From positions 128,001 through 192,000 of the forward strand of contig CAWCVB010000002.1 of the NCBI GenBank assembly GCA_963798915.1: DNA of 64,000 bases, read 5' to 3'. Shown here in pieces: positions 1 through 64,000 of the stretch; the stretch's first letter is position 1, and each line of letters starts with the position of its first letter. The notes below the pieces were generated by a model, which was given only the letters and a program-made list of their open reading frames with translations, had not been told where the DNA came from and searched no databases. Position numbers and translations under genes: made by a program. The stretch is from an uncultured Gemmatimonadales bacterium (lineage in GTDB: Bacteria > Gemmatimonadota > Gemmatimonadetes > Gemmatimonadales > GWC2-71-9).

Positions 1-1141
1 TGCGGCGGAACTCGTCGAAGAAAATGGCAAGTGAGCTGTCCGTGACATCGGTGCGCACCGCCGAGCTTGCCGCGAACGGGCCCGGCACCGGTCGCCAGGA
101 AAAACCGGATCCTGCGCCGTACGTGAATCCCTTCTGCTCGCGCAGGATCTGGTTGAGCCGGGAGGAAAACGATCCGCCGAGAATGGTATTCATCAGGGTG
201 ATCGCGGGATAATCAGGCGATCGACGATTCACGCCCGGTGCGCCGATCATGATGACGCTTTGCGCGGCGTTGGGCTTGTCCACCAGGTAGACTCGGGTGG
301 GCGCGGGTGGCGGCGCCGTGACCGCCGAGGCGGGGGCAAGCGGCAACGGTCGTACCGGCGCCTTCCAGCCTCCCAGCGCCTTGGCGGCCATGGCCCGTGC
401 CTGGGCCATGGTCAGGTCGCCGGTCAGGATCAGCGTGGCGCGCGAGGGATCGGCCACCCGGTTCCAGAAGTCACGTACCATTGCCGAGTCGAGCACGACT
501 GTACTGGCGGAGTCTCCCGAAATCGGGCGGTGATAGGGATGACTCTGCGGGAAAACGGTGTAGCCGAACACGTCGGATGCCACCGACGCGGGGCGATCGC
601 GCGCCTGCAGCAGCGCCGCGATGCGAAGGTCCCGCTGGCGCTTCACGTCCGCTGAGGAAAAGGCAGGCCGCAGCAGCACGTCGGCGAGGGTCGTCATTGC
701 TTCGTCAAAGGTGCGTCTGGGAGCGCGCAGCGAGAGCGTGAAGGCATCCCACGAGGCGCCGGTGATCAGCGTCGCTCCGAGGAACTCGAGCTGTGCCGCG
801 AGCTGAAAGGCATCGCGGCCTCCGGCCCCTTCGTCAAGCATGCCGGCCGCAAAGGTGGCCAGTCCCGGGCGATCGCCATCGAGCCGGGCCCCGCCATCGA
901 TGAGCAGCGTGGCCTGCACCAGGGGCAGTTCGGTCATCCGGACGACCTGCAGGGTGAGCCCGTTGGGAAGCGTGGCGCGCTGCACATCAGGCATCACCAG
1001 TCTGGGTGCGGGACCCAGTGTCGGTGCCGTGGCCACGGCCGGCGCGACCTGCGCGTGCAGGCGTGCTGTGCCAAGCAGCGCTGCGACGGCCAGCGCACCC
1101 AACCCGCCCATCCTGCGCGTCCTGCCAACTTCGCCCGTCAT
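1..1141 (-). CDS. M16 (pitrilysin) family peptidase, probably non-catalytic partner subunit; runs off the window edge
   Basis: Read manually: MTGEVGRTRRMGGLGALAVAALLG...VQRATLPNGLTLQVVRMTELPLVQATLLIDGGARLD...GLATFAAGMLDEG. No HxxEH. Start overlaps the upstream stop (ATGA, 1138-1141). Confidence 0.85.
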   Translation of the reverse strand, partial: MTGEVGRTRRMGGLGALAVAALLGTARLHAQVAPAVATAPTLGPAPRLVMPDVQRATLPNGLTLQVVRMTELPLVQATLLIDGGARLDGDRPGLATFAAGMLDEGAGGRDAFQLAAQLEFLGATLITGASWDAFTLSLRAPRRTFDEAMTTLADVLLRPAFSSADVKRQRDLRIAALLQARDRPASVASDVFGYTVFPQSHPYHRPISGDSASTVVLDSAMVRDFWNRVADPSRATLILTGDLTMAQARAMAAKALGGWKAPVRPLPLAPASAVTAPPPAPTRVYLVDKPNAAQSVIMIGAPGVNRRSPDYPAITLMNTILGGSFSSRLNQILREQKGFTYGAGSGFSWRPVPGPFAASSAVRTDVTDSSLAIFFDEFRR

Positions 1142-2499
1142 GTTGTCCCCCGTTCCGCCGCGGCAAGACTCCGCTTGCCCTCTGGCACCACCGAGATAAT
1201 CACCCGCGGACCGGTCAGATACTTCCGCGCCACCCGCTGCACGTCGGCCGCGGTCACCGCGCGAATACGGTCGAGATCACGCTGGAAGCCATCAGGAGTG
1301 CCAATCGCGTAGTAATACTCGTTGAGCTGGTTGGCCTTGGCGCGGACGCTTTCGATGCCATTGAGGAAGTCGGCCTCGAGCGAATTCCTCGCCTGCTGGA
1401 GTTCCCGCGGATCGGGACCATCGGCGGCAAGCCGCTGAAGCGTGGAATCGATGTCCTGCTGCAGCTCGGGCAGCGCATGTCCGGGCCGCGCCGTGGCGAT
1501 GACCTCGAAGGCGCCGTCGAGGCGCTGGCCTTCCTGGAAGGCAAAGAGGTTGCTGGCGGTCTGCTTGTCGTAGACCATCAGCTTGGTGAGCCGGGAATTC
1601 TTGGCGCCGGTGAGGAGATAGGCCACGATGTTGAGCGGCGCATCGTCGGGATCCCAGCCCTTCACCGTGTGCCAGGCGTAGTAGAGCCGGGGGAGCTGGA
1701 CCCGGTCCTCCAACACCAGCGAGGTATCGCGCTGGAGAGTGAACGGCGCCGGCGTGGGGCGGGTGATCGCGGGTCCCCGTGGAATGGCACCGAAGTAATG
1801 CTCGACCATCCGCTTGACGCTATCGGCGTGGACGTCCCCGGAGACGACGATGGCGGCGTTGTTGGGAGCGTAATACTTCCGGAAGAAGTTCTTCACATCC
1901 TCAAGCGACGCGGCCGAGAGATCGGCCATCGAGCCGATGACGGGCCAGGAATAGGGATGGCCAGCGGGATAGAGCATCCTCGGCAGATGATCTGCGACCA
2001 TGCCGTAGGGCTGGTTCTCGTAACTCTGGCGGCGCTCGTTCTTCACGACGTCCCGCTGGAGGTCCACCTTGGCCGAGTCCATGGTCGGCAGCAGCCAGCC
2101 CATCCGGTCAGCGTCGAGCCAGAGCATGAGCGGCAGGGCGTTGGCCGGGCCGGCTTCGTAGTAGTTGGTGCGGTCCTCGGTGGTGGAGCCGTTGTTGTCG
2201 GCGCCGGCGGCTTCCAGCCGCCGGTCGAACTCGGGGTAAGGCGCGTGCTCCGAACCCATGAACATCAGGTGCTCGAACAGGTGGGCAAAGCCGGTCCGGC
2301 CCACCTGTTCATCGCCGGAGCCGACATGATACCACTCATTCACCGAGACCACCGGCGCCGAATGGTCTTCGTTGACGATCAGCGTGAGGCCGTTCGAGAG
2401 TGTGTCAATGACGAACGGCACGTGCAGCGGCGCGCTCTGGGCCGCCAGCGGCGCCGCGATGACCGCAAGCGTCAGTGCCGTGAGGCAATGCAACCTCAT
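1138..2499 (-). CDS. M16 family zinc peptidase, catalytic subunit
   Basis: GFAHLFEHLMF (HxxEH), NGSTTEDRTNYYE, signal peptide MRLHCLTALTLAVIAAPLAA. Confidence 0.92.
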   Translation of the reverse strand: MRLHCLTALTLAVIAAPLAAQSAPLHVPFVIDTLSNGLTLIVNEDHSAPVVSVNEWYHVGSGDEQVGRTGFAHLFEHLMFMGSEHAPYPEFDRRLEAAGADNNGSTTEDRTNYYEAGPANALPLMLWLDADRMGWLLPTMDSAKVDLQRDVVKNERRQSYENQPYGMVADHLPRMLYPAGHPYSWPVIGSMADLSAASLEDVKNFFRKYYAPNNAAIVVSGDVHADSVKRMVEHYFGAIPRGPAITRPTPAPFTLQRDTSLVLEDRVQLPRLYYAWHTVKGWDPDDAPLNIVAYLLTGAKNSRLTKLMVYDKQTASNLFAFQEGQRLDGAFEVIATARPGHALPELQQDIDSTLQRLAADGPDPRELQQARNSLEADFLNGIESVRAKANQLNEYYYAIGTPDGFQRDLDRIRAVTAADVQRVARKYLTGPRVIISVVPEGKRSLAAAERGTT

Positions 2500-2570
2500 G
2501 AGGTAACCTCGAGTTTCTGGTAAAAGCGCACACGAACGCACGAAAGGCGTGATGGAATCAATTGCTTTCG

Positions 2571-3227
2571 TTATTGCGTGTTTTCGTGTGATGATCTGAC
2601 GGTGCTCTCCCTGCTACGATCCAACCAGCTCCAGCTCCGCATCCAGGCCACCGGCGCCTTCAGCGCTTCCCAGAAGAGATAGCGCAGCTCCAGGTTCGGG
2701 TTGTCGGAGATCGGGCTCGATGGCGTGGGCGAGGTGAACGCTTCCAGCGCAACGCGCCGAGCCTCGAGTCGCAGCCGGCACATGTGAAACGGATCGCTCA
2801 CCAGCAGGACGGTGCTCAAGCCCCGCTGGTGCAGCCAGGCCGCGACATCGGTCATGGAGGCGTAGGTGGACCGCCCGCGGGGTACGACCACGATGGCGCT
2901 GTCGGGGACCTCCTGCGCCAGCAACCAGTGGCGTCCCACCATGGCTTCGCTGGTCGTGTCACCTCGTCCGACACCACCCGTAACGATGATGCGGCTGGCC
3001 AGTCCGTCGCGATAGAGGCGCATGCCGTGTTCCAGGCGGGCGCGCAGTACCGGGGAGGGGCGGCCGTTGTACTGGGCTGCGCCCAGGATCACCACCGCAT
3101 CGGCATGGTGCCGCTGGTCCTGCTGGCTGACGACCAGGACCATGACCAGCCAGGTGGTATAGAAGAGGCCGGCGACGACCACGAGCAGTCCGGCGAGCTT
3201 CAGCAACCGGCGTAGTGGATTGCGCAC
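2571..3227 (-). CDS. YdcF/DUF218 (SanA/ElyC-like) family protein
   Basis: ADAVVILGAA, IIVTGG, SEA, LLVSDPFHMCR motifs; N-terminal TM helix. Confidence 0.85.
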   Translation of the reverse strand: MRNPLRRLLKLAGLLVVVAGLFYTTWLVMVLVVSQQDQRHHADAVVILGAAQYNGRPSPVLRARLEHGMRLYRDGLASRIIVTGGVGRGDTTSEAMVGRHWLLAQEVPDSAIVVVPRGRSTYASMTDVAAWLHQRGLSTVLLVSDPFHMCRLRLEARRVALEAFTSPTPSSPISDNPNLELRYLFWEALKAPVAWMRSWSWLDRSRESTVRSSHENTQ

Positions 3228-3265
3228 GCCGGAAGGTACGGCCGGCAGCGGGGACTGTCACCATC

Positions 3266-4657
3266 TCAGAGATTGAAGCTCTCGCCCAGCTTGGGTACGT
3301 GCACCTCCTCGACCCCCTCCTCCTTGAGGATCTTGGCCATGCCCTCGAGCGCATCCGGATCGCCGTGGACGCAGAAGGCGCGGCGGATGGGGCCGCCCAG
3401 CATCTGCACCCACTTCCGCAGCTCGTCCCGGTCGGCGTGTGCTGAATAGCCATCCAGACTTTCCACCTCGGCCCGCAAGTCCATCTCCTCGCCGAAGACG
3501 CGGATCCGTCGCTCGCCGTCGCGGATTCGCCGGCCCAGCGTTCCCGCGGCCTGGTAGCCAACAAAGAGGATGCAGTTCCGCTGGTCGCCGCCGTGATTCT
3601 TGATGTGGTGCAGGATGCGTCCGGCTTCCACCATGCCGGACGCGGAAATGATGATCGCCGGGCCGTTGAGGGAATTGAGCCGCTTGGACTCCTCGACATC
3701 ATGCACGTAATGCACCGCGCTGAAGTCGAGCAGCGGCTGGTCCGCCTTCACCATGGCCTCGGCGTCGTCGAAGACCTCCGGATGCATCCGGAAGACCGTG
3801 GTGCTCTCGACCGCGAGCGGGCTGTCCACGTAGATGGGAATCCGGGGAATCTTGTTCGCCCGCATCAAGCCATGCAGCGCATAGACCACTTCCTGCGTCC
3901 GGCCCACCGCAAAGGCGGGGATGAGCAGTTTCCCGCCGCGTGCCGCGACCCGGGCGACGATCTTGCCGAGTTCCTCTTCCGAGCCGACCGGCGACGAATG
4001 GGTGCGGAGCGCATAGGTAGACTCGATGATGAGCGTGTCCACCGGTCCCGCGGGCGGCTGCGGGTCGCGAATGATGGGCAGGCCCCAGCGACCGATATCG
4101 CCGGAAAAGACCAGCCGGTGCGGCGTGTCCTCGGTGATCCGGAGTGCCACGCTGGCCGATCCAAGGATGTGCCCCGCATCGGAATATTCCATCACCAGGT
4201 TCTTGCGCAGGTGCTGCGGCCGGTGGTACGGCACCGAGACCATCAGCTCCTCGGCCGCGACGGCGTCCCGCATGGTGTAGAGCGGCTCCGATTCCGGCGC
4301 TGCCCGGCCGTGGCGCTTCACGTACTCGAAATCCATTTCCTGGATGTGGGCGGAGTCGGCCAGCATGACAGCGCAGAGGTCACGCGTGGCCGGCGTGGTG
4401 TAGATCGGGCCGTGAAAGCCGCGATTCACCAGCAGGGGCAGCCGGCCGGTGTGGTCGATGTGGGCATGGCTGACCACCACCATGTCAATGCGACGCGCAT
4501 CGAACGCGAGGTTGCGGTTGAGTTCCGCCGCTTCCTTGCGGCGACCCTGGAACAGCCCGGCGTCGAGGAGCAGGCGCATCCCGCAGCATTCGAGCAGGTG
4601 CATCGAGCCGGTGACCTGGCCCGCGGCGCCGTGAAAAGTCAGTCGAAGATCAGACAT
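3266..4657 (-). CDS. MBL-fold / beta-CASP RNA-metabolising metallo-hydrolase
   Basis: GAAGQVTGS, SHAHIDHTG, AGHILGS, FSGDIG, ESTY, YSAHAD. Confidence 0.92.
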   Translation of the reverse strand: MSDLRLTFHGAAGQVTGSMHLLECCGMRLLLDAGLFQGRRKEAAELNRNLAFDARRIDMVVVSHAHIDHTGRLPLLVNRGFHGPIYTTPATRDLCAVMLADSAHIQEMDFEYVKRHGRAAPESEPLYTMRDAVAAEELMVSVPYHRPQHLRKNLVMEYSDAGHILGSASVALRITEDTPHRLVFSGDIGRWGLPIIRDPQPPAGPVDTLIIESTYALRTHSSPVGSEEELGKIVARVAARGGKLLIPAFAVGRTQEVVYALHGLMRANKIPRIPIYVDSPLAVESTTVFRMHPEVFDDAEAMVKADQPLLDFSAVHYVHDVEESKRLNSLNGPAIIISASGMVEAGRILHHIKNHGGDQRNCILFVGYQAAGTLGRRIRDGERRIRVFGEEMDLRAEVESLDGYSAHADRDELRKWVQMLGGPIRRAFCVHGDPDALEGMAKILKEEGVEEVHVPKLGESFNL

Positions 4658-4708
4658 GGGAATCCGAGGTTGGGGATCATGCAGGGGCAGCCGGCGGCCA
4701 CCCATACA

Positions 4709-5353
4709 TCATCGCGTGCCGAACAGCCGGTCACCGGCGTCGCCCAGTCCCGGCAGGATGTAGCCGCTGGCATTGAGCTCGCGATCGAGCGCTGCAGCAA
4801 AGATGAGCACATCAGCGTGCTCCTCCAGCATCCGGCGCACGCCCTCCGGCGCGGCCACCAGGCAGAGGAAGCGGACCCGGCGCGCTCCGGCCTGCTTGAG
4901 TGCGGCCACCGCCGAGACCGCGGAGCCACCGGTGGCGAGCATCGGGTCGAGCACAAAGAAATCCCGCGCATCCTCGCCGCCGGGAATCTTGAAGTAATAG
5001 TCCACCGGCAGCAGGGTTTCGTGGTTGCGGTACAAGCCGATGTGCCCCACCCGCGCCGATGGAATGAGCTGGGCGATGCCATCCACCATGCCCAGTCCGG
5101 CCCGGAGAATGGGCACCAGGGTCAGCTTCTTGCCCGCCACCTGCCGGCCCTCGGTCTGCTCCAGCGGCGTTTCGATCGTGACCGGTTCGGTCGGCAGGTC
5201 CTTGGTGACTTCGTATGCCATCAGCATGGCGATCTCGTTCACCAGTTGCTTGAAGTCGCGGGTGCTGGTGCCCCGGTCCCGGAGCAGCGTGATCTTGTGC
5301 TGGATCAGCGGATGGTCAAGGACCGTCAGGTTGGGAAAGGCGGGTGGCAGCAT
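4709..5353 (-). CDS. upp: Uracil phosphoribosyltransferase
   Basis: [43 protein letters not shown]. Confidence 0.97.
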
Positions 5354-5374
5354 GGACGCAATATGTCCCGGGGC

Positions 5375-5472
5375 GGGCAGGATGGGCAGGATGGGCACGA
5401 TGGGCACGATGGGCAGGATGGACCGGGGACCCACGACCTGCGACTCGCGACTCAGGACCCGCGACTCACGAC
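5375..5472. repeat. GGGCAGGAT-type nonamer array followed by CGCGACT-type heptamer array
   Basis: About 5 nonamers, then about 6 degenerate heptamers. Confidence 0.85.
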
Positions 5473-6617
5473 AAAGTCCACCTCCCACCGGGTCGTTGCC
5501 CACTCGAGCACCAGCATGCCTCCCCGCTCGCCATGCGGGCGGAGGAGATGGTGAAGGACTTCGACCGGGGCTCCGGAAGCGCCGACTGCCGGAGCGGCAC
5601 GCGGGCCAGGTCCTGTTCCGGGTCGTACTCGGTGCCCCATTGTCCGGTCTGCCGGTTGATGACCAGCACCGCCCCATCCTGGGCTGGGATGGTCCAGAGG
5701 GTGTACAGGCCGGCCGGCACCGTCACGTCACCGAACGAAAGCGCGGCGCCAGTTGAAAACTGGGTGGCGGCATTGGCGCCGGTGCGCCATACGGTGTCGA
5801 GCGGCACGATGCCGCCGAAGATGGTCCGGCCCCGCATGTGCGGGCGGCCATAGTCCACCATCAGCCGGGTTCCGCCAATCACGATGCGAGCCGTGTCGCG
5901 CGGCGACATCAGGCCGGTCGGACCGGTCCGGGTCTCTGCCTCCGCAAAGGCGCGCGCCACGGCGTTGATGTCTGCCGAATCCTGGCGCGCGACCTCGATC
6001 TTGACCGTTGTCCTGGCGCCGGACAACCCCAGCAGGCGACCCTCGCCATCAATGCGGGCGCGCATGGGATTGCCATAGTAGTCGATAGACACACTGTCAC
6101 GGCCGTCGCGGGTAAGCGTGGTGGGGGTCGCGGTGAGCACGCCGGGAATGATCATGTCCACGGTGATGCTGTCGCGCTTCTCCCGCGTCAGCTGCCGGGT
6201 CATCTGGCCATAGAGCGCATACGTGCTGTTGAACATCGGCACCGCGCCGGGGCGGACGTGCATCACATAGCTTCGCGTGCTGTCTCCCTGGCGGAGCTGC
6301 ACATCGGCGCTGTCGCCGTGCACCCCGATGGTCACGGCCTCGAGCGGTGGCAGATCGAGGCGATTGCCGGGGCGGCTGGACGCCTCGAACCGGGTGACGC
6401 GTCCATTCGGCCCCAGCGTTGCCTCGTAATGGAGGAGACTGACGCGGGGCGCACGGATGACGCGGTCGCCCACCAACGAGGTGCGGGTGCGGGTGAAGGT
6501 CTCCACTGAAACCGTGTCGGTTCCCAGCCGCACGACAAAGGCGCCGCGGTCGGACGGTGCCTGCGCCAGGACGGCAGCCGGAAGCGCCAGGAGCAGGGCA
6601 ACGATCGGGTATCTCAT
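5452..6617 (-). CDS. Secreted DUF2911-domain protein, with an apparent frameshift near the C-terminus
   Basis: Signal peptide; [53 protein letters not shown]. The natural-looking tail [17 protein letters not shown] lies in another frame ending at 5452. Confidence 0.8.
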
Positions 6618-6628
6618 GAGATCCTTGG

Positions 6629-6979
6629 TCAGACCTGGAGCTTGACGAGTCGGCAGACACGTTCGTTGCGCCGACACACGCCGGCCTTGAGCAGTCCATG
6701 TGCTGCCCCGGGCGGCCGATCGAGCACGGCCGCGGGCGGAGCGGCGAAGTAGGCCGAATCCTCGCTGACCGCGGTGGTATCGAAGCGCACCACCAACCCA
6801 TCCCGCAGCGTCAGCGTGGGCGGATACTCTGTGCTGATCCTGGCGCCGGGCTCCGTGACCAGGAGCAGCCGGACGCCGCCGGGCAGCGGATGCCGCTCGA
6901 GCGAGAGCAGCGCGGGGGCCGGCGGCGGGCCGCTGCAGGCAGCGGCCAGCCACAACAGCACGAGACCGGATTTATGCAT
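6629..6979 (-). CDS. Hypothetical lipoprotein with Cx6C (DsbD N-domain-like)
   Basis: Lipobox-like LAAAC; C-terminal GVCRRNERVC. Confidence 0.6.
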   Translation of the reverse strand: MHKSGLVLLWLAAACSGPPPAPALLSLERHPLPGGVRLLLVTEPGARISTEYPPTLTLRDGLVVRFDTTAVSEDSAYFAAPPAAVLDRPPGAAHGLLKAGVCRRNERVCRLVKLQV

Positions 6980-7023
6980 GGCCTCTATTGTAAGCAATGG
7001 GACCGCCGGGCGTCAGCGCGGCC

Positions 7024-7052
7024 TTGGAAACGGTGGGGCCGAGGCCTATATT
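7024..7052 (+). promoter_or_regulatory. Sigma70-type promoter of tRNA-Phe
   Basis: TTGGAA-17 bp-TATATT followed by GC-rich discriminator CCCCGCCC. Confidence 0.6.
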
Positions 7053-7063
7053 CCCCGCCCTTC

Positions 7064-7117
<54 letters not shown>

Positions 7118-7136
<19 letters not shown>

Positions 7137-7375
7137 TGGCTCGCCGATTGCCGTTCGTGTGATTGCCGCGTTCCCAGCTCGGGGGTTCACCTGCGGCCGC
7201 GTTGCGGCCTCGGTGTCCTCGCCCTGCGGGCTCGGATCGATTCCCTCCCTAGCCATGGCTCGCCGATTGCCGTTCGTGTGATTGCCGCGTTCCCAGCTCG
7301 GGGGTTCACCTGCGGCCGCGTTGCGGCCTCGGTGTCCTCGCCCTGCGGGCTCGGATCGATTCCCTCCCTGGCCAT
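7118..7375 (+). repeat. tRNA-linked 119-bp tandem repeat (2 units plus a third tRNA 3'-end copy)
   Basis: TCGATTCCCTCCCT(A/G)GCCAT at 7118, 7237 and 7356; intervening sequence identical. Confidence 0.95.
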
Positions 7376-7505
7376 CACAGGATGGGCAGGATGGGCAGGA
7401 TGGGCGGGATGGGCGGGATCGGAAGAAGGGGCGATGCTTGCGTCGCCCCTTCGCTGTCTCGAAGCAATCTGGCAGCCCGACCCAAATCGCCGATAGGCCC
7501 GCTGG

Positions 7506-7991
7506 TCAGCCCCGGCGTGCGGCCTCGATTGCGGCGATGTCGATCTTCTGCATCCCCATCATCACATCGAACGCCCGCTTGGCGGCAGCCGGATCGGGAT
7601 CGGTGATCGCCTGCGTCAGGGCGATCGGCGTGATCTGCCAAGACAATCCCCATTTATCCTTGCACCAGCCGCACGCACTCTCCTCACCACCGTTGCCGAC
7701 GATGGCGTTCCAGTAGCGATCCGTTTCCGCCTGGTCGGTGGTGGCGACCTGGAACGAGAACGCTTCATTGTGCTTGAATTCGGGCCCGCCGTTGAGCCCC
7801 AGGCAGGGAATGCCGATCACGGTAAACTCGACCGTCAACACGTCCCCCTGCTTCCCTGACGGATAGTCACCCGGTGCGCGGTGCACCTTGCCGACGGAAG
7901 AATCAGGGAAGGTCCTGGCGTAAAACTGCGCCGCCGCCTCGGCATCGCGATCGTACCAGAGGCAGATGGTGTTCTTTGCTGGCTTGTCCAT
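7506..7991 (-). CDS. VOC/PhnB-like (3-demethylubiquinone-9 3-methyltransferase family) protein
   Basis: CLWYD..AEAAAQFY, LNGGPEFKHNEAFSF, CGWCKDKWGLSWQI. Confidence 0.9.
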   Translation of the reverse strand: MDKPAKNTICLWYDRDAEAAAQFYARTFPDSSVGKVHRAPGDYPSGKQGDVLTVEFTVIGIPCLGLNGGPEFKHNEAFSFQVATTDQAETDRYWNAIVGNGGEESACGWCKDKWGLSWQITPIALTQAITDPDPAAAKRAFDVMMGMQKIDIAAIEAARRG

Positions 7992-8456
7992 GTCCGTGCT
8001 CCATCGTGATGAGCCAAAGCCGCCGAATCAGAAGTCTCGGAGTCTTGGCAGGTCCTGACAGCCAGTCAAGCCAGGAGACCGTCGGTATGTGGAACAACCC
8101 CGCGCCGTGGGACGAGCGGCGCCTCCTTAGCGATTCGGGTGCCTGAGGATGAGACAAAGCAGGATCGCTCCCGGCTTCGCCATCTACCCTTCCATCGAGA
8201 TGATGATGATATCACCGGGCACTGGCGGCGTTGAGCCCGAGGGGAGGAGCCCCCGCGCGAGGCGCCCGAGCAGCGATCAGACTGGGGGCCGAGATGGCCA
8301 TGCTGGAGGGTCTGACATCGGAGGCGCCACCCGCCTCCGCGCCGCCGGCGGAGTCCGCGGACTCCCAGGGCGGGGCTCCTTGAACGAGCGGGTTGGCAGT
8401 TTCGCATTTGCTCAACGCTCAACGCTCGACGCTCGACGCTCGACGCCTTCCGCTCC

Positions 8457-8486
8457 TGTCACAAGACTGTCCCCTTCCGTGTCATC
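8457..8486 (+). promoter_or_regulatory. ECF41-type promoter upstream of sigJ
   Basis: TGTCACA-n16-TGTCATC. Confidence 0.75.
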
Positions 8487-8499
8487 TTATCAGAGTCGA

Positions 8500-9378
8500 A
8501 TGGAAACGCGCGCGGAAGTCTTTGCTTCAGTACGGCCCATGCTCTTCTCCATTGCCTACCGGATGCTTGGCAGCGTGATGGACGCGGAAGACCTGGTCCA
8601 GGATGCCTACCTGCGGTGGCAGGAGGCAGCCGAGCCGGAGGTGCGCTCGCCCCGCGCCTACCTGACGACGATCGTCACACGGCTCGCGATCAACCAGCTG
8701 CGTTCCGCCCGGCATCGACGCGAAACCTACGTGGGGCCCTGGCTCCCGGAGCCGCTGGTGAGCGATACCGTGCCCGACCCATCCGCCTCCGTGGAGCTTG
8801 CCGAATCGCTCTCGATGGCTTTCCTCGTGCTCATGGAGCGATTGTCGCCGGTGGAGCGCGCCGTCCTCCTGCTGCATGACGTGTTCGACTTCGACTACGG
8901 CGAGATCGCGCGGATCGTGGACAAGACCGAGGTGAATTGCCGCCAGCTGCTGGCCCGGGCCAGGAAGCACGTCGGCGCCGCCCGGACCCGCTTCCAGGCC
9001 GATCCGCAGCGCGCGGCGCAACTGGTGGAGCGGTTTCGCCAGGCATCGGTGCAGGGCGACATGGATGCCCTGGTTTCGTTGCTGGCTGAGGATATCACCC
9101 TCTGGGCCGATGGCGGCGGCAAGGTGCGCGGGGCAGCGCTGAAGCCGGTCCACGGCGCGGACGCGGTGGCGCGGTTTGTCATGGGTACTATGGAGCGCTT
9201 TGTGCCTGCCGGAACCAGCTTCCGCTCGGCTCGCATCAATGGTCAGGCAGGATTTATCGCCTATCTGAGCGGCCAGCCACAGGCAGCGATGATATTCGAC
9301 ATCCAAGCCGACCGCATCCGCACCGTCTACGCCATCGGCAACCCCGACAAGCTGCTGAATCTTCCTGCCACGGACTGA
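8500..9378 (+). CDS. sigJ: ECF sigma factor SigJ (ECF41) with C-terminal SnoaL-like extension
   Basis: AYRMLGSVMDAEDLVQ, YVGPWLPEP, DGGGK, NPDKL (ECF41 hallmark motifs). Confidence 0.93.
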   Translation: METRAEVFASVRPMLFSIAYRMLGSVMDAEDLVQDAYLRWQEAAEPEVRSPRAYLTTIVTRLAINQLRSARHRRETYVGPWLPEPLVSDTVPDPSASVELAESLSMAFLVLMERLSPVERAVLLLHDVFDFDYGEIARIVDKTEVNCRQLLARARKHVGAARTRFQADPQRAAQLVERFRQASVQGDMDALVSLLAEDITLWADGGGKVRGAALKPVHGADAVARFVMGTMERFVPAGTSFRSARINGQAGFIAYLSGQPQAAMIFDIQADRIRTVYAIGNPDKLLNLPATD

Positions 9379-9385
9379 TGTCCGC

Positions 9386-9415
9386 TGTCACAAACACGAG
9401 CCGGCTCCTGTCATC
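9386..9415 (+). promoter_or_regulatory. Second ECF41-type promoter, upstream of the DoxX gene
   Basis: TGTCACA-n16-TGTCATC, same architecture as 8457-8486. Confidence 0.8.
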
Positions 9416-9445
9416 CCTTTGACATCAGGACCAGGAGCGGTTGCC

Positions 9446-10015
9446 ATGATTGCAGCGCATATCGAAGACGTCACCCTCTGGGGTGCTCAGGTGTTCCTTG
9501 CCCTCTTCTTCCTCGGAGCAGGCGCGCCGAAACTGATCGGCCGCGGGCTGGAGCGATGGACCGGATTCTCGGACCTGCCCCGCGCCTTGGTGATCGTTAT
9601 CGGCCTGTCGGAGGTGCTTGGCGCGGCCGGCCTGGTGCTTCCATTGGCAACCGGCATCCTTCCTTGGCTGACACCGCTGGCCGCCGTCGGCCTGGCGGTG
9701 GTGGTGCTCATGGCCTCCGGCTTTCACCTGCGTGCTGACGAACGCCTGCCGGCGCTCGAGACAGCACTCTGGGCCAGCCTGGCCGCCGTCGTCGCCGTTG
9801 GCCGTTGGAACCCGATGGCATCCCGCGTCAAGGTGCCAGGATGGCTGCTGATAGCGGCCCTGTGCCTGCTGGTGCCCGCGGTGATCATCAATGTGGTGAT
9901 CCTGCTGAGGCGGCCGGTGGAGAAGGGAGTCGACGGTCGTCAGTCGTCAGTCGTCAGTCGTCGAGCGGTGCCGATCTGGCCCATCCGTCCTTCCTGCGCG
10001 AGCAGGAATCCATGA
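9446..10015 (+). CDS. DoxX family membrane protein
   Basis: LWGAQVFLALFFLGAGAPK, IGLSEVLGAAGLVLP, LTPLAAVGL..M...FH; RBS AGGAG. Confidence 0.85.
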   Translation: MIAAHIEDVTLWGAQVFLALFFLGAGAPKLIGRGLERWTGFSDLPRALVIVIGLSEVLGAAGLVLPLATGILPWLTPLAAVGLAVVVLMASGFHLRADERLPALETALWASLAAVVAVGRWNPMASRVKVPGWLLIAALCLLVPAVIINVVILLRRPVEKGVDGRQSSVVSRRAVPIWPIRPSCASRNP

Positions 10016-10081
10016 GGGTTCACCCGGAGTGAGTGGCGATGCCCATGGCCCTCATGGACCCCCGCTTTCGCGGGGGTGACG
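9986..10081. repeat. Inverted pair of CGTC-type REP palindromes
   Basis: CGTCCTTCCTGCGCGAGCAGGAATCCAT and ATGGACCCCCGCTTTCGCGGGGGTGACG. Confidence 0.7.
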
Positions 10082-10097
10082 ACAAGGCGAGTTTCGG

Positions 10098-10178
10098 CCC
10101 GCCCATCCCGCCCATCCCGCCCATCCCGCCCATCCCGCCCATCCCGCCCATCCCGCCCTTCGACTGACGACTGACGAC
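10098..10178. repeat. CCCGCCCAT nonamer array plus GACTGAC heptamers
   Basis: About 6 nonamer units. Confidence 0.9.
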
Positions 10179-10239
10179 TTACTATTCGGTGGGACTCGGA
10201 GCGCGTGCTGGCGGGACAAATTCCGAGGAGACTCCGCCG

Positions 10240-12504
10240 ATGACCAGGAGAACGAGGGCTTCCGTCGTGCGGCCGGCCTGTGCGGCTCTGCTGTTGCCGG
10301 CACTGATCTGTCTGTGCCTGGTGTCATCGCGCTTGGCCTGGGGGCAGGTGCCGGGGCCGGTGGCCGGCGCTGCGACAACCGAGGCGCGCATTGATTCACT
10401 GCTCGCGCGCATGACGCTGCAGGAAAAGGCGGGGCAGCTCACCGTCATCGGTCGCGACAACCCTCGCTTTCAGGAGCTGGTTCAGGCCGGCATGGTCGGC
10501 GCCACCGGTGGTGTGCTGGCCGACACCAATGTGGTGAAGTACACCAGGCAGGTGCAGCAACTGGCCCTGCAGTCCCGGCTTCGCATTCCCATTCTCTTCA
10601 CGGGCGACGTGGTACACGGCTTTCGCACCATCTTCCCGGTGCCGATGGCCGTGGCGGCCTCATGGGATCCAGCGCTGCTGCACCAGATGGACAGTGTGGC
10701 GGCGGTGGAGGCAACCGCTGCCGGCGTGACCTGGACCTATGCGCCCATGGTTGACATCGGCCGTGACGCGCGGTGGGGACGGGTACTTGAAGGGGCGGGA
10801 GAAGATCCCTATCTCGGCAGCGTGATGGCGCGCGCCGCGGTGCGCGGGTTCCAGGGCTCGAGCCTGGCCGACCGGACCACGATGCTGGCCACCGCCAAGC
10901 ACTTTGCTGCCTACGGCGCGGTTGAGGCGGGCCGGGACTACAACTCGGTGGACATGTCCGACTGGCAGCTCCGGTCGGTTATCCTGCCGCCCTTCAAGGC
11001 GGCTGTGGACGTCGGCGCCGGCTCGGTCATGGCGGCGTTCGTGTCGCTGAACGGCGTGCCGGCGACGGCAAACCGCTACCTCCTGACCGACATCCTGCGG
11101 AACGAATGGCATTTCAGCGGAATGCTGGTGTCGGACTATGACGCGGTGCCGCAACTCCAGCAGCACGGGGTCGCCACCGATTCGGCCGACGCCGCCAGGC
11201 AGGCGCTGCTGGCTGGCGTAGACCTGGACCTGCATAGCGGGACCTACCTGGCTACGCTGCCGGCGCTGGTGCAGTCGGGCGCGATACCCCGGGAGGCGCT
11301 GGATACCGCCGTGCGCCGGGTGCTCCGTGCCAAGCTCGCCCTGGGGCTCTTTGATGACCCCTTCCATTACGGCGACTCCACCCTCAGCCAGGATTCATTG
11401 CTGGCGGCGCACCGTCCGATCGCGCGCGCCATGGCCGCACGCACCATGGTGCTGCTTCGCAACGAAGGATCCGTGCTCCCACTCCGAAAGGACCTGCCCT
11501 CGCTCGCGGTCATCGGGCCGATGGCCGACAACCAGGCCGACCTCCTGGGTGCGATGCATGCCGTGGGTCGGGACAGCGAAGCGGTGACGGTGCTTCAGGG
11601 AATACGCGAGGCGGTCGCCCCGGGCACGCGCGTGCGCTATGCCCGAGGCGCCGGGTTCATGGACACCAGCTCGACCGGGTTTGCCGACGCGCTGGCGGCA
11701 GCGCGCCAATCGGACGCAGTGGTCATGGTGCTGGGCGAGGGAACCGGCATGAGCGGCGAAGCCGACAGCCGGGCGGACCTGGGTTTGCCGGGACGCCAAC
11801 TGGAGCTGGTCCAGCAGGTCGTCGCGCTTGGCAAGCCGGTTGTGGTGGTGCTGATGGGAGGACGCCCGCTGGCGGTGCCGTGGGTTGCCGAGCATGTGCC
11901 GGCCATTCTCGAGGCGTGGCTGCCGGGCACCGAAGGCGGTCACGCCGTGGCCGACGTGCTCTTCGGCGACATGAATCCCTCGGCTAAACTTCCCATGACC
12001 TTTCCCCGCAGCGTGGGCCAGGTCCCGATCTATTACGCGCATCAGGCCACGGGCCGGCCGTTTGAGCCGAACGACAAGTACACCACCCGTTACATCGACG
12101 TCCCCAACTCGCCGCTCTACCCGTTCGGCTACGGGCTGAGCTATACCTCCTTCAGGTATTCTCCCCTGACGCTGAGCGCGGACCAGCTTGGCTGGAACGA
12201 CACGCTCATGGTCTCGGTCACGCTCTCCAACAGCGGCAAGCGAGACGGCGCTGAAGTGGTGCAATTGTACATACGCGACCTCGTGGCCAGCGTGAGTCCG
12301 CCGGCGGAGCTGCTGAAACGGTTCAGGCGGATGCAGCTGAAGGCGGGGGAGTCGACGCGCGTGACCTTCCGGCTGACCCGGAAGGACCTCGCTTTCTATC
12401 ACGCTGACGGAAGTTTTGCAGCGGAACCCGGCGGGTTCGAAGTTCAGGTAGGCGGCAGCTCGGCCCAGGGCGAAACACAAGCATTTCAGCTGCTGGCCCG
12501 CTGA
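10240..12504 (+). CDS. bglX: Periplasmic beta-glucosidase, GH3
   Basis: DVVHGFRTIFP, RDARWGR..EGAGEDP, AKHFAAYG, VSDY nucleophile, MSGEADSR, PLYPFGYGLSYT, FnIII-like tail; RBS GAGGAG. Confidence 0.93.
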   Translation: MTRRTRASVVRPACAALLLPALICLCLVSSRLAWGQVPGPVAGAATTEARIDSLLARMTLQEKAGQLTVIGRDNPRFQELVQAGMVGATGGVLADTNVVKYTRQVQQLALQSRLRIPILFTGDVVHGFRTIFPVPMAVAASWDPALLHQMDSVAAVEATAAGVTWTYAPMVDIGRDARWGRVLEGAGEDPYLGSVMARAAVRGFQGSSLADRTTMLATAKHFAAYGAVEAGRDYNSVDMSDWQLRSVILPPFKAAVDVGAGSVMAAFVSLNGVPATANRYLLTDILRNEWHFSGMLVSDYDAVPQLQQHGVATDSADAARQALLAGVDLDLHSGTYLATLPALVQSGAIPREALDTAVRRVLRAKLALGLFDDPFHYGDSTLSQDSLLAAHRPIARAMAARTMVLLRNEGSVLPLRKDLPSLAVIGPMADNQADLLGAMHAVGRDSEAVTVLQGIREAVAPGTRVRYARGAGFMDTSSTGFADALAAARQSDAVVMVLGEGTGMSGEADSRADLGLPGRQLELVQQVVALGKPVVVVLMGGRPLAVPWVAEHVPAILEAWLPGTEGGHAVADVLFGDMNPSAKLPMTFPRSVGQVPIYYAHQATGRPFEPNDKYTTRYIDVPNSPLYPFGYGLSYTSFRYSPLTLSADQLGWNDTLMVSVTLSNSGKRDGAEVVQLYIRDLVASVSPPAELLKRFRRMQLKAGESTRVTFRLTRKDLAFYHADGSFAAEPGGFEVQVGGSSAQGETQAFQLLAR

Positions 12505-12536
12505 GGCCGGCGGTCGCGACCCTCGACCTTCAGCCC

Positions 12537-13637
12537 ATGCACTCCTGCTTTGCCGTGACTACGCCGGGCCTCGAAGCCATCACCGCCCGCGAGCTCACCG
12601 CGCTCGGCATAGCGATCACCGAAACGGAACCGGGCGGCGTCGCGTTCCAGGCCGATGCCGCCGAACTCGCTCGCGCCAACATCTGGCTGAGAACGGCGTC
12701 GCGCGTATTGGTGCGAATCGCGCAGTTCCACGCGTTCTCATTTCCCGAACTGGAGCGGCACGCTCGCCAGGTGGCGTGGGGCGAGTATCTCGCCGACGGC
12801 ATTTCACCGGTATTCCGGATCACCTCGAAAAAGTCGAAGCTGTACCATCAGGGCGCGATCGCCGAGCGACTCCAGCGATGCACCGGGATCCCGGCGCCCG
12901 CCGATGATGCCCCGGCCGACTCGGGACAGCTGTTCGTGGTGCGAGTGCACCGGGACCAGGTCACGGTCAGTGCGGATGCATCAGGCGAACTGCTCCATCG
13001 GCGCGGGTATCGGCTGGAGCAGGCCCGCGCGCCGCTTCGCGAGACGCTCGCAGCCGCAATGCTGCTGGGGGTGGGATGGGACGGCAGCGTACCGCTGGTG
13101 GATCCGTTCGCGGGTTCCGGCACCATCGCGATTGAAGCAGCCATGATCGCACGCAACATGGCGCCGGGCGCGCGGCGATCATTCGCTGCGGAACGGTGGC
13201 CCAGCATGGCAGGAGGAGTGTTCGCGGCGGGTCGAGCGTCGAGCGTCGAGGGTCGAGAGCATGACGCTCGACGCATCATCGCCAGCGACCGCGATGCCGG
13301 CGCGGTCGCGGCAATGGGTCGGAACGCCGAACGCGCCGGCGTGGCTGCCGATCTCTCGATCCGGCAGGCGGTCATCTCCGAGCTGCGGTTGCCGGAGCAG
13401 CCGGGCTGGATCGTGACCAACCCGCCCTACGGAGTGCGCGTGGGCGACCGCCTGCGGCTTCGGGATCTGTATGCCCAGACCGGCACGCTGCTTCGCACGC
13501 GCGCCCGCGGGTGGCGGCTGGCACTGCTCAGCACCCATCCGGCACTGGAGCATCAGCTGGCGCTGCCACTGACGCCTGTCTGGCAGTCCACCAATGGCGG
13601 CATCACTGTCCGGCTGGTGACGGCCAGTCTGCCTTGA
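12537..13637 (+). CDS. THUMP-domain class I SAM-dependent RNA methyltransferase (RlmL-like)
   Basis: SKLYHQGAIAER, LHRRGYR, APLRETLAA, DPFAGSGTIAIEAA, TNPPYG. Confidence 0.9.
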   Translation: MHSCFAVTTPGLEAITARELTALGIAITETEPGGVAFQADAAELARANIWLRTASRVLVRIAQFHAFSFPELERHARQVAWGEYLADGISPVFRITSKKSKLYHQGAIAERLQRCTGIPAPADDAPADSGQLFVVRVHRDQVTVSADASGELLHRRGYRLEQARAPLRETLAAAMLLGVGWDGSVPLVDPFAGSGTIAIEAAMIARNMAPGARRSFAAERWPSMAGGVFAAGRASSVEGREHDARRIIASDRDAGAVAAMGRNAERAGVAADLSIRQAVISELRLPEQPGWIVTNPPYGVRVGDRLRLRDLYAQTGTLLRTRARGWRLALLSTHPALEHQLALPLTPVWQSTNGGITVRLVTASLP

Positions 13638-14514
13638 GTCGTGCCAGCGCATCCTTGAGCCCATTCACTCGCTCCCGCAAGACGTCGTCCGCGCTCAGCC
13701 TGCCGTGCGCCGGATTCCGCGCCAGATCGGCAAACTGATCCTCCGCTGCTTGTACCGTAGCACGGTCGGAGGGGGCGCCCAGCTTCCATGGACCGAATCG
13801 GGTAAGCTGGCCGGTGCGCAGCGAATGGCGCACATAGTCGGCCAGGCGAATGTGCGGGGCGTTCCGGTGCTGGTCGTGCAGTGCTGGCACGTGCACCGGG
13901 GCGTAGTCCATCCGCAGTGATGCGGTCCAGTCCTGCCACTTGAATGCATTGATATGCTCGTAGCCCGCGATCGGCACCCAGGGAATCCTGAGCGCGTCGG
14001 CGACGATCGCGGCGTGCATGGCACCCGAGATCACGCATCGGCTGGCGGCCATCTGTGCGAGCGTCCGGTCCACCGAGGCCCACGGATCGAGAAAGGTCAG
14101 TCCCAGGCGGTTGCAGAATGACCGCCAGTCGAACATCGGCCGGCTGATGTGATGGGGCATGAAGGCCACGCGCCCGGTGCGCCGGCCGGGCGGCACCAGG
14201 TCGGTGATGAGGGCGGCGGAATCGGTGATGGCCAGCTCGGGCGGGAGGCCCAGCGCCGCCGCAGTGCCGGGTCCCCGGACGGCGTAGAAGCGCCAGCGCT
14301 CATCCACTAGCGGGAGTTCGCCGTATCCCACTCCGGCGCCGAGGACCACCTTGAACGGCTCCCGGGGGAGCCGGGCATGAAGCACCGTCCCGATGCCGAG
14401 GAGCAGGGGATCGGGGCCGTCCGGGCTGGCACCGGGCAGGACCCTGGGCCAGAGCCAGAGATTGAGATCGTCGCCAAAATTCCCGTACGAATCGTGGAAG
14501 TAATGTATTCGCAT
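13603..14514 (-). CDS. Polysaccharide pyruvyl transferase family protein (ExoV-like)
   Basis: GNFGDDLN.WLW, GIGTVL, AVRGP.TA, MPH, AMHAAIVADALRIPW, FKWQDW. Confidence 0.85.
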   Translation of the reverse strand: MRIHYFHDSYGNFGDDLNLWLWPRVLPGASPDGPDPLLLGIGTVLHARLPREPFKVVLGAGVGYGELPLVDERWRFYAVRGPGTAAALGLPPELAITDSAALITDLVPPGRRTGRVAFMPHHISRPMFDWRSFCNRLGLTFLDPWASVDRTLAQMAASRCVISGAMHAAIVADALRIPWVPIAGYEHINAFKWQDWTASLRMDYAPVHVPALHDQHRNAPHIRLADYVRHSLRTGQLTRFGPWKLGAPSDRATVQAAEDQFADLARNPAHGRLSADDVLRERVNGLKDALARLKADWPSPAGQ

Positions 14515-14648
14515 GAATTTAGGTCAAGTGCCCCGGGGCGGAGGTGTCAAAAAATTGAATAGGGAAAAACCTAGGGGACAAATTTCCGGGTAGGTGTTAG
14601 CGTAGTCTCGCCCCCTGATGGCCGGCTCGTGCCGGCAGGAGTGTCGAG

Positions 14649-15002
14649 ATGGCGCCAGCGAACCGCCGGGACATTGATGTGCTCATCGAAAAGCATGAGA
14701 CGCGCCTCCGCGATGATTTCGACGACCGGGACATCGCGATCTATGTCCGGAGCCTGCTGGTTTCGATGACCGGCCAGTGGCACTTCAGCGCCATTACGCC
14801 GGAGACCCACCTGTACCGGGACCTGCGCTGGAACGTGGAGAGCGCCGAGCGGTTCCGTGCCACGCTGGAGGCGGTGTTCCGGGTGGAACTTGCCCCGTGG
14901 GAATTCCTCTGTGGCCGGACCGTCCGCGATCTCACTACACTTCTGGGCCGGGCGCTGAGCCGGGACCGGCGCCGCTTCGGCGGCGCTCCACCCGCCGCGT
15001 GA
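14649..15002 (+). CDS. Acyl-carrier-protein-like small protein lacking the DSL serine
   Basis: ITPETHLYRDL...LEAVFRVEL...RTVRDL follows the ACP pattern; RBS AGGAG at 14637. Confidence 0.55.
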   Translation: MAPANRRDIDVLIEKHETRLRDDFDDRDIAIYVRSLLVSMTGQWHFSAITPETHLYRDLRWNVESAERFRATLEAVFRVELAPWEFLCGRTVRDLTTLLGRALSRDRRRFGGAPPAA

Positions 15003-15081
15003 TCCGGGTTCCCATGCCCATATCTCACCCCCTGAGTTACTGTCGGCCACTCAGCCGTCCCCCTGTGGGAGAGGAGCGCGC

Positions 15082-15399
15082 ATGTTCACCGGCAAGGAAG
15101 ACCACGTCATCAGTCTCGAGCAGGCCCGTGTACTGGTCCAGCGCTGGCGCGAGCGGGGTTCCGCCCTGGCGGGTGACCCTGGCTCGGAATTTTTCGGTCG
15201 GGATGTCATTGAAAAGATACTCGGGCAGCCAGGCTGTGTGGGTCTTCGGATCCATCACGGGCGCAACGCCAAGGGGCAGCACACCATGCTGCTCGTGGGG
15301 GCTGACGCAGACGGCAACGAGCTGCTGGATGGCACCATCGCGGAGCAGGGCATGCCATGCCCACCGTTTTGCGGCGACGGAGGCATGCTCAGCCCGTGA
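15082..15399 (+). CDS. Conserved-looking small protein with C-terminal PCPPFC motif
   Basis: Strong RBS GGAGAGGAG; ISLEQAR..FFGRDVIEKIL.QPGCVGLRI..G....LLVGADADGNEL..PCPPFC; stop overlaps the next start. Confidence 0.8.
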   Translation: MFTGKEDHVISLEQARVLVQRWRERGSALAGDPGSEFFGRDVIEKILGQPGCVGLRIHHGRNAKGQHTMLLVGADADGNELLDGTIAEQGMPCPPFCGDGGMLSP

Positions 15400-16106
15400 G
15401 TGCGCCCGCGGACCTGCTGTGGCATCTGGTCTCGCCTCTAGTGCGGGCCATGCGGCACCTGCCGCTCGCGGCGGGCGGCATTCTGTTTCCCATCGTACCG
15501 ATTCTGGCCGCCTGGCCGCGGCGGCACCAGCTGTCGGTGCCGCTGCGATGGGTTGTGGTATACCTGATCGTTACGCTGGCCGAAGAACTCTTCATGCTGT
15601 ACTGGAGCCGGCACGGCCGGCATAATCTCTGGATCATCAACCTGTACACGCCCATCGAGGCGTTCATGCTGGCCATGATGTATGCCGGCTGGCAGCTGCG
15701 GGAGCGGTGGCGTTTCATGATCTACCTGTCGCTGGCGGGTTTCGTCGCCTTCTGGGTGCTGATGATGTTCACCATCGAAGGGTTTGACACCTTCCCGAAG
15801 TTCAGCAAGCCGGTGGAGGCGCTGCTGGTCATCACGGCGTCGGCCTGGACGCTGGTCCAGCGATCCCGGCACGCCGCTTCACCGCTGACGTTCCACCCCT
15901 GGTTCTGGGTCTCGGTCGGGACGCTGCTCTACTTTGCCTACCTGCTGCTGCTCAATCCGGTCGGGATGATGCTGCTGAACCCGCGGCCCGACCTCTTCCG
16001 GCTGGCCTACGGCATCAACGGCGTCCTCACGACGATCATGTATCTCTTCTGGCTGCGCGCCATCTTCCTGGTTCGCACACCGGCGAAAGGCGACGCCCCC
16101 GCATGA
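15396..16106 (+). CDS. Polytopic (about 7 TM) membrane protein, putative accessory sensor
   Basis: Multiple hydrophobic helices; HNLWIINLYTPIE and PWFWVSVGTLLYF motifs; GTGA and ATGA overlaps with both neighbours. Confidence 0.75.
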   Translation: MSAPADLLWHLVSPLVRAMRHLPLAAGGILFPIVPILAAWPRRHQLSVPLRWVVVYLIVTLAEELFMLYWSRHGRHNLWIINLYTPIEAFMLAMMYAGWQLRERWRFMIYLSLAGFVAFWVLMMFTIEGFDTFPKFSKPVEALLVITASAWTLVQRSRHAASPLTFHPWFWVSVGTLLYFAYLLLLNPVGMMLLNPRPDLFRLAYGINGVLTTIMYLFWLRAIFLVRTPAKGDAPA

Positions 16107-16873
16107 ACGTTTCTCCCGGCGATCTGTTCTGGATCCTGGTGATCGTCACGCTCGCTGCGGCGATCCTGATTCTGGCGTTCGCGGCCAGTCTGGTCATCCA
16201 GCAGCGGCGTCTGGTCCGTGCCACCCGCTCCTTCGGCGGACGACTCCTCTCGGCCCAGGAGGACGAGCGGCGCTGGGTGGCGCGCGAGCTGCACGACGAT
16301 ATCATCCAGCGGGTTGCAATGCTGGGCCACGAAGTGGAAGAGATCGCCTCCCATAATGGTTCGAGCCCGGCCGAATTTGCCAAGCGCGCCAGCGGTCTCC
16401 GGGCCGAACTCGACGACCTGGCGGAAGAAGTACGGCGACTGGCGCACCGGATGCATCCGACCACGCTCGAGCACCTCGGGCTGAGCGCTGCGCTGGAGCA
16501 GCTTGCCACGGAATTCCGCGGCCAGGGACTTGATGTGCGGGTACGCGGGGCGCTGCCCGATGGCGAGCTGTCGCCCGAGGCCGCGACCTGCCTGTTTCGG
16601 GTGGCCCAGGAAGGCTTGCGCAATGTGCTGAAGCATGCGCAGACCCGAACAGCGATGGTGCGGCTGGGCACGGAGGCCGACGGCGCGTTGCTCGAGGTGG
16701 CCGATGGCGGCGCAGGCTTTGACCGCAGTTCCGCGGCCGCCCAGGCCGGCCTCGGCCTCTCCAGTCTCTCGGAGCGCGTGCGGCTCCTCCATGGCAGGCT
16801 TACCGTGCGGACCCGTCAGGGGCAGGGCACCAGCGTAACGGCGTGGGTACCGCCGCTCGTCCGGCGGGCATGA
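16103..16873 (+). CDS. HisKA_3 sensor histidine kinase with a single N-terminal TM helix and no sensor domain
   Basis: QEDERRWVARELHDDIIQ, FRVAQEGLRNVLKHA, DGGAGF, GLGL..L.ERV, GT. Confidence 0.93.
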   Translation: MNVSPGDLFWILVIVTLAAAILILAFAASLVIQQRRLVRATRSFGGRLLSAQEDERRWVARELHDDIIQRVAMLGHEVEEIASHNGSSPAEFAKRASGLRAELDDLAEEVRRLAHRMHPTTLEHLGLSAALEQLATEFRGQGLDVRVRGALPDGELSPEAATCLFRVAQEGLRNVLKHAQTRTAMVRLGTEADGALLEVADGGAGFDRSSAAAQAGLGLSSLSERVRLLHGRLTVRTRQGQGTSVTAWVPPLVRRA

Positions 16874-17511
16874 CGCGTCCGCGCATCCTGATCGCCGATG
16901 ATCATGCGCTGGTGGCTGCCGGTCTTCGCGCCATGCTGGAGCCGGCGCATGAGGTGGTGGAGGTCGTCTCCAATGGGCTGGATGTGATCGAAGCCGTCGA
17001 GCGGCATCAGCCCGACCTGGTGCTGCTGGACATTTCGCTCCCGGGCCGGAGCGGCATGGAGGTGGCTCGCGACCTCGCCGCGCATCCATCCGGCGTGCCG
17101 TTCGTCATGCTGACCATGCATGCGGATCCCATCTACGCCGATGAAGCCATTGCCTCGGGCGCCATCGGATTCGTGCTCAAGATGGCCGGGCCGGATGAAC
17201 TCCGATTCGCGATCGCGCAGGCGCTGCAGGGCCAGGTATACATCACGCCGCGACTGCCCGCGCGCAGCAGGCCGCTCACGGCGCCGAAGGGCCTGGAGGC
17301 GGAGAGCGCGCTGGCGGCACTCACCCGGCGCCAGCAGCAGATCCTCAAGCTGATCGCCAAGGGATGGAGCCTCAAGGACATCGCCGATGAGCTGGGGATC
17401 AACATCCGCAGTGTGGAGTTCCATCGGAACCGTATCCGCAAGACACTGGGGCTGACCAGCACGGCGGCCCTGGTCCGCTTTGCGCTGGTTCATGGGCTGG
17501 TGAAGCATTGA
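16870..17511 (+). CDS. NarL/LuxR family response regulator
   Basis: ILIADDH, PDLVLLDISLP, LTMH, GFVLK; LuxR HTH LTRRQQQILKLIAKG..LKDIADEL. Confidence 0.95.
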   Translation: MTRPRILIADDHALVAAGLRAMLEPAHEVVEVVSNGLDVIEAVERHQPDLVLLDISLPGRSGMEVARDLAAHPSGVPFVMLTMHADPIYADEAIASGAIGFVLKMAGPDELRFAIAQALQGQVYITPRLPARSRPLTAPKGLEAESALAALTRRQQQILKLIAKGWSLKDIADELGINIRSVEFHRNRIRKTLGLTSTAALVRFALVHGLVKH

Positions 17512-17651
17512 CAGGGCGAACTGCTTTGCGCACCTGATCGGTGCGGATGTCGGTCCCACACGCGCCTTTACGATCTACCTCGTGCAATGACCGACGCCGC
17601 CAGCGCGCCGATGCTGGGGCACGGGATGGCCTGAAGTCGTGAGGTGATACC

Positions 17652-18155
17652 ATGTCCAGATTCAGCATGCTGATCGTCAGCACGGTGCTTCTGATTCCGG
17701 GCGCTGCACTGGCCCAGGGCCGGCCACTGGCCCCGACGGGATTGTGGGGAAGTCTCGCGGTCGGCCCCTCCACGCCGTACGATTATGGAGCGACCCTGTC
17801 GCTGGCCTATCGCAGCGGCCACTACATCTTTCGGGGCAGGTTCTCCGCCGTTGGAGAACTCTTCGGGAACCAGAACGGCGAATACGGCCTGCTGGTCGGC
17901 CGCGTCGTGACGCCGATGCGCGGTTCGGTGCAGTTCAGTGTGGGGGCGGGACTGGGCCTGGTGACCGGGTGGCAGGGCGGAGGCGTGTTTGCCAGTGGCG
18001 AGCCGACCGACGACGTGATGGGCGTACTGCTGAACGGGGAAACGCGGATCCGGCTCACCAGCTTTCTCGGGCTTTCGGCCACGCTGTTTGGCGACCTCAA
18101 TGGGCGGGAGTCCTTCGGCGGTCTTGCCGCCGGGATCTACCTTGGGCAATTCTAG
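17652..18155 (+). CDS. Hypothetical secreted / small outer-membrane beta-barrel protein
   Basis: Signal peptide, alternating Gly/aromatic strands, terminal Phe; RBS GAGGT. Confidence 0.6.
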   Translation: MSRFSMLIVSTVLLIPGAALAQGRPLAPTGLWGSLAVGPSTPYDYGATLSLAYRSGHYIFRGRFSAVGELFGNQNGEYGLLVGRVVTPMRGSVQFSVGAGLGLVTGWQGGGVFASGEPTDDVMGVLLNGETRIRLTSFLGLSATLFGDLNGRESFGGLAAGIYLGQF

Positions 18156-18171
18156 CAGGGACTGGTGACGC

Positions 18172-19396
18172 ATTGACCTGACGTCGGGGGCGCCGTTCTG
18201 GCCGGTGCGCGACGGCCTCATGGCCACTTACCCGGCATTGACGTCGGACATCGAGTGCGACGTGCTGGTGGTGGGTGGCGGGGTCACCGGTGCGCTCTCG
18301 GCCTGGCAGCTGGTGCAGGCGGGACTCGACACGGTGCTCGTGGACGCCCGCGAAATCGGCTGGGGCAGCACCAGCGCCTCCACCGCGCTCCTGATGTACG
18401 ACCTGGACGTCCAGCTCGTGGACCTGACCCATCAGGTCGGCCGGGAGCGCGCCGAGGCGGTGTACCGTGCGGCGCGCGAGGCGGTGCACTCGCTGTGCGC
18501 CATGAGCGGTGCGCTGAGCGCTGAGCGTGTACCGTCCAGCGTCCGACGCGTCCCGACTCTCTACCTTGCCAGCCGCGCGAGCGACGCCGCAAGGCTGAGG
18601 CGCGAGCAGGCGGCGCGCGAGCAGGCGGGACTCGAGGTGGAATACTGGGACCGCGAGGAGATCGCGCGGCATTTTCCGTTCAGCCGAGCTGCCGCGCTGT
18701 GGCATGAGGACGCGGCGCAGGTGGATCCGCTGGCGTTCACGCATGCGTTGCTGGCCGATGGGGTGAGGCACGGGTTGAGAGTCTTTGATCGGACGGCGGT
18801 CAACGGTCGACGGTCGACGGTGGCGACGGACGACCGACGACCGACGACTGTCGACCTCAAGCGGAGCGTACATACGCGCCGATCGTCTCGTCTACGCCAC
18901 CGGCTACGAAACCGAGCAGCGGCTGCGGCAGCCGTCGGTGCATCTGCACGACACGTATGCCTTTGCCAGTGAACCGGTGGAAGACCTCGCCGACTGGCAC
19001 CGGCGGGCCCTCATATGGGAAACTGCCAGGCCCTATCTCTATCTCCGCACCACCCAGGACAACCGGGTGATGGTCGGCGGCGGCGATGACCGCCACACCA
19101 CACCCGAGCGCCGGGACCGGGCGCTGCCGGAGAAGCTGGAGCAGCTGCTGCGCCGGGCTCGGCGCATGTTTCCCGGCCTGGACCTCACGCCAGCCTTTGC
19201 CTGGGCCGGGACCTTTGCCGAAACCGACGACGGCATGCCGTATATCGGATGCCATCCCCGATATCCCGGCGCCATCTTCGCGGCCTGCTACGGCGGGAAC
19301 GGGACCGTGTTCGCGATGATGGCCTCGGAGATTGTGCGCGATTGGTGCTTGGGACGGAAGAACGAGATGGCGGAGTGGTTCGGGTTCGGGAGATAG
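18172..19396 (+). pseudogene. FAD-dependent oxidoreductase (DAO family) split by a frameshift inside a heptamer repeat
   Basis: Frame 1: DVLVVGGGVTG, GSTSASTALL, AQVDPLAF. Frame 2: LVYATGYE, WETARPYLYLRTT, WAGTFAETDDGMPYIG, YGGNG. Confidence 0.8.
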
Positions 19397-19457
19397 GAGG
19401 AAAGCGCGAAGCGCCGCAGGGGCGGGTCTCTGGGCCGCCCCTCTCTCTCCCGTGCAG

Positions 19458-19586
19458 GCGGGGCTCGGCAACAGGGAACACGAAAACACGAAAACACGAA
19501 AGCACGGAAGAGAAGCACGAAAGCACGAAAGCACGAAAGCACGGAAGCACGGAAGCACGAAAACACGGAAGCACGGAAGCACGAAG
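19458..19586. repeat. GCGGGGCTCGGCAACAG followed by a CACGAAAG/CACGGAAG octamer array
   Basis: About 12 octamers; the same composite occurs at 21520-21567. Confidence 0.85.
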
Positions 19587-19639
19587 TGGTCGATGATGGA
19601 GCGTCGACCGTTGACTATCGACGATATTCGGGAGGCGTC

Positions 19640-20092
19640 ATGATGCGCATTTGTTCTGGTGTCCTGGTTCTGATGTGTACGCTCACGCCAGCCCTCCACG
19701 CCCAGCAGGGTCCGCCGCCATCGGTCATGATTGCGCACACGACGCCCAAGGCCATTGGCGCGGCGATGCTGGAGGTGCTGCAACCCCAGAAATTCAAGGT
19801 CGCCAAGGCGAGCAAGGGTCGCATTGTCCTGTCGCAGAACCGCGGGAACGTGGCGCAGGCCACCGGCGAGGTGATGCGGGTGCGGCTCGAGATGGTGTTT
19901 GCCGTGGAGCAGGTGGGCGACAGTCTCAAGATCACTGCCACCAGTGAAACCTACTACGCTGACCGGGGCCCGATGGGGGAGCAGGCCCGGTCGGTGGACG
20001 TGAACAAGGAGCGGCAGAACTTCGAGTTGCTGCTGAATGCGACGAAGGAGAGGATCGAACACTCCTCGCCGGCCGATTCCGCCGGGACGTAA
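19640..20092 (+). CDS. Hypothetical secreted protein
   Basis: RBS GGAGG, signal peptide ending ALHA. Confidence 0.65.
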   Translation: MMRICSGVLVLMCTLTPALHAQQGPPPSVMIAHTTPKAIGAAMLEVLQPQKFKVAKASKGRIVLSQNRGNVAQATGEVMRVRLEMVFAVEQVGDSLKITATSETYYADRGPMGEQARSVDVNKERQNFELLLNATKERIEHSSPADSAGT

Positions 20093-20172
20093 GCGTAGCC
20101 CGGCAAGGCGACAGCGGCACAGGAATCTCGTTGGTGGGCAGGCCAACCTTCTGTCTCGTCAGGGGAAATCAC

Positions 20173-20613
20173 ATGCGTGCATTGGTCGCCGGACTTCTGG
20201 TAATCGGATTGGCCGGCCTGGCCGGCTGTGGCGGAGACAGCACCGGACCATCCAGCACGTCGATCGCCGGCACCTGGACCATGTCCATCAGCAACCTCTC
20301 GGCCAATGGTGTGACCTGCAACGCGAGCGGCATCACCATGACCCTGACCGCGAACGGTTCCGTCTTCACCGGCAACTACGGCGGCGTGCTGTCGTGCGGC
20401 CCGACCGGCGGGGTGCCCGACTCGGCGCCAGTGAGCGGCACGATCATCAATGGGGTCCGGAACGGCACCCAGGTGTCGTTCGACCTGGACACGTCGGACG
20501 CGCATCATACCGGGACCATCAGTGGCAACTCCATGAGCGGCACCGCGAGCTACCGGTTCAACTTTGGCAGCGGGCCGGTGGTGCTCAGCGGCTCGTGGGC
20601 CGCGGCCCGGTGA
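20173..20613 (+). CDS. Hypothetical lipoprotein (beta-rich)
   Basis: Lipobox LAGC; IAGTW...SGSW. Confidence 0.75.
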   Translation: MRALVAGLLVIGLAGLAGCGGDSTGPSSTSIAGTWTMSISNLSANGVTCNASGITMTLTANGSVFTGNYGGVLSCGPTGGVPDSAPVSGTIINGVRNGTQVSFDLDTSDAHHTGTISGNSMSGTASYRFNFGSGPVVLSGSWAAAR

Positions 20614-20635
20614 CCCCTCACTCAGGAGCATCATC

Positions 20636-21508
20636 GTGTTCTTCATTCTCTTTCTGCTGATCGCAGCTGGAGCGCTCATTGCGCGGCATATACTCAAGCC
20701 GGCCGACGAACCAGGCGCGAGAGCAAGCCTGCTCCTGATCGTGGGTGTCGCAGCGGGACTGCTGGCACTCGTCAACTGCTTTACCGTCATCCCGGCAGGT
20801 CACGTGGGCGTGGTGGATCTGTTCGGCACCGTGTCCGGGACGACCCTCAAGTCGGGGATCAATCTGGTCAACCCGTTGGCCAGAGTGGTCAAGATGTCGG
20901 TCAAGACCCAGGAAATGAAGGAAGTGATGGAGGTGCCGTCAAAGGAAGGCCTGACCGTCCAGCTGGAAATCAGCGTGTTGTACCACCTCAATCCGGAGAA
21001 GGCCGCAGATGTCTACCGGACGGTGGGGCAGAGTTATGAGTCGGTTCTGCTCGAGCCGCAGTTCCGCTCAGTCACCCGCGGCGTCACGGCCAGCTTCGAG
21101 GCCAAGGCCCTGTACACCTCTGAGCGCGAGCACCTCTCGAAGTTGATTGCCAACGAGATCGTGGCGGCGACCGCCCCACGCGGCATTACGGTCGAGGGCG
21201 CTCCGCTCCGCAAGGTGACGTTGCCGCCGGGCCTCTCCACCTCGATCGAGCAGAAGCTGCAGGCGGAGCAGGAGAGCCAGCGCATGCAATTCGTCCTGAC
21301 CAAGGAGAAGCAGGAAGCCGACCGGAAACGGATCGAGGCCGAGGGCATCTCGGATTTCCAGAAGATCGTGCAGCAGGGTATCTCCCAGCAGCTGCTGCAG
21401 TGGAAAGGCATCGAGGCCACTGAGAAGATCGCCTCATCGCCGAATACCAAGGTGATCATCGTGGGTGCGGGGCGGGATGGCCTGCCAGTAATTCTGGATA
21501 CGAAGTGA
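20636..21508 (+). CDS. Prohibitin/SPFH (band 7) family protein
   Basis: IPAGHVGVV..FG, VPSKEGL, KLQAEQESQRM, EADRKRIEAEG; GTG start after AGGAG. Confidence 0.92.
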   Translation: MFFILFLLIAAGALIARHILKPADEPGARASLLLIVGVAAGLLALVNCFTVIPAGHVGVVDLFGTVSGTTLKSGINLVNPLARVVKMSVKTQEMKEVMEVPSKEGLTVQLEISVLYHLNPEKAADVYRTVGQSYESVLLEPQFRSVTRGVTASFEAKALYTSEREHLSKLIANEIVAATAPRGITVEGAPLRKVTLPPGLSTSIEQKLQAEQESQRMQFVLTKEKQEADRKRIEAEGISDFQKIVQQGISQQLLQWKGIEATEKIASSPNTKVIIVGAGRDGLPVILDTK

Positions 21509-21587
21509 GTTGCCCCAGCGCGGGGCTCGGCAACAGCGCGCACGAAGGCACGAAAGCACGAAAGCACTGCATGATTGCGAGGCGTCC

Positions 21588-22085
21588 ATGAGTTACGACA
21601 TGGAGTTCCATGGGAAGTTTGCTATTCAACCGCCGCTCCGCCCCGAGCATGTGGCGTATCTTGGGGCCTTCAATCGGACTCGGCGCGTCAAGCGTGATCC
21701 CGAGCTCACCGCGCTCCGGGGCGATCCCATTCGAACGGCGGCCGGCCTGTCCATCGGTGAGGAAGGTGGATACTTCGTGGGCGAAACCGGAGCTTTCGGC
21801 GAGGACCGTGGCGCTGACGTGCTGGATGCAAATCGGCCGCCGGTCGGCCAGCCGGAACTCTGGTGCCATTGGGCTCCGACACCGGACGGATCAGCGATTG
21901 TCTGGGACGGACAGGAGAAGTTTTACGAGTACGAGCGATGGATCGCCTACTTGATAGGCCACTTTCTGGCGCCATGGGGATATCTGATCAACGGTAAGGT
22001 CGAGTGTCTCGGTGAAGATTGGTGCGAGCCGAGCGCACTCAGGGTCGAGGACAATCACGTGTTCTTTTGGGGAGCGGAGGTCTGA
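21588..22085 (+). CDS. Conserved hypothetical protein (type often seen in phage/viral genomes)
   Basis: MSYDMEFHGKF, RTRRVKRD, QPELWCHW, WDGQEKFYEY..W..YLI.HFL.PWGY..NG; family assignment is from recall only. Confidence 0.65.
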   Translation: MSYDMEFHGKFAIQPPLRPEHVAYLGAFNRTRRVKRDPELTALRGDPIRTAAGLSIGEEGGYFVGETGAFGEDRGADVLDANRPPVGQPELWCHWAPTPDGSAIVWDGQEKFYEYERWIAYLIGHFLAPWGYLINGKVECLGEDWCEPSALRVEDNHVFFWGAEV

Positions 22086-22152
22086 TGGCGTCCTGGTCGC
22101 GACTCGAAGACGAAGCGATCGATTCAGGATATGTTGCAATGAGGCAGTTGGC

Positions 22153-24150
22153 ATGACGCCTTCTGATCGAGAATTGCTTTCACGGGCATGGTACCATGCG
22201 GAGATAGCTCATTTCCTACGTGAAGATGCCAGCACTATTCTCGGGCACCTCGCCCGGCGGAGTGAGTTCGCAATCGAGCGGGAGCAAGGCGAGGCATGGT
22301 TCGAGGAAGTCGAACTGTTGAAGGCGGCGCTTCGCGAAATCGACGGTTATTTGCTGCTTGAATTTACAATTCCTCGGATGGGACGCCGCGTTGACGCTGT
22401 GGTGCTCAGCGGGTCAGCTATTCTCGTAATCGAATTCAAGATCGGTGCGACGGTATTTGAGAGGGCCGCGGTCGAACAGGTTTGGGACTATGCTCTTGAT
22501 CTGAAGTATTTTCATCGGGCCAGTCATGAGCGCCCCATCGTGCCGATCCTCGTTGCATCCCGGGCCCAGGCCAGTGAGGCTCCCCAGCTGATTGCCGATT
22601 CGGATCTTGTCTTCCGGCCTCTACTGCTTGCTGCGGCAGATCTATCCGTGGGTGTGATATCAGCCATAGGCGCCATTACGGGGACTCCGATTGATGCCCC
22701 AGCGTGGTTGGCGTCACCATACTTGCCGACGCCAACCATCGTGGAGGCGGCGCGAGCGCTATATGCACGGCATTCTGTTGAGGAAATAACCCGCTCGGAC
22801 GCTGGCGCGAAGAACCTGCTGGTCACAAGTCATCGAGTCGAAGAATTGCTCGACGCGGCACGCGCTTCTAACGAGAAGGTGATCTGCTTCGTCACCGGAG
22901 TTCCGGGCGCAGGAAAGACGCTTGTAGGGTTGAACGTGGCCACGCGCCGTGGAAAGCAAGATTTGCCGACCCATGCTGTCTTCCTGTCCGGCAATGGACC
23001 GTTGGTGGCAGTGCTGCGCGAAGCGCTGACGCGCGATGAGCTGGTCAGGAGGCGTCGGACTGGCGAAAAGACCAAGAAAGGGAAGGTCAAGAAGAGCGTG
23101 GAGGCATTCATTCAGAATGTCCATCACTTTCGGGATGATGCTCTCGCTGACGCGGCGCCTCCACCGGAGCATGTCGCCATCTTCGACGAGGCACAGCGCG
23201 CTTGGAATCTGAACCAGACCGCCAACTTCATGAGACGACGAAAGCACCAGCCACATTTTGACAGATCAGAGCCGGAGTTCCTGCTCGAGTATATGGACAG
23301 GCACCTCGATTGGGCTGTGGTAGTGTGCCTCGTTGGCGGCGGCCAGGAAATCAATACAGGTGAGGCGGGTATCGGCGAGTGGATACAGGCGGTGGAGCGA
23401 CGGTGTCCACACTGGAAGATGTACATCTCGCCACGCCTGAGTGACTCTGAGTATCAGGCAGCAGGGTCTCTGACCGAAAGTCGGTCATCGATCGTGCCAC
23501 AATTGGATCAGCGGCTACACCTATCGGTCTCGATGCGGTCATTCCGGGCCGAGCGCCTGTCTGATTTCGTCAAGGCAGTGCTGGATTGCGAGACTGGTAG
23601 GGCGCGCACGCTTCTCGAAAACCTGGCCGGCCGTTACCCGATCGTGCTCACCAGAAATCTTGATACGGCTCGGCGGTGGCTCCGGGCTCGAGCAAGAGGC
23701 TCCGAGCGCTTTGGTATTGTGGCCTCCTCCAAGGCGATGCGGCTCAAGCCCCACGCGATCGATATTCGTGTAGCTATCGACCCGGTCCATTGGTTCTTGG
23801 ACGACCAGCACGACACGAGATCGAGCTACTACCTCGAGGATGCTGCTACTGAGTTCCAGGTCCAAGGGCTCGAATTGGATTGGAGCTGCGTTACATGGGA
23901 CGGCGACCTGCGGTACGGTGGCTCGGGATGGGCATTCCACGACTTCCGTGGTAGTCGATGGCAACGAATTGTGAAAGCGGAAAACCGAGCCTATCTGCGA
24001 AATGCTTATCGGGTATTGCTAACCCGCGCCCGCCAGGGAATGGTGATGTTTGTTCCCGAAGGGGTCCAGGAAGACCCGACTCGACGGCCAGAATTCTACG
24101 ATCACACCTACTCCTATCTTCGTGACCTCGGTATCGCCAGCATCGACTAG
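22153..24150 (+). CDS. DUF2075 (Schlafen-type SF1 helicase) protein with N-terminal PD-(D/E)xK nuclease-like domain
   Basis: LEF...RRVDAVV....LVIEFK; Walker A GVPGAGKT; FDEAQRAW; QGLELD; YRVLLTRARQG. Confidence 0.88.
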   Translation: MTPSDRELLSRAWYHAEIAHFLREDASTILGHLARRSEFAIEREQGEAWFEEVELLKAALREIDGYLLLEFTIPRMGRRVDAVVLSGSAILVIEFKIGATVFERAAVEQVWDYALDLKYFHRASHERPIVPILVASRAQASEAPQLIADSDLVFRPLLLAAADLSVGVISAIGAITGTPIDAPAWLASPYLPTPTIVEAARALYARHSVEEITRSDAGAKNLLVTSHRVEELLDAARASNEKVICFVTGVPGAGKTLVGLNVATRRGKQDLPTHAVFLSGNGPLVAVLREALTRDELVRRRRTGEKTKKGKVKKSVEAFIQNVHHFRDDALADAAPPPEHVAIFDEAQRAWNLNQTANFMRRRKHQPHFDRSEPEFLLEYMDRHLDWAVVVCLVGGGQEINTGEAGIGEWIQAVERRCPHWKMYISPRLSDSEYQAAGSLTESRSSIVPQLDQRLHLSVSMRSFRAERLSDFVKAVLDCETGRARTLLENLAGRYPIVLTRNLDTARRWLRARARGSERFGIVASSKAMRLKPHAIDIRVAIDPVHWFLDDQHDTRSSYYLEDAATEFQVQGLELDWSCVTWDGDLRYGGSGWAFHDFRGSRWQRIVKAENRAYLRNAYRVLLTRARQGMVMFVPEGVQEDPTRRPEFYDHTYSYLRDLGIASID

Positions 24151-24715
24151 GGCCCGGCTGGTCGCTCCTGCGAAGCGACGACCCGGACGCCCAAGCCGGT
24201 ATGCTAGAGGCATTAACTGTCAGTCGGATTCACGAGCATTGCCGCTCTACTCGCTACGACTCCACCCGCAGTCATCGATGCCCTCTTCTGAACCTCGTTT
24301 CTACTGTGCTTGCCAAACTCCATCAACGATGCTTCCGGCCGGCGGTCAATTTCCTGGGGGAATCCATTGTTGTTTTGTCTGTTGGCTTGCCCTCCCGTCA
24401 CATCGAATTCCGGCGCGCGGGCTAGTGGGGATTGCGGGGTGGTCCATCGTGGAGGTCGCGAGCAGCGCATACTCCGCCGCCGGACCGCGTTTACCACATG
24501 TGGTTTGGCCTGCCGGATCAGGCGCTACTCGAGTCGCGGGGTGAGTTTGGTCTGTATGGCTGGATCCTGATATACAATGTGAGCATGCGATGCACGTCAA
24601 GCGGAGTGCTCGGGCAGCAGGCGCCTGATCGCGCGCCGCGCGTTTCACCCGCATGTCCGCTGACGGACGACTGGCCTATTTTCATTTGACCATCAACCCC
24701 TAACCCCTGATCCCC

Positions 24716-26176
24716 ATGACCGACGACCTCTCGCCCACCCTCGATCCCTCCTCCTGGCCCGCCCTCCGTGCCCTCGGCCACCGCATGGTGGACGAGATGA
24801 TGGAGTATCTCGAAACCCTGCGCGAGCGGCCGGCCTGGCAACCGATGCCGGACCGGGTGCGCGCAAGCTTCGGCGGCCCAGCGCCCCGCGAGCCCGAGGG
24901 CGCCGAGCAGGCGTATGCCGATTTCGTCCGGAATGTGCTGCCCTATCCCACCGGCAATATCCATCCGCGCTTCTGGGGCTGGGTGATGGGCAACGGCACA
25001 CCGCTCGGCGCCCTGACCGAAATGCTGGCGGCCACCATGAATCCCAACGTGGGCGGCGCCGACCATGCCGCCAATCTGGTCGAGGCGCAGGTGATCGAGT
25101 GGTGCAAGGAGATGACCGGCTTCGATGCCAAGGCCTCCGGAATTCTGGTTTCCGGCGGTTCGATGGCGAATCTCGTGGCACTCACGGTGGCGCGGAATGC
25201 CAAGGCCGGATTTGATATCCGGCGGCTCGGCGTCTCGGCGGCGCGACGGCCGCTCGTCGCTTGGTACGCCTCGACCGAGACGCACAGCTCGGTGCAGAAG
25301 GCCGTGGAACTCATGGGACTGGGTGATGAGTCGTTCCGCCGCATGCCTGTGAATGACCAGTATGAGATTGACGTCGCTGCGCTCGCAGCGGCGATCGCTG
25401 CCGACCGTGCCGCCGGCTGCCAGCCGTTCTGCGTGGTCGGGAACGCCGGCACCGTGAACACCGGTGCCATTGATGACCTCGAGGCGCTGGCAGCGCTCTG
25501 CAAGCGCGAACAGCTGTGGTTCCACGTGGATGGCGCCTTCGGCGCGCTTGGCGCGCTGGTACCGGAATACCACGAGCGGCTTCGCGGGATGGACCAGGCC
25601 GATTCGCTGGCATTCGATCTGCACAAGTGGATGTACATGCCGTACGAAGTGGGCTGCGTTCTGGTGCGACATCCCGATGCACACCGCGATACGTTCTCGC
25701 TCACACCCGGCTATCTCACCCATGCCACCCGCGGTACCGCGGCGGGCGACGTCTGGTTTTCTGAGCTTGGTCCCCAGCTGAGCCGGGGGTTCCGGGCACT
25801 CAAGGTGTGGATGAACATCAAGGCCTATGGGCTCGATACCTTCGCGACGCTGATCCGAGAGAATATCGAACAGGCGCGCTACCTCGGCTCGTTGGTGGAC
25901 GCGCATCCCGAGCTGGAACTCCTCGCGCCCGTGCCGCTCAACATTGTCTGCCTTCGGTATGTGGTACCGGGCTGGAGCGACGAACAGCTCAATGCGCTCA
26001 ATGCCGAGCTGCTGATTCGACTGCAGGAAAGCGGCGTCGCCGTCCCGTCTAATGGCATGCTGAATGGCCGCTATGCCATCCGAGTGGCCAACACCAACTA
26101 CCGCAGCCGGCGTGAGGACTTTGACCTCCTGGCGGCGGAAACGGTGCGGATTGGCAGGGAACTGGCGGGCGGGTAA
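24716..26176 (+). CDS. PLP-dependent group II (aromatic amino acid-type) decarboxylase
   Basis: HPRFWGW, SGGSMAN, HSSVQKA, AGTVNTGAID, WFHVDGAFG, DLHKW. Confidence 0.93.
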   Translation: MTDDLSPTLDPSSWPALRALGHRMVDEMMEYLETLRERPAWQPMPDRVRASFGGPAPREPEGAEQAYADFVRNVLPYPTGNIHPRFWGWVMGNGTPLGALTEMLAATMNPNVGGADHAANLVEAQVIEWCKEMTGFDAKASGILVSGGSMANLVALTVARNAKAGFDIRRLGVSAARRPLVAWYASTETHSSVQKAVELMGLGDESFRRMPVNDQYEIDVAALAAAIAADRAAGCQPFCVVGNAGTVNTGAIDDLEALAALCKREQLWFHVDGAFGALGALVPEYHERLRGMDQADSLAFDLHKWMYMPYEVGCVLVRHPDAHRDTFSLTPGYLTHATRGTAAGDVWFSELGPQLSRGFRALKVWMNIKAYGLDTFATLIRENIEQARYLGSLVDAHPELELLAPVPLNIVCLRYVVPGWSDEQLNALNAELLIRLQESGVAVPSNGMLNGRYAIRVANTNYRSRREDFDLLAAETVRIGRELAGG

Positions 26177-26253
26177 GCGGTCGCGGGTCATCGGTCGTCA
26201 ACGATTAAGCGTGTCATCTTGCTCGGGATGAGGAATCGGCGAGCTTTTGTCCA

Positions 26254-26333
26254 GCCGTCTCGCCGTCTCGCCGTCTCGCCGTCTCGCCGTCTCCCGTCTT
26301 CGCCGCTCTTCCCGTCTTCCCGTCTTCCCGTCA
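26254..26333. repeat. GCCGTCTC / CCCGTCTT octamer arrays
   Basis: Direct tandem copies; related array at 32638-32668. Confidence 0.8.
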
Positions 26334-26367
26334 TATTCCATGCTTCACCCCGACAACCCGGACAACC

Positions 26368-29343
26368 ATGTCGATCGCGGCCCGTACCTGCCCGTCGTGC
26401 CATACGTCCTTGCCCGACGAGGCGCAGTTCTGCATGCAGTGTGGCAAGGCCACGCCCACCGAGCCGGGCGTGCCACAACGCACCATGCCCACCGGCGAGT
26501 TCGAAGTTGCCAAGGTGCGCCGGGTGCTGGCCGACCGGTATCGGGTCGATCGGGTGATCGGCGAGGGCGGGATGGCCACGGTGTACCTCGCCGAGGACCT
26601 CAAGCACAAGCGCCAGGTGGCGGTGAAGGTGATGCGACCGGAGCTGGCGGCGACGCTGGGCTCCGAGCGCTTCCTGCGCGAGGTGGAGATCGCGGCCCAG
26701 CTCAATCATCCGAATATCCTGCCGATGTTTGATTCCGGCACGGTGGTCGACAGTCAACAGTCGACCGTCGACAGTCGGCCGTCGACTATCCTCTATTACG
26801 TGATGCCCTTTGTCGAGGGCGAGTCGCTCGCGAGCCGCCTCAGCCGGGAAGGCGAGCTGCCGGTGCCGGTGGCGCTGCAGCTGGCGCGGGAAGTGGCCGA
26901 GGCGCTGGGCTACGCCCATAAGCGCGGCATCATCCACCGCGACATCAAGCCAGCCAACATTCTGCTGCATGAAGGTCATGCACTCGTGGCGGATTTCGGC
27001 ATTGCGCGCGCGCTCGACGCCGAAGGCGAGGCGATCACCCGGACCGGACTTGCCATCGGTACCCCGCAGTACATGAGCCCGGAGCAGTCCACCGGCGACA
27101 AGACCGTGGATGCGCGGACTGACATCTACGCGCTGGGTGCGGTGCTCTACGAGATGCTGACCGGCGAGCCACCCTTCACCGGGCGAAGCCCGCAGGCCGT
27201 GGTGGCTCGCAGCCTGACCGAGCGCCCGAGACCGATTGCCGCCACCCGGGAAGGACTCCAGCCCGGCATCGAGGAAGTCGTTGCCAGGTCACTGGCCCGG
27301 AGTGCGGCCGATCGTTTTCCGACGGCATCGGCATTTGCCGACTCGCTCTCCTCACTGGTGACGGGAGCCCGCGTCCTGCCAGCGGGATCTGTCGAGCCGG
27401 CTTCGTCGCCCAGGTTGTGGATCACCCTTGGCGTGGCGGCTATGCTTGCACTCGGTGCCGTCACGTTCATGGCCGGTCGCTGGGGCCTCCCAAGCTGGGC
27501 GCTGGGCGCAGCCATCGCCCTGGGCGCAGCGGGTGGCGCCATGCTGATCCTGACGGCGGCCGCCGAGAAGCGCCGCCGGGCCGGCACGCCGCCCAGGGGA
27601 CCTGGTGCCTACCTCACTTGGCGCAACGCAGGCATCGGCGGCATCGCTGCCGTCATCGCCTGGGCGCTGATGGCGGGCATCGCCTCTGCCGGCCGCGTGA
27701 AGCCGCTTGCAACGGGCCCGTCCATGACGCATGTGGCCGTCCTGCCCTTCCAGAACCAGGGCGACTCGGCCAACAACTACATCGTGGACGGCATCACCGA
27801 CGAAGTGCGCGGCAAGCTGTCGCAGGTGAACGGGCTCACGGTCATTGCCAATGCCAGTTCGTCGCAGTACCGCGGTTCGCGCGTGCCGCCGGCGCAGATC
27901 GCCGGTGAACTCGGTGCGCAGTACCTGCTGATGGGCCGGGTGCGCTGGGCCGGGGGCGCGGCGTCCGCCTCGAGCCGGCTGCAACTGGTGGCCGAACTGG
28001 TCAATGGGACCACCGGTGCGACCGACTGGCAGCAGACCTTCGATGCCGACCTGACCGACGTCTTCGCCGTGCAGGGACAGGTGGCTACCCGGGTGGCGGG
28101 CGCGCTGGGCGCCCAGCTTGGCGCGCGCGAGACGGCCGACCTCGGCAAGCGTCCAACCGAGAACCCTGCAGCGTGGGATGCGTACCTCAAGGGCCGGTCA
28201 TTCACCGGTGGAGATCCCGTCACGCTTCGACAGGCGCTGGACAACTTCGAGCAGTCGGTGGCCCTGGACTCCGGGTTTGTCGACGCCTGGGCGGGCCTCG
28301 CGACCGCCGCGACCCGGCTCTATTCGAATGGCGCCCGGGACCCCGCCGTGGCACGGCGAGCCAGAGAGTCTGTCGACCACGCGCTCCGTCTTGGGCCCGA
28401 GAATGCCGCCGCGGCGGCGGCGGCGGCACTGTACTACAACGGTATTGGGCGCGATCCCGCGAAGAGCGCGGCCTCCATCGAACGCGCCATGCAGCTGGCG
28501 CCGAACGATCCCGAAATCCTGCGGGCCGCAGCTCGGACTGATGTCAACGATGGCAACTATGAGAGGGCGACCGGACGTCTCGAGCGGGCACGGGAGCTCG
28601 ATCCCCGGAATGCGGCCGTACTCAATGCGCTTAGCACCGACTATCTCTTTATCGGACGCCTGCAGGAAGCGGAAGAGGTCGGCAACGCCGTGATTGCGCT
28701 CGAACCGGAGAACCTCGGCCATTACCAGCTCCTGGTCAAGATCAAGCTCGCGCAGGGTGACCTCGACGGCGCACGGGCCGCTGCCACGCGTGCCACGGCC
28801 CGTGTCTCACCACCCGTGGTCGCGGCCTACCTTGCCGGCTTTGAAGAACTCACATTTGTACTCGATCCTTCCACGCAGGTGCTGGTCGGCCGGCTCACAC
28901 CGTCGGCATTCGACGGAGATCGCGCCTGGTGGGGCCAGTCACTGGCCACCTACTATTGGGATGAAGGTCAGCGCGAGTTGGCGAAGGCCTATGCTGACTC
29001 CTCCCTCGAGACGGGACTGGCACAGGTACAGCAGGCGCCGAATGACCCATCGCTGCTAGTCCTGTATGGCGTGGCACTCGCACATGCGGGAAAGGCTGAC
29101 TCCGCCGTGGCTACGGGCCGCCGAGCCATTGCCATGTATCGCTCCGATGCCTCCGCCTCCCTGGCCTATGACCGGCTGCAGCTGGTCCGCATTTATCTCG
29201 CAGCCGGGCGGCTGAACGAGGCTCTCGACGCCCTGGAAGAGCTCCGGAAGCAGCCGACTCCGGTCACGCCGGGCTGGATGAAGCTCGATCCGATGTTCGC
29301 GCCGCTGAAGGGGAATGCGAGATTCGGGAAGATGGTGAACTGA
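26368..29343 (+). CDS. Hanks-type Ser/Thr kinase with zinc ribbon, TM helices, TolB_N-like and TPR domains
   Basis: CPSC..FCMQCG; GEGGMATVY, VAVK, HRDIKPAN, DFG, GTPQYMSPEQ; VAVLPFQN; TPR-like helices; DPMFAPLKGNARF tail. Confidence 0.93.
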   Translation: MSIAARTCPSCHTSLPDEAQFCMQCGKATPTEPGVPQRTMPTGEFEVAKVRRVLADRYRVDRVIGEGGMATVYLAEDLKHKRQVAVKVMRPELAATLGSERFLREVEIAAQLNHPNILPMFDSGTVVDSQQSTVDSRPSTILYYVMPFVEGESLASRLSREGELPVPVALQLAREVAEALGYAHKRGIIHRDIKPANILLHEGHALVADFGIARALDAEGEAITRTGLAIGTPQYMSPEQSTGDKTVDARTDIYALGAVLYEMLTGEPPFTGRSPQAVVARSLTERPRPIAATREGLQPGIEEVVARSLARSAADRFPTASAFADSLSSLVTGARVLPAGSVEPASSPRLWITLGVAAMLALGAVTFMAGRWGLPSWALGAAIALGAAGGAMLILTAAAEKRRRAGTPPRGPGAYLTWRNAGIGGIAAVIAWALMAGIASAGRVKPLATGPSMTHVAVLPFQNQGDSANNYIVDGITDEVRGKLSQVNGLTVIANASSSQYRGSRVPPAQIAGELGAQYLLMGRVRWAGGAASASSRLQLVAELVNGTTGATDWQQTFDADLTDVFAVQGQVATRVAGALGAQLGARETADLGKRPTENPAAWDAYLKGRSFTGGDPVTLRQALDNFEQSVALDSGFVDAWAGLATAATRLYSNGARDPAVARRARESVDHALRLGPENAAAAAAAALYYNGIGRDPAKSAASIERAMQLAPNDPEILRAAARTDVNDGNYERATGRLERARELDPRNAAVLNALSTDYLFIGRLQEAEEVGNAVIALEPENLGHYQLLVKIKLAQGDLDGARAAATRATARVSPPVVAAYLAGFEELTFVLDPSTQVLVGRLTPSAFDGDRAWWGQSLATYYWDEGQRELAKAYADSSLETGLAQVQQAPNDPSLLVLYGVALAHAGKADSAVATGRRAIAMYRSDASASLAYDRLQLVRIYLAAGRLNEALDALEELRKQPTPVTPGWMKLDPMFAPLKGNARFGKMVN

Positions 29344-29520
29344 GACGGACGGGGCGGACAGGAAGGACTGGCGGACAGGTCGGACGTGAGGCTGGCGCGG
29401 GACCTGATCGGTTCGCTCAAGAAATCATTTGGCGAGCAGGAATTCCGCGACGATTACCGCTCGGCGGCAGGACGTGAGGCAAGGGCAGACAGGCTACGGT
29501 CGTCGGACGTCAGGCGACCC

Positions 29521-29620
29521 GATTGCTTCGGCTGCTTCGCACCCTCGCAATGACGCGTGCCTCGCGTCGACCGTTGTCTGTCGACCGTTGACTGTCGACC
29601 GTTGACTGTTGACCGTCGAC
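29521..29620. repeat. CGTC-type REP element plus GTCGACC/GTTGACT heptamer array
   Basis: Reverse strand CGTCATTGCGAGGGTGCGAAGCAGCCGAAGCAATC, then about 7 heptamers. Confidence 0.75.
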
Positions 29621-29730
29621 CCCTGCCCGCCCTGCCCGCCTGGCCCCTCCTGCCTCTCGTGACGCGCCGCACGGTTACCCTGTTCCATTGCCCCTATCTT
29701 TCCCGTAACCCCTTGGGAAGAAAGGGGGAT

Positions 29731-30570
29731 ATGATGGCAAGCCGTGCCACGTGGTCAGGCGCGATCTCGTTCGGCCTGGTCACGATTCCGGTGAAGCTCT
29801 TCGGAGCCACCCGGTCCGAGGATGTGTCGTTTCGCCTGATTCACGCCGACTGCGGTACGCCCGTGGAGCGCCGCTGGTGGTGTCCATATGATGAAGAAGA
29901 GGTCGAGTACAGCTCGCTGATACGCGGCTACCAGTACATGAAGGGAAAGTTCGTGCTCTTCACTGATGAGGAGCTCGAGAACCTTCCTGTTCGCAGCAAG
30001 CACACAATCGACATCTCGGCATTCGTGCCCGAGGCCGATGTCGATCCGCTGTATTTCGAACGCACCTACTATCTCGCTCCCGACACCAGGGGCGACAAGC
30101 CGTACGCCCTCCTCATGCGCGTGCTGGAGCAGGAGAAGCTGCTCGGCATCGCCACGATTACCATTCGAAAGAAGCAACAGCTCTGCGCCGTACGACCGCA
30201 TGCGGGTGCGCTGCTCCTGGAAACCTTGTTCTATCCGGATGAAGTGGACCTCGAGCATGGCGTGGACCTGTCCGACACCTCGGTGGCCAAGACCGACATG
30301 ACTCTCGCCACCCAGCTGGTCGAGACCCTCACGCGGCCCTTTGACGCCGCGGAATATGAAGACGAATACCGGAAGGCGGTGCTCCAGATGGTGGACGCCA
30401 AGCTGGAGGGCAAGGAAATCGAGACCCCGCCGGAACAGGAGGCAACGGTGATCGACCTGCGCGAAGCGCTCTCCCGCAGCCTGGCGGAGCGCAGGAAGCG
30501 GGGCGGGAAAAACCGGAATGCTCCAGCGCGGTCACGCCGCCGGAAGACGCGCACCAGCAAGGCAAGCTAG
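29731..30570 (+). CDS. ku: NHEJ DNA-end-binding protein Ku
   Basis: WSGAISFGLVTIPVKL, VDPLYFERTYYL, YEDEYR, VIDLREALSRS, basic tail. Confidence 0.96.
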   Translation: MMASRATWSGAISFGLVTIPVKLFGATRSEDVSFRLIHADCGTPVERRWWCPYDEEEVEYSSLIRGYQYMKGKFVLFTDEELENLPVRSKHTIDISAFVPEADVDPLYFERTYYLAPDTRGDKPYALLMRVLEQEKLLGIATITIRKKQQLCAVRPHAGALLLETLFYPDEVDLEHGVDLSDTSVAKTDMTLATQLVETLTRPFDAAEYEDEYRKAVLQMVDAKLEGKEIETPPEQEATVIDLREALSRSLAERRKRGGKNRNAPARSRRRKTRTSKAS

Positions 30571-30573
30571 GCC

Positions 30574-31653
30574 ATGGCCAGGTCGGTTCAGGCGGAGGCA
30601 GTGCTGGCGGCGCTCGAGCAGGCCGATACCGACGCGACCCTGCGCGTCGGCAAGCACCGGGTGGACGTCACCAGTCTGGACAAGAAACTCTGGCCCCGCG
30701 CCCGGCCGGGCGTGACCAAGCGGGGTTACCTGCGGTACCTCGCCCGGGTGTCGGACGCACTGCTCCGGCACGTCAAGGACCGGCCGGTCTTCGTGGTGCG
30801 CGCCCCTGACGGCATCGATGGAACCCAGTTCTTCCAGAAACACTTCCCGGATGCCGCCGGCTTTGTGCGCACGCTTTCCATCTGGACCGAGGATGAGGGC
30901 AAGCCCACCCGCTATCTGGTGCCCTCCAATCTGGCCACGCTGCTCTGGCTGGGGCAGCGCGCCGCCGTGGAAGTCCACGTCTGGTACTCGAGCGTGGCGC
31001 GCGGTACCGACGGGCGCTCGCTGGGCACCAGGTATGCCTCGTCGGCGGCGCGGCTCGAGGCATCGCGGCTCAACTTTCCCGATTTTCTGGTGATTGACCT
31101 CGATTCCTACGTCTATTCGGGCAAGGAAAAGTCCGGCGCCGAGCCGGAGCTGCACCGCAAGGGATTTAACGCGGTGCGAGACGTGGCGCTGGAAGTGCGG
31201 GACGTGATTCTTCCACTCGGGCTCGAGCCCTTCGTCAAGACCTCTGGCAAGACCGGCTTGCACCTCTACATCCCGATTGTGCGCGACTTCACGTTTGACG
31301 AAGTCCGCGCCATGGCGGCGACTCTTGGCGAGTTCGTGGTGCGGCGGCTTCCCAGGAAGGTGACGCTGGCCTGGAGTGTCGAGGACCGCACCGGCAAGGT
31401 CTTCTTCGACTTCAACCAGAATGTGCGGGGCAAGTCACTGGCCGCTGCCTACTCGGTGCGGCGGCAGCCGGCCGCCACGGTCTCGACCCCGGTGACGTGG
31501 GAGGAACTGCCGGACATCTATCCCACCGACTTCACCGTGCACACCGTGCCAGATCGGCTGGCCACCATCGGCGATCCCTGGGAGCGAATCCTCGGCGCCA
31601 AGCATGACCTGGCAGGCGCGCTCGGCGTGAGTGCCGACGCGCCGTCGCGCTGA
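30574..31653 (+). CDS. ligD: LigD primase-polymerase domain protein (stand-alone)
   Basis: TSLDKKLWP, R.PDG....FFQKH, DLD, KTSGKTGLH, FFDFNQN, YSVR, STPVTWEEL. Confidence 0.9.
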   Translation: MARSVQAEAVLAALEQADTDATLRVGKHRVDVTSLDKKLWPRARPGVTKRGYLRYLARVSDALLRHVKDRPVFVVRAPDGIDGTQFFQKHFPDAAGFVRTLSIWTEDEGKPTRYLVPSNLATLLWLGQRAAVEVHVWYSSVARGTDGRSLGTRYASSAARLEASRLNFPDFLVIDLDSYVYSGKEKSGAEPELHRKGFNAVRDVALEVRDVILPLGLEPFVKTSGKTGLHLYIPIVRDFTFDEVRAMAATLGEFVVRRLPRKVTLAWSVEDRTGKVFFDFNQNVRGKSLAAAYSVRRQPAATVSTPVTWEELPDIYPTDFTVHTVPDRLATIGDPWERILGAKHDLAGALGVSADAPSR

Positions 31654-31656
31654 CCG

Positions 31657-32607
31657 ATGCCCGCCATTCAACCAATGCTGGCGACCCTGATCAAGCCGCG
31701 TGCCCTGCCGCGCGACTGGATCTATGAGCCGAAGCTCGATGGGGTGCGGGCCCTGGTGAAGCGGAACGGCACGCGCATCCAGCTTCTCTCCCGCTCGGGC
31801 AGGCGGATGGATGGCAGCTATCCTGACGTGGTGGAGGCCCTCGGCACGGTACTCCGGTCCGATGCGCTGCTCGATGGCGAGCTGGTGGCGATTGATCCCG
31901 AAACGGGGCTCTCCGGTTTCAACCGGCTGCAGTCCCGCATCCATGTGCTCCGGCCGAATGCGGCACTGATCCGGGCGGTTCCGGTTCAGCTCTGGCTCTT
32001 CGATTGCCTGCGCGCGGGCGAGGAGGACATGCGCGGCCGGCCCTGGCGTGAGCGGCGGAAGCGGCTCGAGCGGCTGGTCAAGCCCAGCACGATCGTCCGC
32101 CTCACCCCCGTCCTGGAGGGAACGTTCAAGACCCTGTACCGGGCAGCCTGCAAGCGCGGCTCGGAAGGACTGATCGGCAAGCACGCGAGCAGCAGGTACG
32201 TGACGGGCCGCTCGAGAGAATGGGTCAAGCTCAAGTGCCTCAATGAGCAGGAATTCGTGGTGCTGGGATGGACCGATCCTAAGGGAACCCGCGAGGAATT
32301 CGGGGCGCTGCTGCTGGGCTACTTCAATGAAGGCGAGCTGCAGTACGCCGGCCGTGTCGGTACCGGATTCGACGCCGAGGCGTTGCACCGGCTCAAGGCG
32401 CTGCTGGCGCCGCTCAGCGCTGAGCGCCCAGCGCTGAGCGACATCTCAGCCATCAAGACCGACGACGTCCACTGGATCAAGCCGTCGCTGGTGGTGCAGG
32501 TCGGGTTCAGCGAGTGGACCCCCGCCGGCATCCTGCGCCACCCTCGCTACCTCGGCATCCGGGAGGACAAGAAGGCGACCGCCGTCGTGAGGGAGCAGCC
32601 GCGATAG
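31657..32607 (+). CDS. ATP-dependent DNA ligase (LigD ligase domain, stand-alone)
   Basis: PMLA, YEPKLDGVR, LDGE, FD.L, EG.IGK, WVKLK, GRVGTGF, LRHPRYLGIREDK. Confidence 0.93.
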   Translation: MPAIQPMLATLIKPRALPRDWIYEPKLDGVRALVKRNGTRIQLLSRSGRRMDGSYPDVVEALGTVLRSDALLDGELVAIDPETGLSGFNRLQSRIHVLRPNAALIRAVPVQLWLFDCLRAGEEDMRGRPWRERRKRLERLVKPSTIVRLTPVLEGTFKTLYRAACKRGSEGLIGKHASSRYVTGRSREWVKLKCLNEQEFVVLGWTDPKGTREEFGALLLGYFNEGELQYAGRVGTGFDAEALHRLKALLAPLSAERPALSDISAIKTDDVHWIKPSLVVQVGFSEWTPAGILRHPRYLGIREDKKATAVVREQPR

Positions 32608-32668
32608 GTCGAGGGTCAAGGGTCGAGGGTGGTAGAGACTCGCCGTCTCGCCGTCTCGCCGTCTCGCC

Positions 32669-33139
32669 CTAGCGTCTCCCTTCCGGGCATCCTTCCTGCC
32701 GGCGAGTGTCGGCCAGCGAGACGACTTTCCAGCCATCTGCGCCGTTGGCAAGAATGAAGGTGTCCACGCCGCAGTGGCTGAACTTGTCGCCCAGGAAGAA
32801 GTCATACTCAGCCCAGACCGTGGCGAGCCGACCGTCAATCCGGACTTCGGGATGGTAGATGCGTTCATCCCACATGGCGGGGCTGGGCTTGCCAACGGCC
32901 TGGATGAATTCCTCCGGAGTGTCATTCTCGATCAGCGGCGTTCCGTTGCGCACGCGGGCGCTGATCATGCGTGTGTCGGGCGCAAACGCCGCGCGCAGGG
33001 AAGCGCTGTCGCGCGTCCGCATGGCGTCGAAGACCTGATGGACCGTCGCCAGGACGGCCGCCGTGTCGGATGGGACCGCCTGCGCTGCCAGTGATGAGGG
33101 ACCCATGGCCAGCAGAAGGCAGAGAAGGGATGTCCGCAT
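32669..33139 (-). CDS. Secreted NTF2-like (SnoaL/lumazine-binding) protein
   Basis: Signal peptide; WDERI..PEVRIDG.LATVWAEY.F.....SHCGVD.F.L.....WK. Confidence 0.85.
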   Translation of the reverse strand: MRTSLLCLLLAMGPSSLAAQAVPSDTAAVLATVHQVFDAMRTRDSASLRAAFAPDTRMISARVRNGTPLIENDTPEEFIQAVGKPSPAMWDERIYHPEVRIDGRLATVWAEYDFFLGDKFSHCGVDTFILANGADGWKVVSLADTRRQEGCPEGRR

Positions 33140-33306
33140 GCAGTGCTCCGGAAGAGGTATTCAGCCTATACGGTAGCCAGATCCGGCAGTTTCCGCACCG
33201 TACGCCGGGGCGGCCTGCCCGCCGGCACGGACCCGAATTGACCTTTGCCGCGCCGTGGCGTAGTCTCCTGTAACTGGCATCAAGGAATTCAGAGGCGGAC
33301 GGAGCG

Positions 33307-33678
33307 ATGGCTCGTATCCTGGTCGTTGATGACGAAGAGCTTGTGCGTCGCTTTGCCGTTCGCGTGTTGCGCGGACGGGGCCATGCCACGGTGGAAGCGG
33401 CGGATGGTCACCAGGCGCTCTCGTGCATCAGCGCCGCTGCCGCAGAGGTTGACCTGGTCCTGTCGGACATTGTCATGCCCAAGCTCAATGGCGTGGAATT
33501 GGCCGAGCGGCTGTCGGTGAGCTGGCCCGAGCTTCCGATCATCCTCATGTCCGGTTATGGGCCGGCCGAGTTGATGGCCAAGGGAATCGCGGTACCATGC
33601 GCGCTCCTGAGCAAACCCTTCCTCGCCTCGGATCTCCTCGCCGAAGTCGCCCGCTGCCTCGACGCGACGGCGGCGTAG
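33307..33678 (+). CDS. Single-domain response regulator
   Basis: ILVVDDE, DLVLSDIVMP, MSGY, KPF. Confidence 0.9.
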   Translation: MARILVVDDEELVRRFAVRVLRGRGHATVEAADGHQALSCISAAAAEVDLVLSDIVMPKLNGVELAERLSVSWPELPIILMSGYGPAELMAKGIAVPCALLSKPFLASDLLAEVARCLDATAA

Positions 33679-33772
33679 CCACCCGAAACCTCACCCGACG
33701 GCGCGCGTAAGGATTGAAACCCGCACCCGCGCTCACACCAGCTCCCCAACCTCATTGTCGGTAACAGATATC

Positions 33773-35347
33773 ATGCGACGCCTGCTTCCCTGGATGGCTG
33801 TTCCCGCCGCGCTTGCCGCCGGTGCGCTGATCCCCCTTGTCGCCAAGAGCCGGACGGATGGCAAGGGCGTGTTTGATGATGTCCGGTTTCGGGTTGAAAC
33901 CGGCGCAGTCGATTCGCTTTCCGCCGATGAGCTGTGGATCCGTGCCGCCCGAGGGCTGGTGAGTCAGCTCGACGACCCGTATGCGGACCTCTACTCGCCG
34001 GAACAGATTGCGAGCTTCAGCCGGAATACGCTGAGGAATGACTATGCTGGCGTGGGGATGAGCATCCAGGACCAGCTCGGAACCGTGGTCGTGACGGCCA
34101 CCTTCCCGGGGTCGCCGGCCCGCGAGGGCGGGGTGCAGCCGGGCGATCGCATTGTGCAGGTGGACAGCACGCTCACGCACGGGCTCAAGCTCGATCAGGT
34201 GTCGGACCGACTCATCGGCAAGCCCGGCACCTCGGTGGACGTGATCTTTGGACGGCCAGGCGTGTCCCAGCCAATCCGCATGCGTTTTGTCCGGGCACGC
34301 ATCCACGTTCCAGCGGTGCCCTACGCCATGATGCTCGATGGCAAGGTGGGCTATGTCCCGCTGCAGCGCTTCAGCGACTCGGCTGGCGTTGAAGTCGGTG
34401 AATCCATCTCCCGGCTCCGGCAGCAGGGGGCGAAAGGATTCGTGCTCGATCTCCGGGGCAATCCGGGGGGAAGCCTGACGCAGGCCGTCTCGGTCAGCGA
34501 GCGGTTTCTTGCACCAGGACAGCAGGTCGTCGCGGTGCGCTATCGTGATCGTGAGCCCGAGATTGGCCTCGCCGGATCGTTCGCCGGTGCCGGGGCGTTG
34601 CGTGCTGGTGAGCCGGTCATCGTGCTGGTGGACGGCAGCGCGGCCAGCGCAGCCGAGATCGTCGCCGGCGCCCTGCAGGACCATGATCGCGCCCTGGTGG
34701 TGGGAACGACATCATACGGGAAGGGCGTGGTGCAGAGTCTGTACCCGCTGCGCGACGGGTGGGCGCTCAAGCTCACCACGGCCCGGTGGTATACGCCCAG
34801 CGGGCGCAGCATCCAGCGGGATCGCCAGGTCATCAACGGCCGCTACACGCTGGTGACACCGGATTCGCTGGAGACCGACTCGGTCAGGCGGTCACGCCCG
34901 GCCTTCAAGTCGGACAAGGGCCGGGTGGTATATGGCGGCGGCGGCATCACCCCGGACGTGGTGATCCCGGCCGACACCATCTCCACGCCGGAACAGAATT
35001 TCCTGAAGGCCATCGCTCCCGAATCGCAGAAGGCGTACCGGGCATTCTATGAGGTGGCGCTGCAGATGCGGCCAAAGGTGCGTCCCGGCTTCCGCGTGAC
35101 GCCGGCGTGGCGCGACAGCGTGTTCGGCCGCATGACCCGGGACGCGGTCCCGGTGACGCGGGCACAGTTTGACAGCGCTACCGGCCTGGTGGACCGGCTC
35201 ATCAGCCAGCAGGCCGCGGTCATTGCCTTCGGCGACTCGGCGGCGTTCCGCCGCCGGATCGACGACGACGCCCAGTTGCATCGTGCGCTCGCCCTGCTGG
35301 AAACCGCGCACGACCAGGCCCAGCTGTTTGCGGTAGCGGGGGAGTAG
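33773..35347 (+). CDS. S41 carboxy-terminal processing protease with PDZ domain
   Basis: LDDPY, YAGVG, LDLRGNPGG, AASAAEI.AGALQD, GKG.VQ, TTARWYTPSGRSIQ, GGGITPD. Confidence 0.93.
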   Translation: MRRLLPWMAVPAALAAGALIPLVAKSRTDGKGVFDDVRFRVETGAVDSLSADELWIRAARGLVSQLDDPYADLYSPEQIASFSRNTLRNDYAGVGMSIQDQLGTVVVTATFPGSPAREGGVQPGDRIVQVDSTLTHGLKLDQVSDRLIGKPGTSVDVIFGRPGVSQPIRMRFVRARIHVPAVPYAMMLDGKVGYVPLQRFSDSAGVEVGESISRLRQQGAKGFVLDLRGNPGGSLTQAVSVSERFLAPGQQVVAVRYRDREPEIGLAGSFAGAGALRAGEPVIVLVDGSAASAAEIVAGALQDHDRALVVGTTSYGKGVVQSLYPLRDGWALKLTTARWYTPSGRSIQRDRQVINGRYTLVTPDSLETDSVRRSRPAFKSDKGRVVYGGGGITPDVVIPADTISTPEQNFLKAIAPESQKAYRAFYEVALQMRPKVRPGFRVTPAWRDSVFGRMTRDAVPVTRAQFDSATGLVDRLISQQAAVIAFGDSAAFRRRIDDDAQLHRALALLETAHDQAQLFAVAGE

Positions 35348-35385
35348 GGGCCCGGCCTGCCGGGCCCGGCAAGCCGGGCCCCTAC
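35344..35385. repeat. GTAG-type REP palindrome overlapping the S41 stop codon
   Basis: GTAGGGGCCCGGC...GCCGGGCCCCTAC. Confidence 0.8.
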
Positions 35386-35405
35386 GGCCCGTCTCGCCCG
35401 TCCTG

Positions 35406-35714
35406 TTATCTCACATGCCGGAACATCAACTCGATCAGTTCGTCATATGTGGCGTCGGCCTTGACCGGATCATCGGAGCGGATGGCCGAGGTGGCGCAGT
35501 GCTTCAGGTGATTGCGCATCAGCTCCCGGCTGACCGCGCGCAGGGCCTCGTGCACTGACGCGATCTGGGTCATGACATCGGCGCAATAGCGGTCCTCCTC
35601 CACCATCTTCTGCAGCCCGCGCACTTGGCCCTCGATGCGGCGGAGCCGGCGGATGTTCTTGTCCTTGAGGGCCGGATCCACGGCGACGGCATGGCGGGAC
35701 TGCTTCACGGGCAT
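35406..35714 (-). CDS. csoR: Copper-sensing repressor CsoR
   Basis: RLRRIEGQVRG, RYCADV, NHLKHC (C-H-C ligand set). Confidence 0.92.
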   Translation of the reverse strand: MPVKQSRHAVAVDPALKDKNIRRLRRIEGQVRGLQKMVEEDRYCADVMTQIASVHEALRAVSRELMRNHLKHCATSAIRSDDPVKADATYDELIELMFRHVR

Positions 35715-35824
35715 CTTCGCTCCTTCTCGGATTCATGCCGGTTCAGGTCGTCGGTCGTCGGTCATCACGGGCTGTTGACGACAGATGACCGAAGACTGAC
35801 GACTCTCTTCGACCGTGCACCCGC

Positions 35825-38152
35825 CTAGGCCCGCCGCAAACGCAGACTGTTGGTCACCACGCTCACCGAGCTCATCGCCATCGCGGCGCTGGCAATCACC
35901 GGGCTCAGCATGATGCCAAAGGCGGGGTAGAGCACGCCGGCGGCCACCGGAATCCCCACCACGTTGTAGATGAAAGCCCAGAACAGATTCTGCTTCATGG
36001 TGCGCATGGTGCGCCGGGAGAGCCGGATCGCATCAGCGACGCCGGTGAGGTCGCCTCGCATGAGCGTCACGTCGCCGGCGTCCATTGCGATATCGGTGCC
36101 GGTGCCCATCGCGATGCCGATGTCAGCCTGAGCCAGCGCCGGCGCGTCATTGATGCCGTCGCCCACCATGGCCACGACGTGCCCCTCGGCCTGCAGGCGC
36201 TTGACTTCGGCCACCTTGCCTTCCGGCAGGACATTGGCCACGACCCGCGAAATCCCCACGTCCTGCGCGATGGCATGGCCGGTCTGCTCGTTGTCGCCCG
36301 TGAGCAGGACCAGGTCGAGTCCCAGATCGCGCAGCTGCTGCAGCGCCCGGCGACTCGTCTCCTTCACCGGGTCGGCAATGGCGACGAGGCCCGCGGCCGC
36401 TCCATCCACCGCCACCGCCACCACGGTGCGGCCGGCGCCCGCAAGACGCTCCTGGTCTGCTGCGACAGTCGTGAACGGAACGCCATGCTCGCTGAGGAGT
36501 CGGCCGCCTCCGACCATCACCTGCCTGCCGTCCACAACGCCCTGCACACCCTTGCCGGTAAACGAGACAAAGTCGGATGCCTCCGCGAGAGCAATGCCGC
36601 GACTCCGGGCGGCCTCCACAATGGCGTCTGCCAACGGGTGCTCCGAGACGCGCTCAAGGGATGCGGCGAGCCGGAGCAGCGCGGCGGCGTCCAGCGAGCC
36701 GGTGGTGACGATCTCCTGCACCGACGGGCGACCCTCGGTGACGGTGCCTGTCTTGTCCAGCACCACCGTGTCCACCATGCCGGCGCGCTCCAGGATTTCG
36801 CCGCCCTTGATCAGCACGCCCCGCTCGGCTCCCCGGCCGGTTGCCACCATGACCGCGGTCGGCACGGCGAGCCCCATGGCGCAGGGGCACGCGATGATCA
36901 GCACCGCCACGCCGGCGGCAAAGGCGCGAACCAGACCCCCTGACCCGCTGGCCATGAACCAGATCACGAAGGTGGCAATGGCAATCGAGATGACCGTCGG
37001 CACGAAGATTCCGCTGATGCGGTCCGCCAGCCGCTGAATCGGGGCGCGCGAACCCTGCGCCTCGCGCATCAGGGTGACGATGCGCGCCAGCACGCTGTCG
37101 CGTCCCAACGTCGTGGAGCGAAGCCGGAAGCTTCCGGTGCGGTTGACCGTGCCACCAATCACGCTGCTCCCCACGACCTTCTCCACCGGCATGGACTCGC
37201 CGGTGAGCATGCTTTCATCCACGGCGCTGCTTCCGCTCACGACCTCACCGTCCACCGGAATCCGCTCGCCCGGCCGCACCACGACCACGTCACTGTGGGC
37301 CAGCTCGGCGACGGGGATGTCCTGCTCCTGGCCGTTCCGGATGACGCGCGCGGTTGATGGCTGCAGGCCGGCCAGCCCGCGCAGGGCGGAGGCGGTGCGG
37401 TATTTGGCGCGCGCCTCCAGCGCGTTGCCCACCAGGATCAGGGCGATGATCAGGATCACGGCTTCGTAATACACATCGGGAGCGAGGCCGTGCGACGTGA
37501 AGATGCCAGGCGCGACGGTGGCCACGACCGAGTAGAGAAAGGCGGCGCCAGTGCCGGTGGCGATCAGCGTATTCATGTCCGCGGAATGATGGCGGAACGA
37601 GGTCCAGGCGCCCACGTAGAAATGGCGGCCGGCCCACAGCATCGTGAGCAGAGTGAGGGCAAGGAGAAGGCCGAGGAGAACGGCGGACGGTGCGTCATGG
37701 AGCCAGGGAATGGCAGCTTCGATGGGCGGGGTGACGTGCCTGGCCACCCAGGCCATGAACGGGTCCGCAGCGGCGCCGGCATGACGGGCCATGAGCGGCA
37801 TGGAAGCGACCATGGCGATGGCGCCAGCGATTCCCGCCACGATGGCCTTGCGCTTCAGTTCGCGGAACTCGGCCGCTCGGGCAGCGTCGTGTGCTTCCTG
37901 TTCTTCCTGTGCCGAGCGAGCGGTGTCGGGGAGTTCGGCGGCGTAGCCGGTGTCGTGGACCGTAGCGATGAGCGCGTCGGTGCTGGTGGCTTCGGGATCG
38001 AAGGCAACCGTCGCGCTGCCGGTCATCAGGTTGACCGAGGCGCTGGCGACGCCCGGCGTCTTCTCGAGGGCGCGCTGCACCCGCGCCTGGCAGGCGGCGC
38101 AATGCATGCCGGAGACTGAGAGCTCGATCCTGGTGGTATCGGTGGCAGTCAT
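35825..38152 (-). CDS. copA: Copper-translocating P1B-type ATPase
   Basis: [38 protein letters not shown]. Confidence 0.96.
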
Positions 38153-38155
38153 CAG

Positions 38156-38542
38156 TTACTCCGCAATCAGCCGGCCGTGCAGCATGCTCATGCCGCACAT
38201 GAACGAATGCTCTCCCGGCTCGGGCGCTGGCAGGTCGATGACGGTGCGCTCATGGGCCGGCAGGAATCGGCGGATGTTGAAGTCGGGAAAGACGACCTCC
38301 TCCGAACAGCTGGCGCTTTCCTGGCGGTCAAAGGTGAGCCGCACCGGGGCGCCACTCCGGACCCGGATGGTGGAGGGCTCGTAGCCACCCCGCACCACGA
38401 TGGTGGCTTCCTGCGTGGCACCGGCGTCTCCGCCGGTGACAGCCTGGCCAGCCTGCCGCCGCGGCGCGACGAAGAAATACCAGTTGACCCAGGCGATGGC
38501 GGCGAGCCCCAGCAGGAGCACCGTCCAGTCGGCGACATTCAT
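38156..38542 (-). CDS. Membrane-anchored cupredoxin-domain protein (CupA-like)
   Basis: N-terminal TM helix; GGYEP, SCSEEVVFPDF, FMCGMSMLHG. Confidence 0.88.
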   Translation of the reverse strand: MNVADWTVLLLGLAAIAWVNWYFFVAPRRQAGQAVTGGDAGATQEATIVVRGGYEPSTIRVRSGAPVRLTFDRQESASCSEEVVFPDFNIRRFLPAHERTVIDLPAPEPGEHSFMCGMSMLHGRLIAE

Positions 38543-38548
38543 GACCAT

Positions 38549-38577
38549 AGGATACCGGGGTGTGGTATTTTTGGCAA
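38549..38577 (-). promoter_or_regulatory. Cop operon promoter containing a CsoR-type operator
   Basis: Minus strand TTGCCA-17-TATCCT; inverted repeat ATACC-GGGGTGT-GGTAT (38552-38568) with a G-tract. Confidence 0.8.
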
Positions 38578-38710
38578 GCCGGCTGGACGGGCGGGGGCGG
38601 CCTCCTCACGGGACTGAAAGTCCCTGCTCGGCTCGTGTCGCGCGGCCGAAAGCCGCTGCTCGGCCCATGTCGCCTGCGGCGACACTGCCTGAGACGGATC
38701 TCACAGCAGG

Positions 38711-38872
38711 TGTCATCCAGAGGCCGCACCGCGGCCGAAGGATCTACTGGTCCGGGTCCCGACGCCGGTGAGTAGATCCTTCGCTTCGCTCAGGATGACA
38801 GATCTCGCGGACCGACGACCGACGACTGACGACCGACGACCGACGACCGACGACCGACGACCGACGACTGAC
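38711..38872. repeat. CGTC/TGTC-type REP doublet followed by 9 GACCGAC heptamers
   Basis: TGTCATCC...GAAGGATCTACT / AGTAGATCCTTC...GGATGACA; heptamers at 38810-38872. Confidence 0.85.
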
Positions 38873-38951
38873 GGCCATTTGCCCGTCCCGCCGTCCTCCC
38901 GCCCTATATTTCAGCCTCCCTGCTCCCGTCCTCCCGTCAGAGGCTCACCAG

Positions 38952-39482
38952 ATGAACCGCTGGATCACTGCTCTCGTCGTCCCGATCGCCCTCGCTGGCA
39001 CCGCCTGTTCCTCTCATGACGCGGCGCCGGCAGACCGGGCCCCGGCCAGTCAGGCTACCGGTGACGACATGGCCGACGTGACCAGCTACAAGCTGTCGAT
39101 GGATAAAGTGGACAAGTTCTTCCAAGCCCAGCGCAACATGGCACTCAAGATGAAGAAGATGACTCCCGCCCAGCAGGAAGCGCTCAGTCTCGATGGCAGC
39201 GGGGGGATGGCGGGCATGGCCAAGCGGATCGAATCCAGCCCGGAGTGGGCTGCGGCCATCCGGGACGCCGGGCTGGCGCCGCGCGAGTATGTCACCCTGA
39301 CCATGAGCCTGCTGCATTCGGCCATGGCGGCTTCCATGCTCCAGATGCACCCGAATGCCAATCAGGACTCGCTGATCCAGGTGATGAACGCCAGCAAGGA
39401 CAACGTGACGTTCCTGCAGCAGCATCAGGCGGAAATCAATGCCAAACGCGCGGCGATGGAGAAGGAATTAGGAGGGTCGTAG
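38952..39482 (+). CDS. Hypothetical lipoprotein (helical, Met-rich)
   Basis: Lipobox-like GTAC; RBS GAGG. Confidence 0.75.
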   Translation: MNRWITALVVPIALAGTACSSHDAAPADRAPASQATGDDMADVTSYKLSMDKVDKFFQAQRNMALKMKKMTPAQQEALSLDGSGGMAGMAKRIESSPEWAAAIRDAGLAPREYVTLTMSLLHSAMAASMLQMHPNANQDSLIQVMNASKDNVTFLQQHQAEINAKRAAMEKELGGS

Positions 39483-39558
39483 GGGCGGGTCTAAGACCCG
39501 CCCCTACGACGACCCGCCCCTACGACGACCCGCCCCTACGACGACCCGCCCCTACGAC
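39479..39558. repeat. GTAG REP hairpin whose 3' arm is amplified as a 16-bp tandem repeat
   Basis: GTAGGGGCGGGTC-TAA-GACCCGCCCCTAC; GACCCGCCCCTACGAC x4. Confidence 0.9.
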
Positions 39559-39576
39559 CCTCCTGTACCCTACGCC

Positions 39577-41055
<1,479 letters not shown>

Positions 41056-41075
41056 GATGTCCTCATCACTCTGGT

Positions 41076-42011
41076 TCAGGTATCACGACGCGTGCCGGTG
41101 GCCGCAAAGAGCAGCGGGCCCCTGGCCGCCGGACTGGCGGGGAGGCGCCGCACGCGCACGCGGTCAAATCCCGCGGTATCCATCCATGCGCCGATCTGTC
41201 CGTCGGAAAAACCCTGCCATACGTGGCCCATCTGCTGACGATATTCATCCCGCTCATGCGGCACCATGTCCACCACCAGGACCTTGCCGCCCGGCTTGAG
41301 TGTACGCGCGGCCTCGGAGAGGACGCGCTCGGGATCCACGGCATGATGGAGCACCAGCATCAGGAGCGCGGCATCGAGTTCCGCCGGCTCGAGAGGCAGC
41401 GACCCAAGGTCCCCAAGACGAAGCTCCACATTGTCGAGGCCGTCCAGCCGCCGCCGGGCCGCGTGCAGCATGGCCCGGCTCTCGTCCACCGCGATGACGC
41501 GAGCCACAAAGGGCGCCAATGTCGCCGTGAGCTGGCCGGTGCCACAGCCGAGGTCGCCCACTACCCAGCGCTCGTCCAGCAGAGCGGGAAGCGCCTGCAG
41601 GTCGGCGGTGTCGCCGAACAACTCGGTGCGCATTGCGTCCCACTGGCCGGCACTGGTCGCGAAGAACGCACGGCTCCGCGCGCGCCGCTCGGCAAGGACG
41701 CCCTTGAGCCGCTCTGCATCGTGGACCACCTGCGGCGCCTCGGCCAGCCCCTCGCTCACGAGTTGCCAGAGCCGGCGCTGCTCGGCGGCCAGCGGTGAGG
41801 TCATCCGATACTGCCGGCTGGTTCCCTCGGAGCGGGCCACCACCCAGCCATCGTCGGCCAGGATCCGCAGGTGCCGGCTCACGGTACTCTGCGGAAGCTG
41901 AAGCACGGCACAGAGTTCCGAGACCGCGAGTTCGTGCTGCTCCAGTAGCAGGAGCAAGCGGGCCCGGGTCTGGTCGGAGAGCGTGGCGAGCTGGTCAAGA
42001 ACCTCGGTCAT
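41076..42011 (-). CDS. sahR: ArsR HTH-SAM methyltransferase fusion regulator (SahR-like)
   Basis: ArsR HTH ([11 protein letters not shown]) plus DLGCGTG methyltransferase domain; directly upstream of ahcY. Confidence 0.85.
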
Positions 42012-42012
42012 A

Positions 42013-42034
42013 TCAATCCGTTTAGCCGGATTGA
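42013..42034. promoter_or_regulatory. Palindromic operator (putative SahR site)
   Basis: TCAATCCG-TTTAGC-CGGATTGA next to the start codon. Confidence 0.7.
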
Positions 42035-42131
42035 CAAATATATAAGTGGAGGCCGATCGTGTCCATGCCCGGGGTAGCCGGGGCTTGGTCTGGTGTTCGG
42101 AGGGCGGAGCGTCGGAAGGATCTTCCTGGCG

Positions 42132-43499
42132 TCAGTCGATAGGCAGCCCGCTGGGCACCTGGCCCGGTACCACGTTCCGCAAGTGTCGGGCGGCCGGGTC
42201 GGTCAGCGCCTTCAGGAACTCGGTAACCTGATCAATGGTCTCCGCCGGGAACACCACGCCATCCAGCAGCGTGTCCCGGGTGGCAAGGATCTCGTCGGCG
42301 TTGCTGACCAGGGTGCCCTGGAGCGCGGGCTCGAGATTGCCGGGATTGAAGACATGCAGCTTCAGGTCGGATTCGCTGTAGTGGTCCACGAAGTCCCGGA
42401 GCGTGAGGTAGGCGCCGTCGTGTCCGTAGGGAGCGGTGAGTTCCACATTCCGGAGCGGCGTGGTACGAAAGGCGTACTTGTCGGCCGGGTCGTTCGTCAC
42501 CCGCATGCGGCCGAAGTCATCGTGGCCATCCGCACCATCACCCTCGCCGGGCCCGATCTGCGCCACGGCAACGTCATGAAACTTGTTGTCGGTGAACGCC
42601 GGTCCGTTGTGGCAGATGGAGCACCGCGCCGCCATGAAGTTCCGGGCACCCTGAAGCTGTACCAGGCTCAGCGCGCCGTTGTCGCCGGCGAGAAAGCGAT
42701 CCCAAGGAGAATTGCGGAAGGCCAGCTTGGCGACGAGGAACCCGGCGATGGCGTTGCTTGCGTATGCAAAATCCATGTTCTCGAAACGGGTTCCCGGATA
42801 GGCAGCTTCGAACATGCGGCGATAGGCGGGAATCGCGCCGAGGCGGGCCATGAGCCCCTGCCAGATAGCGGCCGGCTGGTCGTCGGGGATGGCGGCGAGT
42901 TCGTTGCCTGCCTGGCCCCTCATCTCTTCGCGGGAGAGCACCGGGAACATCGGCTGGGCCGAGAGGGCGCCGAATTCGAACACCTGCGTCATCGCCGGCG
43001 TCAGGGCGGCGCCGGCCGGCGTATGGACCAGACCGGCGTCGTCGCGCTGCACCCGTCCATCCCAGAACATCGGTCCGACTGCATGGAGGTTGAATGCTGC
43101 GGGAGCATTCCGCGGGATGAAGGTGCCGGTCCGACCGGGTCCCAGGCCGACTCCGTCCGCACCGATGGAAAGACTGAGCCCGTCGCCGGTGGCGAACTGC
43201 GGCAGATGGCAGCTCATGCAGGAGATATTGCGATTGCCACCCAGAATCTTGTCGAACGCGAGCGCCTGGCCGAGTTTCACGAGGGGCTGACGGACCTGCG
43301 GTGGCGCCTCGAGTGCCGTGATCCCTCGGGCAGCGGTGAGCTGGCGGACTTCCATGATCAGCGCGTTGTCGGGGCTGCCGGTCACCCCCTGCTTGAGCGC
43401 CAGGTCCGAGCTGGGGTCGGTGGCGTCTGCGCCGCAACCGGCCAGGCCCGCCAGCGTCACTGCTGCCGTCAACAGACCCCGAAGAGGGTTCCGTGTCAT
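42132..43499 (-). CDS. Di-heme cytochrome c peroxidase/MauG family lipoprotein
   Basis: Lipobox LAGC; CMSCH and CSICH; RNAP, FWDGR, FRTTPLRNVELTAPYGHDG. Confidence 0.9.
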   Translation of the reverse strand: MTRNPLRGLLTAAVTLAGLAGCGADATDPSSDLALKQGVTGSPDNALIMEVRQLTAARGITALEAPPQVRQPLVKLGQALAFDKILGGNRNISCMSCHLPQFATGDGLSLSIGADGVGLGPGRTGTFIPRNAPAAFNLHAVGPMFWDGRVQRDDAGLVHTPAGAALTPAMTQVFEFGALSAQPMFPVLSREEMRGQAGNELAAIPDDQPAAIWQGLMARLGAIPAYRRMFEAAYPGTRFENMDFAYASNAIAGFLVAKLAFRNSPWDRFLAGDNGALSLVQLQGARNFMAARCSICHNGPAFTDNKFHDVAVAQIGPGEGDGADGHDDFGRMRVTNDPADKYAFRTTPLRNVELTAPYGHDGAYLTLRDFVDHYSESDLKLHVFNPGNLEPALQGTLVSNADEILATRDTLLDGVVFPAETIDQVTEFLKALTDPAARHLRNVVPGQVPSGLPID

Positions 43500-43769
43500 A
43501 CCGCAATCTCCTGACAGGGAAGAACTGATCCGAAGGCGGATGGCCCGACCTCGACCTTCGCCTTATGTAAGAAAAAGGCCGAAACAGCCGGGCGTCGGGC
43601 TCATGCCAGTTCAGTGACGGGAATCCCAGCCACTTCCCCGGGCGGCCAACGACCTCTGCCTCATATTCATAGAATCGCAATCGGACCGGGAAAGACGACG
43701 TCTCACCCAGCAACACTGCTTCGGCCATCTGCAGTTTTCGCCCGTTGAGCAACGACCGGAAGAGCTGAA

Positions 43770-43792
43770 GGGACGGCGTCTTCCGCCGTCCC
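43770..43792 (-). terminator. Hairpin downstream of the 43831-44481 gene
   Basis: GGGACGGCG-TCTTC-CGCCGTCCC; weak U tract. Confidence 0.5.
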
Positions 43793-43830
43793 CTCGTGGC
43801 CCTCACGCAGCGATAGTGCTCTTCCGAACC

Positions 43831-44481
43831 CTAGAACGCGGAACCGGTACACAGCGGAACAGAGGGGTTCCAGTTCGCGAACATGCCTGCCGGATTGTTC
43901 TCCCAGAGCCAGATGTGGAACATCCAGCCACCGAAGCGGGACGGAGCGAATGCGATCGCGGGATTGATCGCCAGGCCCAGGTCCGCGGACGTGGGTGCCG
44001 CACCGGCCTCGGGCCATGCCTCGCTATAGGGAATGAAATAGTCGAATGCAGCAAGCCGGAATCGGGGTTCGCCCTCTGGAGTGGTCTGTGCGCCGTTGGT
44101 CGGGGCATAGACGAGGAGCTCGGGTTCGAGATAATTGACATCGTCATCAATACCGAACCGTCCGGCATAATGGTAGCCCATTCCGCCCTGAGTCATGTCG
44201 GAGACACATCCATCCGGCGCCGTGAGCTCGTTGCTGACCAGGACCGGATAATCTTCCTGCGCCACTTTGAAGTTGTGGTACTTCGCAGAGAACTGCGTCA
44301 GCTCACTGAGTTGCTGCGCCAGCTCGGGATTGGCGCCCGCCAGCGCGGAGCTCAGCTCCACGCCGGATGGAAGTGCGGCCTGGTTCTCGGTCGGCAGCGC
44401 GGAGTTACCATCGCACGCGGCCAGCAGAACCAGCGCAGCGGATGTCAGCGCTGCGCTGGCCAGCCTCTTCGTGATGTACAT
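43831..44481 (-). CDS. Conserved hypothetical lipoprotein
   Basis: Lipobox LAAC; GGMGYHY, PELLVY, HIWLWENNPAGMFANWNP; RBS AAGGAG. Confidence 0.8.
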   Translation of the reverse strand: MYITKRLASAALTSAALVLLAACDGNSALPTENQAALPSGVELSSALAGANPELAQQLSELTQFSAKYHNFKVAQEDYPVLVSNELTAPDGCVSDMTQGGMGYHYAGRFGIDDDVNYLEPELLVYAPTNGAQTTPEGEPRFRLAAFDYFIPYSEAWPEAGAAPTSADLGLAINPAIAFAPSRFGGWMFHIWLWENNPAGMFANWNPSVPLCTGSAF

Positions 44482-44606
44482 TGTGCTTCTCCTTCGGGTT
44501 CAGGGGACGAACTGCGGATAGCCCCGGCTGCGCGCTGTCTCAGGCGCATCCGGGTTGAGGTTTGACGTTCATTGCCGCCAGTCGTACGTTCACAATGCAA
44601 TCGGTT

Positions 44607-44650
44607 CGTCCGCTGACCGTCCGCTGGCTGTCCGTTGGGCGTCAATTGTG
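44607..44650. promoter_or_regulatory. 11-bp-phased direct repeats (SARP-type binding array)
   Basis: CGTCCGCTGAC CGTCCGCTGGC TGTCCGTTGGG CGTCAATTGTG. Confidence 0.6.
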
Positions 44651-44688
44651 CCGGGTACGGCCGATCTGCACTCCCGATGAGGTCAGTG

Positions 44689-47235
44689 ATGTTCCGTCTT
44701 CGCACGCTGGGACGGCTGGAGTTGGAGGGTGGTCCTTATCCAGCCGCCCAGACCGCGCTTCAGGGACCCAAACGCGCCGGATTGCTGGTTTACCTCGCCC
44801 GCGCGCAACCATCGGGTCTGAAGCGGCGCGACACGCTGCTCGCCCTGTTCTGGCCCGAGCTGGATCAGTCCCGAGCCCGGCATGCCCTGCGCAACACTTT
44901 GCATTCACTCCGGACGACCCTCAGCACCGATCTGATCACCTCCGCCGGCAACGAGGAGGTCGGCATCCCCGACGGGGTGCTTACGTGTGATGCGGACGCG
45001 TTCGAACAGGCGCTGGCTGCGGATCAGGTCGAGCAGGCGGTCGCATTGTACCAGGGCGACTTCCTGGCCGGCTTCTTTCTCCCGGACGCGGGGGAGTTCG
45101 AAGAATGGGTGGAGGCCGAGCGGCAGCGCCTGCGCCGGGCCTTTCACGCTGCGCTGGAGCGGCTGGCGGAGCAGGCGGGCCGAGAGGACGATTGGACCGG
45201 CGCCGTGGAGTGGTGGCGCCGGGTGGTGGAACGGGAGCCGTACAGCGGCCGGCTGACCCTGCGGCTGATGGAAGCGCTGGAGGCGGCGGGCGACCGGGCA
45301 GGCGCGCTGCAGCAGGCCCGCCAGCATGCGCAACGGCTGCAGCAGGAGTTTGGAGCTGAGCCTGACGCCGAGGTGCTCGCGCTGGCCGAGCGGTTGCGGA
45401 CCGAGCCATCCGCCGCCGGAGTGCGCATCAGCGGGCCAAACGCAGCGACACACGGTACAAGGGGAAGCGATGAGCTCCCCGCCACCGCGGCGGCCGCCGC
45501 CCAGCCCAGCCGCCGGACGAGCCGTCCGGGGCTGGCGCGGATTGCCGCGCTCGGGCTGCTGGGGCTGGTGAGCATCGTGGCGATATCGTGGCCGCGCCAG
45601 TCGCACGCGCCAGTGCTTGACCCGCAGCGAGTGGTGATCGCCCCCTTTGAAAACCGCACCGGAGATCCGGCGCTCGATCCGGCCGGCGCCATGGCGGCCG
45701 ACTGGATCATTCAAGGCCTCTCGCAGACGGAGTTGGTGGATGTGACCACCGCGAGCGCCACCCTCGCCTCCTCGCAACATGTGCACGCCATCACGACCGC
45801 CCACCCGAAGGTTGATCCGATTCGCGCCCTGGCAGAGGAAACCGGGTCCGGGCTGGTGGTGACCGGGGCGTACTATCAACAGGGCGACTCGCTCCTGTTT
45901 CAGGCCCACATCACCGATGCGCGCCGCCGAACGCTGGTGCGCACCCTGAAGCCGATCATCGGGACGGTGGCGGCTCCGCTGGATGCCATCGAAGTGCTGC
46001 GCCAGCGCATGCTGGCGGCGCTCGCCCCGCTCCTGGACACCCGGCTCGCCGCGCACGCCAGGATGGCCAGCCAGCCGCCCAGTTACCAGGCCTACCGGGC
46101 CTACGCCGAAGGGATGGAACCCTTCATTGCCGGGGACTGGCAGGGGGCGATCGCGCGCTTTCAGCGCGCCACGGCGCTGGACTCCACCTACCTGCTTCCT
46201 GCCCTGTTGACGGCTATCTCCTACTCCAACCTCGGCGAGTCAGCCCGGGCGGACTCGATTGGCCAGGTCCTCAACCATTCCCGCGATCGTCTGGGGCGCT
46301 ACGATCGCGCCCTGCTGGACCTGATGATGGCGTGGCTGGACGGCGATCCTGTGGCCACCTATGTGGCGGCGAAGCGTGCGGCTGCCATAGCTCCCGGATC
46401 TCTGCCCAACGTGCAGTGGGGAGCCGAGGCCGTCTACCTGAACCATCCCAGGGAAGGAATTGAGATCCTTCAGGGAATCGATCCCACCCGGGGCGAAGTG
46501 CGCGGATGGAAGCTGTACTGGGCCGTGCTGACGGAGGCCTATCATATGCTGGGCAACCACGAGCGGGAGCTGAAGGAGGCGCGGCGAGCCCGGGATCTGT
46601 TTCCCGATCAGCCGTTCTATTTCTTGCCGGAAGCCCTGGCGCTGGCGGCACTTGGACGCATCGACGAAGTGGAAAAGGTCGTCAACCAGCGGCTGGCTTT
46701 CGGGGACCCGGTACCGGGAAGTCTTGATTTCCTGACATTTGTTGGCGACGAGCTGCGCGCCCACGGCCACGACGCCGCTGCCCGGCGGCTGCTGCGCCGC
46801 GCGGTTGACTGGTACCGATCCCGTTCGCCCGAGGAGCAGGCGCTTCACCGCCGTGATCTTGCCGAGCTGTACCTGAATGCAGGCCGTGATCGTGAGGCGC
46901 GACCATTGTTCGAAGAGTTGGCGGCGGAGGCGCCGGACGACATCGAATATCAGGGCGCTCTGGGTGCCCTCGCTGCCCGGCGCGGAGACCGCACGGAAGC
47001 CCTCCGAATCGGTTCGTGGCTGGGGGCCCAGAACCAACCCTATGTCCGCGGGTTGCAGCACTACATGCAGGCCTGCATCACGGCCCAATTGGGCCAGGCA
47101 TCCGAGACCGTGACGCTGCTTCGAAAGGCGCTGGGCGAAGGGAGAGAATTCATCATCTCCATGCACTCAGACCCCTGCTTCGACCCCGTTCGAGGAGACA
47201 CCACGTTTCGGGAGCTGCTGCGGCCCAAGGGGTAG
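44689..47235 (+). CDS. SARP-type (wHTH + BTAD) regulator with TM helix and TolB_N-like/TPR C-terminal region
   Basis: LRTLG.LEL, RDTLLALFWPE....ARHALR, YQGDFL.GF, FEEWV..ER, LM.AL...GDRAGAL; TM helix; VVIAPFENRTGD; DPCFDPVRGD tail. Confidence 0.88.
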   Translation: MFRLRTLGRLELEGGPYPAAQTALQGPKRAGLLVYLARAQPSGLKRRDTLLALFWPELDQSRARHALRNTLHSLRTTLSTDLITSAGNEEVGIPDGVLTCDADAFEQALAADQVEQAVALYQGDFLAGFFLPDAGEFEEWVEAERQRLRRAFHAALERLAEQAGREDDWTGAVEWWRRVVEREPYSGRLTLRLMEALEAAGDRAGALQQARQHAQRLQQEFGAEPDAEVLALAERLRTEPSAAGVRISGPNAATHGTRGSDELPATAAAAAQPSRRTSRPGLARIAALGLLGLVSIVAISWPRQSHAPVLDPQRVVIAPFENRTGDPALDPAGAMAADWIIQGLSQTELVDVTTASATLASSQHVHAITTAHPKVDPIRALAEETGSGLVVTGAYYQQGDSLLFQAHITDARRRTLVRTLKPIIGTVAAPLDAIEVLRQRMLAALAPLLDTRLAAHARMASQPPSYQAYRAYAEGMEPFIAGDWQGAIARFQRATALDSTYLLPALLTAISYSNLGESARADSIGQVLNHSRDRLGRYDRALLDLMMAWLDGDPVATYVAAKRAAAIAPGSLPNVQWGAEAVYLNHPREGIEILQGIDPTRGEVRGWKLYWAVLTEAYHMLGNHERELKEARRARDLFPDQPFYFLPEALALAALGRIDEVEKVVNQRLAFGDPVPGSLDFLTFVGDELRAHGHDAAARRLLRRAVDWYRSRSPEEQALHRRDLAELYLNAGRDREARPLFEELAAEAPDDIEYQGALGALAARRGDRTEALRIGSWLGAQNQPYVRGLQHYMQACITAQLGQASETVTLLRKALGEGREFIISMHSDPCFDPVRGDTTFRELLRPKG

Positions 47236-47275
47236 CCCGGCATCTCAGCGGCCATGCTGTGAGGAAAAGCCGGCA

Positions 47276-47599
47276 GTAAGGGCGGCCTGCGGTCGCCCCA
47301 TCGCGTCCCGATGTCTGCGGTCGCCCGAGGATGCCGGGGAAGATCGGCCGCCCCCTCGCATCCCGATGTCTGCGGTCGCCCGAGGATGCCGGGGAAGATC
47401 GGCCGCCCCCTCGCATCCCGATGTCTGCGGTCGCCCGAGGATGCCGGGGAAGATCGGCCGCCCCCTCGCGTCCCGATGTCTGCGGTCGCCCGAGGATGCC
47501 GGGGAAGATCGGCCGCCCCCTCGCGTCCCGATGTCTGCGGTCGCCCGAGGATGCCGGGGAAGATCGGCAGGTCAGGGGGCGGCCGCAGGCCGCCCGTAC
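47276..47599. repeat. REPIN-like element: inverted REPs enclosing a 55-bp tandem array (about 4.9 units)
   Basis: GTAAGGGCGGCCTGCGGTCGCCC ... GGGCGGCCGCAGGCCGCCCGTAC; units start at 47301, 47356, 47411, 47466, 47521. Confidence 0.93.
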
Positions 47600-47621
47600 A
47601 GAGGGGGTGTGCAGAGATCGG

Positions 47622-48137
47622 CTAGCCAGGCTGGGTTGGTGATCCGGGCCAGCGCTGCGCATGCCAGGCGACGCTTGGATTGGCCTGGATGTATCGGCGA
47701 ACTCGATCAAAATGCCGTTGACTGCGTATGATCGCGTCATGAAAGCTGCGATGCCAGATGTCGAAAGCCGGAGGCGAAGGCAGGCGGCGGACGCGGCTCG
47801 TGACCGCAGCCTTGAATCCATTGATCATGGCCAAGAGCGAAGTGGCGCAGTACTGGCAGTCATCGTCGCGCAGGCAGGCCAGTCCATGAAAGTGATTGGG
47901 CATGACGATGAAGGCATCCAGCGCCACATCGCGACGAAGTTCGGCGGTTCGCTGCCATTCCGCGGCAACGATGGAGCCCACATTTGATAACCTCACGCCA
48001 TCCTGCACTAGCTGGCCGAACAATGGCTGACGGTCCTTCGCATTGATCGTGACGAAGTACCAGCGCCTGGTGGAGTAGTCGAAACCTTCGAGGCGAGGGC
48101 TGGTGCGGCCTCGACGAACGAGTGTGCGAATCGGCAT
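47622..48137 (-). mobile_element. REP-associated tyrosine transposase (RAYT/TnpA-REP, Y1 HUH)
   Basis: RL..FDYS...YFVTI...R, FIVMPNHFHG (HUH), FK, WHRSFHDAIIR, YI..NP. Confidence 0.9.
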
Positions 48138-48248
48138 CCCTCATATTGGGATACTGCGCTAGCCGAGAGCGCATCGAGAAATCGCCTGGCCCATCATTCG
48201 AACCCCTGCCAGCCCGGCCAGCCCAATTCCCCCGCCCATCGCACATCC

Positions 48249-48362
48249 GGGCGGCCGCATGCGCACACCAGCGGAGATTGGTGTGTGATGGGGCGGCCGC
48301 AGGCCGCATGCGCACACCAGCGGAGATTGGTGTGTGATGGGGCGGCCGCAGGCCGCCCTTAC
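48249..48362. repeat. REP plus 49-bp tandem duplication upstream of the RAYT gene
   Basis: GGCCGCATGCGCACACCAGCGGAGATTGGTGTGTGATGGGGCGGCCGCA x2, ending GGGCGGCCGCAGGCCGCCCTTAC. Confidence 0.88.
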
Positions 48363-48378
48363 AGGGGGCTGGTGAGAT

Positions 48379-50340
48379 TCATTTCTTCCAGAGATTGTTG
48401 GCCTCATCCACATCCGCAAACGCGTGCACGGCGTCGATCTCCACTCTGGTGACGGTGCCGCCCCTGGCCGTGAGCGTGGCACTGGTGGCGCCGCGGAGCC
48501 AGGTCTCCACCGGCACGGTGAGGATCTCCGACTTGCCGCCGGCATAGGTGACGGTGACGTTTGACGGCATGGGCACCAGCCCCTTGTCCTCGATCACGAT
48601 GGTGGTAGCGTCGGCGCCGGGTGTCACGCTGCCCACCGCCTGGTCCAGCTGCCAGGTCTCGAAGAACCAGCTGCGCCAGAACCACCAGAGATTCTGTCCC
48701 GACACATCATTGAACGTGTTCCAGAGATCGTACGGTGTGGGGTGCTTGTACTGCCACCGCCGGCCGTACTCCCGGTACGCCTTCATGAAGGTGTCCTGGC
48801 CCAGCAGTGCGCGAGCCATGTCCAGGACTGTCGCGGTCTTGAGGTAGGTGGCGATGCTGTACACCTGGCGATCGGGATAGAGGTCGCCCCAGCGCATGAT
48901 CTCCACTTCCTGGCCCGAGTGTGCGACGTTCAGGTAACCTTGACGAGCTTCCTTGATCGTCGAGGAGTCGGTCGTATTGAAGAAGGCCGCCTCGGCATTG
49001 CCCTCGTCGAACTGGGTGAGCCCTTCATCCTGCCAGCTGTAGCGTTTTTCGTTGGATCCCACCTGCATCGGGAACCACATGTGGCCGGTCTCGTGCACCG
49101 TGACACCAAAGAGGCCGGTGGTGTCCCGCGATCCGCCGAGGCAGGTCATCATCGGATATTCCATGCCGCCACAGCTGGATGGGCCATGCACCGCCGTCAT
49201 GTGCGGATAGGGATAGGGCCAGAGAAACTTCGAGAGAAGTTCGATCGAGGCCTTGACGTAGCGGGCCTCGTTGCCCCACACCGCAGCGTCATCGCCGTCC
49301 AGCCAGAACGCATTGATGGCGGCGGTGCCGGCGCCGGTGGAGGCATGGGTGGCGTCCCAGTTGAACCTGGCAGACGTTCCCCAGGAAACATCCCGGACGT
49401 TCTTCGCCACAAAATGCCAGGTCAGCTTGCCATTGTTGCCCGGCGCCGTGGCCCGTCCTGCCGCGAGATCCGTTGCCGAAACCACATGGACCGTGGTATC
49501 GGCCGTGGCGGCAAGCGCCAGCCGTTGGCGCGGCTCCGGCTGCAGCACTGCGTCAGCGTTCTCAAGGACGCCGGTGGAGGCTACGAGATACTTCTCCGGC
49601 ACGGTGATGCTCACGTCGTAGTCGCCGTAACCCATGTAGAACTCGGCGTTGGTGCGATACAGATCGGCGGTCCAGCCGTTCACGTCGTCATAGACTGCGA
49701 CCTGCGGATACCAATAGGACACGTACGACACATCATCATTACGCCCGCCACGCGGCGCACCGTCGGGCGGTACGGTGAGCGTCCAGGCGGTGCCGATGGT
49801 GACGCTGTCTCCAGGAAGCAGCGGGGATGCCATCGGGATGCCCAGCAGGGTACCCGAGCTGCGGTAACCGTTGCGGTTGCTGGTCCGGTCAAACGGAGGA
49901 AGCACGGTGCCGTTGACCGAGACGCTGGTCATGGTGACGCCATCGGTGATCGGCACGGTGCGGTTGCGCTGGGCATCGGGTGCAAAAGCGTTGTCCCGGA
50001 TGTGCATCACGACAATTGACAGGGTATCGGGCGAGTGGTTCACGTAGACCACGCTGCCGGTGCCATCCAGCTTGCCGGTGGCGGGATCGTAATCCGCTGC
50101 CAGGCGATAGCGGGCCCACTGCTGCCAGTAGTTCGGGCCGGGCGCGCCAGTGTGGCTGCGCGTGCCGGCCGCCACAGCGTCGCTGAACCCCTTGGTCTCG
50201 AAGACCGGGTATGGCCGGGGACGGGCCGAGGCGAGCGCCGTGGCGAGGCCGGTTGCAGGACCTGGCTGGGTGGATGGTGTGCCGCCGGCGCATGCGGCCA
50301 GCAGGATGGTTCCGGTCAGGGACCAGCCGGATCGAATCAT
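48379..50340 (-). CDS. M1 family metallo-aminopeptidase (lipoprotein)
   Basis: GGMEYPM, HETGHMWF, W.DEGL; lipobox LAAC. Confidence 0.92.
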   Translation of the reverse strand: MIRSGWSLTGTILLAACAGGTPSTQPGPATGLATALASARPRPYPVFETKGFSDAVAAGTRSHTGAPGPNYWQQWARYRLAADYDPATGKLDGTGSVVYVNHSPDTLSIVVMHIRDNAFAPDAQRNRTVPITDGVTMTSVSVNGTVLPPFDRTSNRNGYRSSGTLLGIPMASPLLPGDSVTIGTAWTLTVPPDGAPRGGRNDDVSYVSYWYPQVAVYDDVNGWTADLYRTNAEFYMGYGDYDVSITVPEKYLVASTGVLENADAVLQPEPRQRLALAATADTTVHVVSATDLAAGRATAPGNNGKLTWHFVAKNVRDVSWGTSARFNWDATHASTGAGTAAINAFWLDGDDAAVWGNEARYVKASIELLSKFLWPYPYPHMTAVHGPSSCGGMEYPMMTCLGGSRDTTGLFGVTVHETGHMWFPMQVGSNEKRYSWQDEGLTQFDEGNAEAAFFNTTDSSTIKEARQGYLNVAHSGQEVEIMRWGDLYPDRQVYSIATYLKTATVLDMARALLGQDTFMKAYREYGRRWQYKHPTPYDLWNTFNDVSGQNLWWFWRSWFFETWQLDQAVGSVTPGADATTIVIEDKGLVPMPSNVTVTYAGGKSEILTVPVETWLRGATSATLTARGGTVTRVEIDAVHAFADVDEANNLWKK

Positions 50341-50396
50341 GGAAACTCCATCTGGGAACGGGACATGGTACGGACGCGGCTCGCGGCGGCGATGTT

Positions 50397-51296
50397 TCAG
50401 GAGAGCAGGGAGCGCAGCAGCTTCATCATCTTCAGGTCAAGTGGATCGGGCGAGTCGTCGTTGACGGCGGGCTCCGTGTCCGCCTGCGGCGTTTCGAGAA
50501 TGAGCGGAATATTGGCGCTGCGCTTGTCGTTGAGCAGCCAGCGAAAGGGCTCCACCCCGATCCCGCCCTCGCCGATGAGCACGTGACGATCACGGTTGGA
50601 GTCGAAGGGATATTCACTGTCGTTCAAGTGGAAGAAGCCAGGCGTCTCGCCGGTAGCTTCCTCAAAGGCGTCGAGCACCAGCGTCAGGGTTTCCCGGGAG
50701 GTATGGATGTCGTGGCCGGCGGCAAAGAGGTGACAGGTATCGAGCCCGTAGCCGGTGCGCCGGCGCAGCGCCGTGGGCACCCGCTCGAGAATCCCGCCGA
50801 TTTCCTCCGGGGTCTTCCCGATGGTGAGGCCCGCCCCGGCGGTATTCTCGATGAGGACCCTGGTGTTTCCCTGCACCGCTTCGAGCGCCTGGGTGATGGC
50901 CCTGGCGACTCGGCCGAGCGCCTCCTCCTTGTTGCCGTCCCGTGCGGCGCCAGGATGGAAGCAGCAGGCGCCGATGCCCAGCGCCGTCGAGCGCTCGAGT
51001 TCCTTGGCGAGGCCGGCAGCGGCACGCACCCATTTTTCTTCTTCATGGGTGGCCGTATTGAGCACGTATGCAGCATGCGCCACGACATGCTGCGGCGCAA
51101 TCTTCACCTCATCGAGCGCTGTCCTGAACCGCTCCACCCGTTCCGGCTTAATCCCGGCCTTGTCGCCGTAGAACTTGGGGATGGTGGTGAAGATCTGGAG
51201 CGCGGTCATGCCGGCGTTGCCGGCCCGCCGGGCGGCCATGTCGATGCCGCCGTTGGCGGGGGTATGGGCGCCGAGGAATCGCGAAACGGCTGGCAT
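50397..51296 (-). CDS. nfo: Endonuclease IV (AP endonuclease)
   Basis: LGAH, QIF, HAAYVLN, FHPG, IENTAG, LDTCH, HLNDS, DRH, ILETP. Confidence 0.95.
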   Translation of the reverse strand: MPAVSRFLGAHTPANGGIDMAARRAGNAGMTALQIFTTIPKFYGDKAGIKPERVERFRTALDEVKIAPQHVVAHAAYVLNTATHEEEKWVRAAAGLAKELERSTALGIGACCFHPGAARDGNKEEALGRVARAITQALEAVQGNTRVLIENTAGAGLTIGKTPEEIGGILERVPTALRRRTGYGLDTCHLFAAGHDIHTSRETLTLVLDAFEEATGETPGFFHLNDSEYPFDSNRDRHVLIGEGGIGVEPFRWLLNDKRSANIPLILETPQADTEPAVNDDSPDPLDLKMMKLLRSLLS

Positions 51297-51302
51297 AGGT
51301 GG

Positions 51303-51358
51303 AGGATGGGCAGGATGGGCGGGATGGGCAAGATGGGCAAGATGGGCAGGATGGGCAG
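51303..51358. repeat. GGATGGGCA nonamer array between divergent nfo and GS III genes
   Basis: About 6 units. Confidence 0.9.
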
Positions 51359-51525
51359 GTGAGAGCTAATCCGCATTCATCCGCCCATCCAGCCCCACCC
51401 GAGCTGGCCTACAAAATGCACCGGTGCTCAGGAGATCGTGCAAATCTTGCACAAAACCGTGTGCAGTTCTACATTTTCCGCTTGATTTCTGGATGGTAAA
51501 CCGCCCAGCCCTGTCAGGAGCGCCC

Positions 51526-53673
<2,148 letters not shown>

Positions 53674-53770
53674 GGTGCGGTGCGCTGTGCGCTATGAGCT
53701 ATGCGCTATTGAGCTATGCGAAGGCACTTTCTTCGCGCTTAGCGCATAACGCACAGCGCAGTGAAAAAAT

Positions 53771-54610
53771 TCACGATTGCCGGGGCTGCCCGTCGTCCGC
53801 CCGGCCGGCCACCACCTGGGCGTGGTTGAGGCTGGTCACCAGCATCACCCCGCCAATGGTGTTGCCGAGGAGAGCGGGCAGGAAGTAACCGCCGGCGTAG
53901 CTCCACCAGGAAAGGCCGCCCCGGAAGACCAGGTAGAGCACGTCGGCGGAGCCGGCAATCACGTGCGCCAGGCCGCCGACACCTACCAGCCAGGTCATGG
54001 TCACGATGGTGGCGAACCGGGCATGCGAGGCACCCGGGAGCATCCACACCATGAGCGCGATGAGCCAGCCCGCGAAGATGGCGCGGGTAAAGATCGCCCA
54101 GAACCCGGGCTCTGCCGTCTGGCGGCCAATCAGCTGGAAAGCCGCATGGACCTCCGGCCCGAATACCGGCGCATGGACGAGTGCAAAGGCAAAGATGTGC
54201 ACGCCGACAATGTTGGCGGCCAGCACCGTGCCCCACAGACGAAGCACCGAGCGCAGGGCGTGCGGCGATCGCTTGGCCAGCACCGGCACCACGACCGTGA
54301 GGGTGTTTTCGGTAAACAATTGCTGGCTGCCGAGGATCACGACCAGGAAGCCGATGGTGTAGCCCAGCTTGCTGATCAGCGGCCGCCAGGGTGCATCCGG
54401 CAGGTGCGCGGTGAGCAGGCCGTCGCCCATGAGCGAAAAGCCCATCGACAGGCCGGCGGCGAGCCCGGACCAGAGGAGGGCGCGTGTGGGTCGGCGAAGT
54501 TCTTCCTCGCCCTGTCGCCGCACGACCTCGTAAGTGACACCGGCCGTGATGGCCGTCTCGTGCTCTGCCTTCCGCTTTTGTGCTGCCTTGAGTGGTGCGG
54601 CCTTGGCCAT
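53771..54610 (-). CDS. Formate/nitrite transporter family (YfdC-like)
   Basis: SGLAAGLSMGFS, QLFTENT, AIFAGWLIA, AHVIAGS, LGNTIGG. Confidence 0.9.
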   Translation of the reverse strand: MAKAAPLKAAQKRKAEHETAITAGVTYEVVRRQGEEELRRPTRALLWSGLAAGLSMGFSLMGDGLLTAHLPDAPWRPLISKLGYTIGFLVVILGSQQLFTENTLTVVVPVLAKRSPHALRSVLRLWGTVLAANIVGVHIFAFALVHAPVFGPEVHAAFQLIGRQTAEPGFWAIFTRAIFAGWLIALMVWMLPGASHARFATIVTMTWLVGVGGLAHVIAGSADVLYLVFRGGLSWWSYAGGYFLPALLGNTIGGVMLVTSLNHAQVVAGRADDGQPRQS

Positions 54611-54670
54611 GGAACAGCTCCGGGAGACACGTGCGATGACGAGGCGGTCGGTCCATCGTAGATTCGCGAC

Positions 54671-55288
54671 ATGAATGATACGGCAACCCCGATGGCCCGG
54701 CCGGTCCCGGTTACGCTTACGGGCCGGGTGGTGCAACTCGAACCGTTGACGCTCGAGCACATCCCGGCGCTTGCCGCTGCCGGCGCCGATCCGCGCGTCT
54801 GGGAATGGACCCTGCCGGATGGACATCTGCCCGGTGTCATGGCCGAGTATGTCCGCACCGCACTGGATGACCAGGCCGCCGGCAGCGCGCTGCCCTTCGT
54901 GGTCCGTCACCTCGCCGACAATCAGGTCATCGGTTCGACGCGCTTTGCCAATATCGCGGTGGAGCACGGCGGGCTGGAGATCGGCTGGACCTGGTACCAT
55001 CCCTCGCACTGGCGCACCGCCGTCAACACTGAGTGCAAGCTGCTACTGCTTCGCCACGCCTTCGAGACCCTCGGCGCCATCCGCGTCGAGTTGAAGACTG
55101 ATGCCATGAACCAGCGCTCACGCGCGGCCATCTTGCGGCTGGGCGCGGTGGAGGAGGGGATCCTGCGCTCGAAGATGATCGTGCGGAACGGGCGCCGGCG
55201 GGACACGGTCTACTTCAGTATTCTGGACAGCGAATGGTCCGGGGTGAAGGCCGGGCTGGAGTCGAGAGTCGCGGGTCGCGGGTCGTGA
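54671..55288 (+). CDS. GNAT (RimJ/RimL-like) N-acetyltransferase
   Basis: IGSTRF, LEIGWTW, NTECKLLLL.HAFE, N.RSRAAI.RLGA..EG.LR, RDTV.FSIL. Confidence 0.92.
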   Translation: MNDTATPMARPVPVTLTGRVVQLEPLTLEHIPALAAAGADPRVWEWTLPDGHLPGVMAEYVRTALDDQAAGSALPFVVRHLADNQVIGSTRFANIAVEHGGLEIGWTWYHPSHWRTAVNTECKLLLLRHAFETLGAIRVELKTDAMNQRSRAAILRLGAVEEGILRSKMIVRNGRRRDTVYFSILDSEWSGVKAGLESRVAGRGS

Positions 55289-55311
55289 AACGGTTGGAGG
55301 CATCTTATCCA

Positions 55312-55356
55312 CGTCATTGCGAGTCAGCGCACGCCGATGGCATGCTCGCAATGACG
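55312..55356. repeat. CGTC-type palindrome between convergent genes
   Basis: CGTCATTGCGAG...CTCGCAATGACG (12-bp inverted arms). Confidence 0.75.
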
Positions 55357-55381
55357 CGCAAATAACGAGTTTCCTGACCTC

Positions 55382-55885
55382 CTACCCGTCCTGCCCGTCC
55401 TGTTGTCCCTCCGGCTCATACGTTCCTGGTGTGGTGCGGCCGGCAATGGACAGGCGATTCCACAGATTGATCGTGGCCACGGCGACCGTCAGATCAGCCA
55501 GCTCCTTTTCGTCGAACTGCTGGCGCGCCTGTTCGTAGACCTCGTCCGGCACATGCCCATCCGCCACCAAGGTCACCGCCTCGGTCCACGCCAGTGCCGC
55601 CCGCTCGCGGTCGGAGTACCAGGGGCATTCGCGCCAGGCGTCCAGCGAGTAGAGCCGCTGCTCGGTCTCGCCTGCCACCTTGAGATCCTTCCAGTGCATG
55701 TCGATGCAATAGGCGCAGCCATTCACCTGGGAGGCGCGCAGCCGGATCAGGTTCAGCAACGATTCCTCCAGGCCGCAGCGCTGCAGGTAGGTCTCAAGCC
55801 CGAGGATGGCGTGATAGCCGCCCGGGGAGGTCTTGCTGTAGTGAAGGCGTTCAGTCATGGTTTCGGCTGTCAGTCCTGGTGTCAT
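55382..55885 (-). CDS. Carboxymuconolactone decarboxylase/AhpD-like protein
   Basis: LRASQVNGCAYCIDMH, ERAALAWTEAVT, INLWNR. Confidence 0.92.
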   Translation of the reverse strand: MTPGLTAETMTERLHYSKTSPGGYHAILGLETYLQRCGLEESLLNLIRLRASQVNGCAYCIDMHWKDLKVAGETEQRLYSLDAWRECPWYSDRERAALAWTEAVTLVADGHVPDEVYEQARQQFDEKELADLTVAVATINLWNRLSIAGRTTPGTYEPEGQQDGQDG

Positions 55886-55897
55886 GGTGCATTCCGA

Positions 55898-56089
55898 TCA
55901 CGGGTCAGGGTGAGTGGCGGTTCTGCGGTCGCAGGGCATCGGTGTAATCTGCGCCATCGGTGGACTCCAGGCACCATCGCCAGGAACGGCCTGCGAGCAC
56001 AAGCGCCGCAGCAGACGGCGGAGCAATCGCAACAGGCGAGCCCCGACAGAGGACAACAAAGCCGTGCTCTCCATCGGTTCCGCGTTCAT
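55898..56089 (-). CDS. Small ORF with cationic amphipathic helix
   Basis: RBS GGAGAGG; RLLRLLRRLLRRL; ends 12 bp before the CMD gene. Confidence 0.4.
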   Translation of the reverse strand: MNAEPMESTALLSSVGARLLRLLRRLLRRLCSQAVPGDGAWSPPMAQITPMPCDRRTATHPDP

Positions 56090-56323
56090 TGCCCTCTCCC
56101 AGTCAAGGACGTGTCGCCACCGTCCACAATCTGGGATATAGTGGACCCGTCACATAGAGCCATTTATGGTATCTTGACTGGACCACTTAATGCCCGCCGA
56201 TCTACGTTGTCGGGGCTGCGACAGGGTTCTGCTGCGGTGGATCCGACGGAGATCAAGCGGGGAGTCCGGGCACTGGCGGTGTGCTGGGCGGGTGATGCCG
56301 AAGGCGCAGTGCGTGACTTCGTC

Positions 56324-56869
56324 TCAGCGCTCGCGCTGGCGGTCTACCGACTCCACGCGGCGCCATGCCTCTGACCAGTCAATGACGGGCGCCACGTCGT
56401 CGTCGGCGGAAGCAAGACTGGCGCGTGCGCGCTGGATCACCGCGTCACCATCAGGCAGCGACCGCCCAAAATCCAGCTCCGCCTGGCGGCAGAGGCGCTC
56501 CTCCCGCGGGCGGCGGTCGGCGACGTTCGTTCTGAGCCGGGCCGCCACCCGTGCATGGGTGGCCTCATGCACGATGGACGCAGCCACTTCGGCCGGCGTG
56601 AAGTCGCGATTGACCACGAAGGTGAGTTCGCTGAGGCAGGCTCGCTCGCCCGGGAAGTAGGCGCCCCGGCAGGGGAAGCGACGCACCACGATCTGGCTGA
56701 AATCCTGCCGCATGCGGCGGAGCCGGCGCGGTGCGTGCCGGGCGATGAGCCCGAGCGCCTCGTTCAGCCTGGCAAAGACATCGTCGGTGGCGATACCGGG
56801 TTCGGTATTGTGGACTATGACCGGAATGCCGTAGCAGGAACCGGTGGAGACTCTCGGGTTGACGCTCAT
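56324..56869 (-). CDS. Hypothetical protein with HExxH zincin-like motif
   Basis: ASIVHEATH...REE..C. Confidence 0.65.
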   Translation of the reverse strand: MSVNPRVSTGSCYGIPVIVHNTEPGIATDDVFARLNEALGLIARHAPRRLRRMRQDFSQIVVRRFPCRGAYFPGERACLSELTFVVNRDFTPAEVAASIVHEATHARVAARLRTNVADRRPREERLCRQAELDFGRSLPDGDAVIQRARASLASADDDVAPVIDWSEAWRRVESVDRQRER

Positions 56870-56911
56870 GCCTTCTGGTCCTCGTTGCCGTGCCGCTCGA
56901 TTGCCTGGACA

Positions 56912-56987
56912 GCTTCAGGGCGACGCTTGCTTCAGGGCGACGCTTGCGTCCGCCCTACTCTCAGGGCGACGCAAGCGTCGCCCCTAC
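56912..56987. repeat. GTAG-type REP cluster
   Basis: CTTCAGGGCGACGCTTG x2; GGGCGACGCAAGCGTCGCCCCTAC; related copy at about 7427-7450. Confidence 0.8.
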
Positions 56988-57012
56988 CTGTCGTTCCGTC
57001 CTGCCCGCCCTG

Positions 57013-58686
57013 TCATCGCACGTGCATCACCGTCATCATGCCGGCACCAAGATGCTCGGCGATGTGGCAATGCAGCATCCAGTCGCCGGGATTGGACGCG
57101 TCGATCAGGAGATCCACCGTCGCGCCCACCGGAATCAGGGCGGTGTCCTTCCAGACCAGGTTGCGCGTGGGCACGCCGTCACGCGCGATGACCAGCATGC
57201 GCTGGCCGTGCAGGTGTATCGGGTGCTGCATCGGATGAAACGACTTCGGATCGTTGAAGATCCGCAGCTTCACCACGGCACCCCGCTTCACCTGCCAGTC
57301 GATGTCGCCGTTTTCCTTGCCGCTGGCGTTGTCGCGCAGGATCCATCGGACCTGTCCGGTGGTCGCAAGCCAGTTCATGTCCGGCATGCCGTCCACCCAC
57401 TCGACCGGCGCATAGTAGGCGGTGTCGATGGTCATGAACTGCACGGTGGCAAGCGGGAGGCTACTGGTCCGGACCGTGAGCGTGAGGGTCTTGTCGGGCG
57501 GCTTGTCGAAATACGGCCGGTAGCGGTCGATGTCACGTGAGACGCCGTCGTAGCGGCGCAACGTGGCGAACTGGGTTCCGAGGTCCGGCCTGGCCGCGGC
57601 CGGATCCACGGTGACGATGCCGAGGGTATCGACTTCAGGCTCAAACTCACCGCGAAAATGATTGATGGCCTGCACCTTGTTGACCATGGCATACTGCCCC
57701 GCCGAGTCGAAGTGGACTTCCACGATATAGCGCTCGGCCGGCGCCAGCACCACGCTGGGCACGAATTCCTCGTGCTCGAAGCGGCTCACGTCGGAGGCCA
57801 GCACCTTGATGCGGGCGCCGCTGAACGAGACGTTCCAGGTGCGCGAGCTCGCGACGTTGGTGAGATAGAAGCGCACCACCTCGCCCCGGTGCACCTGCAG
57901 GCGATACTCGGGCTCGCCATTGACCAGCAGGAGATTCCCCACCCGGCCCATCAGCGTGAAATCTGCCATCTCCTTGCCGAACGGGATCAGGGTGTCGGCC
58001 TGCATCAGCAGGTCGCCCAGCGTCAGCACCTGCTCCTGGTTGGCGGGCGAGTAGTAGTTCCGCTCCGGCGCGTCGACCAGCATGTTGCCGAAGAGTCCCA
58101 TCGCCTGCTCGATATCCTCGCGCACGTGCGGGTGGTACCAGTAGATGCCTGCGTCGGGAAAGTGTACGGTGTAGGTAAAGTCGCCGCCGGCGGCGACGGG
58201 TTCCTGGGTGATCCCCACGGCGCCATCCGATGCGTTGTCCAGCCGGACGCCGTGCCAGTGGACGCTGCTCGGCAGGTCGATGCGATTGTGGAACCGCACA
58301 GTGATGGTGGCATTCTGGGGTACGCGGATCAGCGGGCCGGGCAGCTGTCCGTTGAAACCGTACATGGCGTAGGCATGACCCTTGATCGTGTGTCGCACCA
58401 GCGCGGACGTGAGGTCCAGCGTGTCGCCGTCGCGAAGCGGCGTAATCCGGGCCGGAGTGGCTTCCGGCAGGGTGCCGGGATCCACGCCTGCGCCCGGCAG
58501 GAATTCGGAAACCGGCGGCAGCAGGCCGACCAGGCCCGGCATCATCTTCATGCCGGCCGGCATGGGGATGGGCATCGCCATCGAGTCCATCGCCATGTGT
58601 TCCATGTGCGACGTGGGCTGCTGGGCGAGCAGGGCGCCGGTGGGCACGAGCCACGTGATCGCGGCGAGCGCGAGCGCCGGCTTCAC
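57013..58686 (-). CDS. Multicopper oxidase with Met-rich N-terminus
   Basis: HWHG, WYHPH, HPIHLHG, HCHIAEH...M; GTG start overlaps the upstream TGA. Confidence 0.93.
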   Translation of the reverse strand: MKPALALAAITWLVPTGALLAQQPTSHMEHMAMDSMAMPIPMPAGMKMMPGLVGLLPPVSEFLPGAGVDPGTLPEATPARITPLRDGDTLDLTSALVRHTIKGHAYAMYGFNGQLPGPLIRVPQNATITVRFHNRIDLPSSVHWHGVRLDNASDGAVGITQEPVAAGGDFTYTVHFPDAGIYWYHPHVREDIEQAMGLFGNMLVDAPERNYYSPANQEQVLTLGDLLMQADTLIPFGKEMADFTLMGRVGNLLLVNGEPEYRLQVHRGEVVRFYLTNVASSRTWNVSFSGARIKVLASDVSRFEHEEFVPSVVLAPAERYIVEVHFDSAGQYAMVNKVQAINHFRGEFEPEVDTLGIVTVDPAAARPDLGTQFATLRRYDGVSRDIDRYRPYFDKPPDKTLTLTVRTSSLPLATVQFMTIDTAYYAPVEWVDGMPDMNWLATTGQVRWILRDNASGKENGDIDWQVKRGAVVKLRIFNDPKSFHPMQHPIHLHGQRMLVIARDGVPTRNLVWKDTALIPVGATVDLLIDASNPGDWMLHCHIAEHLGAGMMTVMHVR

Positions 58687-59153
58687 TGCGAGATGCCGCG
58701 GAAGAGCGGATGGGTCAGGAACGATTGCAGCCAGCCGCTGGGTGAATGCCCGTGCAGGATGGTCGGTCCGGCGTGCACGGTGTCGGCCGAGTCGGCCTCC
58801 GCCGTGATAACGAACAGGAACTTGTTCATTTCGGCCGGGCCCACCGTCGCGCGGCCATTGGTGATGGTGCCAAGCCGCTTCCAGACTGAGAGGTCGGTCG
58901 CCACTTCCCACGCGACGTAGGCGGTGTAGTTGCCCAGACTGGACGGGGCGGGGAGCTTGCTGGCGGTGACCTGGATATCGTAGCGTGCGTGGCCGTCGGC
59001 GGTCACGGCCACGCCGAAGGGAGAAGCTGCATAGACCAGCCGGGCCTCTCCCTCCACCGCCGGGGCCCTGGCGGTGGAAAACAGCTTGATGTCATAGGGC
59101 CCCGATGGTGGCACGGCCAGCAGCGCGCCGGCCACCAGCAGGGTCAATCGCAT
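58683..59153 (-). CDS. Hypothetical secreted protein
   Basis: Signal peptide MRLTLLVAGALLA; YVAW, FVITAE; coupled to the MCO gene. Confidence 0.75.
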   Translation of the reverse strand: MRLTLLVAGALLAVPPSGPYDIKLFSTARAPAVEGEARLVYAASPFGVAVTADGHARYDIQVTASKLPAPSSLGNYTAYVAWEVATDLSVWKRLGTITNGRATVGPAEMNKFLFVITAEADSADTVHAGPTILHGHSPSGWLQSFLTHPLFRGISQ

Positions 59154-59158
59154 TCCAC

Positions 59159-60535
59159 TCACTGGCCCGCCGCACCTCCGGCCGCAGCCACGGGACCGTG
59201 GTCCCAGTCCTGCACGCTCGAGATGTTGGGCATGCCGTAATCCTTGCCATTCCATCCATCGAAGCCGGCGAGTTTGAAGAGCCAGAGCCCGCTGCGCATG
59301 TCGGACAGCACGATCAGCCCGTCGCGGTTGCGCACGTCCACGCCGAACGCGCCCTGCTCCACACTGTGGGTGCTCTCCCAGCCGACGTTGGGGCCACCGC
59401 CGAAGCCATGCTCATGGGTGCAGCCGCAGGTGTAATACCAGCCATCGGTCTTCGGGTTCTTGGGATCTTTCAAGTCGAACACCTGGAAGCCGTCTTCGTA
59501 CGCCGAGACGAAGACGTAGGGCCAGCGCACCTCGTGGTTATGCGAGAGGTCGCGCCAGTCGGCGGTCCAGCCACTGATGGGGGTATCGAGGTTCTGGGTC
59601 GAGTCCGCCTGGGCCGGTGAAAGGTCCCAGATGCGCAGCGGCGTGTACTGGTATTCCGTCTCGGTGACGGCGTAGTGCCCATCGGGTGAGGGCGTGAAGG
59701 TATGTGCGATGTCGAAGCCGAGACCGGTGACGGTGAAGAGCTGAGTGGGCGCTTCGGGATGGGTCACGTCCCACACCGAGTAACCGCCGAGGCCCGCGCC
59801 ATAGAACTTGTCCTGATGGGTGCCCGGATCGTAGCCCACGTAGAAGTCGTGGTAGCCGCCTGCCCCGATCTGGCGGAAGGGCGTCGGGTTGGGGACGTTG
59901 CCGACCAGCCACCCGGCGGAATTGGTGTCGCTGACCACCTTGCCGAGGTCATAGACCAGGGCATGGGTCTCGCCCACCGTCGCGAAGAGCAGTGCCCGGC
60001 CGTCGGAATGCTTGTAGGTGAAGATGTTGTGGAACCCGCCTGGCGCCGCCGGATAGCGGATGCGCGCCACCACCTTGACCTTGCTCGAATCGGGCAGGCC
60101 GGTCACGTCGAAAATGATGGCACCCAGGTCGGTGTCGGGCCCGCCCTGGCTGAATTGAAAGGACTGCACGTAGTAGTACTTCGGCCCGATCTTGAAGTAC
60201 TTGCCGTCCATCGCGCCGATGCCGCGGTGCAGCTCGGGATTCTCGATGGTCCAGTCGAACACTTTCTTCGGATGCGCCATGTCGCGCACATCGTAGATCT
60301 GAGCGTCGAAATTGGTGAAGCCAGACACATAGACGTAGGGGCGGTTGGCGTCCTGCTCCATCTCGATGTCGGAAGCCTTCCAGGCACCCGGATGGGTGAC
60401 GACATGGCTGAGCATGGTCACGCTCTTGCTGCCACCCTGCTTCTGGTCGAAGCGCGGGACGGTCATCCCGGGGTCCTGCGCCTGCGCCACCGACACGGCA
60501 CCGAACAGTGCCACTACAACGAGCGACCGGTACAT
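59159..60535 (-). CDS. Secreted LVIVD-repeat-like beta-propeller protein
   Basis: Repeated IYDV/IFDV/VWDV..P strands, AYEDGFQVFD, SDMRSGLW; RBS GGAGG. Confidence 0.75.
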   Translation of the reverse strand: MYRSLVVVALFGAVSVAQAQDPGMTVPRFDQKQGGSKSVTMLSHVVTHPGAWKASDIEMEQDANRPYVYVSGFTNFDAQIYDVRDMAHPKKVFDWTIENPELHRGIGAMDGKYFKIGPKYYYVQSFQFSQGGPDTDLGAIIFDVTGLPDSSKVKVVARIRYPAAPGGFHNIFTYKHSDGRALLFATVGETHALVYDLGKVVSDTNSAGWLVGNVPNPTPFRQIGAGGYHDFYVGYDPGTHQDKFYGAGLGGYSVWDVTHPEAPTQLFTVTGLGFDIAHTFTPSPDGHYAVTETEYQYTPLRIWDLSPAQADSTQNLDTPISGWTADWRDLSHNHEVRWPYVFVSAYEDGFQVFDLKDPKNPKTDGWYYTCGCTHEHGFGGGPNVGWESTHSVEQGAFGVDVRNRDGLIVLSDMRSGLWLFKLAGFDGWNGKDYGMPNISSVQDWDHGPVAAAGGAAGQ

Positions 60536-60612
60536 CGAGCCTCCTCAGGTGGGTGTCCGCGGCCTCCGGGGAAACCGCGCTCTCTACAATAACGGGGACA
60601 CGGCTTGGCTTG

Positions 60613-61182
60613 CTATTGCGGCACCGTCCGGCGCGCGTGCCGGTAACTTGGCATGGGCCCGGAGTAACCGGGCAGCCGTCGCAGGATGGCGATTTCTTCC
60701 GCCCCCGCGAGTAGCTGCAAGGCGCAGAGAATGCGGAGCGGCACCGCGCTGCCGCCCAGCAACGTCACCGGCAGGGCCAGGCTCATCGCGACCGCGAGTG
60801 CCTTGGATGCCCAGGTGTGGAAGCCGGGGATCCGCCGGTAGCGCAGCAGGGACCAGGCGACGGGAGCGAAGTACGCCGCTGCGGCGAGTGCCAGCCAGGC
60901 CGCCTCGCGCCGCATGAGTGCCGGCCAGAGCATGACCAATCCTGGGATCAGGGTCAGGACCAGGACGTAGTCACCAAGGCTGTCCAGGAGGCGGCCCAGG
61001 TCGGACGTGACGCCGAAGTGCCGGGCAAGGAACCCATCCAGGGCGTCGGTGAGCAGGGCGCCAGCCAGCAGTACGAGAAACAGGCCGCGGCGATGCAGCA
61101 GCGCCGCGGGCAGAAGCGCGGCGGCCAGCGCGATCCTGAGCAGGCTCAGCGCATTGGGAAGCCGGTGCCAACGGGAGGTCAT
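60613..61182 (-). CDS. CDP-alcohol phosphatidyltransferase family protein
   Basis: PNALSLLR, TDALDGFLAR....SDLGRLLDSLGD. Confidence 0.9.
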   Translation of the reverse strand: MTSRWHRLPNALSLLRIALAAALLPAALLHRRGLFLVLLAGALLTDALDGFLARHFGVTSDLGRLLDSLGDYVLVLTLIPGLVMLWPALMRREAAWLALAAAAYFAPVAWSLLRYRRIPGFHTWASKALAVAMSLALPVTLLGGSAVPLRILCALQLLAGAEEIAILRRLPGYSGPMPSYRHARRTVPQ

Positions 61183-61280
61183 AGGACAGGATTGTACGCC
61201 CTTGGCGGGCGGCCGGCCAGCGCCAGCCGCCTTGGCGTGTCTCTTGCCTTTGAGCCGCACGACCCTGGAAAGGTTGCTCA

Positions 61281-61925
61281 ATGCCAAGCCGTAACCCGGG
61301 CTCCCGTGCGAGCCTCCCCGTGTATGCCGCACTTTGCGCTGTCCTGGTCCTGTCCGCCTGTGCCGCGCACTATGTCCAGGTGGCGCCGCGCATGGACCTC
61401 GGACCCTATGGCCGGATTGCACTGGTGACGTTTCGCACCGGCGACGCGGACTCGAGCATCGCCACCCTGGCGACGCGCCGGTTTGCCGAGGCGGTGCTCG
61501 ATGGCCAGGGTGGCATCGAGGTCCTGGAGTTGAATGGAGCGGACACGGCGCTGCGAGCCATGCTCACTCGTGGTGATGCAGCGGCGGTGGCGCAGGCGCT
61601 CGGACGCGACAAGGAGATTCCCGCCGTCTTTCTTGGCACGCTGACCGTGACCGATGCCAAGCCCAGCGGTCACATCAGCACCACCGGACTGAACGTGCGC
61701 ACCACCGTCTCGGCGGAACTGAGCGTGCAGCTGCTCTCGACCAGCACCGGCGGCACCATGTGGCGCTCCAGCGCCCGGGCGGACGGCACAGTGGGACGGG
61801 CCAGCCTGATCGGGCGGAGACCGTCGATTTCCATGCGCAGCGAGGATGAGGCGTACGGCCAGGTGGTGGATCAGCTCGTGGCCAATGTGACGCGGGACTT
61901 CCGGCCGACACTGGTGAAGCAGTAG
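61281..61925 (+). CDS. Hypothetical lipoprotein (CsgG/TolB_N-like alpha/beta fold possible)
   Basis: Lipobox LSAC; RIALVTF, VQLLSTSTGGTMW. Confidence 0.7.
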   Translation: MPSRNPGSRASLPVYAALCAVLVLSACAAHYVQVAPRMDLGPYGRIALVTFRTGDADSSIATLATRRFAEAVLDGQGGIEVLELNGADTALRAMLTRGDAAAVAQALGRDKEIPAVFLGTLTVTDAKPSGHISTTGLNVRTTVSAELSVQLLSTSTGGTMWRSSARADGTVGRASLIGRRPSISMRSEDEAYGQVVDQLVANVTRDFRPTLVKQ

Positions 61926-62102
61926 GGGTCGCGGGTCGTGGGTCGTGGGTCGTGGGTCGTGGGTCGTGGGTCAAGGGTCGCGTAGAGGGCGGCCCGCGGG
62001 CCGCCCGTACGAGGAGGGAGCCCTATCGCCACCCCAGCGGTTTGCACCGGGGTGACGTACGGGCAAGCTTCGGCCCGCCCATCCCGCCCATCCCGCCCAT
62101 CT
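61922..62102. repeat. GGTCGTG heptamer array, REP palindromes and nonamer repeats between convergent genes
   Basis: About 8 heptamers; GGGCGGCCCGCGGGCCGCCCGTAC; CCCGCCCAT x3. Confidence 0.85.
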
Positions 62103-62104
62103 TG

Positions 62105-62686
<582 letters not shown>

Positions 62687-62795
62687 GCGCTAAAGAGTAA
62701 GGACTGGAGGCCGAAACCTGAAAGCTGAAAGCTGAAAGCCGGAGCTGAGAGCTGAGCGAGTGCAGCACTTGACTCTTAGCTCCTGGCTTCGGTTT

Positions 62796-63968
62796 TCAGT
62801 TCTTCTTGCTTCCGAAGAGCGCCTTCACGCCCTTGACGAGACTGTGGGCCGCATTACCGGCGGCGGCGGTTCCCCCCGCCGTGAGGTCCGGAAACGACAC
62901 GGCATGCTGCCGCAGCGAGCGCACCTGGCGACTCGGGAGAATCTCCAATTCTTCGAGTGCCAGGTCCCAGGTCCATGAAGTCCCAAGTGCCGTCTTGCCG
63001 ACCTCGAATCGGGTGACGGTGAAGGTGGCGGTGCGGCTTCCGCCCGGTGCCACCACAAATTGTGGATCCGCCGCGGACGACGTCACGAGTCCGATGCCGC
63101 GAAAGCTGACATCATGGGTGCCGGCGCGCCCGAAGTAGTAGCGGTTGCCGAGGTTATCCACCGCGCCGCTGGAGGCGGAAGTGTAACCCAGGTGCAGGGG
63201 CACGGAGGATGCGTTGGTGATCTTCATCGTGAGCTGAAGTACATGGTGACGTCCAGCCCGGCTGGGCACGAGATTCACCACTTCGGCGGTGAAGGGCCCG
63301 GAGGCGACGCAGTGGACTCGCTCGGCACAGGAGGCACCAGGCTCGCCGGCTGGATCGCCCGGCGACGTGGGCGCTGCACTGCTCGCCGCGACGGCCTGTG
63401 CGCCGCTTGGGGTGAACCCGCGGTACTGCAGGGTGTACTCGCGGCCGAGCTGCCACTGGGTTCCCGGCAGCGTTTCCAGTTCGCGCAGCGCCAGGTCCAG
63501 GTCATAGATCGTTCCGTAGATTGCGCCGGAAGTGGGGCGCCAGAGGAACTCGAGCCGAGCATCCGCCGATTCTCCGGCTGGCAGGGTGAACTTCGGATCC
63601 ACCCGATTGCCCGTGATCTCGCCGATTCCGCGCACGGCCCCCGCTCCGTAGACGACGTAGCGATTGCCCCGGTCGTCGGTAACGACGCCGGAGTTCTGGA
63701 CGTACGCCAGCGTGAGCGGCTGGTCCAGCCGGTTTCGAATACGTAGCGTGACCGCTACCAGGCGGTCGCGGCCGCTTACGCTGGTCCGGACGTCGCTGAT
63801 GGTGGCAGCAAACGTGGTACCCTCGTCACACATGGGGGTGCCTTGGCAGCCCGGCGCCTGACGTGGCGCCGCACTTGCCCGCACGGTGCCAGTGCCAGTG
63901 CCCGTGCCAGCGCAGCGTCTGAGAGGAACATCTGCGATCGGGAAGCGCTGCTTGAGCGATGGCTGCAT
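62796..63968 (-). CDS. Hypothetical protein with an internally duplicated beta-sandwich domain
   Basis: Two copies of Cx5C-G..F.A...L.Y...SG..D..GNRY.....GIG......DP.F; start uncertain. Confidence 0.7.
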   Translation of the reverse strand: MQPSLKQRFPIADVPLRRCAGTGTGTGTVRASAAPRQAPGCQGTPMCDEGTTFAATISDVRTSVSGRDRLVAVTLRIRNRLDQPLTLAYVQNSGVVTDDRGNRYVVYGAGAVRGIGEITGNRVDPKFTLPAGESADARLEFLWRPTSGAIYGTIYDLDLALRELETLPGTQWQLGREYTLQYRGFTPSGAQAVAASSAAPTSPGDPAGEPGASCAERVHCVASGPFTAEVVNLVPSRAGRHHVLQLTMKITNASSVPLHLGYTSASSGAVDNLGNRYYFGRAGTHDVSFRGIGLVTSSAADPQFVVAPGGSRTATFTVTRFEVGKTALGTSWTWDLALEELEILPSRQVRSLRQHAVSFPDLTAGGTAAAGNAAHSLVKGVKALFGSKKN

Positions 63969-64000
63969 GTCGTCGAGAATCCTCAGTGCCCCACGCTTCT

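Follow-up and report, generated by a model that had tools for sequence, protein, structure and literature searches.

Four overlapping genes in a Gemmatimonadales genome

The window analyzed here, a stretch of 64,000 nucleotides from an uncultured Gemmatimonadales bacterium, contains four consecutive forward-strand genes that encode a small protein (S), a polytopic membrane protein (M), a histidine kinase, and a response regulator. The S gene (15082..15399, 105 aa) is preceded by a ribosome-binding site, GGGAGAGGAG, read from the sequence at 15067..15076 on the same strand, and the GGGAG core of this site and the ATG of S are both kept in an upstream-region alignment of six related Gemmatimonadales loci. 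The M gene (15396..16106, 236 aa) is assigned the GTG start at 15396, which is favored over an upstream ATG at 15357 by the alignment of M homologs (A2). It is followed by the kinase gene (16103..16873, 256 aa) and the regulator gene (16870..17511, 213 aa), the latter with an alternative in-frame GTG start at 16843. Each gene overlaps the next by four bases that combine a stop and a start codon, namely GTGA at 15396-15399 between S and M, ATGA at 16103-16106 between M and the kinase, and ATGA at 16870-16873 between the kinase and the regulator. A previous annotation made from the letters of this DNA (hereafter the sequence-only reading) had described four genes joined by GTGA/ATGA overlaps, and its coordinates agree exactly with ours.

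No obvious regulator-binding palindrome was seen in the aligned upstream regions, and a promoter and terminator scan together with an Rfam search gave no informative match. We slightly favor the view that S, M, the kinase, and the regulator form one translationally coupled operon encoding a four-component signaling module. The cassette is more than a chance arrangement, because all four genes have conserved homologs that occur in the same order in other genomes, as described below.

A sensor-less kinase and a NarL-type regulator

The kinase matches HisKA_3 at residues 55-122 (36 bits, cut-off 24, E = 1e-08) and HATPase_c at residues 164-250 (42.9 bits, cut-off 26.4, E = 7.4e-11), and contains no other Pfam domain. 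A single hydrophobic helix covers about residues 9-32, at most about 8 residues lie outside the membrane, and the His box, read from the sequence as ELHDD, falls near residue 62. The architecture is that of a bare DHp-CA core anchored by one membrane helix; Pfam and hydrophobicity both agree with the earlier description of a HisKA_3 kinase with one transmembrane helix and no sensory domain. The named kinase equivalogs in NCBIfam (MctS, UhpB, NarX/NarQ, LiaS, and MadS) all score far below their cut-offs; the best score is 149.7 bits for MctS (cut-off 700), LiaS reaches 66.1 bits (cut-off 450), and the matches cover the DHp-CA part only. The regulator matches Response_reg (92.9 bits, E = 1.8e-26) and GerE (52.5 bits, E = 3.7e-14), both above the Pfam cut-offs, and is of the NarL/LuxR type. 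The domain pairs that define two-component membership, HisKA_3 with HATPase_c and a receiver with GerE, are therefore present in the kinase and the regulator, respectively.

The small protein S and its cysteine motif

S lacks a hydrophobic N-terminal segment and is leaderless. Its AlphaFold2 model (pLDDT 73) shows a compact alpha/beta core consisting of a strand, a helix, two short helices, and a three-stranded meander, which together form a four-stranded sheet with helices. The tail (residues 91-105) has a pLDDT below 50, and therefore metal or disulfide geometry is unreadable from the model. These features uphold the sequence-only reading in its account of a 105-aa protein with no signal peptide and a compact alpha/beta core, but not in its placement of the motif G-M-P-C-P-P-F-C at the terminus, as this motif occupies residues 90-97 of 105 and is sub-terminal, with eight residues (GDGGMLSP) between it and the stop. 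The PCPPFC part (residues 92-97) is encoded at 15355..15372 on the forward strand and carries the Cys pair that is the hallmark of the family.

Profile searching places S in a large unnamed family, with 13 homologs at 46-70% identity (alignment A1) and 2256 cluster representatives at E<=1e-3. No match to S was found in Pfam or NCBIfam, by tblastn against plasmids, or in PADLOC, where M and the kinase were likewise without a match. A profile search of the PDB gave best E-values of 0.28-0.6, which are not significant, and Foldseek found nothing in the PDB for the S model at E<=0.001; by fold or sequence, these Pfam, PDB, and Foldseek searches linked S to none of the known redox or metal proteins. 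A cluster look-up of 10 S relatives returned only unnamed entries or entries named "hypothetical protein," and a protein atlas yielded only unnamed Bacteroidota clusters; an automatic name in that atlas, "Lysoplasmalogenase," attached to one cluster, has no Pfam support. A giant MucBP-type adhesin (P0067) that matches the S profile only at positions 30-80 was set aside.

The family hallmark is P-C-P-P-aromatic-C, a co-varying Cys pair within a conserved folded domain. C93, P94, and C97 are invariant across 74 diverse single-domain members (alignment A3), the motif is also invariant in A1, and 100 of 102 single-domain proteins carry the Cys pair, so that PCPPxC conservation, which the sequence-only reading had named as a test of its proposal, is borne out. 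C93 and C97 are also the strongest co-varying pair in S (0.436). A further cysteine, C52, is found in 54 of 57 leaderless forms, compared with 29 of 45 exported forms. Within the core, the most conserved residues are G54 (207 of 218 domains), R56 (203), Y58 (192), and Q49 (191). The tail that follows the motif conforms to C-x3-[S/N]-x-L-x-x-end; it is exactly eight residues long in 52 of 151 motif occurrences, and Leu is found at position +6 in 62 of 86. The conservation of motif and tail extends over three phyla. Tandem two-domain relatives also have the motif in the middle of the protein, as it is retained in 26 of 58 first domains.

S relatives occur on both sides of the membrane. A hydrophobicity heuristic detects export signals (a signal peptide, lipobox, or anchor) in 45 of the 102 single-domain relatives, or about 44%. 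Among the cassettes, the N-termini, read by eye, show a leaderless S in the window and in 14 of the 15 loci; the exception is the exported S of the Bacteroidota locus L008.

The membrane protein M

The AlphaFold2 model of M (pLDDT 87.7, pTM 0.85) shows an N-terminal amphipathic helix followed by seven membrane-length helices. Judged from its 21 homologs at 53-74% identity, M is a member of an unnamed family. No meaningful Pfam or NCBIfam match was obtained for M and 16 relatives; even at E<=1, no Pfam family was reached by more than two of these 17 proteins, and AgrB, CPBP/Abi, and 7TM/5TM sensor models were not among the matches. The PDB profile search gave TatC at E = 0.13, which is not significant, and Foldseek against the PDB returned only a generic seven-helix, GPCR-like resemblance (E>=0.15, TM 0.36-0.54). 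The 17 aligned members contain no invariant or catalytic-looking column and no conserved Cys, His, or Met ligands.

Lys/Arg counts are ambiguous for the Gemmatimonadales proteins and clearer, with the C-terminus inside, for distant M homologs. The bias indicates the same N-out, C-in orientation, also in L008, which was assessed by eye, and the C-terminus of M is probably cytoplasmic. A complex prediction with M (A2) and S (A1), run without controls, gave a score of 0.00 and a mark of 0.32, and speaks neither for nor against binding.

Conservation of the cassette

Using the closer S alignment (A1), we collected 15 loci from Gemmatimonadales, Bacteroidota, and Ignavibacteriales, a sample that is biased to relatives with HGRNx[KG]GQH or E[QE]GxPCPPxC. 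A polytopic membrane gene directly follows S in all 15 loci, at distances of about -4 to +27 bases as read from the coordinates, and a homolog of M is detectable in 14 of them, the weakest being those of L013 and L011 (E 1.8e-12 and 1.1e-08, respectively). The remaining membrane protein, in L012, has an hhalign probability of 1.9% against the M profile, and its homology is unproven. A single-helix HisKA_3 kinase comes next in 13 of the 14 loci where the contig continues, and a REC-GerE regulator of the NarL type follows in nine of the ten with enough sequence; in L012, a BTAD/AAA/TPR regulator stands in place of the REC-GerE gene. Each of the 13 cassette kinases has one helix, at the N-terminus, and lacks an external domain. 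Eleven of them lead straight into the His box, and the other two insert a cytoplasmic PAS domain. One locus, L014, contains S and M with no kinase nearby, and therefore the S-M pair can exist apart from a two-component system.

The S-M-kinase-regulator order is conserved from Gemmatimonadales to Bacteroidota (L008, L011, L013, and L015) and Ignavibacteriales (L009), whereas the flanking genes are not. Beyond the close Gemmatimonadales relatives, the loci share nothing but these four genes, and the 28 neighboring genes of L007-L015 have no common theme by Pfam. The homolog search and gene-neighborhood analysis thus confirm co-location, and the four Bacteroidota loci bear out the sequence-only reading where it places similar PCPPxC proteins in that phylum next to genes for a membrane protein, a kinase, and a LuxR regulator.

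A candidate input module and its alternatives

We infer a functional connection among S, M, and the kinase from their gene order. On balance, and by a narrow preference, we propose that S and M constitute the input module of the sensor-less kinase, with the Cys pair acting as a thiol or metal switch. In this scheme, M, as a seven-helix bundle, would supply the missing input domain of the kinase and would control it by contact with its single membrane helix. S would be a stable folded accessory protein and not a peptide precursor, in which C93 and C97, held in a rigid P-C-P-P-aromatic-C loop and often accompanied by C52, may form a switch of the thiol/disulfide or soft-metal type. Its state might be passed to M or to the kinase via the conserved, fixed-length tail of S, and phosphotransfer to the regulator would then alter target transcription. 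That M is the split receptor of the kinase had been suggested in the sequence-only reading; gene order agrees with this suggestion, while a search for fused M-kinase proteins found none among 8000 candidates scored, which weighs only weakly against it. The proposed module also meets a topological puzzle, in that exported and leaderless S both occur and the orientation of M appears to be the same for both, and therefore a single fixed S-M docking surface is hard to reconcile with the two locations.

The coupling of S and M, seen in 15 of 15 loci, is the most constant feature of the cassette, and it would also be expected if the two proteins were a self-standing pair, such as a thiol or metal chaperone and its partner permease or membrane enzyme, rather than a dedicated receptor. 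The two-component system would then sense their activity, like the flux sensing of BceAB-BceS, or simply regulate them, like the co-regulated cargo of liaIH. The kinase-free pair in L014 is in keeping with this explanation, and so is the presence of S on both membrane sides, as in thioredoxin-like and metallochaperone families. We nevertheless consider it rather unlikely, as M offers no conserved Cys, His, or Met ligands, no invariant column, and no match to a transporter or enzyme family, and the cassette kinases consistently lack an input domain of their own, so that some partner must supply the input. Alternatively, S could bind directly to the regulator or to the DHp/CA core of the kinase and so act as a cytoplasmic connector or anti-kinase, for which Sda, KipI, and FixT are models, with M as a separate anchor or sensor. 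A leaderless S, as found in the window and in 14 of the 15 loci, would indeed meet the only sizeable part of the kinase in the cytoplasm; however, the exported S of the L008 cassette and of about 44% of single-domain relatives would be unable to reach that core, and S is linked most tightly to M, not to the kinase, as L014 illustrates. We regard such a role as very unlikely.

The sequence-only reading had also raised the possibility that the CPPFC tail is a released, cyclized peptide and the S core a self-processing domain. In an agr-like autocrine system of this kind, the tail with its CPPFC ring would be cut, cyclized, exported by M, and sensed outside via M and the kinase. The four-gene layout does resemble agrBDCA in combining a small ORF and a polytopic membrane protein with a kinase and a regulator, the C-terminal tail of S has a fixed length and a conserved Leu, and the existence of exported relatives beside leaderless S means that the tail could be extracellular either way. 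However, the most conserved part of S is its folded domain of roughly 90 aa, the motif is non-terminal and lies internally in tandem proteins (26 of 58 first domains), and motif and tail are conserved over three phyla, whereas pheromones are hypervariable. Moreover, M lacks invariant residues and even at E<=1 matches neither AgrB nor CPBP/Abi, the regulator is of the GerE and not the LytTR type, the kinase lacks a polytopic sensor, and the cassette contains no protease, cyclase, or exporter. The released peptide is thus poorly supported, and we give the agr-like system only a slim chance; the other suggestion of the same reading, in which the membrane protein would respond to a putative redox or metal switch, fits better.

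If S and M do act as the input module, a more far-reaching version can be imagined, which we put forward as a speculation with the odds against it. S and M would represent a new bacterial receptor, in which the Cys-loop tail of S is a redox- or metal-gated protein ligand for a seven-helix transducer whose action within the membrane drives a sensor-less kinase. Because S homologs work inside and outside the cell in the same type of cassette, either relocation of S would let the module read the cytoplasm or the periplasm, or M itself would move leaderless S across the membrane.

Comparison with known systems

LiaF, SpdC, ScrA, and BceAB act on kinases that sense within the membrane. LiaFSR and the cassette both combine a HisKA_3 kinase that lacks an external sensor with a regulator of the NarL type and an operon-encoded accessory membrane protein, but LiaFSR has no known counterpart of the small Cys protein S. 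LiaS has two membrane helices, unlike the cassette kinase with its single helix and its NCBIfam LiaS score of 66.1 bits against a cut-off of 450, and M has no Pfam match of any kind and therefore no match to the LiaF model. In Firmicutes, the accessory membrane protein of LiaFSR controls the kinase (PMC3543457). Separate proteins also tune kinases, partly by intramembrane contacts, in SpdC-WalK and ScrA-SaeS (PMC5854430 and PMC12239555), and MgrB ties PhoQ to the DsbA-dependent periplasmic redox state (PMC11825808). SpdC, ScrA, and MgrB have no sequence or family relation to the cassette proteins and, unlike M and S, are not known as operon partners that are translationally coupled and kept across phyla; S differs from these modulators in being a soluble, folded 105-aa protein and not a membrane peptide. 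In the HbpS-SenS-SenR system of Streptomyces, a membrane kinase is informed of redox stress by an accessory protein that is not itself a kinase (PMC4991794). In contrast to S, however, HbpS is secreted and belongs to another family, the system has no known seven-helix partner, and S has no Pfam or PDB similarity.

The agr operon (AgrB-AgrD-AgrC-AgrA) matches the cassette in its set of parts in the general sense noted above, but its short, unstructured precursor differs in size and fold from the folded domain of S, the cassette kinase has one helix, and the cassette regulator carries GerE, not LytTR. Sco copper chaperones and thioredoxin-fold oxidoreductases (CxxxC/CxxC) appear to resemble S in having a Cys pair in a Pro-containing loop and members on both membrane sides. 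Unlike these proteins, S is predicted to have a fold of strand, helix, helices, and three strands, and it has no significant fold or sequence match in the PDB.

Implications

Literature searches returned only analogs and unrelated polyphosphate papers, and no description of S, M, or the cassette; together with the lack of a curated model for S or M, this agrees with the statement in the sequence-only reading that no functional characterization was known. S and M are thus two families without a curated model that are tied by conserved gene order to sensor-less kinases. The phyla that carry the cassette, Gemmatimonadota, Bacteroidota, and Ignavibacteriota, are abundant in soil and sediment and have few characterized signaling systems. 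How the many histidine kinases without a recognizable input domain are switched has long been a gap in the field. The recurring gene set points to an undescribed signal input route into two-component systems, and the cassette offers testable candidates for two novelties, an input module and a Cys-motif domain. The split between exported and leaderless S inside one type of cassette is unusual, and could reveal how a sensing module is re-targeted between compartments.

Architecture and Surroundings of the Four-Gene Cassette

Four ORFs on the + strand fill the region 15082-17511, and all neighbours are joined by 4-base stop-start overlaps, as a sequence-only reading of this DNA had described. They encode S, a small cysteine-motif protein (15082-15399, 105 aa); M, a membrane protein (15396-16106, 236 aa) whose GTG start is backed by the N-termini of its homologues; a histidine kinase (16103-16873, 256 aa); and a NarL-type regulator (16870-17511, 213 aa). 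A ribosome-binding site, GGGAGAGGAG, lies 6 bases 5' of the S ATG on the same strand, and its core and the ATG are kept in six related loci. The G+C content of the cassette (0.66) is the same as that of the window (0.654), within which S and M are single-copy.

Pfam assigns HisKA_3 and HATPase_c domains to the kinase and Response_reg and GerE domains to the regulator; the NCBIfam equivalog matches are all far under the cut-offs and confined to the catalytic core. The kinase has a single hydrophobic helix (approximately residues 9-32), no more than about 8 residues outside the membrane and a His box near residue 62, and thus lacks an input domain.

Upstream, 79 bases from S, a 117-aa ORF (14649-15002) without a Pfam or NCBIfam family, which by eye looks like a carrier protein, occupies the same position only in the close relatives L001-L006; its neighbour on the opposite strand (13603-14514) resembles a polysaccharide pyruvyl-transferase gene. 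Immediately after the regulator gene comes one (17652-18155) for a 167-aa protein with a signal-like N-terminus, which is kept in two of these relatives (L001 and L002), matches no Pfam or NCBIfam family and might be controlled by the regulator. Further on, two overlapping ORFs in different frames (18205-18972 and 18785-19396) make up an FAD-oxidoreductase-like gene that is broken exactly where 8.1 tandem copies of the 7-mer CGGTCGA lie (18797-18855). In L002 and L006 the homologous gene is one uninterrupted ORF (375-402 aa); the break seen here could stem from a frameshift or insertion mediated by the repeat, or from the assembly. A second tandem repeat, with 13.8 copies of the 8-base unit CACGAAAG (19479-19585, 86% matches), is apparently intergenic. 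Rfam gave no match over 12000-22000.

Conservation of the Cassette in Related Loci

A genome scan with an alignment of close S homologues recovered 15 loci, nine from Gemmatimonadales/Gemmatimonadaceae, five from Bacteroidota and one from Ignavibacteriales (phylum Ignavibacteriota, FCB group), and their ORFs were searched with S and M profiles and with the kinase and regulator of the window. The sequence-only reading had placed similar PCPPxC/membrane protein/kinase/LuxR neighbourhoods in Bacteroidota, which is borne out by the loci found. A polytopic membrane gene directly follows S in 15 of 15 loci, and in 14 it is a detectable M homologue, including those of L013 (E 1.8e-12) and L011 (E 1.1e-08), matched by a profile that left both out. 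The membrane protein of the remaining locus, L012, was undetected with the M profile (hhalign probability 1.9%). A HisKA_3 kinase comes next in 13 of the 14 loci with a continuing contig (L003 ends within M), and a REC-GerE regulator follows in nine (L001, L002 and L005-L011), the contig ending at that point in L004, L013 and L015.

All 13 cassette kinases have one N-terminal helix, which in 11 leads straight into the His box and in two (L008 and L009) is separated from it by a cytoplasmic PAS domain. Outside the close relatives L001-L006, the four cassette genes are the only ones in common, and 28 flanking genes share no function. In L012, from Gemmatimonadales, a 1125-aa Trans_reg_C/BTAD/AAA_16/TPR regulator (locus positions 7656-11033) replaces the REC-GerE gene after the kinase. 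In L010, the kinase frame continues without a stop 5' of its first ATG/GTG/TTG, and the membrane helix that would be expected is encoded there (locus positions 5850-5940); this points to an unusual start codon or to a frame change, missed so far, where M meets the kinase. The Cyclobacteriaceae locus L014 carries an S-M pair with a 4-base overlap (locus positions 7899-8812), and neither kinase nor regulator was detected across its 16 kb; the S-M pair is therefore able to exist alone.

The S and M Families

Neither S nor M of the window, nor 74 diverse relatives of S and 17 of M, matches a family in Pfam or NCBIfam, and PADLOC likewise gave no match. The N-terminus of S is not hydrophobic. Its AlphaFold2 model (pLDDT 73) has a strand, a long helix, two short helices and a three-stranded meander, with the cysteine tail (residues 91-105) modelled without confidence. 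M is modelled (pLDDT 87.7, pTM 0.85) as an N-terminal amphipathic helix followed by seven membrane helices. Foldseek against the PDB gave no match at E<=0.001 for either protein, M showing only a generic 7-helix-bundle likeness to GPCR-like structures (TM 0.36-0.54), and PDB sequence-profile searches with both found nothing significant.

The PCPPFC motif of S had been taken as terminal; it spans residues 92-97 and is followed by eight more residues. C52 and P92-C93-P94-P95-x-C97 are invariant among 13 close homologues (46-70% identity; Gemmatimonadales where named). A profile search among 1.84 billion cluster representatives returned 2256 matches at E<=1e-3 (960 at E<=1e-10), of which the best 149, with 14 close sequences, formed a set of 163 proteins, 162 with domain matches. 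Among the 218 domains retained (each >80 profile positions, shorter matches being left out), the best-conserved positions were G54 (207), R56 (203), Y58 (192), Q49 and G73 (191 each), P94 (189), C93 (181), C97 (178), P95 (164) and C52 (155). C93-C97 is the top co-varying pair of the family, and of the 102 proteins for which a single domain was retained, 100 have both cysteines. The position that separates the second proline from the second cysteine mostly holds an aromatic or aliphatic residue (F 39, Y 32, I 17, W 14; n=151). The second cysteine stands exactly 8 residues from the C-terminus in 52 of 151 motif occurrences, and 62 of the 86 short tails have Leu at +6.

S proteins occur as leaderless forms of ~105 aa, as longer forms (~140 aa) that begin with a signal peptide, anchor or lipobox, and as tandem two-domain proteins. 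By a hydrophobicity heuristic, 45 of the 102 single-domain proteins (about 44%) carry a signal or export sequence; 54 of the 57 leaderless forms retain C52, but only 29 of the 45 exported ones. In the tandem proteins, the cysteine pair is kept in 26 of 58 first (internal) and 49 of 58 last domains, and its retention in internal domains indicates that the motif is part of the domain, more than a C-terminal peptide. A giant MucBP/Listeria-Bacteroides-repeat surface protein (P0067, 4303 aa) gave 10 partial matches to S profile positions 30-80; either this extracellular protein is distantly related to the S core, or its repeats have produced an artefact.

Possible Roles of S and M

The sequences show an operon, conserved and translationally coupled, in which a HisKA_3 kinase that is anchored in the membrane and lacks a sensor is encoded together with a NarL-type regulator and two proteins whose families are unnamed. 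M may provide the missing input domain, working on the single helix of the kinase, and S would be a folded accessory protein whose cysteine pair may form a switch, either thiol/disulfide or soft-metal, with a state relayed by the fixed-length tail. We favour this reading as a whole, by a modest margin over even odds; a functional link of S and M to the two-component system is the firmer part of it, and the redox or metal switch the more tentative. Control of a kinase by a separate protein has precedents in LiaF-LiaS (PMC3543457), SpdC-WalK (PMC5854430), ScrA-SaeS (PMC12239555), HbpS-SenS-SenR (PMC4991794), and MgrB, DsbA and PhoQ (reviewed in PMC11825808).

S and M might instead work together, as a chaperone with a permease or an enzyme, and be monitored or regulated by the two-component system, which we consider unlikely, and a role of S as a cytoplasmic anti-kinase or connector is less likely still. 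The sequence-only reading had raised the release of an agr-like cyclic CPPFC peptide. This appears the least probable: conservation is higher in the S core than in its tail, tandem proteins carry the motif internally, different phyla retain it, and the 17 aligned M proteins share no invariant column and match no peptidase in Pfam.

The input-and-switch reading also has to accommodate a puzzle of topology. S is leaderless in 14 of 15 cassettes and has a clear signal peptide in L008 (by eye). For M, the placement of Lys and Arg points to one shared orientation, N-out and C-in, among distant members, that of L008 included (by eye), and is ambiguous in the Gemmatimonadales proteins. It is difficult to square a single S-M docking surface, conserved throughout, with these observations. 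There are three possible solutions: S works via a diffusible ligand or redox state, has different partners on either side of the membrane, or is translocated when leaderless. The kinase-free S-M pair of L014 also fits this reading poorly, and no fused M-kinase proteins were found, which is weak evidence.

A description of the four-gene cassette was not found in searches of open-access full texts and bioRxiv. Two-component systems with accessory proteins are already known; this cassette draws on two families that lack a curated model. In the boldest reading still allowed, which we regard as improbable, they would represent a bacterial 7-helix receptor, gated by a protein ligand, whose wiring can serve either compartment.
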